Shown in pieces: positions 1-52,991 of a DNA stretch of 52,991 bases (the stretch's first letter is position 1; the number at the start of each line of letters is the position of its first letter). The position numbers and the translations under genes are program-made. The DNA comes from a bacterium (GTDB lineage: Bacteria; Patescibacteriota; Dojkabacteria; B142; OLB20), in assembly GCA_037138855.1 (NCBI GenBank), contig JBAXHO010000003.1, forward strand, positions 1-52,991. The letters run 5' to 3'. The notes under the pieces are model-generated. The model was given only the letters and a program-made list of their open reading frames with translations. It did no database searches and was not told the origin of the DNA.

Positions 1-49
1 TGCTTATGCTGCTGATGCTTATGCTGCTGATGCTTATGCTGCTGATGCT
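1..49. repeat. Terminal direct repeat (assembly overlap) built from a 15-bp tandem unit, gcttatgctgctgat
   Basis: 1-49 is identical to 52943-52991. Confidence 0.95.
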
Positions 50-157
50 GCTTATTTTGCTGCTGATGCTGCTGCAAAAAAGCAACACCAAAAACAAACA
101 GCCGATATTTGTCGAAAATATTTGCCACTTGAAATTTGGAATCAAAACTTAATTTAA
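1..157 (+). CDS. C-terminal part of the ORF spanning the circular join (continues 52641..52991); Ala/Tyr/Asp-repeat, Imm5-like phage protein
   Basis: Frame from base 2 reads AYAADAYAADA...KKQHQKQTADICRKYLPLEIWNQNLI with TAA at 155-157, in frame with ATG 52641 across the 49-nt overlap. Confidence 0.8.
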   Translation, partial: AYAADAYAADAYAADAAYFAADAAAKKQHQKQTADICRKYLPLEIWNQNLI

Positions 158-168
158 AAAAGGAAACT

Positions 169-387
169 ATGAACGAAAAACAATTTACACCCGCAGAAAT
201 TTACGAAAAAATGATCGCCGAAAGTTTGGGCTTTCCCGAAATGGCGGCAATGATTGAACCGCCAATCAGTCATCAATGCTTGCGCTATCATATTGAGCTT
301 TATTGCAAAGAATCTAATAAGCCAATGCCCAGTGGCGCAAAAAGAGGCAGAAAACCAGCTTTTAAAACTTTTACAATTAAGGAGTAG
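169..387 (+). CDS. Small putative DNA-binding protein (HTH-like with AT-hook-like KRGRKP)
   Basis: SD aagga before ATG 169; basic GRKP motif near the C-terminus. Confidence 0.55.
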   Translation: MNEKQFTPAEIYEKMIAESLGFPEMAAMIEPPISHQCLRYHIELYCKESNKPMPSGAKRGRKPAFKTFTIKE

Positions 388-389
388 AA

Positions 390-884
390 ATGAAAATATT
401 TACACAAGAGGAATTTGACGCGTTGCCTTTGGAACAATTTGGTAGGCGAATAGTTCCAGCTTTTTCAGATTTAAGGTTGGTAAAAAACTTTGGCAATAGT
501 AGTTGCAGCTTTGGTGAGTATTGCAGCTTTGGCGAGGATTGCAGCTTTGGCAGTAGTTGCAGCTTTGGCGAGTATTGCAGGTTTGGCGAGAATTGCAGCT
601 TTGGTAAGTATTGTAGCTTTGGCGAGGATTGCAGCTTTGGCGAGGGTTGCAAGTTATTTGACTTAAAAATTATAAATTATAAAGCAGTTGATAGAATCGG
701 TAATTCTAAGCAAAAGCTTTATTGCTGGAACCTTGAAAACAATTTATATTTTCGAGCTGGTTGTTTTTTTGGGAAAAAAGATGAGCTTTTAGAAAAAGTG
801 GAAAAAGAATATAGAATCGGCTCGGAATATCATTTAGCTGTCGATTTTTTAGAAAAATTAATAACTTTTAAAGTTAAGGAGTAG
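390..884 (+). CDS. Hexapeptide-repeat (CSFGEx) beta-helix-like phage protein with C-terminal RAGCFFG domain
   Basis: Eight full C(S/R)FGxx units plus partial flanking units, encoded by 18-bp tandem repeats; SD aaggag. Confidence 0.8.
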   Translation: MKIFTQEEFDALPLEQFGRRIVPAFSDLRLVKNFGNSSCSFGEYCSFGEDCSFGSSCSFGEYCRFGENCSFGKYCSFGEDCSFGEGCKLFDLKIINYKAVDRIGNSKQKLYCWNLENNLYFRAGCFFGKKDELLEKVEKEYRIGSEYHLAVDFLEKLITFKVKE

Positions 885-886
885 AA

Positions 887-1300
887 ATGAAAACAACTAA
901 TTACGAAATTTCTAAGGAGCTTGCGGAAGCTGGATTTGAACAAAAATTTCCCCCAGCATTTTATCATGTCAATTCAAATGGAACTTTATATTATCGAACT
1001 GCGCAAAAAGAATATAGTAATTTAAAAGGGATTTTTAACGTAAAATCTTATGATTTAGAAACGATTTTGGAGGCTTTGCCAAAACAACACGATTTTTTTA
1101 GTCGCGGAATTGGTAAGTATGAATTACGAATTTGGTATCACGAAGGAAAGGCATTTGTCGGCTACCAAAATTGGGATGGTTTCGATAAGGTAATGACTTT
1201 TGAACAAGAGCAAAACGAATCAATCGCAGACACCGCCGCCAGACTTTTAATTTTACTTCACGAAAAAGGTTTGGTCAATTTTAACGAGGAAAAACAATGA
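887..1300 (+). CDS. Hypothetical phage protein
   Basis: SD aaggag; translationally coupled 137-aa ORF. Confidence 0.75.
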   Translation: MKTTNYEISKELAEAGFEQKFPPAFYHVNSNGTLYYRTAQKEYSNLKGIFNVKSYDLETILEALPKQHDFFSRGIGKYELRIWYHEGKAFVGYQNWDGFDKVMTFEQEQNESIADTAARLLILLHEKGLVNFNEEKQ

Positions 1301-1425
1301 AACCTTACAAATCCGAAGCCCAAGAGCTTCAAGAACGACTTGATCTTGTCAAAAAAATCATCATTTTACCGCTTGCAATTTCTTTAATTCTTAGTCTAAC
1401 CCTTTATTTAATCAAATTTTTTTAA
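1297..1425 (+). CDS. Small membrane protein (42 aa; not in ORF track)
   Basis: ATGA overlap with the previous stop; hydrophobic C-terminus IIILPLAISLILSLTLYLI. Confidence 0.55.
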   Translation: MKPYKSEAQELQERLDLVKKIIILPLAISLILSLTLYLIKFF

Positions 1426-1428
1426 AAT

Positions 1429-1581
1429 ATGTTCACTTTAATAGATAAAATCTTTTTGGCAATTATAACTATTTTCTTTGTTATAGTAACTTGCTTAACG
1501 CATTATTATATTAAAAGTTTTAATGAAGATTCGCGTTCTAAATCTTTTGAAAATTCAGTAAAACAAAAGCTTGATTTGTAA
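1429..1581 (+). CDS. Small membrane protein (50 aa; not in ORF track)
   Basis: Directly follows the previous stop; N-terminal hydrophobic segment. Confidence 0.5.
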   Translation: MFTLIDKIFLAIITIFFVIVTCLTHYYIKSFNEDSRSKSFENSVKQKLDL

Positions 1582-1610
1582 TTTTTAAGCGGTAGTTTTA
1601 AAATGTCCAA

Positions 1611-2078
1611 GACTGCGTAGCGGGGGCGGACAACACGCTTCTAAAAGGGAAGTGTGCCTTAGTTATTCTAAGGCTAACCCGAAAGTCCTAAAAAAGCTTT
1701 CGGGGAATACATATAGATTTCTTTGGTTTTCTATACATATCTAAAAAATGTGTATAGAAAAGTGCATATGAGGGAAACGCAGAGGGCAAGTTTTAGCGGG
1801 GATTCCATCGGTTTCTTCGTGATGTGCAGTTCGCCCGAAAGGGAATATGAGGTGCGGGGCTAAAACAAATAGCTAGAAATAGCGGGAAAGCTGAAAAATT
1901 AGGCTTTCTTAAATTCCGAAAGGACAAGCCCCGCACGCAAAGGCGGGGAGTAATATCACCCATCTACATAAAAGTTCTGAGGCTTTTGGTTGTGAGCTTC
2001 ACGCTCAAATCAAACTATGTGGCACTTGGCTTGCAGTCGCATACTCGAGCCAAGTTGCCATGTTCTTTTCTTTCTTTT
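1611..2078 (+). ncRNA. Large, highly structured non-coding RNA (ornate, GOLLD/ROOL-like in character; family unassigned)
   Basis: ORF-free, GC-enriched region with more than 12 helices, three GAAA tetraloops, G-U pairs favouring the + strand, and a terminal hairpin followed by a U tract. Confidence 0.75.
2020..2078 (+). terminator. Intrinsic terminator at the 3' end of the large RNA
   Basis: tggcacttggctt...gagccaagttgcca stem followed by tgttcttttctttctttt. Confidence 0.7.
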
Positions 2079-2146
2079 GCTTAATACTTATCTCTTGCAT
2101 TTTTATTTCTGTCATTTTTAATAACCTTAAAATATTGCAAAAAGAA

Positions 2147-2330
2147 GGGGCTTGCTATGGCGAGTTTTTTCTTCCGCAATGTTGATAGAGTGGCAGGCGA
2201 CTGAAGATTTTATCTTTCTCACACGATTCAAATTGACTGTTCGACTTGAGTGAGTTGCGTCCAAAAGGCGTCCTCTGCAAATAGTGCCTCCGAACGAACC
2301 CGAAAGGATCGCACCAGTGGGGGACAAGTT
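2147..2330 (+). ncRNA. Second structured non-coding element
   Basis: GC-rich island with stems ctcac/gtgag, gcgtc/ggcgt and gtgc...cccgaaagg...gcac; no credible + ORF. Confidence 0.45.
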
Positions 2331-2445
2331 AAGGTTAAGAGTAATGAAAGAAATTAAGAAGTAGGGGACAACTTTTTAATTTACAATTTTTTTTATGGTC
2401 TGCGGTAGTCCCCTGTCGCAGATCGCCAAACTACAAGGGGACAGT

Positions 2446-2799
2446 ATGCAAGACAATCAAGCAAATCTTTTAAGATTATCGCACAGAATACTAGATGAAG
2501 AAATAAAATTGATGAATCAAGCCTTGCGCGCTGTTTGTAGCGTTCAATTAATTTATGCAAAAGACAAGACTGCACTGGTTCGAGAATACTCACGAAATAG
2601 AAAAAAAATTATCAGATTAGCCGAATACATTACTGGCAAAAAATTATCAGAAATAAATTTTGAAGAAAACCAAATTGACCAGTTAAAAGTTAGAATAATT
2701 CTTAGAAAATATTTTGGTAAAATTATTTTCAAAATAGCTTTTCCACGTTTTTTACATTTAATTGATTTAATCAAAAACTTTTCAGCTTTTACAAAATAA
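2446..2799 (+). CDS. Hypothetical protein
   Basis: SD agggga at 2436-2441 before ATG 2446, in frame with the track ORF 2395..2799. Confidence 0.6.
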   Translation: MQDNQANLLRLSHRILDEEIKLMNQALRAVCSVQLIYAKDKTALVREYSRNRKKIIRLAEYITGKKLSEINFEENQIDQLKVRIILRKYFGKIIFKIAFPRFLHLIDLIKNFSAFTK

Positions 2800-2803
2800 T
2801 CTC

Positions 2804-2831
2804 TTGACTGATTAAATTTAATCTTTACTTT
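2804..2831 (+). promoter_or_regulatory. Putative sigma70 promoter
   Basis: TTGACT-N16-TACTTT just upstream of ATG 2839. Confidence 0.45.
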
Positions 2832-2838
2832 TACTTTT

Positions 2839-3027
2839 ATGAAAACAAAATTAACAATAACCCAATCGGAATTAAAGCAACTTTATTCAACAAAAAAGAA
2901 TAAAGAATTGTGTGAAATTCTTAAAATTACCATGCCAACTTTGATGAGTTATTTGAAAAAATACAAAATTCAGTTAAAAGGCTCTGGCAATAGACAGACA
3001 AAGGCTAAAGTCAATATTATTGAATAA
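2839..3027 (+). CDS. Small HTH DNA-binding protein
   Basis: NKELCEILKITMPTLMSYLKK HTH-like pattern; lies upstream of the replication gene. Confidence 0.6.
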   Translation: MKTKLTITQSELKQLYSTKKNKELCEILKITMPTLMSYLKKYKIQLKGSGNRQTKAKVNIIE

Positions 3028-3142
3028 AACCCATTGGGTTATTTGGGTTTATTTGGGTTTTTTAAAATAACCCATCAAAACCCATTAAAAGCCTTAATAG
3101 ATATAAGAGATAAGATATAAGAGATAAGATATAAGAGATAAG
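3028..3142. repeat. Putative replication origin: aaccca/tgggtt inverted and direct repeats plus 3x14-bp agatataagagata
   Basis: Repeats read directly (14-mer x3 at 3099-3140), immediately upstream of the Rep-like gene. Confidence 0.65.
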
Positions 3143-3168
3143 TTAATAGAAAATAGGAATTAGAAACT

Positions 3169-3774
3169 ATGTTAAAAGAAATAATAACCAGCAAAGCAGG
3201 TTTTCCGTTTTACACGGATTACTGGAAAAGCTATTTTTGCAAAATGACTGGTGAGCAGGTGAAAGAATGTCTGAGAATAATTTTTCATTTTAACGAAACT
3301 TTTGAGATTTTGGAAAGTGGAGATTTGGCAATTGAAATGGTAATAACAACAATCATTGGAAATATTAAAAGAGATGCTGAAAAGAGAACAAAGCAAATCA
3401 CTGCAAATAAAAATAATGGAAGCAAAGGCGGGAGACCTTCTAAAGATTTAAAACCAAAAAAACCCCAAGCTAACCCCAAGCTAACCCCTAATCCTCTAAC
3501 CGAGGATTTTCAAAAATTCTGGGAAGATTATACTCCAGTGAAAGTTTTAGATGGAAAAGTTGTCCCAAAAGGAAGTCGCAAGACAGCCCTAATTGCATAC
3601 GAAAGAGCAAGAAAAAAGCACGGCGCAGAAAAGATTTATGAGGGCGCGGCTAAATATTTAGTGAATTGCTATGAAAACAACCGCCTAAGCTGCCAAGCAG
3701 CCGTATTTTTAAATCAAGAAAGATTTTTAGATGATTATGAACAAACAAATTTAGAGGTAAAAAAACATGACTAG
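3169..3774 (+). CDS. Phage replication initiator / replisome organiser (DUF6291-like N-terminus)
   Basis: NKNNGSKGGRP motif, FQKFWEDY and C-terminal AAVFLNQERFLD, typical of phage Rep proteins. Confidence 0.75.
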   Translation: MLKEIITSKAGFPFYTDYWKSYFCKMTGEQVKECLRIIFHFNETFEILESGDLAIEMVITTIIGNIKRDAEKRTKQITANKNNGSKGGRPSKDLKPKKPQANPKLTPNPLTEDFQKFWEDYTPVKVLDGKVVPKGSRKTALIAYERARKKHGAEKIYEGAAKYLVNCYENNRLSCQAAVFLNQERFLDDYEQTNLEVKKHD

Positions 3775-4159
3775 ATCCGCGTTAGATATTATTAAAGGCG
3801 TAGAAAAAAGGAGTTCGGTAACGCCCTCAGAAGAAATTGACATCTGGGGAGCAGTAGAAATGAATATTGATAATTTTTGCGAATCACAAGTTGATTTCTG
3901 TCAAAAAGCAAAAGAAGAGGGTTGGTTAGGCTATCGGATAGCTAAAAATCATCTTGGGCTTCTTGGTTATCTTAGAAATGGCTTTGCTATCCAACTTAAA
4001 ATTCTAAATCAATACGATATTGCTTTGCCGATTTGGAATAATGAGTTTGTAGGTTTTTTTCGTTCGGACTGGTTTAAAAATACCACGTCAGAAAACGGAT
4101 TTGTTAAACCGATTTACAAGAAAGAGCATTTTGATTTAATCAAGAAATTTAAGCTTTAA
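3767..4159 (+). CDS. Hypothetical protein (position of a helicase-loader-type partner)
   Basis: Overlaps the rep stop; SD gaggt. Confidence 0.6.
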   Translation: MTRSALDIIKGVEKRSSVTPSEEIDIWGAVEMNIDNFCESQVDFCQKAKEEGWLGYRIAKNHLGLLGYLRNGFAIQLKILNQYDIALPIWNNEFVGFFRSDWFKNTTSENGFVKPIYKKEHFDLIKKFKL

Positions 4160-4192
4160 GAAAATCAATTAACAATAACAAAGGAGTAAAAA

Positions 4193-4498
4193 ATGAAGAT
4201 AATTTTAACCACAATGATTTTTTTATTAACTACGCAACAATCACATGCTTTTATTTGGCTTTTAGCTAGTGGTTGGGCAGGATATGAAATGTCTAATAGT
4301 TCTAAAGAAGATCAAATTAAGGCAGAACAAAAACGGCATACCAGAAAGATAAACGAAGCTGATGAGTTAGCGGTATGCTTAAAAACATACAAACAACTAA
4401 CTGGAGAAAGTTTAAATTTTGAAGGTGAGCTATCAGAAAAATTAGGTTTTTGCAAAGGTTCTTTAAAAACTATTAAATCTAAATCAAAAAAGGAGTAA
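4193..4498 (+). CDS. Putative exported or membrane protein
   Basis: Signal-peptide-like N-terminus ending QQSHA; SD aaggag. Confidence 0.6.
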   Translation: MKIILTTMIFLLTTQQSHAFIWLLASGWAGYEMSNSSKEDQIKAEQKRHTRKINEADELAVCLKTYKQLTGESLNFEGELSEKLGFCKGSLKTIKSKSKKE

Positions 4499-4501
4499 AA
4501 A

Positions 4502-4798
4502 ATGACAATGAGTAAAAAATATTATTATAGAAATCCTATAGTTGCGCTTTACATGATGAAAGAGTTTGGGGTCGGATTTATTTTAGAAGATGAAGAAAAG
4601 TTGCGTAGTTTTTTAGGAGTTGGTCTTTCTGAAAAAAAAGAGACTTTTGAAAAAAAACTTAGAATAAAATCAAAGTATTTTATTGCGAAAGAATCAGAAC
4701 ATATTTTTGAAAAAACAACAAGTGATATTGGCGAAAGAATTTATAGCGGTAAACAATTTTTTATGGCAGAGGTAGAAAATGAAAGGAAAAATATTTAA
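4502..4798 (+). CDS. Hypothetical protein
   Basis: SD aaggag; coupled to its neighbours. Confidence 0.65.
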   Translation: MTMSKKYYYRNPIVALYMMKEFGVGFILEDEEKLRSFLGVGLSEKKETFEKKLRIKSKYFIAKESEHIFEKTTSDIGERIYSGKQFFMAEVENERKNI

Positions 4799-5342
4799 CG
4801 CACAAGAAGTGCAAGCATTAATTTTGGGTAAAAAAACGCAATTCAGAGAGGTGATTAAGAAACAGCCTAAAAGCAATATAAATCCTGTAAAATTAGCAAA
4901 TTTAACTAGAACTTGGCAATGGGCGACAAAAGAAAGTCGTAGAGAATGCCCCTATCAAATAGGACAAAAGATTTTTTGCAAGGAGAGCTTTGCCTTGTGG
5001 TTTGAAGCAGGGATATTTGCGGCTGATTGCATCGGTTGGCAGCGGCGGGATATGCTGTGGAAATGGAAACCAGCGCAACACATGAAGCAAGAACAATCGC
5101 GCCTAACCCTGCAAATAAAAGAAATTAGAGTGGAACGCTTGGCGGGGATTAGCAAAGAAGATATAATTAAAGAAGGTTTTAAATACGATGATAGGGGTTA
5201 TTTCTCAGATCGGCTAGGTAGAAAACATATACCAGCGCAAAACGCTTTTGAAGAATTTTGGAACGCAACCCACAAAAAACCAGAAGAGAAGTTTGAAGCG
5301 TCGCCATTTTGTTGGGTAATTGATTTTGAGGTAGTGAAATGA
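4779..5342 (+). CDS. ASCH-like phage protein, paralog 1
   Basis: IFNAQEVQALILGKKTQFR, CPY.IG, WKPAQHM...SRLTL.IKEIRVERL and W.IDF motifs of the phage ASCH-like family. Confidence 0.75.
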   Translation: MKGKIFNAQEVQALILGKKTQFREVIKKQPKSNINPVKLANLTRTWQWATKESRRECPYQIGQKIFCKESFALWFEAGIFAADCIGWQRRDMLWKWKPAQHMKQEQSRLTLQIKEIRVERLAGISKEDIIKEGFKYDDRGYFSDRLGRKHIPAQNAFEEFWNATHKKPEEKFEASPFCWVIDFEVVK

Positions 5343-5554
5343 GCATCTACATCTGCACAATCTGCGAACAACAAAAAGACAGCGATTTTAACTGCGCTGA
5401 ATTGAACGGCAAAGAATGCTGTGAAGAGTGTTTTGGAGAGCATGAGCCAAATGAAGAAACCCAACAAGCTTTTAACGAAGACTTAACTAAGGCAACTAGG
5501 TTTAGTTCTGTGGAAGAGCTTTTTAATAACTTAAAGGAGAAATATGAAAGGTAA
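5339..5554 (+). CDS. Small Cys-rich (zinc-finger-like) protein
   Basis: CxxC and CCxxC motifs; ATGA coupling. Confidence 0.6.
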   Translation: MSIYICTICEQQKDSDFNCAELNGKECCEECFGEHEPNEETQQAFNEDLTKATRFSSVEELFNNLKEKYER

Positions 5555-6038
5555 AATATTTAACACACAAGAAGTGCAAGCGATAATTGCTGGGGATAAG
5601 ACGCAATTTAGGGAGGTGGGCAAACATAAAGACTTCTCCAATGAAAGATGCCCCTATCAAATAGGACAAAAGATTTTTTGCAAGGAGGCATTTGCTTTAA
5701 AGGATGAAGGCGGAAAATTTTTTCAGTTTAGACCATTTAAAGCTTATAAAGCTGATGCAGAATGTGATTTTGCACAGTGGAAACCAGCCCAACACATGAA
5801 GCAAGAACACTCACGCCTAACCCTGCTAATTAAAGAAATTAGAGTTGAAAGGCTTTCTGAAATTAGTAAGGAGGATGCGATTGCCGAAGCTCCACAATAT
5901 AGCATAATTGAGCCTTTTGGCAATAAATGTCCAATTGACTTTTTTAAAACACTTTGGAACTACACGCACAAAAAACCAAAAGAGAAGTTTGAGGCTGATC
6001 CGTGGGTTTGGGTTGTAAATTTTGAGGTAGTGAAATGA
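5544..6038 (+). CDS. ASCH-like phage protein, paralog 2
   Basis: Same motifs as 4779..5342; shared identical DNA blocks. Confidence 0.75.
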   Translation: MKGKIFNTQEVQAIIAGDKTQFREVGKHKDFSNERCPYQIGQKIFCKEAFALKDEGGKFFQFRPFKAYKADAECDFAQWKPAQHMKQEHSRLTLLIKEIRVERLSEISKEDAIAEAPQYSIIEPFGNKCPIDFFKTLWNYTHKKPKEKFEADPWVWVVNFEVVK

Positions 6039-6229
6039 TTAAATTAATTTTAAAACTTTACAGAAGGCTTTCCGCCGTATCCATGAGATTATGCGATCAC
6101 AAATGGCAACTTGTCAGATCGACTAGAATGTACGACTGCTCTTTTGGCGAAGAAGGCTTTTATTATCAAACTAGAAAACAATGCGTTTGTGAAAAATGCG
6201 GAAAATGGAAAACTTTTACAATAAAATAA
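6035..6229 (+). CDS. Small zinc-ribbon-like protein
   Basis: CDHKW...CEKCGK; ATGA coupling. Confidence 0.6.
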   Translation: MIKLILKLYRRLSAVSMRLCDHKWQLVRSTRMYDCSFGEEGFYYQTRKQCVCEKCGKWKTFTIK

Positions 6230-6265
6230 ATAAAAAAATTTTATGAAAACAACATCTAGGTAATT

Positions 6266-6454
6266 ATGTTAAATATTCACGAGAAATACGCAGAAATTAT
6301 AAAAATAAGCAATCAACTTAAGGAAAAAGAACTTAGAGAAAAAGCAGATAGAGAATTTGCTCAATCTATTATTATAGCGGAGGATGTGCGGCAGCTATTC
6401 TTATATTCCGCTATGTTAAATCCAAATTTTGTACCAACGGAAAACAATAAGTAA
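6266..6454 (+). CDS. Hypothetical protein
   Basis: ORF on the coding strand of the early region. Confidence 0.5.
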   Translation: MLNIHEKYAEIIKISNQLKEKELREKADREFAQSIIIAEDVRQLFLYSAMLNPNFVPTENNK

Positions 6455-6619
6455 ATGCGAGATAGATATTCAGATTACTATCTGACAACACAATTTCCTA
6501 CAGCCTCTAGGCTAGATTAATGTCAAGAGATTTATTTACTACGGCAGCAAAAATAATTGTTGCAAGTAGAAATTAAATCTTTTTAATGCGGTAAGGAAAT
6601 TAACCTAATCATTTATTTT

Positions 6620-6829
6620 ATGACTAAAGAAAAATTACCAAAAGTTATCAACAGCGGAGAAATAAAACTTGGAGATATAGTTCTAAAAGTCCATAATCTT
6701 GACGATGGTCGTAGAATTATTGAAGAAGAAAGTATTGAAAAATTTTTTGAATATTTAACCATTGCAAATGCAAAAGAACCTTCGGAAGAAGAATTAATCA
6801 ATTTAGGAAAATTTATTAAAAACTTATAA
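6620..6829 (+). CDS. Hypothetical protein resembling the N-terminus of P63C-type phage proteins
   Basis: GEIKLGDIVLKVHNLDDGRRII pattern. Confidence 0.5.
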   Translation: MTKEKLPKVINSGEIKLGDIVLKVHNLDDGRRIIEEESIEKFFEYLTIANAKEPSEEELINLGKFIKNL

Positions 6830-6833
6830 TTTT

Positions 6834-7109
6834 ATGATAATTATTAAAACTTACGATTGGGGCGATTTTGAAGGTGCTGATTTAAAACAAGCAAAAAACA
6901 AATTTGTCAACGCGATTGTCAATTCAACTTCTAATCCTGATATTTCAATTAAAATTGACGAAATTGATTACCATGGAGATTTATTGGCAGCTTGTTTTGT
7001 CAAAAACATTGCAATAGATATTGAGTATGAGGTTAAAAAATGGTACAAAACGGCTAAAATTGAAAGCGAAGGATTAAGACGCGCTCAACAAGAATCAATG
7101 GAGGGGTAA
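6834..7109 (+). CDS. Hypothetical protein
   Basis: ORF in a tightly packed operon. Confidence 0.6.
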   Translation: MIIIKTYDWGDFEGADLKQAKNKFVNAIVNSTSNPDISIKIDEIDYHGDLLAACFVKNIAIDIEYEVKKWYKTAKIESEGLRRAQQESMEG

Positions 7110-7421
7110 ATGCTCAAAATAGGAGATAAAATATATTGCCTTCAATATTCACAGCTTCTTATGCGTGAACAAATAATTAGAATCACGCCTACAACTGCCA
7201 TTACCAACTTTGGAACAAAATTAAAACTAGAAGTAAAAAAAGATGGATTTGTTCAACAAATAAATGCTGGAAAGTTTAACAGCAAAACTTTTTTTATAGA
7301 AACTGAAGAATTAAAAAATCTTTTTCAGAAAAAAGTAATAATTAGCAAAATTTCCAATTTTGATTTTACTAAACTCGATCTGCAATATTTAATAAAAATT
7401 CTTGAAATAATAAAAACTTAA
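7110..7421 (+). CDS. Hypothetical protein (beta-barrel-like, LKIGDKIY start)
   Basis: SD ggaggg; abuts the previous stop. Confidence 0.65.
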   Translation: MLKIGDKIYCLQYSQLLMREQIIRITPTTAITNFGTKLKLEVKKDGFVQQINAGKFNSKTFFIETEELKNLFQKKVIISKISNFDFTKLDLQYLIKILEIIKT

Positions 7422-7442
7422 CAACAACCAATGGAGTGGTAA

Positions 7443-7844
7443 ATGCAAAGAGAAATAGAATTTAGAGCTTTCGATAAAGAAACTGGTAAAATGCACTATT
7501 TAATAAATAAGCCTTATGATGAAAAAACTGTTGATGATGAGTTAATAGTTCAAATCGATTCCACTGGAGCAACGGGATATACTAAAAATAAGTATATTGG
7601 CAATTGTTTAATGCAATCCACAGGTTTGCTTGATAAAAACGGCAAGAAGATTTTTGAAGGTGATATTTTAAAAATTTATTATCAAAACAATCAGAAATCA
7701 TATTTAAAAAAAGTAAAATGGTTAAATGATATTAGCAATAAAGGAAGATGGGATGCTTTGGATAATTGCGCTTATACTTCTTGCGAAGTTGTCGGAAATA
7801 TTTTTGAAAATCCTGAGCTTTTAGCGGAAATTAATAATAATTAA
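7443..7844 (+). CDS. YopX-family protein
   Basis: REIEFRAFDK, MQSTGLLDKNGKKIFEGDIL and EVVGNIFENPELL hallmark motifs. Confidence 0.9.
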   Translation: MQREIEFRAFDKETGKMHYLINKPYDEKTVDDELIVQIDSTGATGYTKNKYIGNCLMQSTGLLDKNGKKIFEGDILKIYYQNNQKSYLKKVKWLNDISNKGRWDALDNCAYTSCEVVGNIFENPELLAEINNN

Positions 7845-7855
7845 AAAGGTAAAAT

Positions 7856-8080
7856 ATGACAAAACAATTAGAAATAACACCAGAAATACACCAAGCTTGG
7901 ATTGATGTTGAAAAACAAATGGCAAATTTTGATAAAAACGATCATGCGGCGGTAACTTCTCATAATCATATTGGCAATGCAATTTATGGTGAGAATTTAG
8001 ATCGAGCAAAAACTTTTATTTGCGAGAACTCTTTCGGCAAGATAGAGATTCAAGATTTAGACCATTTAGAGGTTTTATGA
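7856..8080 (+). CDS. Hypothetical protein
   Basis: SD aaggt; 74-aa ORF. Confidence 0.6.
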   Translation: MTKQLEITPEIHQAWIDVEKQMANFDKNDHAAVTSHNHIGNAIYGENLDRAKTFICENSFGKIEIQDLDHLEVL

Positions 8081-8145
8081 ACGACAATGATTCACAGGAA
8101 TATTATTACTATTGGGCAAGTCAAATTAACAAATAAGGGGAAAAA

Positions 8146-9102
8146 ATGTCATTAATTAAAAAACCAAACGAACTAACGCAAACAAAAATTAAGCTAAAAG
8201 GATTGATTTACGGCGTACCGGGTGCGGGCAAAACTTCTTTAGCATTATCAGCACCAAAACCGCTTTTAATAGATTTTGACAATGGTTTAAGACGAGTTGC
8301 AAAACAATATCAATCTGACAGCGTTCAAATCCAATCTTATCAAGACTTATTAGATATTCTCACAAAAGAAGATATTTCAGCTTACGAGACTATTGTGATC
8401 GACACGCTTGGCAAAATGGTTGACAGAATTGGTGACTGGCTGGCTTTGTCAAATCCAAAATTAAAACAATCAGATGGTCAACTATCGCAAAAAGGCTGGG
8501 GAAGTCTGAAAGGAGAGTTTCAAAGATTCTTAAAACTTTTGGAAGGTAAAAATAAATCAGCAATTTTTGTTTCACATGAGAGAGAAGAAAAAGTTGATGA
8601 TAAATTATACAAGCGAATTGATGTTTCTGGTTCGGCTGGTAAAGATGTTATTAAAGAACTTGATTTTGTTGGTTATATGTCAATTCAAGGCAATAAACGC
8701 ATAATTGATTTAGCTCCTAATGAATCATATTATACAAAAAACTCTTTGGGCATTAATTCAATTTTAGAATACAAACCTCTTGCTGGCATTAATAACTTTC
8801 TTTCAGAAGCCATCTTTGATGCCTACCAAGAAAAGCTTAAGAAAGATGAAGAGCTTGCAAAAGATTATGACGCTTTAATTGAAGAGCTAAAAATCAAAAT
8901 TGCCAATATTAAAGACTTGGAGCAACTAAACAGCTATTACAACGCAGTTTATAACAAGCACGATAAGCTTTGGTCTTCTTATCAGATGGAAGCTACCTTC
9001 TTAAAAGCTAAAGTTGAAGAGCTTGGTTGTGAGTTTGATGCTAAGGGTAAGGAGTTTAAAGTTAAGGCGGCAAAAGAAGAAACTAAAAAGGAGGGTAAGT
9101 AG
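8146..9102 (+). CDS. Sak4-like (AAA_24) phage recombination ATPase
   Basis: Walker A YGVPGAGKT, LLIDFDNG, TIVIDT, FVSHE, LDFVGY; adjacent to the exonuclease and near ssb. Confidence 0.85.
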   Translation: MSLIKKPNELTQTKIKLKGLIYGVPGAGKTSLALSAPKPLLIDFDNGLRRVAKQYQSDSVQIQSYQDLLDILTKEDISAYETIVIDTLGKMVDRIGDWLALSNPKLKQSDGQLSQKGWGSLKGEFQRFLKLLEGKNKSAIFVSHEREEKVDDKLYKRIDVSGSAGKDVIKELDFVGYMSIQGNKRIIDLAPNESYYTKNSLGINSILEYKPLAGINNFLSEAIFDAYQEKLKKDEELAKDYDALIEELKIKIANIKDLEQLNSYYNAVYNKHDKLWSSYQMEATFLKAKVEELGCEFDAKGKEFKVKAAKEETKKEGK

Positions 9103-9103
9103 T

Positions 9104-9286
9104 ATGGGATTTTTCAGAGGATTAGGGGAATTAGTTATTTCTCCAGTAAGAATAGTTACAAAAACAGCAGATAGCATGATTAATGATGATTGGGATGATG
9201 TAGATATTTTATCTCTAGGAACATCAAAAATCATAAAGAGCGTTGGTGAAGAAGCTGAAGATATTGAGGATGCTTTCGATGACTAA
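9104..9286 (+). CDS. Small acidic hypothetical protein
   Basis: ATG 9104 after gaggg; overlaps the next start. Confidence 0.55.
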   Translation: MGFFRGLGELVISPVRIVTKTADSMINDDWDDVDILSLGTSKIIKSVGEEAEDIEDAFDD

Positions 9287-9893
9287 ATACCTGATAACGC
9301 CTAGCCTTCTTTCGAGTTACGCTTACTACATCCAAGACGAATGGAAAAGCCCTGCGGAAAGTAGGGCTGACTTTTTGAGGACTTTAAGTAGAGAAAAATT
9401 CGCTCCAAACGAAGCTATGAAGAAAGGAAACGCTTTGGAAGATTCTATTAGTGGAAAAGCCAAAGGAATTCCAGCACCAGAAGGTCATCCAATTTATGAA
9501 ATTGGGAAGATAGTGAGTGGCGGGCTTTGGCAACAATCAGTCAAAAAAGAAATAAAAGTTGGCAATCAAGAGTTTTTACTTTACGGACGCACCGATGTTA
9601 TCAAGCGCGATACTGTTTATGATATTAAATTCACTAGCAATTATGAACTTGGTAAATTTTTAGACTCAAGCCAACACTTGATTTATCTTTATTGCTCTGA
9701 TTTGCCTAATTTTTCCTACCTTATCTCTGACGGCAAGGATTGGTGGAGAGAGGATTATGTTAACGATGGAAATGTAGAAAACAGGATTAAGTCAATGATT
9801 AGCGATTTTATGGGATATTTAGAAAACGACAAAGAAGCTAAGGAAATGTTTTTAACCAAATGGGAATCAAAAAACAATAACAATGCGCAATGA
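9279..9893 (+). CDS. PD-(D/E)XK phage exonuclease
   Basis: LYGRTDVI...VYDIKFT...SSQH.IY nuclease motifs; start at ATG 9279. Confidence 0.8.
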   Translation: MTKYLITPSLLSSYAYYIQDEWKSPAESRADFLRTLSREKFAPNEAMKKGNALEDSISGKAKGIPAPEGHPIYEIGKIVSGGLWQQSVKKEIKVGNQEFLLYGRTDVIKRDTVYDIKFTSNYELGKFLDSSQHLIYLYCSDLPNFSYLISDGKDWWREDYVNDGNVENRIKSMISDFMGYLENDKEAKEMFLTKWESKNNNNAQ

Positions 9894-9921
9894 AATATTA
9901 AAACAAATTAAGGGGGAGTAG

Positions 9922-10068
9922 ATGAAAGTAAAAGAACTAATAGCAAAGCTACAAGAGTTTGATGAGGAGTTGGAGGTTAAGATTTTTGATTATAATAGCT
10001 ATAAAGCTGCGCAGCTAGAAAAAGCTACACAAGAAAATAGTACAATTTATTTAGAGTGTGGTATTTAA
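9922..10068 (+). CDS. Small phage protein (MKVKELIAKLQEFD type, 48 aa; not in ORF track)
   Basis: Strong SD gggggag; common phage N-terminal pattern. Confidence 0.7.
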   Translation: MKVKELIAKLQEFDEELEVKIFDYNSYKAAQLEKATQENSTIYLECGI

Positions 10069-10103
10069 AAAAATGAAACTTTTATTTATAAATGGGGGAT
10101 AGA

Positions 10104-10328
10104 ATGAAAAGAGACTTTTGTGGAAATTGTGGTAAAGTTATTAATGGGTTTGTATATGGTCCTTGGTATGACAAAAGCTGCGGCAAATGCGTTAGAAAAG
10201 CTTTAAAAGAAGAAGAAAGAGAAGAAAGGAGACTACAAAAAGAAAAAGAAAAGATAGAAATGCAACAATTAAAAAAACAAAAATTAAAATTAGAAATAAA
10301 AAAATTAAAACAAATTAAGGGGGAGTAG
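10104..10328 (+). CDS. Zinc-finger plus coiled-coil small protein
   Basis: CGNC...CGKC and a charged helical tail. Confidence 0.6.
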   Translation: MKRDFCGNCGKVINGFVYGPWYDKSCGKCVRKALKEEEREERRLQKEKEKIEMQQLKKQKLKLEIKKLKQIKGE

Positions 10329-10511
10329 ATGAAAAATTTCTTAAAAAGATTATGGCAATGTAAATATCTTTTAATTGCTTTTGCAGTGTTTTTATATCAA
10401 GACAATAAGATTGACCAAATTTTTATTGCTATTTTTATAATTTTTTTTGCACTTGAAATAACAATGCAAGATTTGTTTGAAAAATATCTTGGAAAACAAA
10501 ACAAAAATTAA
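10329..10511 (+). CDS. Small membrane protein
   Basis: Two hydrophobic segments; strong SD. Confidence 0.6.
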   Translation: MKNFLKRLWQCKYLLIAFAVFLYQDNKIDQIFIAIFIIFFALEITMQDLFEKYLGKQNKN

Positions 10512-10614
10512 TGAGGGGATAGATGATTTATTTTTATGCAATTAGATAAATCTAAATTATTTTAGTTAAATTCACACCACCAAAAACCTAAATATTAATT
10601 AAACAAAGGAAAAA

Positions 10615-10881
10615 ATGAGTATATTTGAAGCAATAATTAATTGCCAAACAGAAGAAGTAAAAAGACTAATCGAAAATAAACTTGCAACTGCGTATGATTT
10701 AGAGCCTAACAGTTTCATTGGTAAAGAAGGAAATGTGGTTCATAGGAAAAAACCAAAAACAGCTTTGCAAATTGCTGAATTTTTAGGAAGAAATGAAATT
10801 GTAGAATATTTAAAATTAACAAATCAAATCGAGATAAATGAAAATCCCTTTCCTACAATCCAACAAGCCAAACTGGTCTAA
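10615..10881 (+). CDS. Ankyrin-repeat-like small protein
   Basis: IFEAIINCQTEEVKRLIE and KTALQIAEFLGRNEIVEYL resemble the ankyrin consensus. Confidence 0.6.
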   Translation: MSIFEAIINCQTEEVKRLIENKLATAYDLEPNSFIGKEGNVVHRKKPKTALQIAEFLGRNEIVEYLKLTNQIEINENPFPTIQQAKLV

Positions 10882-11386
10882 ATTGCAAGTCGAGCTTTCT
10901 GACGCAATTATGAAATATCTTGCTGGTGGGAAAGATTTTGAGGTTAGCTTCGACTTAATCAAAGAAAGCAAAACAAATAAGCAATTGCGCGGAATTTATC
11001 GCCTGATCCGTTTATTTGCTTTGAGACTAATCGAGAAACAAGGGAACTTTATCAGCGAGGACACGGCTAAGGAGCTTTTCAAATATCAATTTGGGATAAC
11101 TCGGTTGGCTAATTATGATGAGGCTTTTAGAGAAGCTTTGAAGATGAGAAGGGAGAAAGAGCTTTTAGGGCAGAAGATGCTTTTAAAAGATTTTAACTTT
11201 CTTGTCGAACAACTTCAGAAAACTTTTGAGGTTCCTAAATCTTTTGCTCTTTTAACTAAAGAGGAAGGGATGGAGCTTTTAAACAAAGTGCAAGAGGAGT
11301 TTGTGATAAATAGAGGCTGGCATGAGATGGTTCTTTTGCCAGATGAGGAAAGAGCGTTCAATGAATATTTTAAAATAAAGGAGTAA
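10838..11386 (+). CDS. NinB/Orf-like recombination protein
   Basis: KTNKQLRGIYRLI and KSFALLTKEEGMELL NinB-like pattern; located in the recombination module. Confidence 0.55.
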   Translation: MKIPFLQSNKPNWSKLQVELSDAIMKYLAGGKDFEVSFDLIKESKTNKQLRGIYRLIRLFALRLIEKQGNFISEDTAKELFKYQFGITRLANYDEAFREALKMRREKELLGQKMLLKDFNFLVEQLQKTFEVPKSFALLTKEEGMELLNKVQEEFVINRGWHEMVLLPDEERAFNEYFKIKE

Positions 11387-11390
11387 TAAA

Positions 11391-11426
11391 ATGGCAGTAA
11401 ATAAAGTAATAAATTTATTTGACTAG
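11391..11426 (+). pseudogene. Orphaned 5' end of the original ssb gene (MAVNKVINLFD*)
   Basis: SD aaggag plus ATG; MAVNKVI matches the canonical SSB N-terminus (xVNKVILIG). Confidence 0.7.
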
Positions 11427-11446
11427 TGAAATTTAGAATATAAGAT
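11419..11446 (+). promoter_or_regulatory. Putative sigma70 promoter for the HNH gene
   Basis: TTGACT-N16-TAAGAT. Confidence 0.5.
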
Positions 11447-11485
11447 GGTATATATTATCCAATATAAATCTAATATAATTATATT

Positions 11486-11986
11486 ATGCCAGCAGCAATC
11501 CCTCCTTTTAAAAGGTTATTAAGCAATTATAAAGTTAATGAATTAGGTTGTTGGATATGGCAAGGCTCTATTGCGTCCAACTATGGACAAATAAAAGTAT
11601 TTGGAAAAATGAGAACTACTCATAAATATTCATATGAGCTGCATAAAGGAAATATAGATATTGGTTTTGAGGTAATGCATTTGTGTAATAATAAACTATG
11701 TATTAATCCCGATCATTTAAAAAAGGGGACTCATAAACAAAATATGCAACAAGCCGTTAAAGATAAGTTGTTAGATCATAGTAAAATTAAGTATAGAGGA
11801 GTTAGTGGAGTTAAAAGAAGTCAGTCAAAACAGGTTTTTGTAAAAGGAAAAGCTTATGGAAGCCTGAATGAGGCTGAAAAGAAATTAGAAGTTGGCTCTG
11901 GCACGGTGGCTTATTGGATAAAAAATAAACCCGATGTAGCTAGATTCATTTCTAAGGAAGAATATATCAATTTAATAAATAAATAA
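11486..11986 (+). CDS. Free-standing HNH homing endonuclease (HNH_3 with C-terminal DNA-binding HTH)
   Basis: CWIWQG, HKYSYELHKG, VMHLCNNKLCINPDHL, GTHKQN; YGSLNEAEKKL tail. Confidence 0.9.
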   Translation: MPAAIPPFKRLLSNYKVNELGCWIWQGSIASNYGQIKVFGKMRTTHKYSYELHKGNIDIGFEVMHLCNNKLCINPDHLKKGTHKQNMQQAVKDKLLDHSKIKYRGVSGVKRSQSKQVFVKGKAYGSLNEAEKKLEVGSGTVAYWIKNKPDVARFISKEEYINLINK

Positions 11987-11987
11987 A

Positions 11988-12431
11988 ATGGCTACATTAA
12001 ATAGCTGCCGATTTATTGGCAGAATGGGTGGAAAACCAGAAATTAAACAAATGAACAACGGTAAAGAGGTTGCTTCATTTTCTTTAGCAATAGATCAATC
12101 TTATAAAAAAGATGGTCAAAAAATTTCCAAGACTGAATGGGTAAAAATATCCGTATTCACCGAAGGATTAATTAATCTTATCAGAAATTATACGGATAAA
12201 GGAAGCCTAATCTATGTAGAAGGCTCAATCCAAACCAGAAAATGGACTGATAAAGAAGGCATCGAAAGATTTACAACTGAAATCATTTTGCAGGGTTTTA
12301 ATTCAACTATTCAATTGTTGGATGGCAAAAAGGATGGTGAAGTTTCGCAACATGCAATCGACAAGGGCAATGGTTATGCGCCAGAGTCTAATAATGTTGA
12401 GGAAGATCTGGACGGCGAATGTCCTTTTTAA
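11988..12431 (+). CDS. ssb: Single-stranded DNA-binding protein
   Basis: OB-fold motifs TEW, KGSLIYVEGSIQTRKWTDKEG.ERFTTEI; acidic tail DLDGECPF. Confidence 0.95.
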   Translation: MATLNSCRFIGRMGGKPEIKQMNNGKEVASFSLAIDQSYKKDGQKISKTEWVKISVFTEGLINLIRNYTDKGSLIYVEGSIQTRKWTDKEGIERFTTEIILQGFNSTIQLLDGKKDGEVSQHAIDKGNGYAPESNNVEEDLDGECPF

Positions 12432-12457
12432 CTGACAATATCAATATTAAATAAAAC

Positions 12458-12865
12458 ATGGATTACCAAAGAAAACAATTAGCTGAAATTTGCGATAAGT
12501 TGTCTAAAATTTCTTTAGAAGAGAAGGCTGCTAAATTCGCAGAATTGGCAAATTCCAATGGGACAATAGACTTGGCAACTATAATCAACGCTATTGTGAC
12601 TCATATAGAAGGGCGAGATGGTTTTGCTATGCCTGATTTAATTATTTCGTTCTATCAAGTGCGTTTTGATATAGGAATGGTTAATGAAGATTTAAATGTA
12701 AAATATAAGTCAAATTATCCTCATTCTTACCGTGGAAATTGGATTTATGAAGCTTGTTTAGACATATACTTAGGGCTTTATGAATTTGGGTTCATGAATT
12801 ACAGAAACGAAACAATTTATAATTTACTAAGAGAGCGTCCATCTCAACAAAGAGTGATTAAATAA
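12458..12865 (+). CDS. Hypothetical protein
   Basis: 135-aa ORF in operon. Confidence 0.6.
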   Translation: MDYQRKQLAEICDKLSKISLEEKAAKFAELANSNGTIDLATIINAIVTHIEGRDGFAMPDLIISFYQVRFDIGMVNEDLNVKYKSNYPHSYRGNWIYEACLDIYLGLYEFGFMNYRNETIYNLLRERPSQQRVIK

Positions 12866-12867
12866 AA

Positions 12868-13050
12868 ATGAAAACAGAACATTACAAAGACAACCTTAAC
12901 CAGAAAATCATTGTCCATTATTTTAATGGCAATGCCCAAGTCGAAGTCGAGGGTAAGAATGTTAAACAAGTTCTTACTCTTGCTCGGCTTGATATAAAAA
13001 AGAATAGCGAAGAGTGGAAATTAATTGAAGGAGGTAAAAAATGTGGCTAG
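12868..13050 (+). CDS. Hypothetical protein
   Basis: Coupled ORF. Confidence 0.55.
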   Translation: MKTEHYKDNLNQKIIVHYFNGNAQVEVEGKNVKQVLTLARLDIKKNSEEWKLIEGGKKCG

Positions 13051-13274
13051 GATTATATTTGATTGCTTTTATTTTGAATGCTTTTGGATTAATGAGCATT
13101 TTTTGTTATCCTAAGAATAGCCTCGAAAAATATTTGTTAGTCGTTTTTAAATATTTTGGAAAATTAGGAGTGGTTTTTACTTTGCTAATCACAATCTCCT
13201 ATTGCGCCTTCATGTTAATAGATTTGGACTATATTAAGATTTACTTTGTGCAAAAAATTGAAAATAACCATTGA
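13041..13274 (+). CDS. Small two-TM membrane protein
   Basis: SD ggagg; two hydrophobic segments. Confidence 0.6.
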   Translation: MWLGLYLIAFILNAFGLMSIFCYPKNSLEKYLLVVFKYFGKLGVVFTLLITISYCAFMLIDLDYIKIYFVQKIENNH

Positions 13275-13758
13275 AAACGAATTTACTGATAGGCGCATAA
13301 CAATTAAAAGACCTGCTAATATGATTAAAGACATTCGCATTCAAAACTATTGCGGCATAACCGATTTAAAAATTAATGATTGCAAACGGATCAATTTGCT
13401 GGTTGGTAAAAATGGAGTTGGAAAGGAAGAAATATTGCGGTTTGTTTTTGATATAGGGTTGCTTTATAAGGTAAGTTTTAAATGTTTTAGTGAAATAGAA
13501 TATGGCTTACATTATACCGATATGAAAGATTTTTGGTTACAAATTATTGAATTTTCTATTTCAAATACTGTACAGGTTTTTGCCACAACTCACTCTTACG
13601 AAATGATTAAAGCGTTAGTTGAAGCAGCAAAAGAAACTAATCTTATTAAACAAGATGAAATCAGGCTTTATCGGATTAACAAAACTCAAAAAAATCCTAC
13701 AAAATTTGACTCTACTCAAATTGATAAGTTCATAAAACTAGAATGGGAGGTTAGATAA
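13258..13758 (+). CDS. Minimised ABC-type (AAA_15/AAA_21-like) ATPase with degenerate motifs; start is TTG 13258 or ATG 13321
   Basis: IRIQNY, INLLVGKNGVGKE (Walker A), FSEIEYGLH (Walker B/D-loop), QVFATTHS (H-loop); central domain absent. Confidence 0.75.
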   Translation: MKITIENEFTDRRITIKRPANMIKDIRIQNYCGITDLKINDCKRINLLVGKNGVGKEEILRFVFDIGLLYKVSFKCFSEIEYGLHYTDMKDFWLQIIEFSISNTVQVFATTHSYEMIKALVEAAKETNLIKQDEIRLYRINKTQKNPTKFDSTQIDKFIKLEWEVR

Positions 13759-13763
13759 TAAAA

Positions 13764-13922
13764 ATGAGAATAACAATTGAAGATGAGGCTAACAATCAGA
13801 AAATAATACTTGAAAGAGACGCAATTAATTTAGAAGAAATGCTTAATATGCTTGAAGACGCATTACGCGGATCAGGATTTAACTTTAAAGGACATTTGGA
13901 GATTGTGGAAGATGAAAAATAA
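13764..13922 (+). CDS. Small hypothetical protein (52 aa; not in ORF track)
   Basis: MRITIEDEANNQKIILERD...GHLEIVEDEK*; SD ggagg; overlaps the TrpRS start. Confidence 0.65.
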   Translation: MRITIEDEANNQKIILERDAINLEEMLNMLEDALRGSGFNFKGHLEIVEDEK

Positions 13923-14709
13923 GAAAATTGTGGTTAGTGGCATTCAGCCTACAGGAAATTTACACTTAGGAAATTATCTTGGCGCAATTAAACAATGGAA
14001 AGAATTGCAGGAAAATCCTGAATATGAATGCATATTTGGAATTATGGATTTGCACGCGATGACAACAAAGCCAACCATCCCTAATGATAATGAAATTTGC
14101 GGAGAATCTTACGATACTTTTGTGCAATTGATTAAGCTTGGAATTTCTTACAAAAATGTATTTTATCAGTCGCAAAATGTCTCAATTGTACGAATGTACT
14201 GGAAATTGGCTTGTAACACTTCAATCGGACAACTTAATCGCATGACCCAATTTAAAGAGAAATCTGACAAAGGAAATGAAAACCTCGGTTTATTCTCTTA
14301 CCCTGTTTTAATGGCTGCCGACATTCTTGCTCTTGAGGCTGATTTAGTGCCAGTTGGAGAAGATCAAAAGCAACATTTAGAACTCGCAAGAGACTTAGCT
14401 AAAAAACTTGGATTGAAAGTACCAGAGCCTCTTATTTCTGAATCATGCGGGCGTATTATGTCCTTGACTGATCCAGCTAAAAAAATGAGCAAATCTGATC
14501 CGAATGACAATTCACGGATTAATTTAAATGATGAGGCTGAAACCATTAAAAAGAAAATTGGGAAAGCAGTTACAACGCCAGAAGGAATTAAAAATCTTGA
14601 AACTATATTTTATGGATGTGGTGGAAAAGGTGCTTTAATTTGGCAAAATGCAAAAGGTGCTAAAGAAGAATTAGCCGAACATATAATTAAGGAATTAAAT
14701 GCAAAATGA
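13912..14709 (+). CDS. trpS: Tryptophanyl-tRNA synthetase, shortened (265 aa)
   Basis: SGIQPTGNLHLGNYLGA (HIGH-like), DLHAMT, RMTQFKEK, YPVLMAADIL, VPVGEDQKQHLELARD, KKMSKS. Confidence 0.93.
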   Translation: MKNKKIVVSGIQPTGNLHLGNYLGAIKQWKELQENPEYECIFGIMDLHAMTTKPTIPNDNEICGESYDTFVQLIKLGISYKNVFYQSQNVSIVRMYWKLACNTSIGQLNRMTQFKEKSDKGNENLGLFSYPVLMAADILALEADLVPVGEDQKQHLELARDLAKKLGLKVPEPLISESCGRIMSLTDPAKKMSKSDPNDNSRINLNDEAETIKKKIGKAVTTPEGIKNLETIFYGCGGKGALIWQNAKGAKEELAEHIIKELNAK

Positions 14710-14839
14710 ATTTGAGATTGCTGACTTTCAAAGTTTAGAAGAAATAGAGCAGCAAATTATAATACTATTCAAAGCCAAAAGACTTATTTTAGAAAGAGAA
14801 TTAAATAAGATTGATAATTTTTTAAAAATTGAAACTTAG
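14699..14839 (+). CDS. Small coiled-coil protein (46 aa; not in ORF track)
   Basis: SD aagga; overlaps the trpS stop. Confidence 0.5.
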   Translation: MQNEFEIADFQSLEEIEQQIIILFKAKRLILERELNKIDNFLKIET

Positions 14840-14840
14840 C

Positions 14841-14873
14841 GAGATTAATTAGAGATTAACTAGAGATTTATTA
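14841..14873. repeat. 3x11-bp imperfect tandem repeat (gagattaatta / gagattaacta / gagatttatta)
   Basis: Read directly in the intergenic region. Confidence 0.7.
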
Positions 14874-14941
14874 GAAGAACCGCAGCTATACCTTGATAGC
14901 AAAGGATCGGCAACCGATTAAATATAAAATAAAAGTAGAAA

Positions 14942-15325
14942 ATGAATGCTAGAATTTTTAATAAAACAGAAATAAAAAATGGTAAAGAAATTATTGGCTA
15001 CATTCAATTGGTAAGATACCAAGCGAAAGGTGGGCTTCCTCATATTGAATATTCGCTTATTGAAAATTACTGGAATCAACAAATAATGTCTGTCGAGTTG
15101 CCAAAGTTTCTTAAAAAATGTAAAAAACTAGAAATACCGAGATTGATAGCAATGGTTGAGAAGAATAATAAGACTTCAATTAGATTGCTTGAAAAAAACA
15201 AGTTTATCAAAATTGCTACTTTTGATGACAAGTTTGGATATGTACTAGCTCAAGATTTAATGTTAGAGATTGGGATATTTAATAAGAACGCAATTAAAAG
15301 CATGGGAGCTATAAATGGCAAATAA
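14942..15325 (+). CDS. RimJ/RimL-like GNAT-fold protein, truncated and degenerate
   Basis: IIGYIQL, HIEYSLIENYWNQQIM and IAMVEKNNKTSIRLLEKNKF match the Acetyltransf_3 pattern. Confidence 0.65.
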   Translation: MNARIFNKTEIKNGKEIIGYIQLVRYQAKGGLPHIEYSLIENYWNQQIMSVELPKFLKKCKKLEIPRLIAMVEKNNKTSIRLLEKNKFIKIATFDDKFGYVLAQDLMLEIGIFNKNAIKSMGAINGK

Positions 15326-15809
15326 TATTTTTTTCATCAGCGATACTCATTTTGGACACAGCAGTATTCTTAATTTTAGAGATAACCAAAATAATCCAGT
15401 CCGTCCCTTTGCAAGTATTGAAGAAATGAACGAGACTTTAATTGACAATTGGAATAAAGTTGTGCGCCCTCAAGATAAAATTTACCATTTAGGAGACGTG
15501 GCAATTCCAAGAAAAGGCTTAGATTGTCTTGCTAAATGTAATGGCGATAAAATTTTAGTGCGCGGCAATCATGATATTTTTAAACTCAAAGATTATACTA
15601 AATATTTCCGAGATGTTCGCGGATATGTTGTGTTAGAAAATTATTTAGCAAGCCATATTCCAGTTCATCCTGATTCAAAAGGAAGGTTTAAAAAGAATAT
15701 TCATGGTCATTTGCATACTAATAACTTGGAAGATGATTTTTATATTAATGTTTCGGTTGAGCAAATAAACTTTACCCCTATCGCTTGGGAAGAGGTAAAA
15801 TTAAAATGA
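15315..15809 (+). CDS. Calcineurin-like metallophosphoesterase
   Basis: SDTHFGH, HLGD, RGNHD, SHIP and HGHLH motifs. Confidence 0.92.
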   Translation: MANNIFFISDTHFGHSSILNFRDNQNNPVRPFASIEEMNETLIDNWNKVVRPQDKIYHLGDVAIPRKGLDCLAKCNGDKILVRGNHDIFKLKDYTKYFRDVRGYVVLENYLASHIPVHPDSKGRFKKNIHGHLHTNNLEDDFYINVSVEQINFTPIAWEEVKLK

Positions 15810-16135
15810 AAATATATAAAAAGATTAAGACTCTTTCTATTAACAAAGCGTTTCAAGGAAGAAGATTCAAAACGCCAGAATATAAAGCTTATGAGGAGGA
15901 ATTGCTCTACAATCTTCCCGCCTGTTTAAGCTTTCCAAATGCTCCTTATTCACTCTCCTTTGAGTTCGGATTTAGCAATAAAGCAAGTGATATAGATAAT
16001 CCTGTAAAAATCCTAGTGGATATAATGCAGAAAAAATATGGCTTCAATGACAAGGAAATTTATCATATGACTCTTGAGAAGAAGATTGTTTCCAAGGGTG
16101 AGGAATACTTTAAATTAGAAATTAAAACTTTGTAA
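15806..16135 (+). CDS. rusA: RusA-like Holliday junction resolvase
   Basis: LSINKAFQGRRFKT, SDIDNPVKILVD, GFNDKEI. Confidence 0.8.
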   Translation: MKIYKKIKTLSINKAFQGRRFKTPEYKAYEEELLYNLPACLSFPNAPYSLSFEFGFSNKASDIDNPVKILVDIMQKKYGFNDKEIYHMTLEKKIVSKGEEYFKLEIKTL

Positions 16136-16140
16136 AAATA

Positions 16141-16362
16141 ATGATTGACAATAAAACTGCGGCAAGGAAAATGCGTGGAAGACCTCGTAAAAATCCTGAA
16201 GATAAATATACAAGGGTTTATATTTCTAGTGACGTGAAAACGGACAACAAAATAAAAATCATGAAGAAAGCAAATAAAACTTTTTGCTATTCAAGAATTT
16301 TCCGCAAAGCAATGGAAAAAGAGTTTGAGATTTTTAAAAAAGATTTAAAGCTTGCCAGCTAA
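16141..16362 (+). CDS. Small DNA-binding protein (AT-hook plus ribbon-helix-helix-like)
   Basis: RGRPRK followed by RVYIS...SRIFRKAME. Confidence 0.6.
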   Translation: MIDNKTAARKMRGRPRKNPEDKYTRVYISSDVKTDNKIKIMKKANKTFCYSRIFRKAMEKEFEIFKKDLKLAS

Positions 16363-16372
16363 AGATTAGGCA

Positions 16373-16472
16373 AAAAATCTCGTAAGAGATAGACTGAAAA
16401 CAGTCTTCAACTGGGGCGGGATCAGAAAAGTTCTGTGAAATTGCTTTTCTGGTTCTGCTTCGTGAGTTTTTT
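16373..16472 (+). ncRNA. Structured element with a long G-U-rich hairpin
   Basis: agactg/cagtct hairpin and a 19-bp stem 16413-16431/16443-16461 with many G-U pairs, followed by a U tract. Confidence 0.5.
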
Positions 16473-16475
16473 TAT

Positions 16476-16604
16476 GGCAACGCTGTGCTGGAATAAGACA
16501 GTATGGCAATTTTTCCAAGAGTACAAGGCTCATTTTCGTTCAAATCGAAGAACATTGCCTAGACAGGAAAACAGTGCAGAGTGAAATTCTCTGCCAGCGT
16601 TGCT
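16476..16604 (+). ncRNA. Nested tRNA-like RNA (non-canonical)
   Basis: Outer acceptor ggcaacgctg/cagcgttgct, D-like tgctggaataagacag and T-like gcagag-tgaaatt-ctctgc; inner ggcaat/attgcc stem with T arm tttcg-TTCAAAT-cgaag. Confidence 0.65.
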
Positions 16605-16665
16605 TTAAAAAAACTTAAGCCAGCCTTGGCAAAGATGAAGGCAAATTAACAAACAAGGAGAACAC

Positions 16666-17595
16666 ATGACAAATAAAATGCCAGTAGTGGGGAAGAGATA
16701 TAGACCGTTACAAAAAGAAAGTTTTGTTTGGGCGGAATTTAAGAGGTTTAGTTTATTGAACGGCGGAGTAGTGATATTTTGTGATTTACAGCAAGTTTGT
16801 ACCGATGGAGTAAGTAATGGTTATTATTCTTGTCAATTGAAAGATTTTTGGGATCGCTTCGAAGAACTCCCAGAAGACAACTCGCAGGAACAAGAGGAAG
16901 TGCCAGAAGTTGCATCAAAAGATTTCATGGAAGGCTACAATGCTGGATGGAATGACTTTGGTTTTAAAAAAGATTATCGCTTTAAAGAGTCAACAGATAA
17001 TGAGCCGAAAGTCATCGAAAACACTAATCCAGTTGACTTTAAGAAGGAAGAAGTCAACGAAGTTGATAGGGCTTTGGGGGAGTTGAAAAGAGAAATAGCT
17101 CTATGTGGTGGCGGAATGAAACCAGCAGAAACAGAAGGAGAGAGACGGATGGCAAATGTTTTTTACTACTTCTTGGGAAAAGCGCAAAAACTTGTTGATG
17201 CTTTAGAAGCCGAAAAATCTGCAATGGACGCAGTAAAAGACACTTTAAAAGAAGGCATAAAGCAAATGAAAGATTTTAATGCTAAAATGGATGAGAAATA
17301 TCCAATGTCCAAACCAGAGCCTAAAATCGACACTAAAGAAGAATGTGTCGATCCAGTAAGCATTTGGAAAGATGTTAGTGAGTTGCCAGAGGGTTTATTG
17401 GATGAGGGGATTGTAAAATGGAGAAGAGGCGGTCATTCGTTAATGTTGACCGCTCAGGGAAAATTTTTTGATTCCTCAGGACACCGCGTTTCATCAGGTG
17501 AAAGTGTAGCAAAGTTTATTTCTCTCACCGACTTCATCAACTCCTTCGAGCAAATGCAGAAGGATATTGAGGATCTTGAAAGAAAATGGCAGTAA
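16666..17595 (+). CDS. Hypothetical mosaic protein
   Basis: SD aaggag; 309 aa; WKDVSELPE motif typical of DUF551-like phage modules. Confidence 0.7.
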   Translation: MTNKMPVVGKRYRPLQKESFVWAEFKRFSLLNGGVVIFCDLQQVCTDGVSNGYYSCQLKDFWDRFEELPEDNSQEQEEVPEVASKDFMEGYNAGWNDFGFKKDYRFKESTDNEPKVIENTNPVDFKKEEVNEVDRALGELKREIALCGGGMKPAETEGERRMANVFYYFLGKAQKLVDALEAEKSAMDAVKDTLKEGIKQMKDFNAKMDEKYPMSKPEPKIDTKEECVDPVSIWKDVSELPEGLLDEGIVKWRRGGHSLMLTAQGKFFDSSGHRVSSGESVAKFISLTDFINSFEQMQKDIEDLERKWQ

Positions 17596-17774
17596 TTTTA
17601 AGTAACGCAGTAGAGATAAATTATCACCCAGAGTTTCAAGGCAGAGACTTGCTTGAAATAAAAATAATTTACAAAGTTGATCGCGTAGAAGAAAATCTTG
17701 GAGAATTTTTATTAACTAAAGAAGCTGCCTTGGAATTGGCTGAAGATATAATGAGGCACTTTAAGATAAGCTAA
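17586..17774 (+). CDS. Hypothetical protein (last + strand gene)
   Basis: Overlaps the previous stop. Confidence 0.55.
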   Translation: MAVILSNAVEINYHPEFQGRDLLEIKIIYKVDRVEENLGEFLLTKEAALELAEDIMRHFKIS

Positions 17775-17777
17775 TGC

Positions 17778-18053
17778 TTATTTCCTAGACCGCCACAACC
17801 AAACACCAGTTATTGCCAAAGTAATTCCAGCAGCCCAATAACTTAAATAATAAAGCACCCAAAGCCCAACAATAACAATCAGGGGCAAAAAATAACGCCA
17901 TGTTTTCTCAAGTCCTAGTCTGTCCCATTCGGATTGTGTAATTAGATTGACAAGGAAAGCCTTGGTAGCAGCTAAAAATCTTTTTGTAAGAGATTCTACT
18001 TTTGCTTTGTCAATTATTATTTGATCGGGCGTTTCTTTAATTGGGGATTTCAT
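17778..18053 (-). CDS. Membrane protein
   Basis: C-terminal hydrophobic hairpin. Confidence 0.6.
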   Translation of the reverse strand: MKSPIKETPDQIIIDKAKVESLTKRFLAATKAFLVNLITQSEWDRLGLEKTWRYFLPLIVIVGLWVLYYLSYWAAGITLAITGVWLWRSRK

Positions 18054-18059
18054 ATAAAT

Positions 18060-18353
18060 TTATCTAAAGGTGTCGAATTGTCGTATTTTATTGGAATTAA
18101 TACTTGGCTGTTGTAAAATTATTTCTTTTACATCTTTAGCTATTTTACCAGATAAAGCCAAAATTTCATCTAAATCTAATTCTAAGGTATGACAAAGCAT
18201 TTTGATTTTTTCGTAACCAATTGAACTTTGACTTTTTTTTTCGATTAAACAAATAAGGCTAGGAGAAACTGAAATTGTTTTAGCTAGTTGCCTAATTCCA
18301 ATTTTTCTATTTAGCCTATTTTCCCTAATGATTTCTCCTAAAGTTTTTTGCAT
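18060..18353 (-). CDS. XRE-family HTH regulator
   Basis: LGEIIRENR...IRQLAKTISVSPSLICLIEK. Confidence 0.85.
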   Translation of the reverse strand: MQKTLGEIIRENRLNRKIGIRQLAKTISVSPSLICLIEKKSQSSIGYEKIKMLCHTLELDLDEILALSGKIAKDVKEIILQQPSINSNKIRQFDTFR

Positions 18354-19267
18354 TTTGAATGTATGATTGAAATTATAATAAATGTCGCCCCTATTAAGCC
18401 CGTAACTATTTCAGAAACATGAAATTTAGTGCTTAATAACATTATTATTGCAAGTGATCCGATGCCAAAAAAAGCACCAGATTCTAAATAAATATAATTT
18501 TGTAATGTTTTGTTTTGAACTAATTTAATTGTCAAAGTTCTTATAAACATAGCACCAATTCCAAGCCCTAACATAATAATAAAAATATCATTACTGATAG
18601 CAAAAGCACCTATAACACCATCCAAAGAAAAAGAAGCATCTAGCACTTCCAAATACATAAAAGAAGCAAATCCTATGGCTTCTATTGATCTTGAGTTTTT
18701 ACCAAAATAATCAGCAATTTTTTTTATTAAAACAAAAGTAACAATTCCTAAAATTGCAGAAATTATTGAAAGCGGAAGAAATGCAAAAACTACAATTAAT
18801 GTTAAAAAACTTCCGATCCAAAAATTAATCTTTGAAAGATATTTTTCTCCAAAAATCCAAAAAACTTGTTTTTCTATATTAAAAATAAATTTTAAGAAAA
18901 CCATCAATAAAAAAATTCCACCAAAAGAAGCGATCTTGTTATGCGCGGCAACTAATTTATTTTTATATTCATCTGGGAAATTAATGGCAATATTTATAAC
19001 TTCTAAAAAGTTAATATTTCCAGCAAAAGAAACTATTGCAATTGGAAATATTAAACGCATTCCAAAAACTGCGATTAATATTCCCCATGTTAGAAATCTT
19101 TTTTGCCATTTTTGCGACATATTTTTTAAAATAGATGCATTTACTACGGCGTTATCAAATGATAAAGACACTTCAAGAATACCTAATATAATAACTAAAA
19201 ACAAAGCTTTTAATCCGCCTACAAAAAAAGCTAAAATAATCGCTAAAAGTGACAAAAAATAAATCAT
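18338..19267 (-). CDS. TerC-like integral membrane protein (DUF475)
   Basis: LEVSLSFDNAVVNA, WGILIAVFGMRL, YLEVLDASFSLDGVIGAFA and YLESGA motifs. Confidence 0.9.
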   Translation of the reverse strand: MIYFLSLLAIILAFFVGGLKALFLVIILGILEVSLSFDNAVVNASILKNMSQKWQKRFLTWGILIAVFGMRLIFPIAIVSFAGNINFLEVINIAINFPDEYKNKLVAAHNKIASFGGIFLLMVFLKFIFNIEKQVFWIFGEKYLSKINFWIGSFLTLIVVFAFLPLSIISAILGIVTFVLIKKIADYFGKNSRSIEAIGFASFMYLEVLDASFSLDGVIGAFAISNDIFIIMLGLGIGAMFIRTLTIKLVQNKTLQNYIYLESGAFFGIGSLAIIMLLSTKFHVSEIVTGLIGATFIIISIIHSKCKKL

Positions 19268-19470
19268 TTTTTTCCTTGTGTTTTTTTAATTTTATCTGTC
19301 CACAGCTTAAATTTTTCACTAAAAGAAGCTTCTGGCAAAAAAAGCAAAGCAACAAATAAGAAAAATAATCCACTATGCCAATTGATTAATTGAAAAAATA
19401 ATCCAATTAATCCGATCAAAGCAGTAGTTTTATCCAATTGCTTAATCAGAAATTTTATAATATTTTCCAT
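19264..19470 (-). CDS. Small two-TM membrane protein
   Basis: SD gagga; two hydrophobic segments; overlaps the TerC-like start. Confidence 0.65.
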   Translation of the reverse strand: MENIIKFLIKQLDKTTALIGLIGLFFQLINWHSGLFFLFVALLFLPEASFSEKFKLWTDKIKKTQGKK

Positions 19471-19479
19471 TTTATCCTC

Positions 19480-19513
19480 AAAAAAAAAGACAAGGACTTT
19501 TACGCCCTTGTCT
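19480..19513 (-). terminator. Intrinsic terminator after the vWA gene
   Basis: agacaagg-loop-ccttgtct followed by a long T run on the - strand. Confidence 0.75.
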
Positions 19514-19524
19514 AAAATTAATAA

Positions 19525-20133
19525 TTAATCATTTAATGCGCCAGCAAAAGCAGAAATAAAATCTACTTCTTCAAGAGTTTTAACGTCAACAATATCATAT
19601 TTAGCTCCTTTTAGATCATCATCCAAAGAAGTTAAAAATGCTTTTAAAGCAGGTGAGATATTTCCAACAGTTAAAAAGCTGATATTAAATTCGCGTTCAT
19701 CTAATACATCAAGAGTAATGTCGATGATTGCTTTTTTTACAGCTTCTTGGTCATTAGGTTCGCCATCAGTAGCAACAAAAAGAACCGTTTGTTCTTTTCT
19801 ACCACCATCTTTTCCGCTAGTTTTGTGAAGAAGATAAGCTTGCTTAATAAGTTCTGCGGTATTAGTTGACATTTCATTCGCTTTAAAGCTGCCAATAACT
19901 TCACTTGCTTTTTCTGCGGTAATTCCACGATAAGAAGTAATTTGATGTCCGAAAGCCAAAACATCAATTCCGTCTTCATCATATTTTGAAGCTTCATTTG
20001 CAAATTGAATAGTTTTTTCTTTCAAAAATTCAATACGAGATAATCCATTTGGACAATCATTTGTTTGCATTGAACCTGATACGTCTACACCGAAAATAAA
20101 ATTGTCGCCTTTGTTTAATTCTAAGTTGCTCAT
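19525..20133 (-). CDS. vWA-domain protein (Ter-associated type)
   Basis: MIDAS motif DVSGSM, plus TDGEP and FLTSLDDDL...DIVD. Confidence 0.88.
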   Translation of the reverse strand: MSNLELNKGDNFIFGVDVSGSMQTNDCPNGLSRIEFLKEKTIQFANEASKYDEDGIDVLAFGHQITSYRGITAEKASEVIGSFKANEMSTNTAELIKQAYLLHKTSGKDGGRKEQTVLFVATDGEPNDQEAVKKAIIDITLDVLDEREFNISFLTVGNISPALKAFLTSLDDDLKGAKYDIVDVKTLEEVDFISAFAGALND

Positions 20134-20189
20134 TTTAAATATAAATTTAATTAATAGTTAATTGTTAGCATAAACAGCTAACACAGCAC

Positions 20190-20217
20190 AACATAAAAAT
20201 GTTTTTTTGTATGTCAA
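20190..20217 (-). promoter_or_regulatory. Sigma70 promoter of the vWA/TerC moron
   Basis: TTGACA-N16-TATGTT on the - strand. Confidence 0.55.
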
Positions 20218-20240
20218 ACACTTTTTTTAAAAAAGTTTAT

Positions 20241-20642
20241 CTAAAGTTTATCTGGTTTAAGACGATAAATAGCGAAAGGAGGGTTTTTATCTCTAATTTT
20301 ACCGCCATACATATCACGCTGCACAAAATCAGAAATCCAGCCCTTTGAGGTATTCATGCAGATATGTCCATAAGGCTCGTATTGAATAATAGCAACATCC
20401 CCTAATTCTGATTTGTAATCTTCTTTCTTTTGCTCAGGAAAACTAAAGACTTTTTTAAATCTTAACGCTTCATAAGCAGGAGCGCAATTCTTAGCAGTAG
20501 GGAATTTTTGGACAGCAACACCAAAACCAAAATCGCAAGCACTTCTAACAAACGCAGCGCAATGCCCGCAAGTGTCTTTATTGTAAGACGGAAAGGCTTT
20601 AGTGATTAAATATTGACAGGCTTTTTCTAGTCTTTTATCCAT
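20241..20642 (-). CDS. Endolysin, Cys-His (CHAP/NlpC-P60-like) amidase
   Basis: CAAFVR, GDVAI, YGHICM and WISDFVQ; follows the holin and spanin genes. Confidence 0.8.
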   Translation of the reverse strand: MDKRLEKACQYLITKAFPSYNKDTCGHCAAFVRSACDFGFGVAVQKFPTAKNCAPAYEALRFKKVFSFPEQKKEDYKSELGDVAIIQYEPYGHICMNTSKGWISDFVQRDMYGGKIRDKNPPFAIYRLKPDKL

Positions 20643-20643
20643 G

Positions 20644-20874
20644 CTAATCTACGCAGTAAGATTGTTCATCGTGAGTAAGACTATCAATACAATAATCGCA
20701 AGCAAATTCATTATTTGCAATCTTTGCATCTTTGTCGGCAATAGAATATTGAATCGAAGGGTAAAAATATTCTAAATGCGCGCCGTAACACAAATCTTTA
20801 CTTGGTTCTTTTTGTGTATTTTTGCACGAGTTTAGCGCGCTCAGCATCAGTAAGCTTGCGAGAATGATCCACAT
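20644..20874 (-). CDS. o-spanin-like lipoprotein (Rz1-like)
   Basis: MWIILASLLMLSALNS-C lipobox; overlaps the 3' end of the i-spanin. Confidence 0.7.
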   Translation of the reverse strand: MWIILASLLMLSALNSCKNTQKEPSKDLCYGAHLEYFYPSIQYSIADKDAKIANNEFACDYCIDSLTHDEQSYCVD

Positions 20875-21007
20875 ATTTATTCTTTTTTTGAACTTGTCTT
20901 GCCACATATTTATTTTCTAAAATTTGAATTGATTCTTTGCCTTTCAAAAAGCCGTATGCTAAAGCTGCTAAAATAGCTCCAAGAATTGCCAAAATTTTAT
21001 TTATCAT
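20798..21007 (-). CDS. i-spanin-like protein (Rz-like)
   Basis: N-terminal TM followed by a helical domain; in the lysis cassette. Confidence 0.65.
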   Translation of the reverse strand: MINKILAILGAILAALAYGFLKGKESIQILENKYVARQVQKKNKYVDHSRKLTDAERAKLVQKYTKRTK

Positions 21008-21251
21008 GTTTTGTAAATTTATCTATAATAGTTCCAAAAAGCAAAGCAATTCCCGAATAAATCAAGCTATCAAAAGAATTATCTATATTTGAGAAATTAA
21101 CAAGCAAAGTCTCAATATGAGTAGCTGCGTAAATATTTAAAGCAACTTTTCCCAAAAGTCCAGTGCCAATGAGAGTTACGCCAACAACTCGCTTAAGACT
21201 AAGCTTGCCGCTTTTTTCACAAAGGATTGATAATTTACTTTTTTTCATCAA
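20997..21251 (-). CDS. Putative holin
   Basis: Two TM segments; SGKLSLKRV start; lysis cassette. Confidence 0.6.
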   Translation of the reverse strand: MMKKSKLSILCEKSGKLSLKRVVGVTLIGTGLLGKVALNIYAATHIETLLVNFSNIDNSFDSLIYSGIALLFGTIIDKFTKHDK

Positions 21252-21561
21252 ATCGTCTATGAATATTATCTACTTCTTTTCCAAAAAGTTCTTTAACATG
21301 TGTAAATCCCATGTCGATCGCATTTGTTAAAGTAGTTTCTAATTTATCCATTTTCGCATAAACAGAATTAGTTACATTTGTAAAATCATGTCTTACAATG
21401 GAGTTTTTGTGTTCAGCTTCTTTTAGAACTGCAACTTCTTGCTCAAGCCTCTTAAAAGTTAAATTCCAAAAGGTTTTACCGACAATAGCAATAACGAAAT
21501 TAACGCCAGCAATAATGAAAGCAGCAATTCCAGCTAGTTTGTATAAAGAATCTAAATCCAT
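21235..21561 (-). CDS. Membrane protein, TM plus coiled coil (holin/antiholin-like)
   Basis: Single N-terminal TM; first gene of the lysis cassette. Confidence 0.55.
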   Translation of the reverse strand: MDLDSLYKLAGIAAFIIAGVNFVIAIVGKTFWNLTFKRLEQEVAVLKEAEHKNSIVRHDFTNVTNSVYAKMDKLETTLTNAIDMGFTHVKELFGKEVDNIHRRFDEKK

Positions 21562-21564
21562 ATA

Positions 21565-21900
21565 TTATTCTGAATCTGCTTCTTTTTGAAGCTTTCTAAT
21601 ATAAGAAACTATTGCAACGAAAAGGTCTTTTAATAACATGCTTTCGCCAATAGTTTCTCCAGTAATTGGATCAATCAATTCAAAAGTATCTGAATCAATT
21701 TGTGAAAGACTTATTATTTTATCAAGATTATTTGAGTAGCCTTGAATAATATTAGTGTCTCCTTTGGAGTCAACAATGGCTTCGACTTCGCTAATCGTCA
21801 ATCTAACTCTTTCAGATTCGGAAATTCCGTATCTAATAATGATTTCTTGACCTCTGATGAATGGTTTTCCTAAAGTAGTGTTATAATTTCTGTTAGTCAT
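21565..21900 (-). CDS. Hypothetical tail-associated protein
   Basis: Position after the tail genes; SD aagga. Confidence 0.6.
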   Translation of the reverse strand: MTNRNYNTTLGKPFIRGQEIIIRYGISESERVRLTISEVEAIVDSKGDTNIIQGYSNNLDKIISLSQIDSDTFELIDPITGETIGESMLLKDLFVAIVSYIRKLQKEADSE

Positions 21901-21924
21901 TTTGTTCCTTGTTTTTTTAGTTGA

Positions 21925-22974
21925 TTAGAATGATTGATATCCGCGAGCATTAAAATAGATAGCACCAGTTGTACCAGTAGCCGTTAAAGTAGCAACTTCT
22001 AATAACGTAGCTGCTGTACCTTTTAAAGGTGTTGGAAACTCTATATTAGTAGTTGGCAACCCTGTAGTTGGTATTTTTGTCCTAAAAATAACAGTTCCGG
22101 CCGCGCCATCCCGAATTACTAACTCTGTAGCAGTAGTTAAAACTTCCGCCATAATAGTTATCGCAGTTATGTAATTCCTAATAGAAGCAGCACCAGCGGC
22201 TTTTATTGTTACAGCTGTTGTTGTATTAACTATCCCAGAAGCAGCGGCCGCATATTGCCAGTCATTTTCTGCTGATCCAAATGGTTTTTGAATAACTTGT
22301 CCTGCAGAAGTAATCATTACATCTGATGCGTCCCCTTGGATTAGGGTTGTATCTAAGGTAGTATTGACGCGACCAGCAACTCTAACTGGTGATCCAGTTG
22401 ATGCAGAAGAATGAGCGGTTTGTCCATTTGCCAGAGTTCCTACTGAAGTAACAGCTCCTGAAGCAATTACTGACGTTGTATTTAAGTTGCCAGCAGTATT
22501 TTGTGCTATTTGATTTACAGCTGGCGCAAAAGGCGTTTGCATAAATTTAGAAAACGCTTGTATTGAACCACCAGTTATTGTAGTAGCAATTCTTAAGCGA
22601 ATATACCTAAAATTTACAGGCAAACTATAGCCAATTGATGATGCTGTTGCAGTAATTGCAGCACTTATTGGGGTTCCTGTTACTACGCTCTGGTTATATG
22701 CTAAGATGGTTACGAAATTGACATTATCGTTTGATCCTTCAAAGATAAATGTTCCGCCAGTTCCTGTTGATATTACTTGGATCATTGCTGATCTGTAGCC
22801 AGTTGCGTCTGTTGCCGCTGTTCCTGCTGTTGTAGATAAGATGTTGTTTACAACTGCTGTTTGAGCTGATTGACCAACAATGTAAAGGTCTTGAACATTT
22901 TCTTCAGATAATGTTACTGGCATTGAAGCCGCAGCAGCAGCTTGTCCATTAGGATTATTTGGATTGTAAGCCAT
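21925..22974 (-). CDS. Virion structural protein (Thr/Ala/Gly-rich, beta-sandwich or fibre-like)
   Basis: Composition and FEGSNDNVNF...FRYIRLRI motif; tail region. Confidence 0.65.
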   Translation of the reverse strand: MAYNPNNPNGQAAAAASMPVTLSEENVQDLYIVGQSAQTAVVNNILSTTAGTAATDATGYRSAMIQVISTGTGGTFIFEGSNDNVNFVTILAYNQSVVTGTPISAAITATASSIGYSLPVNFRYIRLRIATTITGGSIQAFSKFMQTPFAPAVNQIAQNTAGNLNTTSVIASGAVTSVGTLANGQTAHSSASTGSPVRVAGRVNTTLDTTLIQGDASDVMITSAGQVIQKPFGSAENDWQYAAAASGIVNTTTAVTIKAAGAASIRNYITAITIMAEVLTTATELVIRDGAAGTVIFRTKIPTTGLPTTNIEFPTPLKGTAATLLEVATLTATGTTGAIYFNARGYQSF

Positions 22975-22976
22975 AT

Positions 22977-23309
22977 TTAAAAGATATTATAATTAGTATT
23001 GTTTGAAATAAATTGTAGAGCTTGGTAAGATGTGATTGTAATAGATGTTGATCCATCGGCGTTCTGACCGCCTGTAAAAGTTACAGTGATGTTAGATGTA
23101 TGTCTATTTTTAACCATAAAAATTGCTGTATTTCCTACCGCCGTAGGTAATGTTAAACTGCCAGCTCCAGTAAATTCATAAACCACAATTCCACTTGTCG
23201 TAGTAGCTGTAATAGCCCCGCTTTGCCCATTGTTGGTTATTATTTCAATGCCGCCGCCACCGCCAGTTGAAGCAACAGGACTATAATTAAAAGGAGAATT
23301 TTTGGACAT
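22977..23309 (-). CDS. Small tail-fibre-associated protein
   Basis: LTLPTAVG...VKN pattern common in fibre modules. Confidence 0.6.
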   Translation of the reverse strand: MSKNSPFNYSPVASTGGGGGIEIITNNGQSGAITATTTSGIVVYEFTGAGSLTLPTAVGNTAIFMVKNRHTSNITVTFTGGQNADGSTSITITSYQALQFISNNTNYNIF

Positions 23310-23314
23310 GATTA

Positions 23315-23818
23315 TTAAAAGTTAATGTTAATTGCGTTCAATTCTTCTAAAGTTGTGCAAGCGTTTATTTCCGCCAACTTGTCAGTGTAAAGAGTAAATA
23401 AATTCTGATCTCTAACGTCTAAGTGATTGGCTAAAGTTTTAAATTGATCTAAATTTAAATCTAATCTATTGTTGTCAATATCTGTCCATTGCGCCGTAGT
23501 GCCAGCAATAGCATTTTGAAGTCGAATAATTCGAGAGTTTAAAATTGCTATGTCAGGAATTTTAAGTTTAAAAGTGCGAGCAACTCCATCAATTTCATAA
23601 ACTTGCAATGAACTTGGTTTTGGGGTTTCAACTTCCATTTCGCTGGTGCGGTTGGCTTTTAATTGATTTATTTTAATTTGTTTTTGTAAGTTTAATTGAT
23701 TAAGCAATTCTTCTTCGCTTAATGGCTGATTAAATTCTGCAATTTCGCTTTCAATCAATAGAATTGCTATTCCATTAACCAATTTATGAGGTTGTAATTT
23801 TATTTCTTCTTGAGTCAT
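23315..23818 (-). CDS. Tail fibre assembly chaperone (DUF4376-like)
   Basis: WTDIDNNRLDL and INACTTLEELNAI; directly after the tail fibre. Confidence 0.7.
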   Translation of the reverse strand: MTQEEIKLQPHKLVNGIAILLIESEIAEFNQPLSEEELLNQLNLQKQIKINQLKANRTSEMEVETPKPSSLQVYEIDGVARTFKLKIPDIAILNSRIIRLQNAIAGTTAQWTDIDNNRLDLNLDQFKTLANHLDVRDQNLFTLYTDKLAEINACTTLEELNAININF

Positions 23819-23819
23819 A

Positions 23820-25070
23820 TTATTTTATTCCATAAAGTTTAAATATGCCTGAAGCTATGTTGCCAGAAGACATTAAAAATTGAATTGCATTAACGGCAGA
23901 GGTGTTGCTAGTATAAATTCCTTGACCAATAAAATGACTTCTATCACCAACCGCATTAATGTAAGTTCCTTTAAAAACACATTTTTTATTAATTGTAGTG
24001 CTACTTGGATTATATAATTCAAGAGAACCTTCTAAGGCTCGAGCTATTGTCGTTGATAAGCCATAACCAGCGCCGTTTGAAGAAATAATCCCGATAGAAT
24101 TCGCAGGAGTATTTGAAAATACCCAATTTGTGTTTGCAGAAGTTTCTACAGAAGAAAGATAAGTTGTTGTTGGATAAGTAGACCCGTTATCAGTACTAAA
24201 TCTTGCAAGTAATAATACATCGTTAGTCGCTGCGACAACATCTATAAATTCGACTATATATTTAGAAAACTGCGAAGATAAATCAGTAAATGCAATTGAA
24301 GCTGAAGAAGAAGCTGTTGCGGTAGAAATCAAATTAATAGCATTAAATTTCGATGCCGCAAAAGCAGATGGAACAATTGCTCTTGAAGAATCTGTTCCAT
24401 CAGTTACCTCAGCATCAGTTGCAATTTCAATAGTTCCCGCTAAAGCCGTAGTTGCACTTTGAGTTCCAACTAAAGGTACGTTGCCAGATGCGGTTCCTGT
24501 GGTTAGCAAAGACATTCCCCCAACACCCGTAAATTGAGGAATTTTATTTGCTGCCCCAGTTAATCCAGCTAAAGCGCTTAAATTAGCATTTTGAGCTTGA
24601 ACATTTGTACCAATTTCAAGTCCAAGATTAGTTCGTGATGCTGAGGCACTTGCTACATCATCTAAATTATTGGCAATTAATAAAGGATTGCCGCCAGCGC
24701 CTGATTTTTGAAAGAAATTGAAAGTAATCTCACTTGTTCCAAAAACAATTGGAGCATCAGCGCAAACAACTTCCCAAAGAGTATTTGGATATTGAGTACC
24801 AGAAGTTGTAAGAATTAAAGTGCCTGAAACTGCATTAAGTTCGTTATTAAACCATACAGCACGAGTCCACGCGCTTGTTGAAACAACATAAACGCCATTT
24901 TCTGTCTCATCGTCTTGAGCATTTACAAGGACATTATCACCTTCCACTACTGCAACACCATTTACAGTTTGCTCTCCTGAAAGCGTAATGTTAACCATAG
25001 TGGCTACAAGCACAGGAGACTTGGCTCCAAGCTCTCCTACTACACCACTTTTTAAATCTGTTGTTGTCAT
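23820..25070 (-). CDS. Tail fibre protein
   Basis: LSGEQTVNGV...ENGVYV N-terminal module, fibre repeat ATTALAGTIEIATDAE and C-terminal LISTATASSSAS...FKLYGI domain. Confidence 0.8.
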   Translation of the reverse strand: MTTTDLKSGVVGELGAKSPVLVATMVNITLSGEQTVNGVAVVEGDNVLVNAQDDETENGVYVVSTSAWTRAVWFNNELNAVSGTLILTTSGTQYPNTLWEVVCADAPIVFGTSEITFNFFQKSGAGGNPLLIANNLDDVASASASRTNLGLEIGTNVQAQNANLSALAGLTGAANKIPQFTGVGGMSLLTTGTASGNVPLVGTQSATTALAGTIEIATDAEVTDGTDSSRAIVPSAFAASKFNAINLISTATASSSASIAFTDLSSQFSKYIVEFIDVVAATNDVLLLARFSTDNGSTYPTTTYLSSVETSANTNWVFSNTPANSIGIISSNGAGYGLSTTIARALEGSLELYNPSSTTINKKCVFKGTYINAVGDRSHFIGQGIYTSNTSAVNAIQFLMSSGNIASGIFKLYGIK

Positions 25071-25080
25071 ATTTTAGGCA

Positions 25081-25114
25081 ATAAAAAAGCCGCCCTCATT
25101 TCTGAGTAGCGGCT
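25081..25114 (-). terminator. Intrinsic terminator
   Basis: agccgc...gcggct followed by tttttat on the - strand. Confidence 0.75.
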
Positions 25115-25174
25115 GATTTTCGGATTAATTTCCAATTATAGAAAAATAGTAAATATCATTTGGATAGATGCAAG

Positions 25175-28100
25175 CTATTTTTTAGCTGGTTTTAAAATAA
25201 AATCTATTGGCGCAGGTTCGCCTCCTTCTCTTTCTTCTTTTAAAGCTTTTAAGAAAATATCAATTTGCGCTCCACCGCCTATTGTAAAGATTGCAGAAGT
25301 TTCATTTATTCCTTGCATAACTTTGATTAAATCAACTTCTTCATCCTCACTTACGGCATTAACAGCTTCTTTTCCTAATTTACTTATTCCTTCACCAACT
25401 ATTGAAATTCCTTTAAATCCTGATGGATTATAAGAATCTTTTCCATAACTCCAACCAGAATAAATTTGGCTTGCTACAGGAATTGGAGAAAGAAGCGATC
25501 CAGCAATTAAATTTGCATAATGTAGAGTTTTATCTTCCTCATCATCTTCGCCTCTACCAGAAAGCAAATTAGAAATTCCCTCTCTTAAAAATTCAGTTAA
25601 AATTGCATCTACAGCAAATAATAAAGCAAAATCAGAAATAAACTTAGCAGTATCTTTTGGCTTTTTAAAGTTTGTTTGGCGATAACTTCCAACCAGCAAA
25701 TTAAGCTTTACATTAGCATAATTTCCAAAGATTGTAAAAGCTTTTACAAGTGCTGAATCATCTCTTTGGATTGCCGAAAGAGATTGTTTATAAGAAGAGC
25801 CTTGAGTTTCAATTAACAATCTATCTGCAAGCTCTACCGCCTTCGCATCATCGCCTTTAAAATCTTTTAATCCTTTGTAATAAGCTCCGTACCAAGTTGG
25901 CAAATCTGCTAACATTTGCATTTTAGTTGTAGCTAAAAAAGCGAATTTAGTAATATCTTTGCGAATTTTACCAGCTTTGTGCATATGGTCAAAAACCTCG
26001 TAAATATCACGAGTCATTGTTTTTGAACGATTTTCTAAAATTTTAGATTTTGCAAAAGCTAGTTTAGCAGCTTTATTAATTGAAACAGGATTGCCATTTC
26101 CTAAAGCTTTCCAAATACCTAAGCCCATGTTTTTGTAACCAATTTTTACAATTGATTGCAAAAGACCAGTAGGTTGAATTATCGCAGTTGCTAATTTAAA
26201 AGCCATTGTCCAAGTTACAGTTATGTCTCTTGATAAATTAGCAGCCTTAGCAATAAAACTTTCTTGCGTAATAGTGCGTCCATACATATCATAAACCCAA
26301 GATTGCAACTGCTTATATTCAGCAATTCCAATTTTCTTAACTAAATTTGTTTTTAACCTTCTGTTGTTTATAATTCTGTAAGCATTCCATGCAGCGGGCT
26401 TCATGGCAATAATATTAATTGCCTGAGTTAAATGCTTTGAAAGAGGGTTTAAATCTAAAACAATTTTTTTGGTTACTTTTTGATCAGTTCTTTCTTTTGT
26501 CATAGACTCATGAAAAGAGACTTCATCAAAACCAGTTCCAAATAAAGTCTCTTTCAAATCTTGTACAGTGTCTGATTTAAAATTAGCTTCTGCTGTGTAA
26601 GCTAAAGGATAATAACCACCTTTTAAAGAAACTTCCTGACCATCTTTAGAAACAATTTTAAGAGGTACTGAATTTTGTTTCTTAGCTGCAATTCCGAAAA
26701 GCTTCTTTTGAGTTGATTCAATACCAGACCAATAGCTATTAACTAAATCCCAAATATCTTGAACAAACTCTAACTCATTTTTGTTTAAAGAGGAAATAAT
26801 ATCTATAACTTGAGCATCCGAATAGTTAAATCCGTCCCTTACGCGAGTTCTGTTAATTTCATTTCCCCAGTTCAAAGCAAATGCAAGAACTGCTTTTTTA
26901 GGATAACTTTTGCCAACTGAATCAAAATAAGTTCTTTTATCGGAAATCTTATAGCCGCCAAAGTGTTTATTATAAATAGCATCAACTTTTTTATAAAGTT
27001 CATCAGACATTTTATGTTTTTCCAATTCTGCTGCATTTAAATCTTTTTCAAAAAGCTGATAAAATTCTCCAAGATTTTTTTCACCATCAATCTTAAGAGT
27101 AGTCTGGCTAGTTTTAATTAAAGAAGAAGCATAAGAATCAAAAGCTTTAACTAATTTTTCTCTTTCGGTTGGGGCTTCTATTTCAGGTTTATCTTTTTTG
27201 ATGTTGGTATTTGCTTGCTCGATAATTCTGTCAACAATTGAATTTAGTTCTTGTTTCTTGCCATTAACTTCCAAGATATTTATATTACGCCCAACAGTAA
27301 CAAGATTTTGTATTGCATCATCAAGCGTTCTAAATTCATCAGTTGTAAGCGAGCGAATATTATCTTTATCTTGAAATTCTCCTAATTCAGGAAATTCAAC
27401 CAGTCCCAAAACACCAGAATTGGTTTGCTCTTGCTTCCATTTATCTAAAGCTTCAGCATTGGTTTTTTGATAATCTACGCCTTTAGGGGCTAAATTAAAA
27501 TCTTGAAGAAGATTAACAGCTTTTAATCTGAAATCCTCATCAATTGTAACTTTGCCAGCTTTGGGTTTTTTCTTAATTCCAGTATAACTCTTAAGAGCTT
27601 TCTGAACTTCATTTTTAATTGCAAGGCTTTCTCTAAAAAGATAATGGTTCAGGAGTTGTTTTTTCTTCCACTCAACAGCTTTCTCATAATCCTTTTGACC
27701 AAGTGCTTTGCCAGCTTCTCTGGCTGCCTTTACTTCATTTAAATAGAAAGTATTGGTGTCGGTTGCATCTTTAATTTGTTTAGTCGCTATGATTTCTTTG
27801 GCTTTTTGCTTATAAGCTTCTTTAGTTTCAACATAAGTTTTAACTTTTCTATTGGCTGCATTTAGCTCGTAGAGAATTTTGTTTGCACGCGCTTCATTTT
27901 CAGAGGCATTAAGAGCTTCGTTCTCAATTGTGCCATCATAAAGCATATCACCATAGCGTCTTACCATCTCCGCATCGGTAGCCTTCTTTAATTCCTCTTT
28001 AAAGTTTGGAACATTTGCGATTGCATAAAGCATTTGTCCAGCATCATTAAAACCAAATTCTTCGGCTACCATATCCACGGGAACGCCGTCTTTGGCAAGA

Positions 28101-31100
28101 ATGTCAGCAGGAAGGTATTTTAAAAACTCTGTGTCATAATTGTTTTTAATATCTTCGCGGCTTAGTTTATAACCTGTAGCGCCTTCAACTGGCTCTTCGC
28201 CAAGTAATTGACCAGTTTTCAAAAAATGAACAAGGCGGAAAGTTTTATCTTGATTCATTTCTAATTCAACTTCTTTCTTTACCGCCGCCCTTTCTTCTTT
28301 GTAGAATTTCTTGTTCTCAATTTCCTTTTGCTTCAAAGCCTTAGTCAAAAGTTTTTCTTTAGCTTTCTCATTGGCAGTGTCGTTAAGTTTTTGATAATCC
28401 TTCTTTTCAGCAGCCGTAAGCAATTCTAAAATTTGATCGTCAGAACGAAATATTGGATTGTTTTTTAATGACTCAATTGCTTCATCTGATGCAAACATAC
28501 GATCAAATACACCCCTTACATCATTGGTAAGTTTGACATTTAAATTTTTAATATTGTCATTATAAATTCTAATTAACCAACTTTTAAATCTTGCAAAAGC
28601 ATCTCTTAAAGCAATCGATGGTGCTTTACCTTCAAATAAATAAGCCTCAAAACCACGAGCAAATTTCTCATGCGCTTCTGTGGTAATGTTTCCGTCTTTG
28701 ATTCCTAGCCAGTTTTCAAGAATTTTCCAATCTTTCTTTATTTGTTCAGAAACATTTGGAACGGCAGCGATGTCTCGGTTGATTTGTAAAAAGACATGTC
28801 CTAGTTCGTGGAGAACTGTAGATTTGTTTTTGTTTTCAAAAAGGGTGATAATTGGCTTTTGTCCAATGAATTGAGTTTGTCCTCTTGGGTTTGATTCATT
28901 TTGAAATAATGGCAATCCTTGTCTTTGGATTGACTCGCGCATTGCGGGGGTGATTTCTACAGCGTGTTGTAATTTACCTGTGTCGGATAAATATTTTTTA
29001 TATAATTCGCTATTATTATTTATATCTTTTTGTGCGTCATTAAAAGAATAATCATTATTTATATTTTTCCACACCCAATCTCTAAATGTTAAAATTTTAT
29101 TTTGATTTTTAGAGGGAGTGCTACTATTGCCCAACTCAATAGCTTCAACCTTACCACCAAACTTCTTAGCCAACTTATTCACCATCGTTGGCACAATTTT
29201 ATCGTAGAAGGCTTTCATGCCTTCGCCGCCTACTTTTAGATCGTCACCTTCAATTCTTACAGTTTTAGTGCCCTGCATTGGTTCGTTCTCTAGTAACTTC
29301 TTAGCAGCATCCTTTCCAACAAAAGATTCTAATTGATCTGGAGAAATATTGTTTTTTAACTCAGTACGATCTCCAGCTCTAAATGCTAATTGAGAGTCGT
29401 TTTTGTTGTAAGAAATCCAAGAAACCTGCTTACTCAAATCATATCTTTCAGCCTGCTGCTCACCAGTTGTCCAAGCAACTTTGTCAAAGCCGTTTTCAAC
29501 CGCCCAGAGTAAGGCACGTTTAAAGGCTAGTTCGTTCCAAGTGGTTTTGAAGGGGGCGTTGGGAACTCTCATATAAGAATCATAAGCTTCTTCATATTTT
29601 TTCAAAAGAGATTCTGGCGCTTTAGCTTCCAATAAATCTGTATAAGATACTTGACCAAAGGGCTTATTTACGCCAATAGCTTTTATTTCCTCTTCTACTT
29701 TTTTAAGTAGTTCTGCGTCTTTATACCCCTTTTTCCTCCCCTCTTGGTGCCAATCGCTTTGCAACTCTTCCACAAACATAACGCGCTTGCCTTCTGCATC
29801 TGTGCGTTCATTAAAGCGGATATGGGCTAAAATATTTGGTTCATCGTAGTGGGAGGATTTGTAGATAGAAGATTTCTCATCTTTGCGTAAATTTTTAGAT
29901 TTTAAATAATTCTTAATTATTTGTTTTTGCCCTTCTTCTAATTTGTAGTCTTCCAATAAGTTTGGATTTTCAATTAAATCGTCTAGGGCTTTACCAGCGC
30001 TATCATAATTATCTTTCCAACTTCCTTCTTGCTCTATTAAGGCTCTGGCTGCAATTCTTAATGAGCCTATCTCTTGTTTGTTAATAGATTCTTGAACTGG
30101 CAAAGTCAGCAACAACTCGCGATAATTCTCGCCACCTGCTAGGGTGTATTTTTCGAATTTGGTATTAGGTTTTTCAGTTTTTGCTGCATCCAATCTATCT
30201 CTTAAATTGTCTCTGATCTCTCTTAATCTATTTAACTCTTGATTTGGCAGTTTATCTTGAATTCCTTTGTTGACCACAAACGCAGCTTTTTCATATTCTT
30301 TTTCAAGGATTTCAGCTTCATTTTTACCCTTAACAACCTCCTCAACCTCAATCTTATTAGCCTTTAAATAATCAAGAATCTGCTCTTTAGTAACGCTGCC
30401 TTTCTGCTCTTTTATCCAGTCTTCAATTCCAGTCCAATCAAGCTCTTCTTGTTTAACGCCTTTTTGAGTTAGGTTTTTAATTATGCCAGCCCATTGCTCG
30501 GGTGAACCTTTGCCTTGCGGTAAATCGGTGATTTGTTTTTCTAAAGAAGAATAGAAGGTTGGGGTGGTTTGGTAATATGTTTTTACAACCTTAATTGCAG
30601 CGTCATCAAAAACTACGTAATTGTGGTGGCCTTCTTTTTTATTACGACTGTTGCCATCAAAATATTTTATGCCATTTATTCCATTGGCATGAAGAAACTT
30701 AGAAGCTCCTTCATCGTTACGAGAATAATCTTTAAGACTACTTGGAAACCCGTCATCCTCAGCTACTTTTTTAAGAAGTTGATAAAGCTCATTTCCGCTT
30801 AATTCATAAATATCATCCGCATTCCAATCGCTAAGATAATCTATCATATCTTCTTGAGGAATCTGATCAAATGCTTTTTTTACGGCTTCTTGTATGTTAG
30901 GCGGCTGCTTACTCAACATATTATCCCAATCCAACATAGTATCAGCTTCAGGGATATTTACTTCGTAAAGTTGCCCTTCTTTTGCCTTTTGATATATCTC
31001 CACAATTCCTAAATCGTGATTCAGGTTTGATATTTCGTTTTCCAACTTTTCTAAATCAGCTTTTAATTCTTTTTTTTCTTTTGAAAAAAATCCAATTTTA

Positions 31101-34100
31101 GAAAGATCGTTTTTTATATTTAATTTTTCAGAAGTCTTTTCGTCCAGTTTCTTTTTTAGGATTTTAATAACTTCGGGAGCTGCATCTTTTAAATCTTTTC
31201 CAGTTCTATACTTTAAAGATATTTCAGGTGTTAGTAAAAAAATTCCTTTACTAAGGTCGACTGATAATTTTTTTCTATACCATTCTGCAATTTCCTTGTC
31301 ACCAGCAAAATAAAGCCCCCAACCAAAAGCCTGCGCCCCTTCTCCACCTCCAATATTGTCTAACGTAAATTTATCAAATTTGTAAGGAGTTCCATGAAAA
31401 GCAGATTGATAATAAATATTCGGATTTTCAGAATCAAAAGTGCCTTTGTTTTCTACGGATTTGATTTGGGTTGGGTCAAAGGCTACATAAACATCACCAG
31501 CTTTTGATTTTTCATTATTATTGTAATTGTCCTTAACATTTTTAACAACAACGCCATCAAAACCATTTTTCTTTGCATAATCAACAATCTGTTTTGTGCC
31601 TACTAACTTTTCCCCATTAATTTCAGTTTGAAATTGTCTCCAAACTTTATTTTCAGCGTTGACAACTAGAGGATTTTTAATGGCTAAATATGTTTTTACA
31701 ACTCCACCTTGAGCGTTTTGATAATCATAAGCTCTTTTCTCATCGGTGTATGATTTTGCCTTAGCAAGAGAACCAGTAAAATAATAAGCTCTATTTTTAT
31801 CTTCGCTGCCAAATTGCTCATTAGCAGTTTTAAAGATTGGATCTTGATTAAACTTATTTAATTCTGGCATTCCATGATAAACAACCAAAGGCTTACCATT
31901 CTCATCAACTACTTTTGAATCTCCGAACCATTTCTTAAAGGCTGGGGTTTGGGTTTGGTCTTGAGCTTGATTAAAAGTTTGACCTTCAAACTCTTTAATT
32001 GCTTTCTTAATCTCTTCATTGCTTGCATTAATATCAATTCCAGCCCTGTCTAGCTCTTCTAGGAATGATTTAACTTGGTCTTGTTCTGCGTTAGGAGCGT
32101 GGGAAATATCTTCTCCGCCAATCTCTTTTGCAAGTAGGTCTAGGAAATGCTGACGGTCAACATATTCGCCTTGGGTTTTGATTTCAGCATGAGGGAATTT
32201 TGTTTGTAGTTCGCTTGCTACGAAGTTGTCAACATTGCCAAGGCCACCTTGTTTTTTGAATAAGCCAACCATTGTTTTAGGATTAATTCCTAAAGCAGCT
32301 AATTCACCTGCAAGATTTGATCCTAATTGAACGCCGCCTTTTTCTTTAAGCATCTTAATAAGAGGCTTGCCAGCTTTAGGGGTTTTGATTGGTTTACGGG
32401 CTTTGTCTAGGAATAAATCTAGGTCTTCAATTTTATTAACAGCTTTAAATGGCGTTTCTTTGTAAATACCATTGTTTAATTCAAGCTGCCCAAGGTAACT
32501 ATTTAAAATTTTTTTCGCTTCTTCTTCTCCAACTCTAGAACTAACTGTATCATAGTAAGCTTGAGTTTTTGTAATAACTTCTTTAGCATCGCGATAAGGC
32601 ATTCCTAAATTAAGGATTTGCTTTTCAATGTTTTTCTTTACTGCATCTTGTTCTGTAAATGATTTTTTTTGCTGTTCTTGATAATGAATATTTGGGACAA
32701 CATTTTGTAAGAAAGCATCTTGGGCTTCTAAATCAGAAAAGCTTTCAGGGCTTAGCTTCATAAAATCTTCAAGACCAGCAGCTTCGGGAATATTAACTAA
32801 TGCGGCAGCTACGTCATTGCCCTTAAGAACAATATTCCCGCCAGTATCAAGAGCTTCTTGTATTTGAGTTTGAATTTCAGGAAGTGCGGCATTAATTACC
32901 TCTATTTCTTGAGGGGTTTTGCTTTGAAAATATGTTTGAACTTGATCGGCAGAAAGATAAACAGATTGTTCGCCAAGTGTTTCAGCAGTAGCTTCTTTAA
33001 AAGCTTCAGGGCTTCTTTGCAAAATTTTACTTTGTTTCGCTTTTTCAACAACATCTTTAATTGTTTTTTTATCTTCAGCCTCTTGTTGTCTTTTTTCAAC
33101 AATTCTAGCGGCATAATCTACAGTTGCGCCCGCAGTTGCGAAGCCAGCACCCCCAATTGATCCAGCAACAAAACTTTGTTTTACACGATTAGAAACCTCT
33201 TTGCTGCCTAAATATTGCAAGATTGATTCAGGAGTTACCTTATCTTTTTCAGTGCCAAAAGATTTAAATTTTCCTTCTGAAACATATTTTGCAGCTTCAC
33301 CTAAAATAACATTGGAATATTCTTGCGCTGCTTCTGTAGTTCCTTCAGCCAACATTGTGCTTGCAATGTTTTTAAGATATTCGCGACCAATAGAAGTTTT
33401 TAAAAGTTCTTCTGCGGATTCTTTAGTAAAAAGTTTTTTAAATGGTTCTGTTGCAACTTTAGCAGGAATAAGTTCTAATAATCCACCAATTCCACCAGTT
33501 AAAATTGCAGCACCAGCAGCAACTGATTTTTCAATTGGTTTGCCTGTTTCATCTACAAAATTTTTATATTCGCCATAAGAATCAGCTGTCATTCTTTTTG
33601 AGCTTTCAGTAAAAACTCCAGCTCCAGCGCCTGACCTACCAAAAGCCTTAGAGCCAATTTTAAAACCAAGTTTAGCACCTGGTATAATTGCTTCTGGCCC
33701 AGCAAATGCCCCCGCTACAGCTCCAATTGCTCCACTAGCCAAACCAGTTACACCATAACCTTTTACCGCTCCATAACCCATTTGCACTACAGTGGGAATT
33801 TGCCCTAAAGTATAAGCTGGAATTTGCGCTGCTAATTCAGTTGCGTCATTTTTAAAAAGCCCAAGTTTATAATCAGTATTTTGTAATTTTTGTAAATCTC
33901 TTTCAGCAAAATAAAGTTCGTTTAATTCTTTATTGCTTAACTTAAAATTTTCATTGCCAGTTACATCAAAAGCCATGCTTTTAAGCCCTAAATCGGTGGT
34001 TTGGCGACCAATTTCGTTGCTTTGAAATTCTTTTTTAGTATTGCCAACTATCTTTTCAAAATAAGTAAGATTATCTACATCATCGCGCAACATTGCGGTT

Positions 34101-34447
34101 TTAGAAGAATCGGCTAATTGAGCAGCAGTTTTTGGGAAATTATTAACTAAATCATCGTAACTAATTGAATTAAGCTCCGTCATTTGCTTAATTTCATTTT
34201 CTTTAGCTCTTACTGTTTCAATAGGAATGCCAGTAGCACGCGACATTTGATATTGTTGTGTTGCTTTCTCAGGAGGGATGGGAGTTGAAGCAAATACATT
34301 AGTTTTAATTTGGCTTGCCTTATTAGTTTTTTCTTCATTATTAATCGAATCTAAAGCATCAAAAAAACCAGTAGCACCATTTCTTTTTGCTGTGTCCTCT
34401 GCGTTTATTGAATCTAGTGCGTCAAAAAAACTGCTATTATTTTTCAT
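25175..34447 (-). CDS. Giant internal virion/ejection protein, polyvalent (two ART-like domains, an EELQSD domain and an HExxH zincin)
   Basis: 3090 aa; PAFKKWFGDSKVVDENGKPLVVYHG...FDPTQIKS; AFHGTPYKFDKF...GEGAQAFGWGLYF; VEELQSDWHQ; LHELGH...HEKFARGFEAY; sits at the internal-protein locus of podoviruses. Confidence 0.85.
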   Translation of the reverse strand: MKNNSSFFDALDSINAEDTAKRNGATGFFDALDSINNEEKTNKASQIKTNVFASTPIPPEKATQQYQMSRATGIPIETVRAKENEIKQMTELNSISYDDLVNNFPKTAAQLADSSKTAMLRDDVDNLTYFEKIVGNTKKEFQSNEIGRQTTDLGLKSMAFDVTGNENFKLSNKELNELYFAERDLQKLQNTDYKLGLFKNDATELAAQIPAYTLGQIPTVVQMGYGAVKGYGVTGLASGAIGAVAGAFAGPEAIIPGAKLGFKIGSKAFGRSGAGAGVFTESSKRMTADSYGEYKNFVDETGKPIEKSVAAGAAILTGGIGGLLELIPAKVATEPFKKLFTKESAEELLKTSIGREYLKNIASTMLAEGTTEAAQEYSNVILGEAAKYVSEGKFKSFGTEKDKVTPESILQYLGSKEVSNRVKQSFVAGSIGGAGFATAGATVDYAARIVEKRQQEAEDKKTIKDVVEKAKQSKILQRSPEAFKEATAETLGEQSVYLSADQVQTYFQSKTPQEIEVINAALPEIQTQIQEALDTGGNIVLKGNDVAAALVNIPEAAGLEDFMKLSPESFSDLEAQDAFLQNVVPNIHYQEQQKKSFTEQDAVKKNIEKQILNLGMPYRDAKEVITKTQAYYDTVSSRVGEEEAKKILNSYLGQLELNNGIYKETPFKAVNKIEDLDLFLDKARKPIKTPKAGKPLIKMLKEKGGVQLGSNLAGELAALGINPKTMVGLFKKQGGLGNVDNFVASELQTKFPHAEIKTQGEYVDRQHFLDLLAKEIGGEDISHAPNAEQDQVKSFLEELDRAGIDINASNEEIKKAIKEFEGQTFNQAQDQTQTPAFKKWFGDSKVVDENGKPLVVYHGMPELNKFNQDPIFKTANEQFGSEDKNRAYYFTGSLAKAKSYTDEKRAYDYQNAQGGVVKTYLAIKNPLVVNAENKVWRQFQTEINGEKLVGTKQIVDYAKKNGFDGVVVKNVKDNYNNNEKSKAGDVYVAFDPTQIKSVENKGTFDSENPNIYYQSAFHGTPYKFDKFTLDNIGGGEGAQAFGWGLYFAGDKEIAEWYRKKLSVDLSKGIFLLTPEISLKYRTGKDLKDAAPEVIKILKKKLDEKTSEKLNIKNDLSKIGFFSKEKKELKADLEKLENEISNLNHDLGIVEIYQKAKEGQLYEVNIPEADTMLDWDNMLSKQPPNIQEAVKKAFDQIPQEDMIDYLSDWNADDIYELSGNELYQLLKKVAEDDGFPSSLKDYSRNDEGASKFLHANGINGIKYFDGNSRNKKEGHHNYVVFDDAAIKVVKTYYQTTPTFYSSLEKQITDLPQGKGSPEQWAGIIKNLTQKGVKQEELDWTGIEDWIKEQKGSVTKEQILDYLKANKIEVEEVVKGKNEAEILEKEYEKAAFVVNKGIQDKLPNQELNRLREIRDNLRDRLDAAKTEKPNTKFEKYTLAGGENYRELLLTLPVQESINKQEIGSLRIAARALIEQEGSWKDNYDSAGKALDDLIENPNLLEDYKLEEGQKQIIKNYLKSKNLRKDEKSSIYKSSHYDEPNILAHIRFNERTDAEGKRVMFVEELQSDWHQEGRKKGYKDAELLKKVEEEIKAIGVNKPFGQVSYTDLLEAKAPESLLKKYEEAYDSYMRVPNAPFKTTWNELAFKRALLWAVENGFDKVAWTTGEQQAERYDLSKQVSWISYNKNDSQLAFRAGDRTELKNNISPDQLESFVGKDAAKKLLENEPMQGTKTVRIEGDDLKVGGEGMKAFYDKIVPTMVNKLAKKFGGKVEAIELGNSSTPSKNQNKILTFRDWVWKNINNDYSFNDAQKDINNNSELYKKYLSDTGKLQHAVEITPAMRESIQRQGLPLFQNESNPRGQTQFIGQKPIITLFENKNKSTVLHELGHVFLQINRDIAAVPNVSEQIKKDWKILENWLGIKDGNITTEAHEKFARGFEAYLFEGKAPSIALRDAFARFKSWLIRIYNDNIKNLNVKLTNDVRGVFDRMFASDEAIESLKNNPIFRSDDQILELLTAAEKKDYQKLNDTANEKAKEKLLTKALKQKEIENKKFYKEERAAVKKEVELEMNQDKTFRLVHFLKTGQLLGEEPVEGATGYKLSREDIKNNYDTEFLKYLPADILAKDGVPVDMVAEEFGFNDAGQMLYAIANVPNFKEELKKATDAEMVRRYGDMLYDGTIENEALNASENEARANKILYELNAANRKVKTYVETKEAYKQKAKEIIATKQIKDATDTNTFYLNEVKAAREAGKALGQKDYEKAVEWKKKQLLNHYLFRESLAIKNEVQKALKSYTGIKKKPKAGKVTIDEDFRLKAVNLLQDFNLAPKGVDYQKTNAEALDKWKQEQTNSGVLGLVEFPELGEFQDKDNIRSLTTDEFRTLDDAIQNLVTVGRNINILEVNGKKQELNSIVDRIIEQANTNIKKDKPEIEAPTEREKLVKAFDSYASSLIKTSQTTLKIDGEKNLGEFYQLFEKDLNAAELEKHKMSDELYKKVDAIYNKHFGGYKISDKRTYFDSVGKSYPKKAVLAFALNWGNEINRTRVRDGFNYSDAQVIDIISSLNKNELEFVQDIWDLVNSYWSGIESTQKKLFGIAAKKQNSVPLKIVSKDGQEVSLKGGYYPLAYTAEANFKSDTVQDLKETLFGTGFDEVSFHESMTKERTDQKVTKKIVLDLNPLSKHLTQAINIIAMKPAAWNAYRIINNRRLKTNLVKKIGIAEYKQLQSWVYDMYGRTITQESFIAKAANLSRDITVTWTMAFKLATAIIQPTGLLQSIVKIGYKNMGLGIWKALGNGNPVSINKAAKLAFAKSKILENRSKTMTRDIYEVFDHMHKAGKIRKDITKFAFLATTKMQMLADLPTWYGAYYKGLKDFKGDDAKAVELADRLLIETQGSSYKQSLSAIQRDDSALVKAFTIFGNYANVKLNLLVGSYRQTNFKKPKDTAKFISDFALLFAVDAILTEFLREGISNLLSGRGEDDEEDKTLHYANLIAGSLLSPIPVASQIYSGWSYGKDSYNPSGFKGISIVGEGISKLGKEAVNAVSEDEEVDLIKVMQGINETSAIFTIGGGAQIDIFLKALKEEREGGEPAPIDFILKPAKK

Positions 34448-36123
34448 TATTTTTTAATATTTGTTGGACGACCACGAGAATCACCTAATTTTTCATAATA
34501 AGCTTTTTCAGCTTCTGGACTTTGATCTGGCAAAAAGCCTTTTTTACCACCTTTCCCAACAGGAAGTAAGTCATTTGTATTTGTAACTTCGGCAGCTCCA
34601 GCGTCAGAAATTAATTTTGGAAACCTAATATAAACTTTTTTAATTTCTTCATCAGTTGGTTTTGGTCTTCCTAATTTTCTAGCCTCATCATAGGCTTTTT
34701 CTCTAAAATCATCGGGAATTGCAATAGCTCTTCCTCTAGAAACTTCATACTTTCTTTTTTCTTCAGTGCCTCCCCATAAACTATCTTTTTCAAAAGACTG
34801 CTTAACAACAAGATCGTGAGCCATATCTTGAAGCTCCCTTACCGTTGGTGGACGTTTATGTGCTTCTTGAAATATTTCTGATTCTTCATTTAATCTTGTT
34901 TTAAATTTGGCTGCTTGAGTTTTTCCGCTATCTTCAGTAAGTTTATATCCTATTTGTTTTATAGTGCCATTGGCAACTTGGTCAAAAGCAGCAATTGAAG
35001 CAGGAACAGTAGTTTTTTGTTGTAATTTTTGAAGCTCTGCAATTTTATTAGATGGAACATCTGCGGCAATTTTAAGAGGAGAAATCTCTGAAAACTTTGT
35101 GGGATCTTTTACATACATGTCTTTGTAATCCCAATAATTCTTTTCTTGTTCTGTTGCTTGAACCTTGCCTTCACCTAGTTGTTTTTGACGGACAGCATCA
35201 TATCTGGCAATATCTTCATTAGAAGCTTTTAACTGAACGGCAATAGGGAGTTGGTCAAATGCAGCTCCTGAAGAAGCGCCTTTTAAAAGTTCATTGTCAA
35301 CATTTAACTTAGCTTGTCTTTCAGCTTTAGCCGCAGCTCTTTCAGCATCATTTTTTTGCTGCTCTAAAAGCATTTCTGCCCTATCTTTTAGCTTCATTCT
35401 TTCATCAGCGGGAAGCATCCTAGCTATTCCTTTTCCTTCAGTATCTTTATCAGCGCCGTTAAGAATATTAAGTTGCTGTTGGGGAGGAAGACTAGCTATT
35501 TGAGTTGTAACAAATCTTTTATTTACGTCCTCATTATATTTTTGAATTTTCAAATCGCGGTTAGGATCACTATAAGGAATACTTAAAGCAAAATTATCTT
35601 TGGTAGCGCTTAGAATATCTTTTTGAACATTTGGATCTCTCGCCTTTAAAAAAGCATCGAGGTTTGCATCTTCTTCTTTAGCCGCAGTCGCCATTCCATA
35701 GGCTTGTTGTTTTGCTTCGGAAGTTTTAAGAATTTGTCCAAATTTTTGCGCTTGGTGTAAATTTAAATCCTCTTCTAATCTTTGCGAATATCCGTTTTCT
35801 CCAAGAGATTTTTTAGTTTCATCTTTTATTTTTTTCATTCCCTCTTGGTATTTTTGAGGAAGGTTTGCATAATCGGGGCTTTGATCTAATTCTGTTTCAA
35901 GATTAACTGATTGTTGTAAAGCTTTAGATTTAGCAATTGAATAGTTAAACTTGTCATGGCGATTTTTTATTTCCAATAATACACCACCAGTTTTTTCTAA
36001 AACTTGTCCTAATTTAGCGGTAGCTTCAGGCACAGCGGTAACATCAGCACTTACAACTTGAGGCGCGTTATAACCAGCAGCTTGAGGAACTGATAGTTGA
36101 TCGACAATTGGGAATTTACTCAT
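34447..36123 (-). CDS. Internal virion (ejection) protein
   Basis: Helical and charged; lies between the gp14-like gene and the giant protein. Confidence 0.7.
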   Translation of the reverse strand: MSKFPIVDQLSVPQAAGYNAPQVVSADVTAVPEATAKLGQVLEKTGGVLLEIKNRHDKFNYSIAKSKALQQSVNLETELDQSPDYANLPQKYQEGMKKIKDETKKSLGENGYSQRLEEDLNLHQAQKFGQILKTSEAKQQAYGMATAAKEEDANLDAFLKARDPNVQKDILSATKDNFALSIPYSDPNRDLKIQKYNEDVNKRFVTTQIASLPPQQQLNILNGADKDTEGKGIARMLPADERMKLKDRAEMLLEQQKNDAERAAAKAERQAKLNVDNELLKGASSGAAFDQLPIAVQLKASNEDIARYDAVRQKQLGEGKVQATEQEKNYWDYKDMYVKDPTKFSEISPLKIAADVPSNKIAELQKLQQKTTVPASIAAFDQVANGTIKQIGYKLTEDSGKTQAAKFKTRLNEESEIFQEAHKRPPTVRELQDMAHDLVVKQSFEKDSLWGGTEEKRKYEVSRGRAIAIPDDFREKAYDEARKLGRPKPTDEEIKKVYIRFPKLISDAGAAEVTNTNDLLPVGKGGKKGFLPDQSPEAEKAYYEKLGDSRGRPTNIKK

Positions 36124-36671
36124 TATAATTCAGCTTTTGCGGTTAAATCAGTAGGAGATTTAGAATTGTATTTCGCATAGAATGATCCAGCAGTTGCGCC
36201 AGATCCAATTAAACTAGATATAGCTCCAATATTAGCAGCTTTTCTGGCTTGTTTTCCTTCATAGCGAGTCATAGTCGCTTTATTTCTTAATCCTATAGCT
36301 TCATTTTTTAAAGCATCTGATTTAGTGTTTCCTTCATATAAAGCACTTAAAGCTTCATATTCACCTTGACTGGCAGTATTAGAAATTAAATCAGCAATAT
36401 TTTTTTCAGAAGTTGAGGCTCCTTGTGCGGCGGCAATGGCGATTTGTTTTGATTGCAACATTTTGTTTTGCCTTAAAGCTTCTGTCGCTCCTCTTTGTCC
36501 ACCTGCGACTGCATTAGCTGCGGCAATATCGGCTAAATCTGCATTCTGGTTATATTGTCCAGCAACAGTAGTCGCCATGCGAGATTGAGCATTACCAGCT
36601 TGAATTTGAGAACTAGCTGATAAAAGACCTCCACCTACCATTAAAGCTGGAATTACTGTTGCTGCGGACAT
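36123..36671 (-). CDS. Internal virion protein (T7 gp14-like position)
   Basis: Ala/Gly-rich with hydrophobic ends; synteny. Confidence 0.7.
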   Translation of the reverse strand: MSAATVIPALMVGGGLLSASSQIQAGNAQSRMATTVAGQYNQNADLADIAAANAVAGGQRGATEALRQNKMLQSKQIAIAAAQGASTSEKNIADLISNTASQGEYEALSALYEGNTKSDALKNEAIGLRNKATMTRYEGKQARKAANIGAISSLIGSGATAGSFYAKYNSKSPTDLTAKAEL

Positions 36672-37039
36672 AGCTTATAAAATTCTTTGTTGTTTATAGT
36701 GTTATAATATTTGTAACCTAATTTTTCTAAATATCTTTTTGAATTAGGAATTTCAACATCTCTTTCGCAAACTATTGTAACATTTAATTTCTTAAATTCT
36801 TCCGTTACTTGTTTAGAAATTTCCCAAAATGCTTTCCTTGGTAGATTATTTCTGACTCTAACAAAGGAAGTAAATTGAGTTGGAATTAACCAAATACCTC
36901 CGATTGCATATTTTTTTCTTCCTTCTTTTAAAACCCAAGCTTTTGCAGAATAAGGCAAAGTTTCACCTCTAAAAAAGAAATCAAAATCTTTCTTAGTAGC
37001 AAATCTACTGCTTATCATTTGTTGTAATTGCAATTTCAA
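36653..37039 (-). CDS. GNAT-like virion-assembly protein (T7 gp13-like position)
   Basis: SKRYLEKLGY motif; follows tail tubular protein B. Confidence 0.6.
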   Translation of the reverse strand: MKLQLQQMISSRFATKKDFDFFFRGETLPYSAKAWVLKEGRKKYAIGGIWLIPTQFTSFVRVRNNLPRKAFWEISKQVTEEFKKLNVTIVCERDVEIPNSKRYLEKLGYKYYNTINNKEFYKLCPQQQ

Positions 37040-39755
37040 TTGCTAATAGCGTGCAAGGTCTTGGGGCTTGGGCTTGAAGACATACACGACTATCAGTATT
37101 CCAAGAACCACCAAAATTAAACATTGGTGTATCTATTTCTGAAAAAATAGTATCATAAGGAGTTATAATTCCTGTTACGGGATTAACATTTGGAAGTTGA
37201 TCTAGTCCATCAAAAGAAGAGTTATAAAGCAAACCTTTTGAATGAGTATTATTCATTATCACGCCAATAGAATTTACCATTTTTCTTGCTCCTAAAGGAG
37301 AAGAAGAGGCATAAGCTAATTTAGAGCTTTGATATTGAGCGGTGTAAGGAAGTCCTACAATTGCATTTGAAACTGATTGTCCTAATGTAATTTGACCACC
37401 AGTTACGGTATAAGTAGTTTGAATATAAGGATTAGAAGCACTAGGAGGAGAATTTGGATTAGTTAAATTACTAGGACTTAAATCTTTGCCATCAGCCCAG
37501 ACAATCACTTTTTCGCCTTCGAGATGGCTTAACCCAGTTATAGTAGAAGTAGCCGCGCCAGAATATTCAATAAATGAATCAGCTTGTTTGTTTAAAGTAT
37601 CGCCTTGGCAATCTTGTTGGAATGCAAACTTTTCTAAATAACGAACTGTTTGACCATTAATTGTTCTTTTAATAGAATAATAAACATAATCTTCGACTGT
37701 ATTTGGTCCCGGAAAAGTTACAACATCTTCAACTTCTCCGTCAGTTTCATAAAGAAACCAAGCTTTGAGATTTTCAAGAATATCATACAAAAGAATTGCA
37801 ACCTTTCCATCAGAACGCACACAATGAATCATTGTATCTGGCTGTCTTTGAGTATCAAGACGAACAACAGAAGGCTTACCAACTTCGGGAACTGCTTTGG
37901 TTAATTCATCCGCAGCATAATCAATTGTATTTTGATCGTAAGCTAATTCAAAAATTCTTGTTCCAGCACCTTGAACAAAAATTAATTTTTTATCAAGTTT
38001 AGCTGGGTTTACATTAGAGCAAGATTGAGTGGTAGGTTCTACTACTTTAAAATTAGTTGGAGTCATTGGCTCTTCAAAAGAAGTAGTTTTTATCCCTTTA
38101 ACTGAAGTATCAACCCCAATAAATAAACGATAAAGTGAAGCCATCCAATAACATTGATTAGTTGCCCCCGATCCTAAATCTCTTGATATTAAACCAGAAT
38201 CACCAGTAATGTGATCATCAAAACTTAAATAAGCATCAGAGATTGAGCCAATAATTTTAGAAATTCCTGCGTGAAATAAACGCCCTTCTGAAAGTGCCAC
38301 TGCTGATGGCCAGCCTCTATAGTCTGACCATTCTCCCTCATTCCATTTAGTAGTAGGATTGGTCGATCCCAATGATTTAAGAACTTCTGCGGCAACAGAT
38401 GTTGTGCTAGTATACGAAGTAATCCTAAAATATCCAGTAATTGAACCAGAAGTATAGGACAATGAAACATTTGCAGTGCCTGAAGTATAATTTCCAGTTT
38501 TAATGCCTATGCGATAGCGAACAGTTGAATTGGTTAGTCCGTCATCATAATTATAATTTTGGTTAGTAGTATAACTTACTGCATCAATCCACGAAGCACT
38601 TTCATCAAATGACCTTTGCAAAGTAACTGTACCTACCCATGTTCCAGTTATTGTAACTGTAAAATAACGAGCATCTCCAACGCCTGTAACTATGATATAA
38701 CCAGTGGTAAAAGTATTGGCTGCACTGACTCCTTGAGCAATATTTTGTCCTATTGAAACATGTTTAAAAATTGCCCCAACATGTCCAGTTTTAAATAAAC
38801 TTTGACTTGCAGTTACAGTAATATTTCCCGAAATATTAGAAGCAGAAAGTGTAATTTGTGAAGTGTTTGTTACCCTGACTGGTCCATCTTCAGGCTGGTA
38901 AAGAATAATTGACCAAGAGCTATAATTGGTTGCAGCAGATCCACGGCGTTGTAAAATTCTTTGTTGAAGGGTATTACCGCAAGCAACATAAATTGTATCT
39001 AAAGATTGGTCGGTGCGGATTGATGGAAGTAAAGTTTCGGTATATGGAGAGGGAAGGGTTACTATTCCAGCGCTTTCAATTTGAATAGATTTAACAAGAA
39101 CTATTCTCTCTAATAATGAAAAAAAGACAATATAGAAGTTTGCGGTAGTTGGGAGGAAGGCTAATGAGTGGGTTCCTGTTCCAAGAGTTGTTTCAGAAAC
39201 TAAGTCGTCGGCATAAAGAGTTGAGCCGATTTTAAAAGTAACTGGGCCCCTTTCTATAATTACTCTAACTGCATGTTGAATTCCTTGATTAGCTCCAGTA
39301 GAAACTCCTTGATAACGTATTGCTTGATTTATTCCAGTTCCAACCAATTGCATATAGCTTCCAGTCGCCCATTGTGAAGTAGCTCCTACCTGATCTGCAT
39401 TAGTCCAGCCTGTTAAGTCAGTTGTAAAACTTCCATTTGTGATTGTTGTAGTAACTGATGGACGAGTAATTAAAGCGTCGTCAACCCAGAACCTGATAAT
39501 GCTATCGGTAAATTCTATTAAAGCTCTTTGTGTGTTATTGTAGATAAATTTGGTAAATAAAGCCTTATTATTGCTTTGAGTACCCCCGATGTATTTAGTT
39601 CCTGGTCTAAGCATCATTGAGCCAAGTAAGCGAGGGAACCAATTAGATTGTACTTGTGCGCTTAAAGCCACTTTTGAAACATCTATGCGAGCAAGACCTA
39701 ACTTACTGATAAGCCCGCGATTAAATGCTAATAATGCTTGATTTACTTTGCCCAT
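37005..39755 (-). CDS. Tail tubular protein B (nozzle)
   Basis: AFNRG start, RPGTKYI, GWPSAV...GRL, VGLPYT; 916 aa; synteny. Confidence 0.85.
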   Translation of the reverse strand: MGKVNQALLAFNRGLISKLGLARIDVSKVALSAQVQSNWFPRLLGSMMLRPGTKYIGGTQSNNKALFTKFIYNNTQRALIEFTDSIIRFWVDDALITRPSVTTTITNGSFTTDLTGWTNADQVGATSQWATGSYMQLVGTGINQAIRYQGVSTGANQGIQHAVRVIIERGPVTFKIGSTLYADDLVSETTLGTGTHSLAFLPTTANFYIVFFSLLERIVLVKSIQIESAGIVTLPSPYTETLLPSIRTDQSLDTIYVACGNTLQQRILQRRGSAATNYSSWSIILYQPEDGPVRVTNTSQITLSASNISGNITVTASQSLFKTGHVGAIFKHVSIGQNIAQGVSAANTFTTGYIIVTGVGDARYFTVTITGTWVGTVTLQRSFDESASWIDAVSYTTNQNYNYDDGLTNSTVRYRIGIKTGNYTSGTANVSLSYTSGSITGYFRITSYTSTTSVAAEVLKSLGSTNPTTKWNEGEWSDYRGWPSAVALSEGRLFHAGISKIIGSISDAYLSFDDHITGDSGLISRDLGSGATNQCYWMASLYRLFIGVDTSVKGIKTTSFEEPMTPTNFKVVEPTTQSCSNVNPAKLDKKLIFVQGAGTRIFELAYDQNTIDYAADELTKAVPEVGKPSVVRLDTQRQPDTMIHCVRSDGKVAILLYDILENLKAWFLYETDGEVEDVVTFPGPNTVEDYVYYSIKRTINGQTVRYLEKFAFQQDCQGDTLNKQADSFIEYSGAATSTITGLSHLEGEKVIVWADGKDLSPSNLTNPNSPPSASNPYIQTTYTVTGGQITLGQSVSNAIVGLPYTAQYQSSKLAYASSSPLGARKMVNSIGVIMNNTHSKGLLYNSSFDGLDQLPNVNPVTGIITPYDTIFSEIDTPMFNFGGSWNTDSRVCLQAQAPRPCTLLAIEIAITTNDKQ

Positions 39756-39756
39756 T

Positions 39757-40410
39757 TTAGAATCCGTTTACTCCATTTCCATAAAAACCAGAACCAAAGT
39801 TATTAAGACCAAATCCAATTCTTGATTTAGTCCAGCGTCCTAATGGTAAGGTGTCCATTGGCTTGTCTCTGAAATCATTATTCTTGGCAATCCCAAGTCT
39901 TTGTTTTCGGGCTATTTCTACTTTTTGATAGATAGTGGCGCTGTTTGAAATAGAAGGTTCGGCAAGTAAAGCTAATTCTGCTTGTACATAACGCGCGAAA
40001 GATTGAGGCCATGCAGCAATATTACCGCCATAGGTTGAAGCATTTGAAACGTATTTAATATAAATTACATCCCAAGCTGAATAAATAACGCCTGCTTCGA
40101 TCATGTAATCTTGCAAACCTACGTTGCAAAATGAATCAATCCACAACCCAACCATACCTTTGAAATCACTAGGAATTTCGTAAGCATACTTCCATCCAAA
40201 AGCAGGAACTATAGTAGTGGAAGGAGTTATTTCCATTGTTCTAGTGGCAAAATACCATTGTCCTTGTTGAAGGCAATAATCGACAAGATTGTCATTATCC
40301 CAAGCATAATCGAGCCATTGGCGGGATGATCTATTCTCAGAAAGAGAGGACAAGGGCGTCTCTGACAATAAAGCCAGAGCGCCGTTATAAATTGCTAACT
40401 TTGTTGTCAT
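39757..40410 (-). CDS. Tail tubular protein A (adaptor)
   Basis: IYNGALALL, WYFATR and WKYAYEIPSD motifs. Confidence 0.85.
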   Translation of the reverse strand: MTTKLAIYNGALALLSETPLSSLSENRSSRQWLDYAWDNDNLVDYCLQQGQWYFATRTMEITPSTTIVPAFGWKYAYEIPSDFKGMVGLWIDSFCNVGLQDYMIEAGVIYSAWDVIYIKYVSNASTYGGNIAAWPQSFARYVQAELALLAEPSISNSATIYQKVEIARKQRLGIAKNNDFRDKPMDTLPLGRWTKSRIGFGLNNFGSGFYGNGVNGF

Positions 40411-40868
40411 TACAAGGTATTTTTAATGTGATAAAGGGCTTCTTCTTTTGAAGTTAAGCCATCTTTGCGTAGCGAGTTATCTGATTTTCTGATAATTGCG
40501 AATTTCCTAACTGGTCCCTTCCATTCAATAGAGAAATCACTTTCTTTTGAAGGATTGGATTTTTCATCTTCAAGAGGTACGAAATTAATAAATTTTAAAA
40601 AAACCTCATCCATAACCTTACCAACTACCAATAAAGTGGCAAAGAAAGCCATATCTTCGCGCAATACTTCAATTACTGAGCCAGTTTTTAAAGTTGGTTG
40701 TGATTTGGCAATTTGTCTCCATTTGTGGGAATTAAGTAAGTCTTCTTTAGTAAAAGCGTTATTTAGGTTTAATCTAAATATTTGGCGATCGATTCCGGCC
40801 TCTCTTAAGCTAGATGGCTCAATGTGTTGTGGAGAAGTAATCGGAGCGATAATTGGAGCTTTAGACAT
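40410..40868 (-). CDS. Hypothetical protein
   Basis: Coupled ORF in the structural operon. Confidence 0.65.
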   Translation of the reverse strand: MSKAPIIAPITSPQHIEPSSLREAGIDRQIFRLNLNNAFTKEDLLNSHKWRQIAKSQPTLKTGSVIEVLREDMAFFATLLVVGKVMDEVFLKFINFVPLEDEKSNPSKESDFSIEWKGPVRKFAIIRKSDNSLRKDGLTSKEEALYHIKNTL

Positions 40869-40887
40869 GTTTGTTTAAAATTTATTA

Positions 40888-40920
40888 ATAAATAAATGGG
40901 GGCAGCGATTGCCACCCCCA
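40888..40920 (-). terminator. Terminator after the capsid genes
   Basis: tggggg...ccccca stem followed by tttatttatt. Confidence 0.6.
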
Positions 40921-40927
40921 AGTCGAA

Positions 40928-41218
40928 TTAGGCAGTGGCGGATGCTACAGTCGCTGCACCAGTTGTTGCATTAACAGCCGATACATATTGTAAAGGAGTT
41001 TTAAGCACGTCTGATACAGAAACGAACACGATGTCACCAACATTCATTCCAAGTTCTTTCCCGTTAGAGAAATAACCAGAACCTTGAACAGTAGCCAAAG
41101 TATCAGCGCTGTTGTATTGCCAGAACTTAGCAACGCCAGTTACGGAAGTTGCGTAGATTTTAGAACTAATGTTGCTAAAAATCTGAACTGGGGAATTTGT
41201 AGTAGGAGCGTAAGCCAT
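40928..41218 (-). CDS. Capsid decoration / minor head protein
   Basis: Immediately after the MCP; YNSADTLATV..SGYF...VGDIVFV pattern. Confidence 0.65.
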   Translation of the reverse strand: MAYAPTTNSPVQIFSNISSKIYATSVTGVAKFWQYNSADTLATVQGSGYFSNGKELGMNVGDIVFVSVSDVLKTPLQYVSAVNATTGAATVASATA

Positions 41219-41243
41219 GATTTAAAAGTATTTTAAGTTAATA

Positions 41244-42131
41244 TTAAGCAGGAACGTTCACAAGTGAAGTACCGTCAGTGTAAAACTTGTAAATACCAGT
41301 ATCTTGGATCACTTTCGCGCCCATGTAGAAGTTAGCATTCACGAAGTAGTAGCTGTTTTGTTGGTCGTAACCAGCGTCAACAGTTGGAGTACCTTGACCA
41401 GAAAGATCCGCAGCAAGACCAATAGCATTTTTATGATAAATGTAGTTGGTTTCTGAAGAAGTTCCAGCTCCAGTCAAGCCAGGCATAACGATAAAATTAA
41501 TACCCATCCATCTATATGTACGTGGCTCATCTTTCCATTTCAAATCCAATTCAGGAGTTGGAGTTTTGCCAACATATAGTTCATTAGCAAAGTTAGGCAA
41601 TTTGTATAATTGAGCAAAAACAGAAGGTTGAATAACCGCAGTAATATTGCCGTCCATTGGGATTTTAGCAGCAGTCAATTTCGCTAATAGAGCAGCAAAA
41701 GTATCTGTTGAGATAGAAGTCAATGGATCAGAAGACCATGCAGTTTGAGAACCAGCGTCTAATTGATCTAAAATAACTTTATCAATAGAACGGTTGATTT
41801 TGCCAATTGCGGCTTCAGTCATAACTCTTTCGATATCACCTTGAGAACCAAGAATATCTTCTTTGTTACGAACGTCTTTAGCAAATTGCATCTGCATCGT
41901 AGCAGTGTATTGAGCTTGAGTGAAAGTGCTTGATGGTACGAAACCGTTTGCACCGCGAGTAACGGCGTAATCGTTTCCAGTATCAGCAACTTCAAACACA
42001 GCTTGATGGCCTTTTGCTTGGAATTGGGTTAATACGGAATTGTAAAGAAGTTTTTGTCTTCTTTGGAAGCCTAGAACGATCTCGTTTCTATAGACTACTA
42101 AAGGAGCACTAGGAGTAAATGCAACAGTCAT
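41244..42131 (-). CDS. Major capsid protein
   Basis: Follows the scaffold gene; RSIDKVIL, RWMGINFI, YHKNAIG and GAKVIQDTGI podoviral capsid pattern. Confidence 0.85.
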   Translation of the reverse strand: MTVAFTPSAPLVVYRNEIVLGFQRRQKLLYNSVLTQFQAKGHQAVFEVADTGNDYAVTRGANGFVPSSTFTQAQYTATMQMQFAKDVRNKEDILGSQGDIERVMTEAAIGKINRSIDKVILDQLDAGSQTAWSSDPLTSISTDTFAALLAKLTAAKIPMDGNITAVIQPSVFAQLYKLPNFANELYVGKTPTPELDLKWKDEPRTYRWMGINFIVMPGLTGAGTSSETNYIYHKNAIGLAADLSGQGTPTVDAGYDQQNSYYFVNANFYMGAKVIQDTGIYKFYTDGTSLVNVPA

Positions 42132-42134
42132 TGG

Positions 42135-42310
42135 ATAGTATAATTAAGTTTGTAAGGGAAACAATCTGTTTTAAGGAGTGTGCCAACAAACAAACTTAAA
42201 GATTATCCGTTAGGGTCTTCAGTTGTGTTCTTATAGCGTCCGTTAGTCAGAACTAAATGAGCAATCTTGCTCTAACTGGTCACAAAACGTGACTAGTTAA
42301 TTCTTGTGGA
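42135..42310 (-). promoter_or_regulatory. Structured 5' leader of the capsid gene
   Basis: Hairpins taactagtcac/gtgaccagtta, gagcaa/ttgctc and ttaagtttgt/acaaacttaa; repeated ctaacgga. Confidence 0.45.
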
Positions 42311-42313
42311 ATT

Positions 42314-43276
42314 CTATTTTTTCCTTGAAGCAAGCTCCATCTCAATTTGATTGAGTTCAGCTCGCAATTCAGGAGAATTGTAATAAAGTTTTTCATCGGT
42401 AAGTGCAATTTTTTCAATCTGCTTCTTGCGTTCCATTAAGCTTGGTAAATCGGTTGTTGGGCTGGCAACTACTGTGTGGCCACCTTGTTCTTGTCTAGCT
42501 TCTTTTAAAAAGTGATTTAAAATTGCAGGATCATTAATAGCATAAGAGCCATCAGGTAAAACAGCTTGGTTTAATTTGTTAAAGGTTTCCGCACCCAACG
42601 CTTTTTCTAAATGAGTAGCAACAACGGTTAAATTCTCTTTAAATTGAACGCCCCATTGTTTTTTTAACTCTTCAGAAACAGCATTTTGTTGAGCTTCTGC
42701 ATTACGGATTCTTTCAGATTCCGCTGCATTATTCATTTCAAAATAAGCTTGAAGACTTTTTTTAGCGTCTTCAGGCTTCATGTTCATTTCATGAGCTTTC
42801 TTTAGCCAAGACTCTACAATTGGTTTATCATTTTCACCAATCACCACGCCATTATCTAAAGTAGTGTCGTATTTATCCCAAGATTCAGGGATGCCAGCTT
42901 TTTCTCTCCATTCCGCCACTTGTTCAGCGGTAGCATCTTTCGCTAATTCAGGAGTTGGACGAGTGCTTGAAAATTGTTTTTGTAGTTCTCTATAAGCCTT
43001 TGCAAGCTCGGCAGGTGTCTTATGTTTTTCTAATTCTTTTAAAAGCTTTGGGTCTTCTCCGGCGATGTTTTGTCTCCAATCATCTTTCCAGTAAGATTTC
43101 TCAGTTTTAACTTCACTTGCTGCTTTGTCTAAAAGACTAGCAGATTTAACGGGTTCTTTTGGTGTCTCTGTTTTTACAGGTTCGGTTACTGGTGCTTGGT
43201 TTACTTGTTCTGTTGCTTGAACGGGATTAGAAGTCTCTACGATTGTAGGTTCTTGGATCGAAACAGTTTCAGTCAT
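42314..43276 (-). CDS. Capsid scaffolding protein
   Basis: Acidic, Pro-rich N-terminus; LAKAYRELQK, GIPESWDKY, LKKQWG; upstream of the MCP. Confidence 0.8.
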   Translation of the reverse strand: MTETVSIQEPTIVETSNPVQATEQVNQAPVTEPVKTETPKEPVKSASLLDKAASEVKTEKSYWKDDWRQNIAGEDPKLLKELEKHKTPAELAKAYRELQKQFSSTRPTPELAKDATAEQVAEWREKAGIPESWDKYDTTLDNGVVIGENDKPIVESWLKKAHEMNMKPEDAKKSLQAYFEMNNAAESERIRNAEAQQNAVSEELKKQWGVQFKENLTVVATHLEKALGAETFNKLNQAVLPDGSYAINDPAILNHFLKEARQEQGGHTVVASPTTDLPSLMERKKQIEKIALTDEKLYYNSPELRAELNQIEMELASRKK

Positions 43277-43590
43277 TATTTAGTTTTGTTGTTAATAGGA
43301 TTGTTTTCCTTGAAAATGTCGATGTTTGAAACGGCTGCTATTGATAGCAACGCTCCAACATGCCTAACACCTTCATTGAAACTTGTTATTGCGTGGCTTT
43401 CGTTAAACGAAGGCGCTGCGGATCTGCAAAGCTTGTTAATGATGGTCGAGTAAGCTAGTTGTTGTTCATATTCGTTAGCTCTTCCTTTAGCTACTTTCTG
43501 AAGGGCAATTACTTCGTCTTTCTTGATGAGATCATTTAAATCAACTCCTCCAAAGAAGTTTTTGGCAAATAAAGTTTTGGTTTTAGACAT
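43276..43590 (-). CDS. Bbp19-like protein
   Basis: TSFNEGVRHVG motif; between portal and scaffold. Confidence 0.7.
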   Translation of the reverse strand: MSKTKTLFAKNFFGGVDLNDLIKKDEVIALQKVAKGRANEYEQQLAYSTIINKLCRSAAPSFNESHAITSFNEGVRHVGALLSIAAVSNIDIFKENNPINNKTK

Positions 43591-45269
43591 TATTCTAACC
43601 CCGCTTGATTAATTGCTTGCGCTCCTTTCCCTATCTGTTCAGCAGCTTGTCCGCCTTGAGCTAGGGTTTGGATAAATTGTTGTTGTTGTTGTGCTTGTTG
43701 TTCGTTAGCCTTCATTTCCTCGACCTCGTCTTCATCATTTAGCCATTTAGCAGGTATTCCTTGACCATCTAAGGCATCTCTTAAAGCAAGAGTAGCATTT
43801 GGTAGGAAACGAACAGAAGGATCAAGTTGGATTGTTTGAGCAACTGCGCCCATCATTTCAATAAATTTCTGCCCTTTATCTGCACCTTTGGCTTCGATAA
43901 GTGGCGAAGTAAATGTAAAATCTACAGTTTCGCCTTGTAATTCTTCAGGAATAGTTTCAGGCGCGCCAAAAGCTCTAACGTGCATCAAAGTGTCAAATTG
44001 CATTTTGCACATTTGGCTATTATATTCGCTTTGAAGAGTGCTAAATAAAGGAGAAGCAGACCTGATCCACTCTTGGATTCTTTGTCTTACTTCTGTCGCC
44101 GTCATCGCTGCATCGAATACAGGAAGAGAAAGTTTATCTAAATAGAATGCTCTTGTTAATTGCGCCCTTGTATCGACTTGCATTTGTAAACCATATTGTA
44201 AGCCAGAGCGATCAAGATTCATTATTTTAACAGCATCGTCAGCTTTCCCTTCATAACCCTCTTGAATCCAAGAAATAGTGTTAGCTATTAAAGAGATGTC
44301 AGAACGAACTGCGCTTTCATGAGCAATCATAGGAGGATTAACCGCCTTCTCACCAGCCTCTAAAAGCGAAAGCGTAATTGATTGAAGCAATCTAGCATCT
44401 GGCAAAGCTGCAACAATCGCAGGAGAGTAAGCATATTGAGAGCCTGAAACAGTTTGCCAACGTGGAATGCAATAAATCATTGTTGGAGAGCCAACGCATT
44501 CAATCTCGTGTTCTTCTTCCAATTGGCAATAGATTGACACAAAAGGAAGCTTAATTTTACGATCTTTCGTTGCCGTGTCGCTATAAGAAGTGTAATAATC
44601 TTCGTTTGTCATTACGATATGATATAAAGTAATGTTGCAATCACCTTCTTCGGCAAGTCTCTTTATAGTTTGAGGACTTAACTTGTCGCCAAATTGAGCG
44701 TAAGCTTGACGAATATTAGTTTTCCATTGACGTACAACAAAGTTTATTTGCCCGTTAGCCGCTTCCTGCCAAGCTACATCTCTTAATAACCAGCAGCGGT
44801 GGAGTAAATTCTTGGTCTTATAATCAATTTCAATCGAAATAACGCATTGTCCAAACACTGAATAATCATAATCGCCTTGATCTACTGCTCTTTGGAAGCC
44901 AGATTCGCGATCATAAATAAAGTTGCTTTGCTGTTCTGTAGCCCATTCCAAAAATTGGCGGCTTTCATTGCTTAGGATTTTTTCTTTTTTATTGTTAGCA
45001 ATGGAAATTTTAAACCATTGCTCACCTGCGGGACGAAGATAAGTTGAAATCGAACTTGCTAAATCCCTAGCTATTAAAAGAGGATAAGATGTTGTAAGGT
45101 TACTGGCAAAATCACGACCATATGGAAAAGGGCTTGTCCTAGTAAAAAAAGCTCTTTGCGGATAAAAGTTATAGGCTACATTTTGCCAAAACGAATTTAA
45201 TTGAGTCTTAGCCGACAAGAGTGTTTGCGCTCTTGTAATTAAGAATTGGGTTTTTGGATTAAATGCCAT
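43590..45269 (-). CDS. Portal (head-tail connector) protein
   Basis: WFK, PRW...YAYSP...ALPD, AVNPP, MTATEV..R and SPL motifs. Confidence 0.92.
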   Translation of the reverse strand: MAFNPKTQFLITRAQTLLSAKTQLNSFWQNVAYNFYPQRAFFTRTSPFPYGRDFASNLTTSYPLLIARDLASSISTYLRPAGEQWFKISIANNKKEKILSNESRQFLEWATEQQSNFIYDRESGFQRAVDQGDYDYSVFGQCVISIEIDYKTKNLLHRCWLLRDVAWQEAANGQINFVVRQWKTNIRQAYAQFGDKLSPQTIKRLAEEGDCNITLYHIVMTNEDYYTSYSDTATKDRKIKLPFVSIYCQLEEEHEIECVGSPTMIYCIPRWQTVSGSQYAYSPAIVAALPDARLLQSITLSLLEAGEKAVNPPMIAHESAVRSDISLIANTISWIQEGYEGKADDAVKIMNLDRSGLQYGLQMQVDTRAQLTRAFYLDKLSLPVFDAAMTATEVRQRIQEWIRSASPLFSTLQSEYNSQMCKMQFDTLMHVRAFGAPETIPEELQGETVDFTFTSPLIEAKGADKGQKFIEMMGAVAQTIQLDPSVRFLPNATLALRDALDGQGIPAKWLNDEDEVEEMKANEQQAQQQQQFIQTLAQGGQAAEQIGKGAQAINQAGLE

Positions 45270-45616
45270 TAGCCACCGAATTGATTAGTTAAAAGAGTTG
45301 AGGCTCTTCCGCTTCTTTGTTGTAATTGCGTTAGAGTGTTAGCTCTTTGTGCTTGCACTGTTGCACTGTCAGGAGTTGGGGCAACTTGTGGCGTTGATAT
45401 TGGTTTGAGAAGACTTCCTTGGAGTTTTTTAGCGTTTTCGGTTGCTTTAGCAGCAGTTTTCATAGCATAACCAGATGCCACAGCTGGTGCGGCACCAACT
45501 AATCCAGCTCCTAAAAGGGCAGGAGCGACAATCCCAGCAGCAGCGCCGCCAGTTAAAGCAATTGCTGAAATTGCTGCCACTGTCATTAAAGCATTTCCTG
45601 AGCTTTTACCACTCAT
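45269..45616 (-). CDS. Small virion protein (pre-portal, T7 gp7.3-like position)
   Basis: Ala-rich; GRASTLLT C-terminal motif. Confidence 0.65.
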   Translation of the reverse strand: MSGKSSGNALMTVAAISAIALTGGAAAGIVAPALLGAGLVGAAPAVASGYAMKTAAKATENAKKLQGSLLKPISTPQVAPTPDSATVQAQRANTLTQLQQRSGRASTLLTNQFGG

Positions 45617-47196
45617 AATTCCCTCCGTTCTGCGTATTTATCATTCATTCTTGTTGGTCTAACGTAATTAAAATTAAATCTTGGCATTGTTTCTGGTATT
45701 AATCCTTTTCTCCCACCCCACCAAGCTATTACTACGGCATCAGCTTCATCAGGAGAATAACCTAGCTTTTCTTTTACTTTTTCTTTTGGCTCAACTTGAA
45801 TTTTAACGCCTCTAATCTCAAAGGTAGGAGCGGTTAAACCAGCTAACATCCTTGGATCATTTGGCAATTCAATATGAGAACCACCATCTTGTTCGGGATT
45901 AAGAGCTTCTCTAAATTCCCAATAAGCTTGCGATCTGGCATTGGTAAAGGTTAATTTACCGTCTGAACTTCTTCGAGAAGGTGTTTCACCACCTCTAAAA
46001 GCCACCATCATTTCAGTTCCGATGGAATCTTTTAACATTTTCCAAACGCTGCCACCATATCCGCCACCCATATCAATTGTAATATGTGAGCGATCTCTTC
46101 TATTTTTTATAAGTTCTGCCAGCATTTCCTCACCAGCATCGTTTTGAGTAGTATTAAATTTAACTATTTTCCCAAAATAATGATCGTAACGAGTAACGAG
46201 ACACGCAAAATCTTTTCCACCAGCAGAGCAATCTAAGCCAATATTGCACATTGGAATCCCTTGTGGTGGAATTGTTCTTTGCTCATGTCTAGCAATAGCC
46301 GCTTGAACCCAAGCAGTAGGATTAACTTGATTCTGTTGATCCTCTCTTGCTGCTAAGAAGTTCCCAGAAAGCAATTGCGAACGAAAAGGTTCAGGAATTG
46401 TTTGCAGGTTCTTCTTATAATCAGCAGGGTTTAAATATGGGTTATCCTCAAGTCTGGCAGGAATGTAAGTTCTTGAGTGCGGGTAATAATCCACGCCGTC
46501 AATTGTAATTACGCTCTTGTCAGCAACCTCTTGAGATTTGCCTTCAGAATTGAAGATAAACCATCTTAACTCACCAAACTTAGCTGGATTTGGATATTTT
46601 GGATCAAGCCAAGGAGCAAAGAAAGTTCCTAGCCAATCACCTGTTGAATTTACAGGAGGGTTTGAAGCTAGAATAATTCTACATCTTTGACCTTTTACTG
46701 TTGTTCTATTCCAACCGATCATTAATCGGATGTCATTTTCTGGTAATTGTGCAGCTTCATCGACTCCAATGAAGTCAAAAGCGTTACCTTGTTTGCCCGT
46801 ATCAAGCTCACCAGATGAACCCATTCCTTGAAATGAGATTATTTTGCCGTCCGGGCTTTTATATTTTGGTCTATTCCCTCTAACGATTCCGTCAGAAGTC
46901 TTTAAAATTCCTTGTAATCCATCAACCACAGCTTCTAAATCCGTGAATTGTTTGCGGATTATTAAGCTTCTTTGGTGTTGCGTAAGTGAGCAGCCCAATA
47001 GTAAAGCACTTTTTCCTCCACCGGGCTGCCCTCCATAAAGAAGAATGTCGGCTTTGGAAAGGTAAGCGTCTGTTTGAGGTCCGGCATTGGGATACCAAAC
47101 CTCGTCTGGCAAGACCTCATTTACTTCTTTCTCCAATTCTAAAAACTGTTGTGGAGTTAAGTTTTGTTGAAGTCTTGCCAGAATTTCGTCAAGCAT
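45613..47196 (-). CDS. terL: Terminase large subunit
   Basis: Walker A YGGQPGGGKS, Walker B FIGVDEA, ASNP, DNPYL; nuclease motifs IGLDCS and SPDEADA. Confidence 0.93.
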   Translation of the reverse strand: MLDEILARLQQNLTPQQFLELEKEVNEVLPDEVWYPNAGPQTDAYLSKADILLYGGQPGGGKSALLLGCSLTQHQRSLIIRKQFTDLEAVVDGLQGILKTSDGIVRGNRPKYKSPDGKIISFQGMGSSGELDTGKQGNAFDFIGVDEAAQLPENDIRLMIGWNRTTVKGQRCRIILASNPPVNSTGDWLGTFFAPWLDPKYPNPAKFGELRWFIFNSEGKSQEVADKSVITIDGVDYYPHSRTYIPARLEDNPYLNPADYKKNLQTIPEPFRSQLLSGNFLAAREDQQNQVNPTAWVQAAIARHEQRTIPPQGIPMCNIGLDCSAGGKDFACLVTRYDHYFGKIVKFNTTQNDAGEEMLAELIKNRRDRSHITIDMGGGYGGSVWKMLKDSIGTEMMVAFRGGETPSRRSSDGKLTFTNARSQAYWEFREALNPEQDGGSHIELPNDPRMLAGLTAPTFEIRGVKIQVEPKEKVKEKLGYSPDEADAVVIAWWGGRKGLIPETMPRFNFNYVRPTRMNDKYAERREL

Positions 47197-47756
47197 TAAG
47201 CAGCAAAATCAGTTGGGATAACATCATAGACAGCTAAAACTTGTAATCCGAAGTTGCCAGTTGTAATATTTCCTACCAATAAAGCTAATTGTAATGCAGT
47301 GTTATCAATTGGCGTAATGTCGCCAGCAGTTGATCCAGTTGTTGCCGAAGCATTAGCGTAGCGTATTTGAGCAGTTGCTTGATCTAAAAAGCCAGTTGTT
47401 TCAATTACAGAAGAAACTTGCGCTCCACTTGCATATTTTACAACCAAATCTTCACCAGCAGCAATTCCAGCGTAAGCCGTTCCTGCGTCGTGTCTGATGG
47501 CAACATATCTCAAAACGTTAACAAATCCCGCCTCTGGTGCCGGAACAATTTCCACGGGAGTTGTGAATAATGCTAGTAATTGAGCTGAAGTGATTGTTGT
47601 TACTTTTGAAAGACCAAACTCGCATTTGTTTTGCAAGCAAACGCCGTTTGAAGTTTGAGCAACGATTTGATCCTTGTTGTCTCTGCCAGTTGAGAGAATA
47701 CCAAATCTTCCGTTAAAATCTTGACCTTGTAAGTTTGCAATTTTTTGAATAGACAT
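47196..47756 (-). CDS. Putative virion structural protein
   Basis: TITSAQLLALFTTPVEIVPAP motif seen in phage structural proteins. Confidence 0.55.
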   Translation of the reverse strand: MSIQKIANLQGQDFNGRFGILSTGRDNKDQIVAQTSNGVCLQNKCEFGLSKVTTITSAQLLALFTTPVEIVPAPEAGFVNVLRYVAIRHDAGTAYAGIAAGEDLVVKYASGAQVSSVIETTGFLDQATAQIRYANASATTGSTAGDITPIDNTALQLALLVGNITTGNFGLQVLAVYDVIPTDFAA

Positions 47757-47774
47757 ATAATTTATTAATTTGAA

Positions 47775-48137
47775 TTAGTTAACTTGTGAATAAAGAGCGA
47801 TTTGTAGAACACACGAAGAAGGGGCGATTATACTGAATCGAGTAATGTTCGCACCAACGCGTCTTATTGCCGGATTAATTTCTAACCCAGTTCCATTTGT
47901 TATCGATGTTGATGGCACAGTTGCACCAGTTCCATTCCATAACACATAAAAGTTTTCAGTGCATGAGAAAATCATGGCTCTTGGAGTTATACCAGCAGAA
48001 TCCACCAAATCAGAAATATTAATATTTATCGCAGTATTTGCAGGTAACACATAATTATTAACTGATAGAGGTGGTTCGAGTGCAAAAGTTGTGTTATCAC
48101 GAACTCGCATCTCATTTAATATTGTTGAAAGTGCCAT
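47775..48137 (-). CDS. Hypothetical (putative virion) protein
   Basis: Beta-rich 120-aa ORF in the late operon. Confidence 0.55.
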   Translation of the reverse strand: MALSTILNEMRVRDNTTFALEPPLSVNNYVLPANTAININISDLVDSAGITPRAMIFSCTENFYVLWNGTGATVPSTSITNGTGLEINPAIRRVGANITRFSIIAPSSCVLQIALYSQVN

Positions 48138-48317
48138 GGATGTTTGGTTATAAAATTAATTTAATATAGTCTAGTGATGATCTAATGAGTGCCGTTTTGA
48201 CACACTTTAACTAAAAACAGACTTTTATTAAGAAATATTTAAAAAATATTAATTATTCTTGTTGACAATGATAAAAAAAAGCTTGACATTCCTCGCGTGG
48301 CAACAGGGAGGTTACAA

Positions 48318-48812
48318 TCAATCTTTATTATCTATTGTCTCTTTAGCTAAGAATGAAGCCAGTTTCCGAGCTAAGTTCGTCTTCCGCTCTTCAATCGGTA
48401 TCAAATCTTTTCCATCTTTTCCAGTTACTTGGAGTTTATCTACAAATAATCCTAGATGTTTTCCTAGCAACTCACTTGCTTTCAAAGCTGCTTGTGCATC
48501 AATCATCTTCTTTTTAACTCTTACATTTTCTCCATCATTTTGAGTAAATTCTTCAACTTGTTTATTAAAGTTTAAAATTTCCAAAAAGTTATTTATCACA
48601 AATTCCGCAGAAACTTGAGCTTTTTCAGCTAAAACAGCTTGTTTCTCTTGAATTTCTTCTTGAATGTACGGTTTTGACAAGTTTTCTGATCCTATTTGTC
48701 TTGCAGCAGTTTTACTATATCCTGCCTTTTTTGCTGCTTCCGTAGCATTTCCTTCTTTAACATATTCCCTAGCAAAAGCCTTCTGTTTCGGAGTTAGCTT
48801 CTTTTCTTTCAT
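48318..48812 (-). CDS. terS: Terminase small subunit
   Basis: LTPKQKAFAREY...NATEAAKKAGYS..A..IGSENLSKP and ELLGKHLGLF; likely start ATG 48812. Confidence 0.92.
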   Translation of the reverse strand: MKEKKLTPKQKAFAREYVKEGNATEAAKKAGYSKTAARQIGSENLSKPYIQEEIQEKQAVLAEKAQVSAEFVINNFLEILNFNKQVEEFTQNDGENVRVKKKMIDAQAALKASELLGKHLGLFVDKLQVTGKDGKDLIPIEERKTNLARKLASFLAKETIDNKD

Positions 48813-48813
48813 T

Positions 48814-48930
48814 TTATTTCTTTTTAGCGTTAGCAATAATCTTTTTAGCTGCTGCTTTGTCTTCTCTCTTATCAGCTTTAGAAGCTTCTACTTTTTTAAG
48901 CGCTGCTTTCATTGGCATTTTGTTTTTCAT
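48814..48930 (-). CDS. Small Lys/Ala-rich basic protein (38 aa; not in ORF track)
   Basis: MKNKMPMKAALKKVEASKADKREDKAAAKKIIANAKKK*, ending just before the terS ATG. Confidence 0.5.
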   Translation of the reverse strand: MKNKMPMKAALKKVEASKADKREDKAAAKKIIANAKKK

Positions 48931-48950
48931 AGTATCGGGTAATTTTGGAC

Positions 48951-48986
48951 AATAAAAAAGCCGCCCAACTGTTACGCTGGAGCGGC
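48951..48986 (-). terminator. Intrinsic terminator upstream of the late operon
   Basis: gccgc...gcggc followed by ttttttatt on the - strand. Confidence 0.75.
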
Positions 48987-49145
48987 CTCAAAAAAACAAT
49001 AATGTGATAAAACCCACACTAGATTTCTACATAGTCAACTTTGGATTATTAAATGCAACAACTATTTTAAAAATTCTTAAAATAATTTCTTCCACCTAAA
49101 GCTTGATATTCTTTATTAAGCGCCAAAATTATTTCCCATTTTTAA

Positions 49146-49676
49146 TCATAACTCTAATAATTTTTGACAAATTAATTTAACTCTCGCTTCTAAAACTGAA
49201 TGATTCATGCCTAGCATTTTCTCAACGCAGTTAAAGCTTTTCTCTTGTTCGAATACTAATTGAAGAATTTCTGGTAATTTTCTTGTTCTTTTCTGTTCAG
49301 CATTAAGAGCATAGATAGCTTTTTGGGCTTCATGAATAGATTTGCTTGCTTCTAATTGGCTTTTTGAGAGGGTTTTTTCTGAAGGTTTACCTGTTTTAGG
49401 TGGAGCTGAACCATCATACATTGGACGAGAGTGGTTGGAAAGGTTGGCTAGATTATAATCATTGCAATATTTACGACCTGCAAAATATTCTTGTCTTGTT
49501 AAAATACCTTTACGAAATAAGCGATCAATCGGATTAACGAAGGTTGCCATTAATATTTTACTATCTTTAATAACTTTTCTGACTTCTTTCCCTTCTGCTT
49601 CAATTTGCGCAATAAGAAAATGGTTTATTATCAGATGTTTTTTATTCACTTTCAATAATAGATTCGGTTGATTCAA
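49146..49676 (-). CDS. DUF6456-like late transcription regulator / antiterminator
   Basis: NPIDRLFRKGILTRQEYFAGRKYCNDY and a C-terminal HTH-like region; Q-like position before the terminase. Confidence 0.6.
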   Translation of the reverse strand: MNQPNLLLKVNKKHLIINHFLIAQIEAEGKEVRKVIKDSKILMATFVNPIDRLFRKGILTRQEYFAGRKYCNDYNLANLSNHSRPMYDGSAPPKTGKPSEKTLSKSQLEASKSIHEAQKAIYALNAEQKRTRKLPEILQLVFEQEKSFNCVEKMLGMNHSVLEARVKLICQKLLEL

Positions 49677-49965
49677 CGTCTGGCTTGTGATTTATATAAT
49701 CATTAAGCTTCTTCTTAGCTTCTCTCGCCGAGCAAAGTTTTTCTTCCTTTGCGCAATGACCCGTTCTTTTAGAATAATATTCTACCCCTTCTTTCCTAAA
49801 AATAATAGACGCAATTTCAATCGGAATAATTGCGGAGAGTTCTGGCTCACCTAATATTGTATATTCTACCTCTTTACCATCCTTACCTTTTTTCTTCTTT
49901 TTAAGGAAGGGAACATAGGTTTCAAAATAAAAAACTTTGTCGCCGATTTTAAATTTAGATTTCAT
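49642..49965 (-). CDS. Hypothetical protein (KFKIGDKVF start)
   Basis: First - strand gene; overlaps the next gene. Confidence 0.6.
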   Translation of the reverse strand: MKSKFKIGDKVFYFETYVPFLKKKKKGKDGKEVEYTILGEPELSAIIPIEIASIIFRKEGVEYYSKRTGHCAKEEKLCSAREAKKKLNDYINHKPDVESTESIIESE

Positions 49966-50272
49966 GCATTGTGTTAATTACTTTGTCTTCTGTCATTTTG
50001 CTACATACTTAAAAATTAATCTTGACAAGATTTCTACACATTAAACCTTGAAAAAATAAACGCAATTACTCTTTTCACCCCAAATCTTTTTTAAATTATT
50101 TTTTCATTTTCTTAAATCATTTCTCTACGGCAGCAATAATAATGCTGGTTTGTAGCTCTTAATCTTTGCATTGCCTACAGTCTCAAGGCTTCATCATTCT
50201 TTTATCTCTTGCGACTTACTCGCTCTAAGTCTAATTCTTTTAAATTATTTTAGATTTTCTTTTATTAATTTT

Positions 50273-50300
50273 TTGACTATTATTTTTTATTGTCTAAGAT
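50273..50300 (+). promoter_or_regulatory. Putative early sigma70 promoter
   Basis: TTGACT-N16-TAAGAT in the divergent AT-rich region. Confidence 0.55.
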
Positions 50301-50344
50301 GATGACACACCACAAAAAACAAATAACAAAAAATTTCACAGAAT

Positions 50345-50524
50345 ATGAAAATTTACAAAAGAAAAATTTTGCTTGCACGCCGCGCATTAAGAAAATTTTT
50401 ATCTAATGAAAGAGTGCGTCAAGTTAAATCATTATTAGACGCAGTGATTGCTTGCGACGCTATTGAATGCAAAGCATCAGAGAAGAAAATGAGAAAAATC
50501 TCAAAATTAATTATCTCTATTTAA
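50345..50524 (+). CDS. Small basic protein (59 aa; not in ORF track)
   Basis: First ORF after the early promoter. Confidence 0.55.
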   Translation: MKIYKRKILLARRALRKFLSNERVRQVKSLLDAVIACDAIECKASEKKMRKISKLIISI

Positions 50525-50575
50525 GAGCCTTACCAGTGCCGCCGCGAGTCCAGCGGCACAATGAAGGGCTTTTCT
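50523..50575 (+). other. Long interrupted hairpin (terminator or RNase III-like site)
   Basis: aagagcctt/aagggcttt outer stem and gtgccgc/gcggcac inner stem. Confidence 0.5.
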
Positions 50576-50602
50576 TCAAATAATAATAAATCAGGGGCTA
50601 AA

Positions 50603-50764
50603 ATGCAACTTCCAATTTCATCAAAAGACTTCAAAAAATTTGAAAAGCTTCAAAAACTTTTGAAAAAAATAGAGGAATTAGAATCTTTTCCAGCCAGTCA
50701 TCCGCGCTTTGATTTTTCCAAAAAAATTGCGGTAAAAGCTAAAAGAAAAATTTTTAACAATTAA
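50603..50764 (+). CDS. Hypothetical protein
   Basis: SD agggg before ATG 50603. Confidence 0.55.
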   Translation: MQLPISSKDFKKFEKLQKLLKKIEELESFPASHPRFDFSKKIAVKAKRKIFNN

Positions 50765-50779
50765 AAACAGGGGCAGAAA

Positions 50780-51001
50780 ATGAATTTAAAACAAAAAGAA
50801 ATTGAGCGCAAAGTAAAATTTTACGATCACGAATATTTTGAAAATTATTTTAAAGAATGGCAGGAAAAGCCGTATCTTTGCAAAAAATGGCAAAATGCAA
50901 AAAAATACACCCAAAACGAATGGCAAGTAAAAGTTTGCATTTTTAACGATCCATACCAAAGCAGCGGGTTCCGTCTTTGGTGCATTTCAAAACAATCATA
51001 A
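50780..51001 (+). CDS. Hypothetical protein
   Basis: SD agggg. Confidence 0.6.
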   Translation: MNLKQKEIERKVKFYDHEYFENYFKEWQEKPYLCKKWQNAKKYTQNEWQVKVCIFNDPYQSSGFRLWCISKQS

Positions 51002-51022
51002 AAACTAAAACAGGGGGCTAAA

Positions 51023-51307
51023 ATGGAAAAACAATTTATAATCAAAATTTATAAGAAAAAAGCTGGCGAACGTTATGAGACATTCGTTCGCGACATTTGG
51101 AGCGGTTGCGACAAAAAAACGGCATTCAAGGAAGGCCGCGCTGAGCTTATCAGATTAGCTAATTACGATATCTATTCCGGTGTTAGTGAATCAAGTGAAC
51201 TCGATATTATAGAAGAGATTAAATCAATCGAAAATGGATCCGATAACTATTATCACGATCAAACAACTTGGTCTTTTAAAATTTTTTCAAAATCGATCAA
51301 AAACTAA
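51023..51307 (+). CDS. Hypothetical protein
   Basis: SD aggggg. Confidence 0.65.
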   Translation: MEKQFIIKIYKKKAGERYETFVRDIWSGCDKKTAFKEGRAELIRLANYDIYSGVSESSELDIIEEIKSIENGSDNYYHDQTTWSFKIFSKSIKN

Positions 51308-51322
51308 AAAACGAGGTAAAAA

Positions 51323-51583
51323 ATGCTAAATAAAATCAAAAAATTAATTGCCGCCGCAAAATTCAACCGCGCACAAGATAAAAGATTTGCCGGCGTTTTG
51401 GATCAAAATTTCGAGCTAGAAGATGATGCGGGAATTTTGAGAACTTCAATTCTGGTAGGGATAATTGCCGCCGCTTGCTTCTGGCTAATCGTAATTGGCT
51501 TAGACGCGCAGGCGAGTAAGCTAGACAAGAAATTAGAGCAGCAAGAATTTTATAACATAATCAAAACAACTTACAATCAATAA
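51323..51583 (+). CDS. Single-TM membrane protein
   Basis: SD gaggt; central hydrophobic segment. Confidence 0.6.
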   Translation: MLNKIKKLIAAAKFNRAQDKRFAGVLDQNFELEDDAGILRTSILVGIIAAACFWLIVIGLDAQASKLDKKLEQQEFYNIIKTTYNQ

Positions 51584-51587
51584 ATTT

Positions 51588-52007
51588 ATGAGAGAAATAA
51601 AATTTAGAGCGTGGCATAAAAATTGGGGATCTTTTGCAAATCTTACAGAGGATTCAGATTTTATGGCTGGATTTAACGAAGAAGGGCAGATTTATATAAT
51701 AAACAATGGCTATCCTGACGAAAAAAATAGAGACTTCATAATCCAACAATTTACTGGCTTTCGAGATAGTAAAGGAAAAGAGATATACGAAGGTGATTTT
51801 TTACAATTTAACAACGATTCTAGCGTTGTTCGGTTAGTAGTTTTTCACCAACCAATAGGAGGATTTGGTTTAAAATACGAAGAAAAACCCGAAAGAATTC
51901 TGCCAATTATTGTACCTCTTACGATTGAAAGAGTTTTAGCCTATGAGATAGTAGGAAACAAATTTGAAAATCCTGAATTATTGGAGGTAAAAAATGGAAA
52001 TTCTTAA
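51588..52007 (+). CDS. YopX-family protein (second copy)
   Basis: MREIKFRAW, QFTGFRDSKGKEIYEGD, EIVGNKFENPELL. Confidence 0.9.
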   Translation: MREIKFRAWHKNWGSFANLTEDSDFMAGFNEEGQIYIINNGYPDEKNRDFIIQQFTGFRDSKGKEIYEGDFLQFNNDSSVVRLVVFHQPIGGFGLKYEEKPERILPIIVPLTIERVLAYEIVGNKFENPELLEVKNGNS

Positions 52008-52128
52008 CCTAATTGGGATAATTATAATTTTTTGCTACGTTACGCCATTGGCGATAATGGTTCTTCACTCTTTGGCTAAAAATGGATTTATCGAAACCTT
52101 TAAGAAAATAAACAATTTTAGGAAATAA
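51994..52128 (+). CDS. Small membrane protein (44 aa; not in ORF track)
   Basis: SD ggaggt; hydrophobic N-terminus. Confidence 0.5.
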   Translation: MEILNLIGIIIIFCYVTPLAIMVLHSLAKNGFIETFKKINNFRK

Positions 52129-52129
52129 C

Positions 52130-52348
52130 ATGAAAAATAAAATTATAATCACAAAAGAAATTCAGCCGCGCATTCATGTTAAAACTTTGACGGGCGAAAG
52201 TATTTTCGGCTCATTAAACATCGAAAGATTAACTAAATCAGATGAAGAAGGCGTTTATTTAATGTCTGACGGTGTACCCGTAACTTGCGATAAAGAAATG
52301 CTTGCAAGGATTAATGAACGCTTAGATTTTTTAAATTGGGGGAAATAA
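52130..52348 (+). CDS. Hypothetical protein
   Basis: Coupled ORF. Confidence 0.6.
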   Translation: MKNKIIITKEIQPRIHVKTLTGESIFGSLNIERLTKSDEEGVYLMSDGVPVTCDKEMLARINERLDFLNWGK

Positions 52349-52351
52349 ATC

Positions 52352-52624
52352 ATGATAAAAGAGTTTTACACAATTCAAAAATTTCAGAAAATTATTGAGG
52401 CTTTGGATCTTAATTTAGAGTTGCTGGAGTTAAAAATAGAGAAAGAAATGCACCACCCAAAAACTGGAGAATTGCACATCATAACTAAGCGGGAAGTGGG
52501 AAGCGGCGGTTATAACATAGTGCAATCTTTCAAAGATTTTAAGGAATTTAATATTTTTTTGGAAATCTTTCAAAAAAATATTAATAAATTCGCAAAATAC
52601 TTAATCAACCCGGAATTATTTTAA
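52352..52624 (+). CDS. Hypothetical protein
   Basis: SD ggggg. Confidence 0.6.
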   Translation: MIKEFYTIQKFQKIIEALDLNLELLELKIEKEMHHPKTGELHIITKREVGSGGYNIVQSFKDFKEFNIFLEIFQKNINKFAKYLINPELF

Positions 52625-52640
52625 TTAAAAAAAGGAAACT

Positions 52641-52991
52641 ATGAAAAAAACATTAAAAGAATTTTTAGAGAAAAATCACGCTTGCAAAGATGGCTTTGAT
52701 TTTGCGAAAGACTTAACACTTGAGGAGTTTTTAAACACTTGCGAGCGCGGTGATTGGATTTTGTGGCTATTTGCTAAAACTAACGCTGATTCTTTGCGAG
52801 AATTCACTTTGGCAAAGGGACATTGCGCGAATACCGTGCGGGAATTGATGAAAGACAAGCGAAGCACTAGAGCGGTTGATGTTGCAATTGCATTCGGTGA
52901 AGGTAAGGCGACAAGGGAAGAATTAGATGATGCTGCTGCTGCTGCTTATGCTGCTGATGCTTATGCTGCTGATGCTTATGCTGCTGATGCT
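52641..52991 (+). CDS. N-terminal part of the join-spanning Imm5-like / Ala-rich repeat protein
   Basis: MKKTLKEFLEKNHACKDG...RGDWILWL...DKRSTRAVDVA...ATREELDDAAAAAYAADA, open to the window end. Confidence 0.8.
   Translation, partial: MKKTLKEFLEKNHACKDGFDFAKDLTLEEFLNTCERGDWILWLFAKTNADSLREFTLAKGHCANTVRELMKDKRSTRAVDVAIAFGEGKATREELDDAAAAAYAADAYAADAYAADA

Follow-up and report, generated by a model that had tools for sequence, protein, structure and literature searches.

A phage genome encodes a 265-residue homologue of tryptophanyl-tRNA synthetase (TrpRS) that ends before the C-terminal helix of its bacterial counterparts. The gene lies in a contig of 52,991 nucleotides, which was analysed whole and is called the window here. 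The protein is probably a working, miniaturised bacterial-type TrpRS that is dimeric, charges the tRNATrp of the host, and is carried by the phage as an accessory cassette. Its Rossmann/CP1 catalytic body is complete, its helical domain is reduced to a compact version of ~75 residues, and it has lost the last ~45 residues, which in E. coli TrpRS form the helix that folds back onto the aminoacylation domain. Most likely as a homodimer joined through CP1, the enzyme would activate tryptophan with ATP and, during infection, load it onto the bacterial-type tRNATrp (G73) of the host, so that the phage would have a source of Trp-tRNATrp of its own.

The gene product and its predicted structure

The gene (product P0001) extends from an ATG at 13912 to a TGA at 14707-14709 on the forward strand, and the resulting length of 265 amino acids agrees with the initial annotation. 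The listed open reading frame begins at TTG 13852, but we discarded this start because all 58 members of the family described below begin at the equivalent of the ATG, with MK(N)KKIVVSG. The protein matches PF00579 in Pfam (E 1.4e-65), and it scores 247.1 bits against NCBIfam TIGR00233 (trpS; cut-off 176.75) in an alignment that covers only profile positions 2-224 of 328. It is a TrpRS homologue up to approximately E. coli residue 290. Every catalytic motif that had been named in advance is found in the translation: TGNLHLGN (residues 14-21), HAMT (48-51), MAADIL (134-139), GEDQ (149-152) and KMSKS (191-195). Further motifs are ARDLA at 159-163 and KAVTTPEGIKNL at 218-229.

Features of the short TrpRS gene and its surroundings, in positions of the window
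Feature	Position	Strand	Basis
52-aa ORF upstream, with an 11-nt overlap at the trpS start	13764..13922	+	ORF list
979-bp accessory cassette (trpS and 46-aa ORF)	13905..14883	+	absent from near-identical phage contig
Short TrpRS gene, 265 aa and stop (P0001)	13912..14709	+	translation, profiles, model alignment
HIGH-type signature TGNLHLGN, residues 14-21	13951..13974	+	translation and 58-sequence alignment
Hypervariable block, residues 52-96 (helix, strand, start of CP1)	14065..14199	+	58-sequence alignment
Q154, E157, R160, D161 (equivalents of E. coli Gln152, Glu155, Arg158, Asp159)	14371..14394	+	alignment
KMSKS loop, residues 191-195	14482..14496	+	translation and 58-sequence alignment
Compact helical domain	14563..14706	+	model, alignments, 58-sequence conservation
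46-aa ORF in another frame, with an 11-nt overlap at the trpS stop	14699..14839	+	ORF list

Alignment with the closest full-length relatives bears out the shortenings that had been proposed: 8 amino acids are gone after ARDLAKKLG, ~14 after KAVTT in the post-KMSKS helical domain, and ~45 at the C terminus, where the last long helix is missing. A further, smaller cut falls midway through the helical domain, which at ~75 residues is one third smaller and comprises the anticodon-loop equivalent K218-A-V-T221-T222, helices 223-235 and 247-261, and an invariant K251. Identity to solved TrpRS chains is 38-46%. In an AF2 model (pLDDT 87.4), residues 4-265 match residues 1-285 of B. stearothermophilus TrpRS (Z 27.5, rmsd 2.3 Å, 257 aligned), and the model also matches residues 3-290 of tRNA-bound E. 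coli TrpRS (Z 25.4, 255 aligned). This comparison, which the initial annotation had proposed, finds the core fold intact and the helical domain trimmed. The model stops at E. coli ~290, and the C-terminal helix (E. coli 299-334) is absent; in E. coli TrpRS this helix has been assigned to the aminoacylation domain (PMC12135181, in excerpt).

A homodimer model scored 0.65, versus 0.01 for the best control. Among proteins of solved structure, 20 of 30 same-chain pairs and 1 of 23 single chains reach that mark. Contacts agreed between runs to at least 91%, with a partner pLDDT of at least 84. The predicted interface (residues 47-59, 87-108 and 123-133) corresponds to CP1, as in TrpRS, although the result may reflect likeness only, because TrpRS dimers are among the solved structures.

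A family of short enzymes with one hypervariable block

The phage protein belongs to a family with 57 further clusters, which are 253-286 amino acids long and 62-88% identical to it, and all 58 stop at a shared end point, 40-48 residues past G225. Outside the variable block, pairwise identity among the clusters is 61-100%, and ends and motifs are common to all. The catalytic residues H48, M134, D137, D151, Q152, K191, M192, S193 and K194 occur in 58/58. They include H48 of HAxT and M134 and D137 of the MAADIL helix, which we take to be the tryptophan-pocket residues. Within GEDQ, G149 is likewise invariant and E150 is present in 55/58. Counts along the HIGH-type signature (n=58) are T 57, G 57, N 47, L 58, H 57, L 55, G 58 and N 54, and the only departure in the KMSKS loop is at S195 (57/58), with K, M, S and K found in every cluster.

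Three DNA copies of the family yield a dN/dS of 0.12-0.18 for the whole gene, at a dS above 1.2 and hence saturated, and of 0.08-0.12 for the core. For the compact helical tail the ratio is 0.22-0.32, from the two of three pairs where dS was estimable. The short phage TrpRS is under purifying selection and is no pseudogene. The initial annotation had held that a ratio near 1, or the same deletions in TrpRS of the host lineage, would speak against its reading, and neither was found: the truncation is absent from the two TrpRS proteins of the genome bin that contains the contig (497 and 335 aa; 40% and 33% identical to the phage protein) and from the 61 closest full-length relatives, which at 320-345 amino acids are all longer. 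A second lineage (P0356 and P0389), which a tree places among full-length enzymes, ends at the same point and represents an independent C-terminal loss.

The most unusual feature is a hypervariable block (residues 52-96) within an otherwise near-invariant enzyme. Pairwise identity among the 58 clusters is 26% in the block, versus 79% for the remainder of the protein. Entropy is 2.58 bits in the block, 0.30-0.46 in four blocks over residues 1-51 and 97-222, and 1.56 in the tail (223-265). None of its 45 positions is invariant, and its length varies from 36 to 66 amino acids. Divergence in the block is nearly uncoupled from that of the rest in the short family (r 0.17), versus an r of 0.95 in cellular TrpRS. 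The block adjoins the predicted dimer interface in part, and in the second truncated lineage it is likewise shortened and divergent. In the short family, the dN/dS of the block is 0.33-0.76 (three sequences, dS saturated), which is relaxed rather than clearly positive.

Searches for further members returned little. In metagenomes, the family alignment retrieved 80 loci, all at most 54% identical and encoding TrpRS of the full-length type; the patterns were too generic, and no additional short-family DNA was obtained. A back-translated motif pattern retrieved only two already known loci from IMG/VR, and 11 cyanobacterial and Ktedonobacteraceae loci from genome contigs. In a collection of 50,697 phage records, none was at least 60% identical to the phage TrpRS; tblastn matched 37, many of them bacterial-looking, and megablast of 20 kb found no match. 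One of the tblastn matches is an unannotated Ralstonia phage record labelled 'UNVERIFIED_ORG'. We found no description of the short family in the literature, the excerpt of PMC5628999 containing a one-sentence mention of phage trpS. The hypervariable block, the independent C-terminal loss and the cassette behaviour described below go beyond the initial annotation.

Cassette, neighbouring genes and host

That the gene is phage-encoded, as originally proposed, is evident from its contig, which carries TerL, portal, major head and tail genes as well as SSB/Sak4/HNH genes and has a 49-bp exact terminal overlap. The phage comes from freshwater. A near-identical contig of 31,002 nucleotides aligns to positions 13761-13904 and then to 14884-15809, skipping 13905-14883. 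The trpS gene is an accessory cassette of the early/middle region and not a core phage gene. Its overlap with the upstream 52-aa ORF reflects tight operon packing. At the cassette edges is TAGAGATT, a GAGATT motif whose 5 occurrences in the window, versus 3.25 expected, do not amount to an enrichment, and promoter and terminator scans gave counts at shuffle level. In the single RNA run, a fraction of 0.05 of the sequence words was present, which speaks neither for nor against expression.

We considered whether the 46-aa ORF might supply the missing C-terminal helix, in trans or by frameshifting, and rejected this. The ORF has no similarity to a full-length TrpRS (P0060), it is absent downstream of trpS in two related phage loci (L008 and L009), and another contig (run X4) diverges straight after 14707. 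As to frameshifting, a second in-frame stop follows the first trpS stop. GNAT-like ORFs occur downstream of trpS in the window and in L009, but a functional partnership was also rejected: the contig without trpS still has the GNAT gene, L008 has none next to its trpS, and the two GNAT-like proteins are just 23% identical (E 0.007).

A search of the phage found no tRNA gene, and thus no tRNATrp. Related phage loci have tRNA genes nearby, including a tRNA-Tyr ~800 nt downstream of trpS in L008, which fits a hot spot for translation support. There is no sign of stop-codon recoding, with ORFs of up to 3090 amino acids open under table 11. Tryptophan makes up 1.23% of residues in phage ORFs versus 0.98% in the bin (per-contig sd 0.23%, so that the difference is ~1 sd), and because use in the phage is just slightly above that of the bin, a simple argument from tryptophan demand is weak.

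Evidence that would tie the phage to the bin was sought in two ways. No nucleotide or spacer-like match was found between the phage contig and the bin's other contigs, and the portal gene was found in 0 of 23 genomes of the same order.

Probable function, alternatives and related systems

Residues that contact only tRNA in E. coli TrpRS are retained. In that enzyme, Gln152 and Glu155 read the discriminator G73, and Arg158 and Asp159 contact acceptor-stem phosphates (PMC12135181). The equivalents in the phage enzyme were mapped by an alignment whose numbering agrees with that source; the G73 readers Q154 and E157 are present in 58/58, R160 in 57/58 and D161 in 52/58, and R110, equivalent to Arg106, in 58/58. 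The E. coli anticodon readers are Thr225, Asp226, Ser227 and Lys274, with Asp226 and Ser227 reading C35 N4 and A36 (PMC12135181). Thr225 corresponds to T221 (53 T, 5 S), and Lys274 to K251 (58/58) in a mapping based on sequence alignment rather than superposition. The Asp226 equivalent is Thr in 54/58, the Ser227 equivalent is Pro, Asp, Glu or others, and the Tyr100 equivalent is Ser in 58/58. Domain deletions in B. stearothermophilus TrpRS are reported to show that full catalysis and Trp/Tyr specificity depend on both CP1 and the anticodon-binding domain, with a 10^5-fold coupling (PMC5272822, in excerpt), which explains the retention of the compact helical domain in the phage enzyme. Against a working TrpRS are the two of four anticodon contacts that are changed, the missing C-terminal helix, the dispensability of the gene, the only slightly raised tryptophan use and the lack of a phage tRNATrp.

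The same chemistry might instead serve as a spare synthetase against host defence, if a host toxin or defence system inactivates the host TrpRS, as HipT-type kinases would, or depletes charged tRNATrp; the hypervariable block could then reflect evasion of a TrpRS-binding host factor. TrpS has been reported as a HipT target (PMC10627512, in excerpt), presence or absence of a cassette at a flexible site among near-identical genomes is typical of defence and counter-defence genes, and the block is uncoupled from the rest of the enzyme and partly borders the predicted dimer interface. However, the KMSKS loop retains its sequence, which leaves no obvious sign of target-site escape, and a search of the 93%-complete bin, which is not established as the phage host, returned no HipA_C kinase. 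The HipT or decoy idea of the initial annotation thus gained no support. Moreover, dN/dS in the block is not clearly positive, and the divergent block of the second truncated lineage fits a structural knock-on of losing the C-terminal helix. We regard a defence-related role as rather unlikely. A more elaborate version is quite doubtful: the short enzymes might form a monophyletic phage lineage with the shortest self-sufficient TrpRS architecture seen here (236-286 aa), an arms race with a TrpRS-binding or TrpRS-sensing host factor might have left its mark in the block as a hypervariable surface, and the cassette might be a mobile counter-defence synthetase that phages swap.

Relaxed anticodon recognition was also proposed initially. 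With poor control of the anticodon by the trimmed domain, the enzyme could depend chiefly on G73 and the acceptor stem in charging tRNATrp, or could also charge other tRNAs, such as those with suppressor-like anticodons. This would suit the replaced Asp226 and Ser227 equivalents and an anticodon loop ~14 amino acids shorter, but T221 and K251 are kept, and the short Thr-Thr loop is shared by forms of 299 and 322 amino acids whose C terminus is retained (P0363 and P0260). With no sign of recoding and no tRNA gene in the phage, we find altered tRNA reading quite unlikely.

Synthetase paralogues that lack a full anticodon domain are known in non-translational roles, and the phage protein might similarly make Trp-AMP for another acceptor or an Ap4A-type nucleotide, or might pass tryptophan to the substrate of the neighbouring GNAT protein. 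The GNAT-like ORFs in the window and in L009 are suggestive, but their presence does not track that of trpS and the proteins are barely similar. The idea of a Trp-AMP or Ap4A producer also fits poorly with the invariance of residues that contact only tRNA in E. coli TrpRS (PMC12135181), and such roles are very unlikely. Finally, a decaying, functionless fragment of a captured host gene is extremely improbable: the gene is dispensable and shorter than any of its 61 closest full-length relatives, but its dN/dS is low at a dS above 1.2, 58 clusters share its ends and motifs, and its model is confident.

The phage enzyme, which we prefer to read as a miniaturised, functional TrpRS, resembles the class Ic enzymes E. 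coli TrpS and B. stearothermophilus TrpRS in its fold over residues 4-265, its HIGH-type, GEDQ and KMSKS motifs, its tryptophan-pocket His, Met and Asp, its G73-reading Gln and Glu, and its predicted CP1 dimer interface. It differs from bacterial TrpRS in being 60-70 residues shorter, with three internal trims and no part matching E. coli ~291-334, and in its hypervariable block and its Asp226, Ser227 and Tyr100 equivalents. Other phages also carry trpS. In HTVC019P-like marine pelagiphage contigs the gene sits in a flexible region, where genomes that are otherwise syntenic differ from one another (PMC5628999), and the jumbo-phage versions (a Microcystis phage record annotated trpS, and uncultured phages of 640-735 kb) are 34-40% identical to P0001.

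Large deletions are tolerated in engineered TrpRS with some activity kept, as in a 130-aa Urzyme and a 204-aa catalytic domain, but these constructs lack CP1 or the whole anticodon-binding domain and lose activity ~10^5-fold (PMC5272822). The natural phage form, in contrast, still has CP1 together with a compact helical domain, and selection maintains it. GluQ-RS/YadB and cyclodipeptide synthases are natural synthetase paralogues without an anticodon domain, and the latter have lost the ATP-binding class I signatures. The phage enzyme likewise has a class I core without a full anticodon module, but it keeps the anticodon-contact loop and its Lys, and, unlike in cyclodipeptide synthases, its ATP signatures are intact and conserved in the family.

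A natural, selected TrpRS without the C-terminal helix offers a testable minimal design that complements the engineered Urzyme work. The parts kept by selection are the G73 readers, the Thr and Lys anticodon contacts, CP1 and the KMSKS loop, and the family shows dispensable parts too. A synthetase cassette that is present or absent in a 53-kb phage genome points to a conditional benefit, either in translation supply or in counter-defence, and a whole family of mini-enzymes that probably still work shows how far TrpRS can be trimmed.

Short TrpRS lineage and predicted structure

The product of the short trpS gene, P0001, matches Pfam PF00579 (E 1.4e-65) and the NCBIfam trpS equivalog TIGR00233 (247.1 bits, cut-off 176.75), covering only profile positions 2-224 of 328, and all motifs named in the initial annotation are found in its translation. 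Among the 81 distinct solved-structure chain sequences that it matches (E <= 0.001), the best is E. coli TrpRS (HMMER E 1.6e-55, query residues 3-223). Its start is the ATG rather than the upstream TTG of the ORF caller, and MK(N)KKIVVSG is the N-terminus in each of the 58 family members. The gene overlaps both the preceding 52-aa ORF and the following 46-aa ORF by 11 nt.

A search of 5.8 billion proteins, with 8000 candidates scored, gave as top matches 57 clusters of 253-286 aa on contigs of up to 59 kb, which are 63-87% identical to P0001 by BLASTP and 62-88% in the 58-row family alignment. Below them among the scored candidates are two fragments and then an abrupt fall to full-length proteins of 323-344 aa. 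All 58 aligned sequences end 40-48 residues past G225. Nei-Gojobori dN/dS, from three pairs among three DNA copies (the window and the IMG/VR phage loci L008 and L009), is 0.12-0.18 for whole trpS, 0.08-0.12 outside residues 52-96 and 0.33-0.76 within them; in the tail (224-265) it is 0.22-0.32 for two pairs, dS being not estimable in the third. These ratios are rough because whole-gene dS is saturated (1.3-1.7), and yet they are far from 1. The deletions are not common to TrpRS proteins of the candidate host lineage, and a pseudogene is excluded.

Further short TrpRS came out of an exhaustive search, without profiles, of 1.84 billion representatives: P0269 (258 aa), P0330 (236 aa), P0356 (254 aa) and P0389 (258 aa). 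The 82 rows of a quick IQ-TREE tree were 22 of the 58 family members (P0001 and 21 chosen at random), these four forms, three intermediates, the two TrpRS of the bin, and 51 full-length proteins (19 picked from the 5.8-billion search and the first 32 of 315-345 aa from the 1.84-billion search). The 22 sampled members form one group (SH-aLRT 91), which P0269 and P0330 adjoin on long branches (SH-aLRT 91), and P0356 and P0389 are a separate pair (SH-aLRT 100) within a full-length group. Judged by this tree, short TrpRS have more than one origin; lack of resolution in its deep branches prevents the naming of a donor lineage. Sequences P0356 and P0389, which come from contigs of 2.5-6.6 kb, end at the same structural point as the short family (...ELGK and ...ELEK) and, read by eye, keep the Gln/Glu readers of G73 as well as the Thr and Lys discussed below.

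Aligned with five full-length relatives, P0001 lacks 8 residues after ARDLAKKLG, ~14 after KAVTT, a few in the middle of the helical domain, and ~45 at the C-terminus. An AF2 model based solely on the family alignment reaches a mean pLDDT of 87.4 and a pTM of 0.82, and its best Foldseek matches are bacterial TrpRS (query-normalised TM-score 0.73-0.86). VIA-align places model residues 4-265 on residues 1-285 of B. stearothermophilus TrpRS (Z 27.5, rmsd 2.3 A, 257 aligned) and 3-290 of E. coli TrpRS in its tRNA complex (9lpc_A; Z 25.4, 255 aligned). According to PMC12135181, the E. coli C-terminal helical domain spans 184-298, and helix 299-334 belongs to the aminoacylation domain. By these limits the helical domain of P0001 is mostly kept in compact form (~75 residues versus 115), and the equivalent of helix 299-334 is absent. 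The "trimmed anticodon-binding domain" of the initial annotation thus describes the compaction correctly and is incomplete, since the missing helix is part of the aminoacylation domain.

Two copies of P0001 folded with the family alignment scored 0.65 (best control, 0.01), a mark that 20 of 30 proteins solved as one-chain pairs attain, against 1 of 23 solved as single chains. Contact agreement between runs was at least 91% and partner pLDDT at least 84. The predicted interface (residues 47, 50-51, 53, 59, 87-108 and 123-133) coincides with the CP1 interface that a TrpRS would be expected to use. Because many TrpRS dimers are already solved, this modelling result indicates likeness to them rather than binding.

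tRNA contacts and a hypervariable block

E. coli contacts were mapped onto P0001 through the HMMER alignment, with roles from PMC12135181, whose numbering it matches at Tyr100, Arg106, Gln152, Glu155, Arg158 and Thr225-Ser227. The equivalents of Gln152 and Glu155, which read G73 (Q154 and E157), and of Arg106, which contacts an acceptor-stem phosphate (R110), occur in 58/58 sequences. Two other acceptor-stem phosphate contacts, Arg158 and Tyr100, correspond to R160 (57/58) and S104 (Ser in 58/58). For the anticodon loop, Thr225 corresponds to T221 (T in 53, S in 5), Asp226 to T222 (T in 54/58) and Ser227 to position 223 (P 25, D 11, E 8, others 14). Lys274, an anticodon contact mapped through the alignment with full-length relatives, corresponds to K251 (58/58). 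The short Thr-Thr loop is not peculiar to truncated forms, being present in P0363 (299 aa) and P0260 (322 aa), both of which have C-terminal helices. The D1-switch residues I4, F26, Y33 and F37 (PMC5272822) correspond to V7, W29, Y38 and F42, of which the last three are invariant; this mapping is by offset only, combining the N-terminal offset of the structural alignment with a two-residue insertion relative to E. coli.

Residues 52-96 differ sharply from the rest of the protein. Mean column entropy is 2.58 bits there, against 0.30-0.46 in four blocks covering 1-51 and 97-222 and 1.56 in the tail (223-265); invariant positions number 0/45 versus 73/220 in the rest, and mean pairwise identity is 26% versus 79%. 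Block length ranges from 36 to 66 residues across the 58 sequences, and block identity hardly follows that of the rest (r = 0.17). The control was 61 full-length TrpRS from the 62 proteins P0060-P0121, one 153-aa fragment being left out; there the equivalent block tracks the core at r = 0.95 over all pairs and is 63% identical in pairs whose cores have diverged to a similar degree (core identity 0.81). In the AF2 model the block carries helix 59-75, strand 83-85 and the start of helix 90-100, and the buried-looking L73, G77, I78 and Q86 are each conserved at 90% or above. Several clusters (P0006, P0033, P0037 and P0043) have a ~20-residue insertion in the block.

Identical block variants turn up in sequences that otherwise differ (P0003 and P0011 are one case), a pattern suggestive of block exchange by recombination. 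We prefer the reading in which loss of the C-terminal helix bared a Rossmann-fold surface that would then have been free to drift and recombine; in the lineage of P0356 and P0389, truncated independently, the block is likewise shortened and divergent, which fits such exposure. An arms race may instead have caused the hypervariability.

Phage contig, host and accessory cassette

Coordinates of features (window positions unless another contig or locus is named)
Feature	Position	Strand	Remarks
49-bp exact overlap of window ends	1-49 and 52943-52991		inside short-period GCT/GAT-rich coding repeat
170-aa ORF	13246-13758	+	P-loop at residues 25-68; C-terminal profile part at 83-154
GAGATT, left cassette junction	13899-13904		one copy
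Short trpS (P0001)	13912-14709	+	ATG 13912, stop 14707-14709; 265 residues
Tandem 11-nt units with GAGATT	14841-14870		three units, just past 46-aa ORF
3090-aa virion-type protein	25175-34447	-	C-terminal 1250 residues match PHROG 9880 (unknown function), E 4e-264
Major head protein	41244-42131
T7-type portal	43590-45269
Terminase large subunit	45613-47196
Tail protein			916 aa
Sak4, HNH, SSB, phosphoesterase, GNAT			other arm of window
Main TrpRS of bin (contig C31, L001)	1495-2988	-	497 aa
Second TrpRS of bin (contig C38, L002)	~9210-10307		full-length, 335 aa
tRNA-Tyr (L008)	11603-11688		~800 nt downstream of short trpS
tRNA-Thr/Asn/Cys (L009)	within 1393-1545 and 5754-5828		near short trpS

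The window spans a complete contig from a metagenome bin (131 contigs, 1.89 Mb). The overlap of its ends suggests a complete circular or permuted genome of ~52.9 kb, and a contig break at the repeat is also possible. The 3090-aa product is probably a giant protein of the internal virion or ejection type, and the window has no tRNA genes.

The host of the phage is not established from bin membership. GC content is 34.8% in the contig and 34.6% in the bin, and the contig's tetranucleotide use is the most deviant of the 38 bin contigs of at least 15 kb. Its nucleotide matches to the rest of the bin are none longer than 21 nt, and the portal gene is absent from 23/23 genomes of the same order. The bin's main TrpRS, 40% identical to P0001, has an N-terminal YbaK-type PF04073 domain; its top-ranked relatives that bear a name come from Patescibacteria (Dojkabacteria, Woesebacteria), and some of these have an additional PF03483 domain. 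The second is 33% identical to P0001. A second tRNA-Trp(CCA) gene lies ~40 nt from it on the same strand, on a 15-kb contig that ranks fifth of the 38 in deviant tetranucleotide use, and synthetase and tRNA gene may form a mobile pair. The full-length proteins nearest to P0001 reach no more than 58% identity across three quarters or more of the query, and the few named ones are labelled Rickettsiales, Alphaproteobacteria or Pseudomonadota.

Sequencing runs that contain a fifth or more of the words sampled from 13246-15809 bear the labels lake water, freshwater or 'metagenome', or have none. Logan contigs of four lake/freshwater runs were aligned to this region at a similarity of at least 80%. 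A contig of run X5 (31,002 nt, depth 51) follows 13761-13904 with 5 differing letters and then 14884-15809 with 8, skipping exactly 979 nt that correspond to trpS and the 46-aa ORF. Run X8 has joints of 13904 to 14935, 13911 to 14942 and 13277 to 14939, for two of which sequence between is possible, and a contig of run X4 (2064 nt) follows 13830-14707 with 10 differences and diverges right after the trpS stop. Therefore, trpS is gained or lost as a unit at a flexible spot. The downstream GNAT and phosphoesterase genes are present in Logan contigs without trpS. In L008 and L009 the neighbours of trpS differ from those in the window, with a DnaB-type helicase upstream, and no tRNA-Trp is among the tRNA genes found. 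One sentence of PMC5628999 reports a TrpRS gene in HTVC019P-like marine phage contigs, within a flexible region of 7 kb.

The 8-mer around the GAGATT copies that border the cassette is not enriched across the window (5 found, 3.25 expected). The adjoining 170-aa ORF resembles AAA_15-type ATPase profiles (~500-600 positions) at their two ends only and looks like a second drastically shortened protein.

Proposed function

The best-supported reading is that the short protein is an active TrpRS, predicted to be dimeric, that would charge the bacterial-type tRNATrp of its host. Recognition would be chiefly through G73 and the acceptor stem, with reduced anticodon contact by the conserved Thr and Lys. 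Q152A and E155A are reported to lower the tRNA-dependent activity of E. coli TrpRS (PMC12135181), so if tRNA were no longer the substrate, the invariance of Q154 and E157 would be difficult to account for. The compact helical domain was probably also kept for catalysis and Trp/Tyr discrimination, since by analogy with the TrpRS described in PMC5272822 these require CP1 and the helical domain together. Tryptophan use by the phage is only slightly above that of the bin.

The invariant tRNA contacts make a purely tRNA-independent role unlikely. The link to HipT proposed in the initial annotation draws only on the published targeting of TrpS by HipT (PMC10627512); the unchanged KMSKS motif and the lack of any HipA_C kinase hit in the bin both speak against it.

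Synthetases in phages are already known. In the literature and the phage collection searched, we found no sign of a selected monophyletic lineage of 253-286-aa TrpRS without the C-terminal helix and with a hypervariable block and cassette-like behaviour, the only related mention being that of the HTVC019P-like gene.
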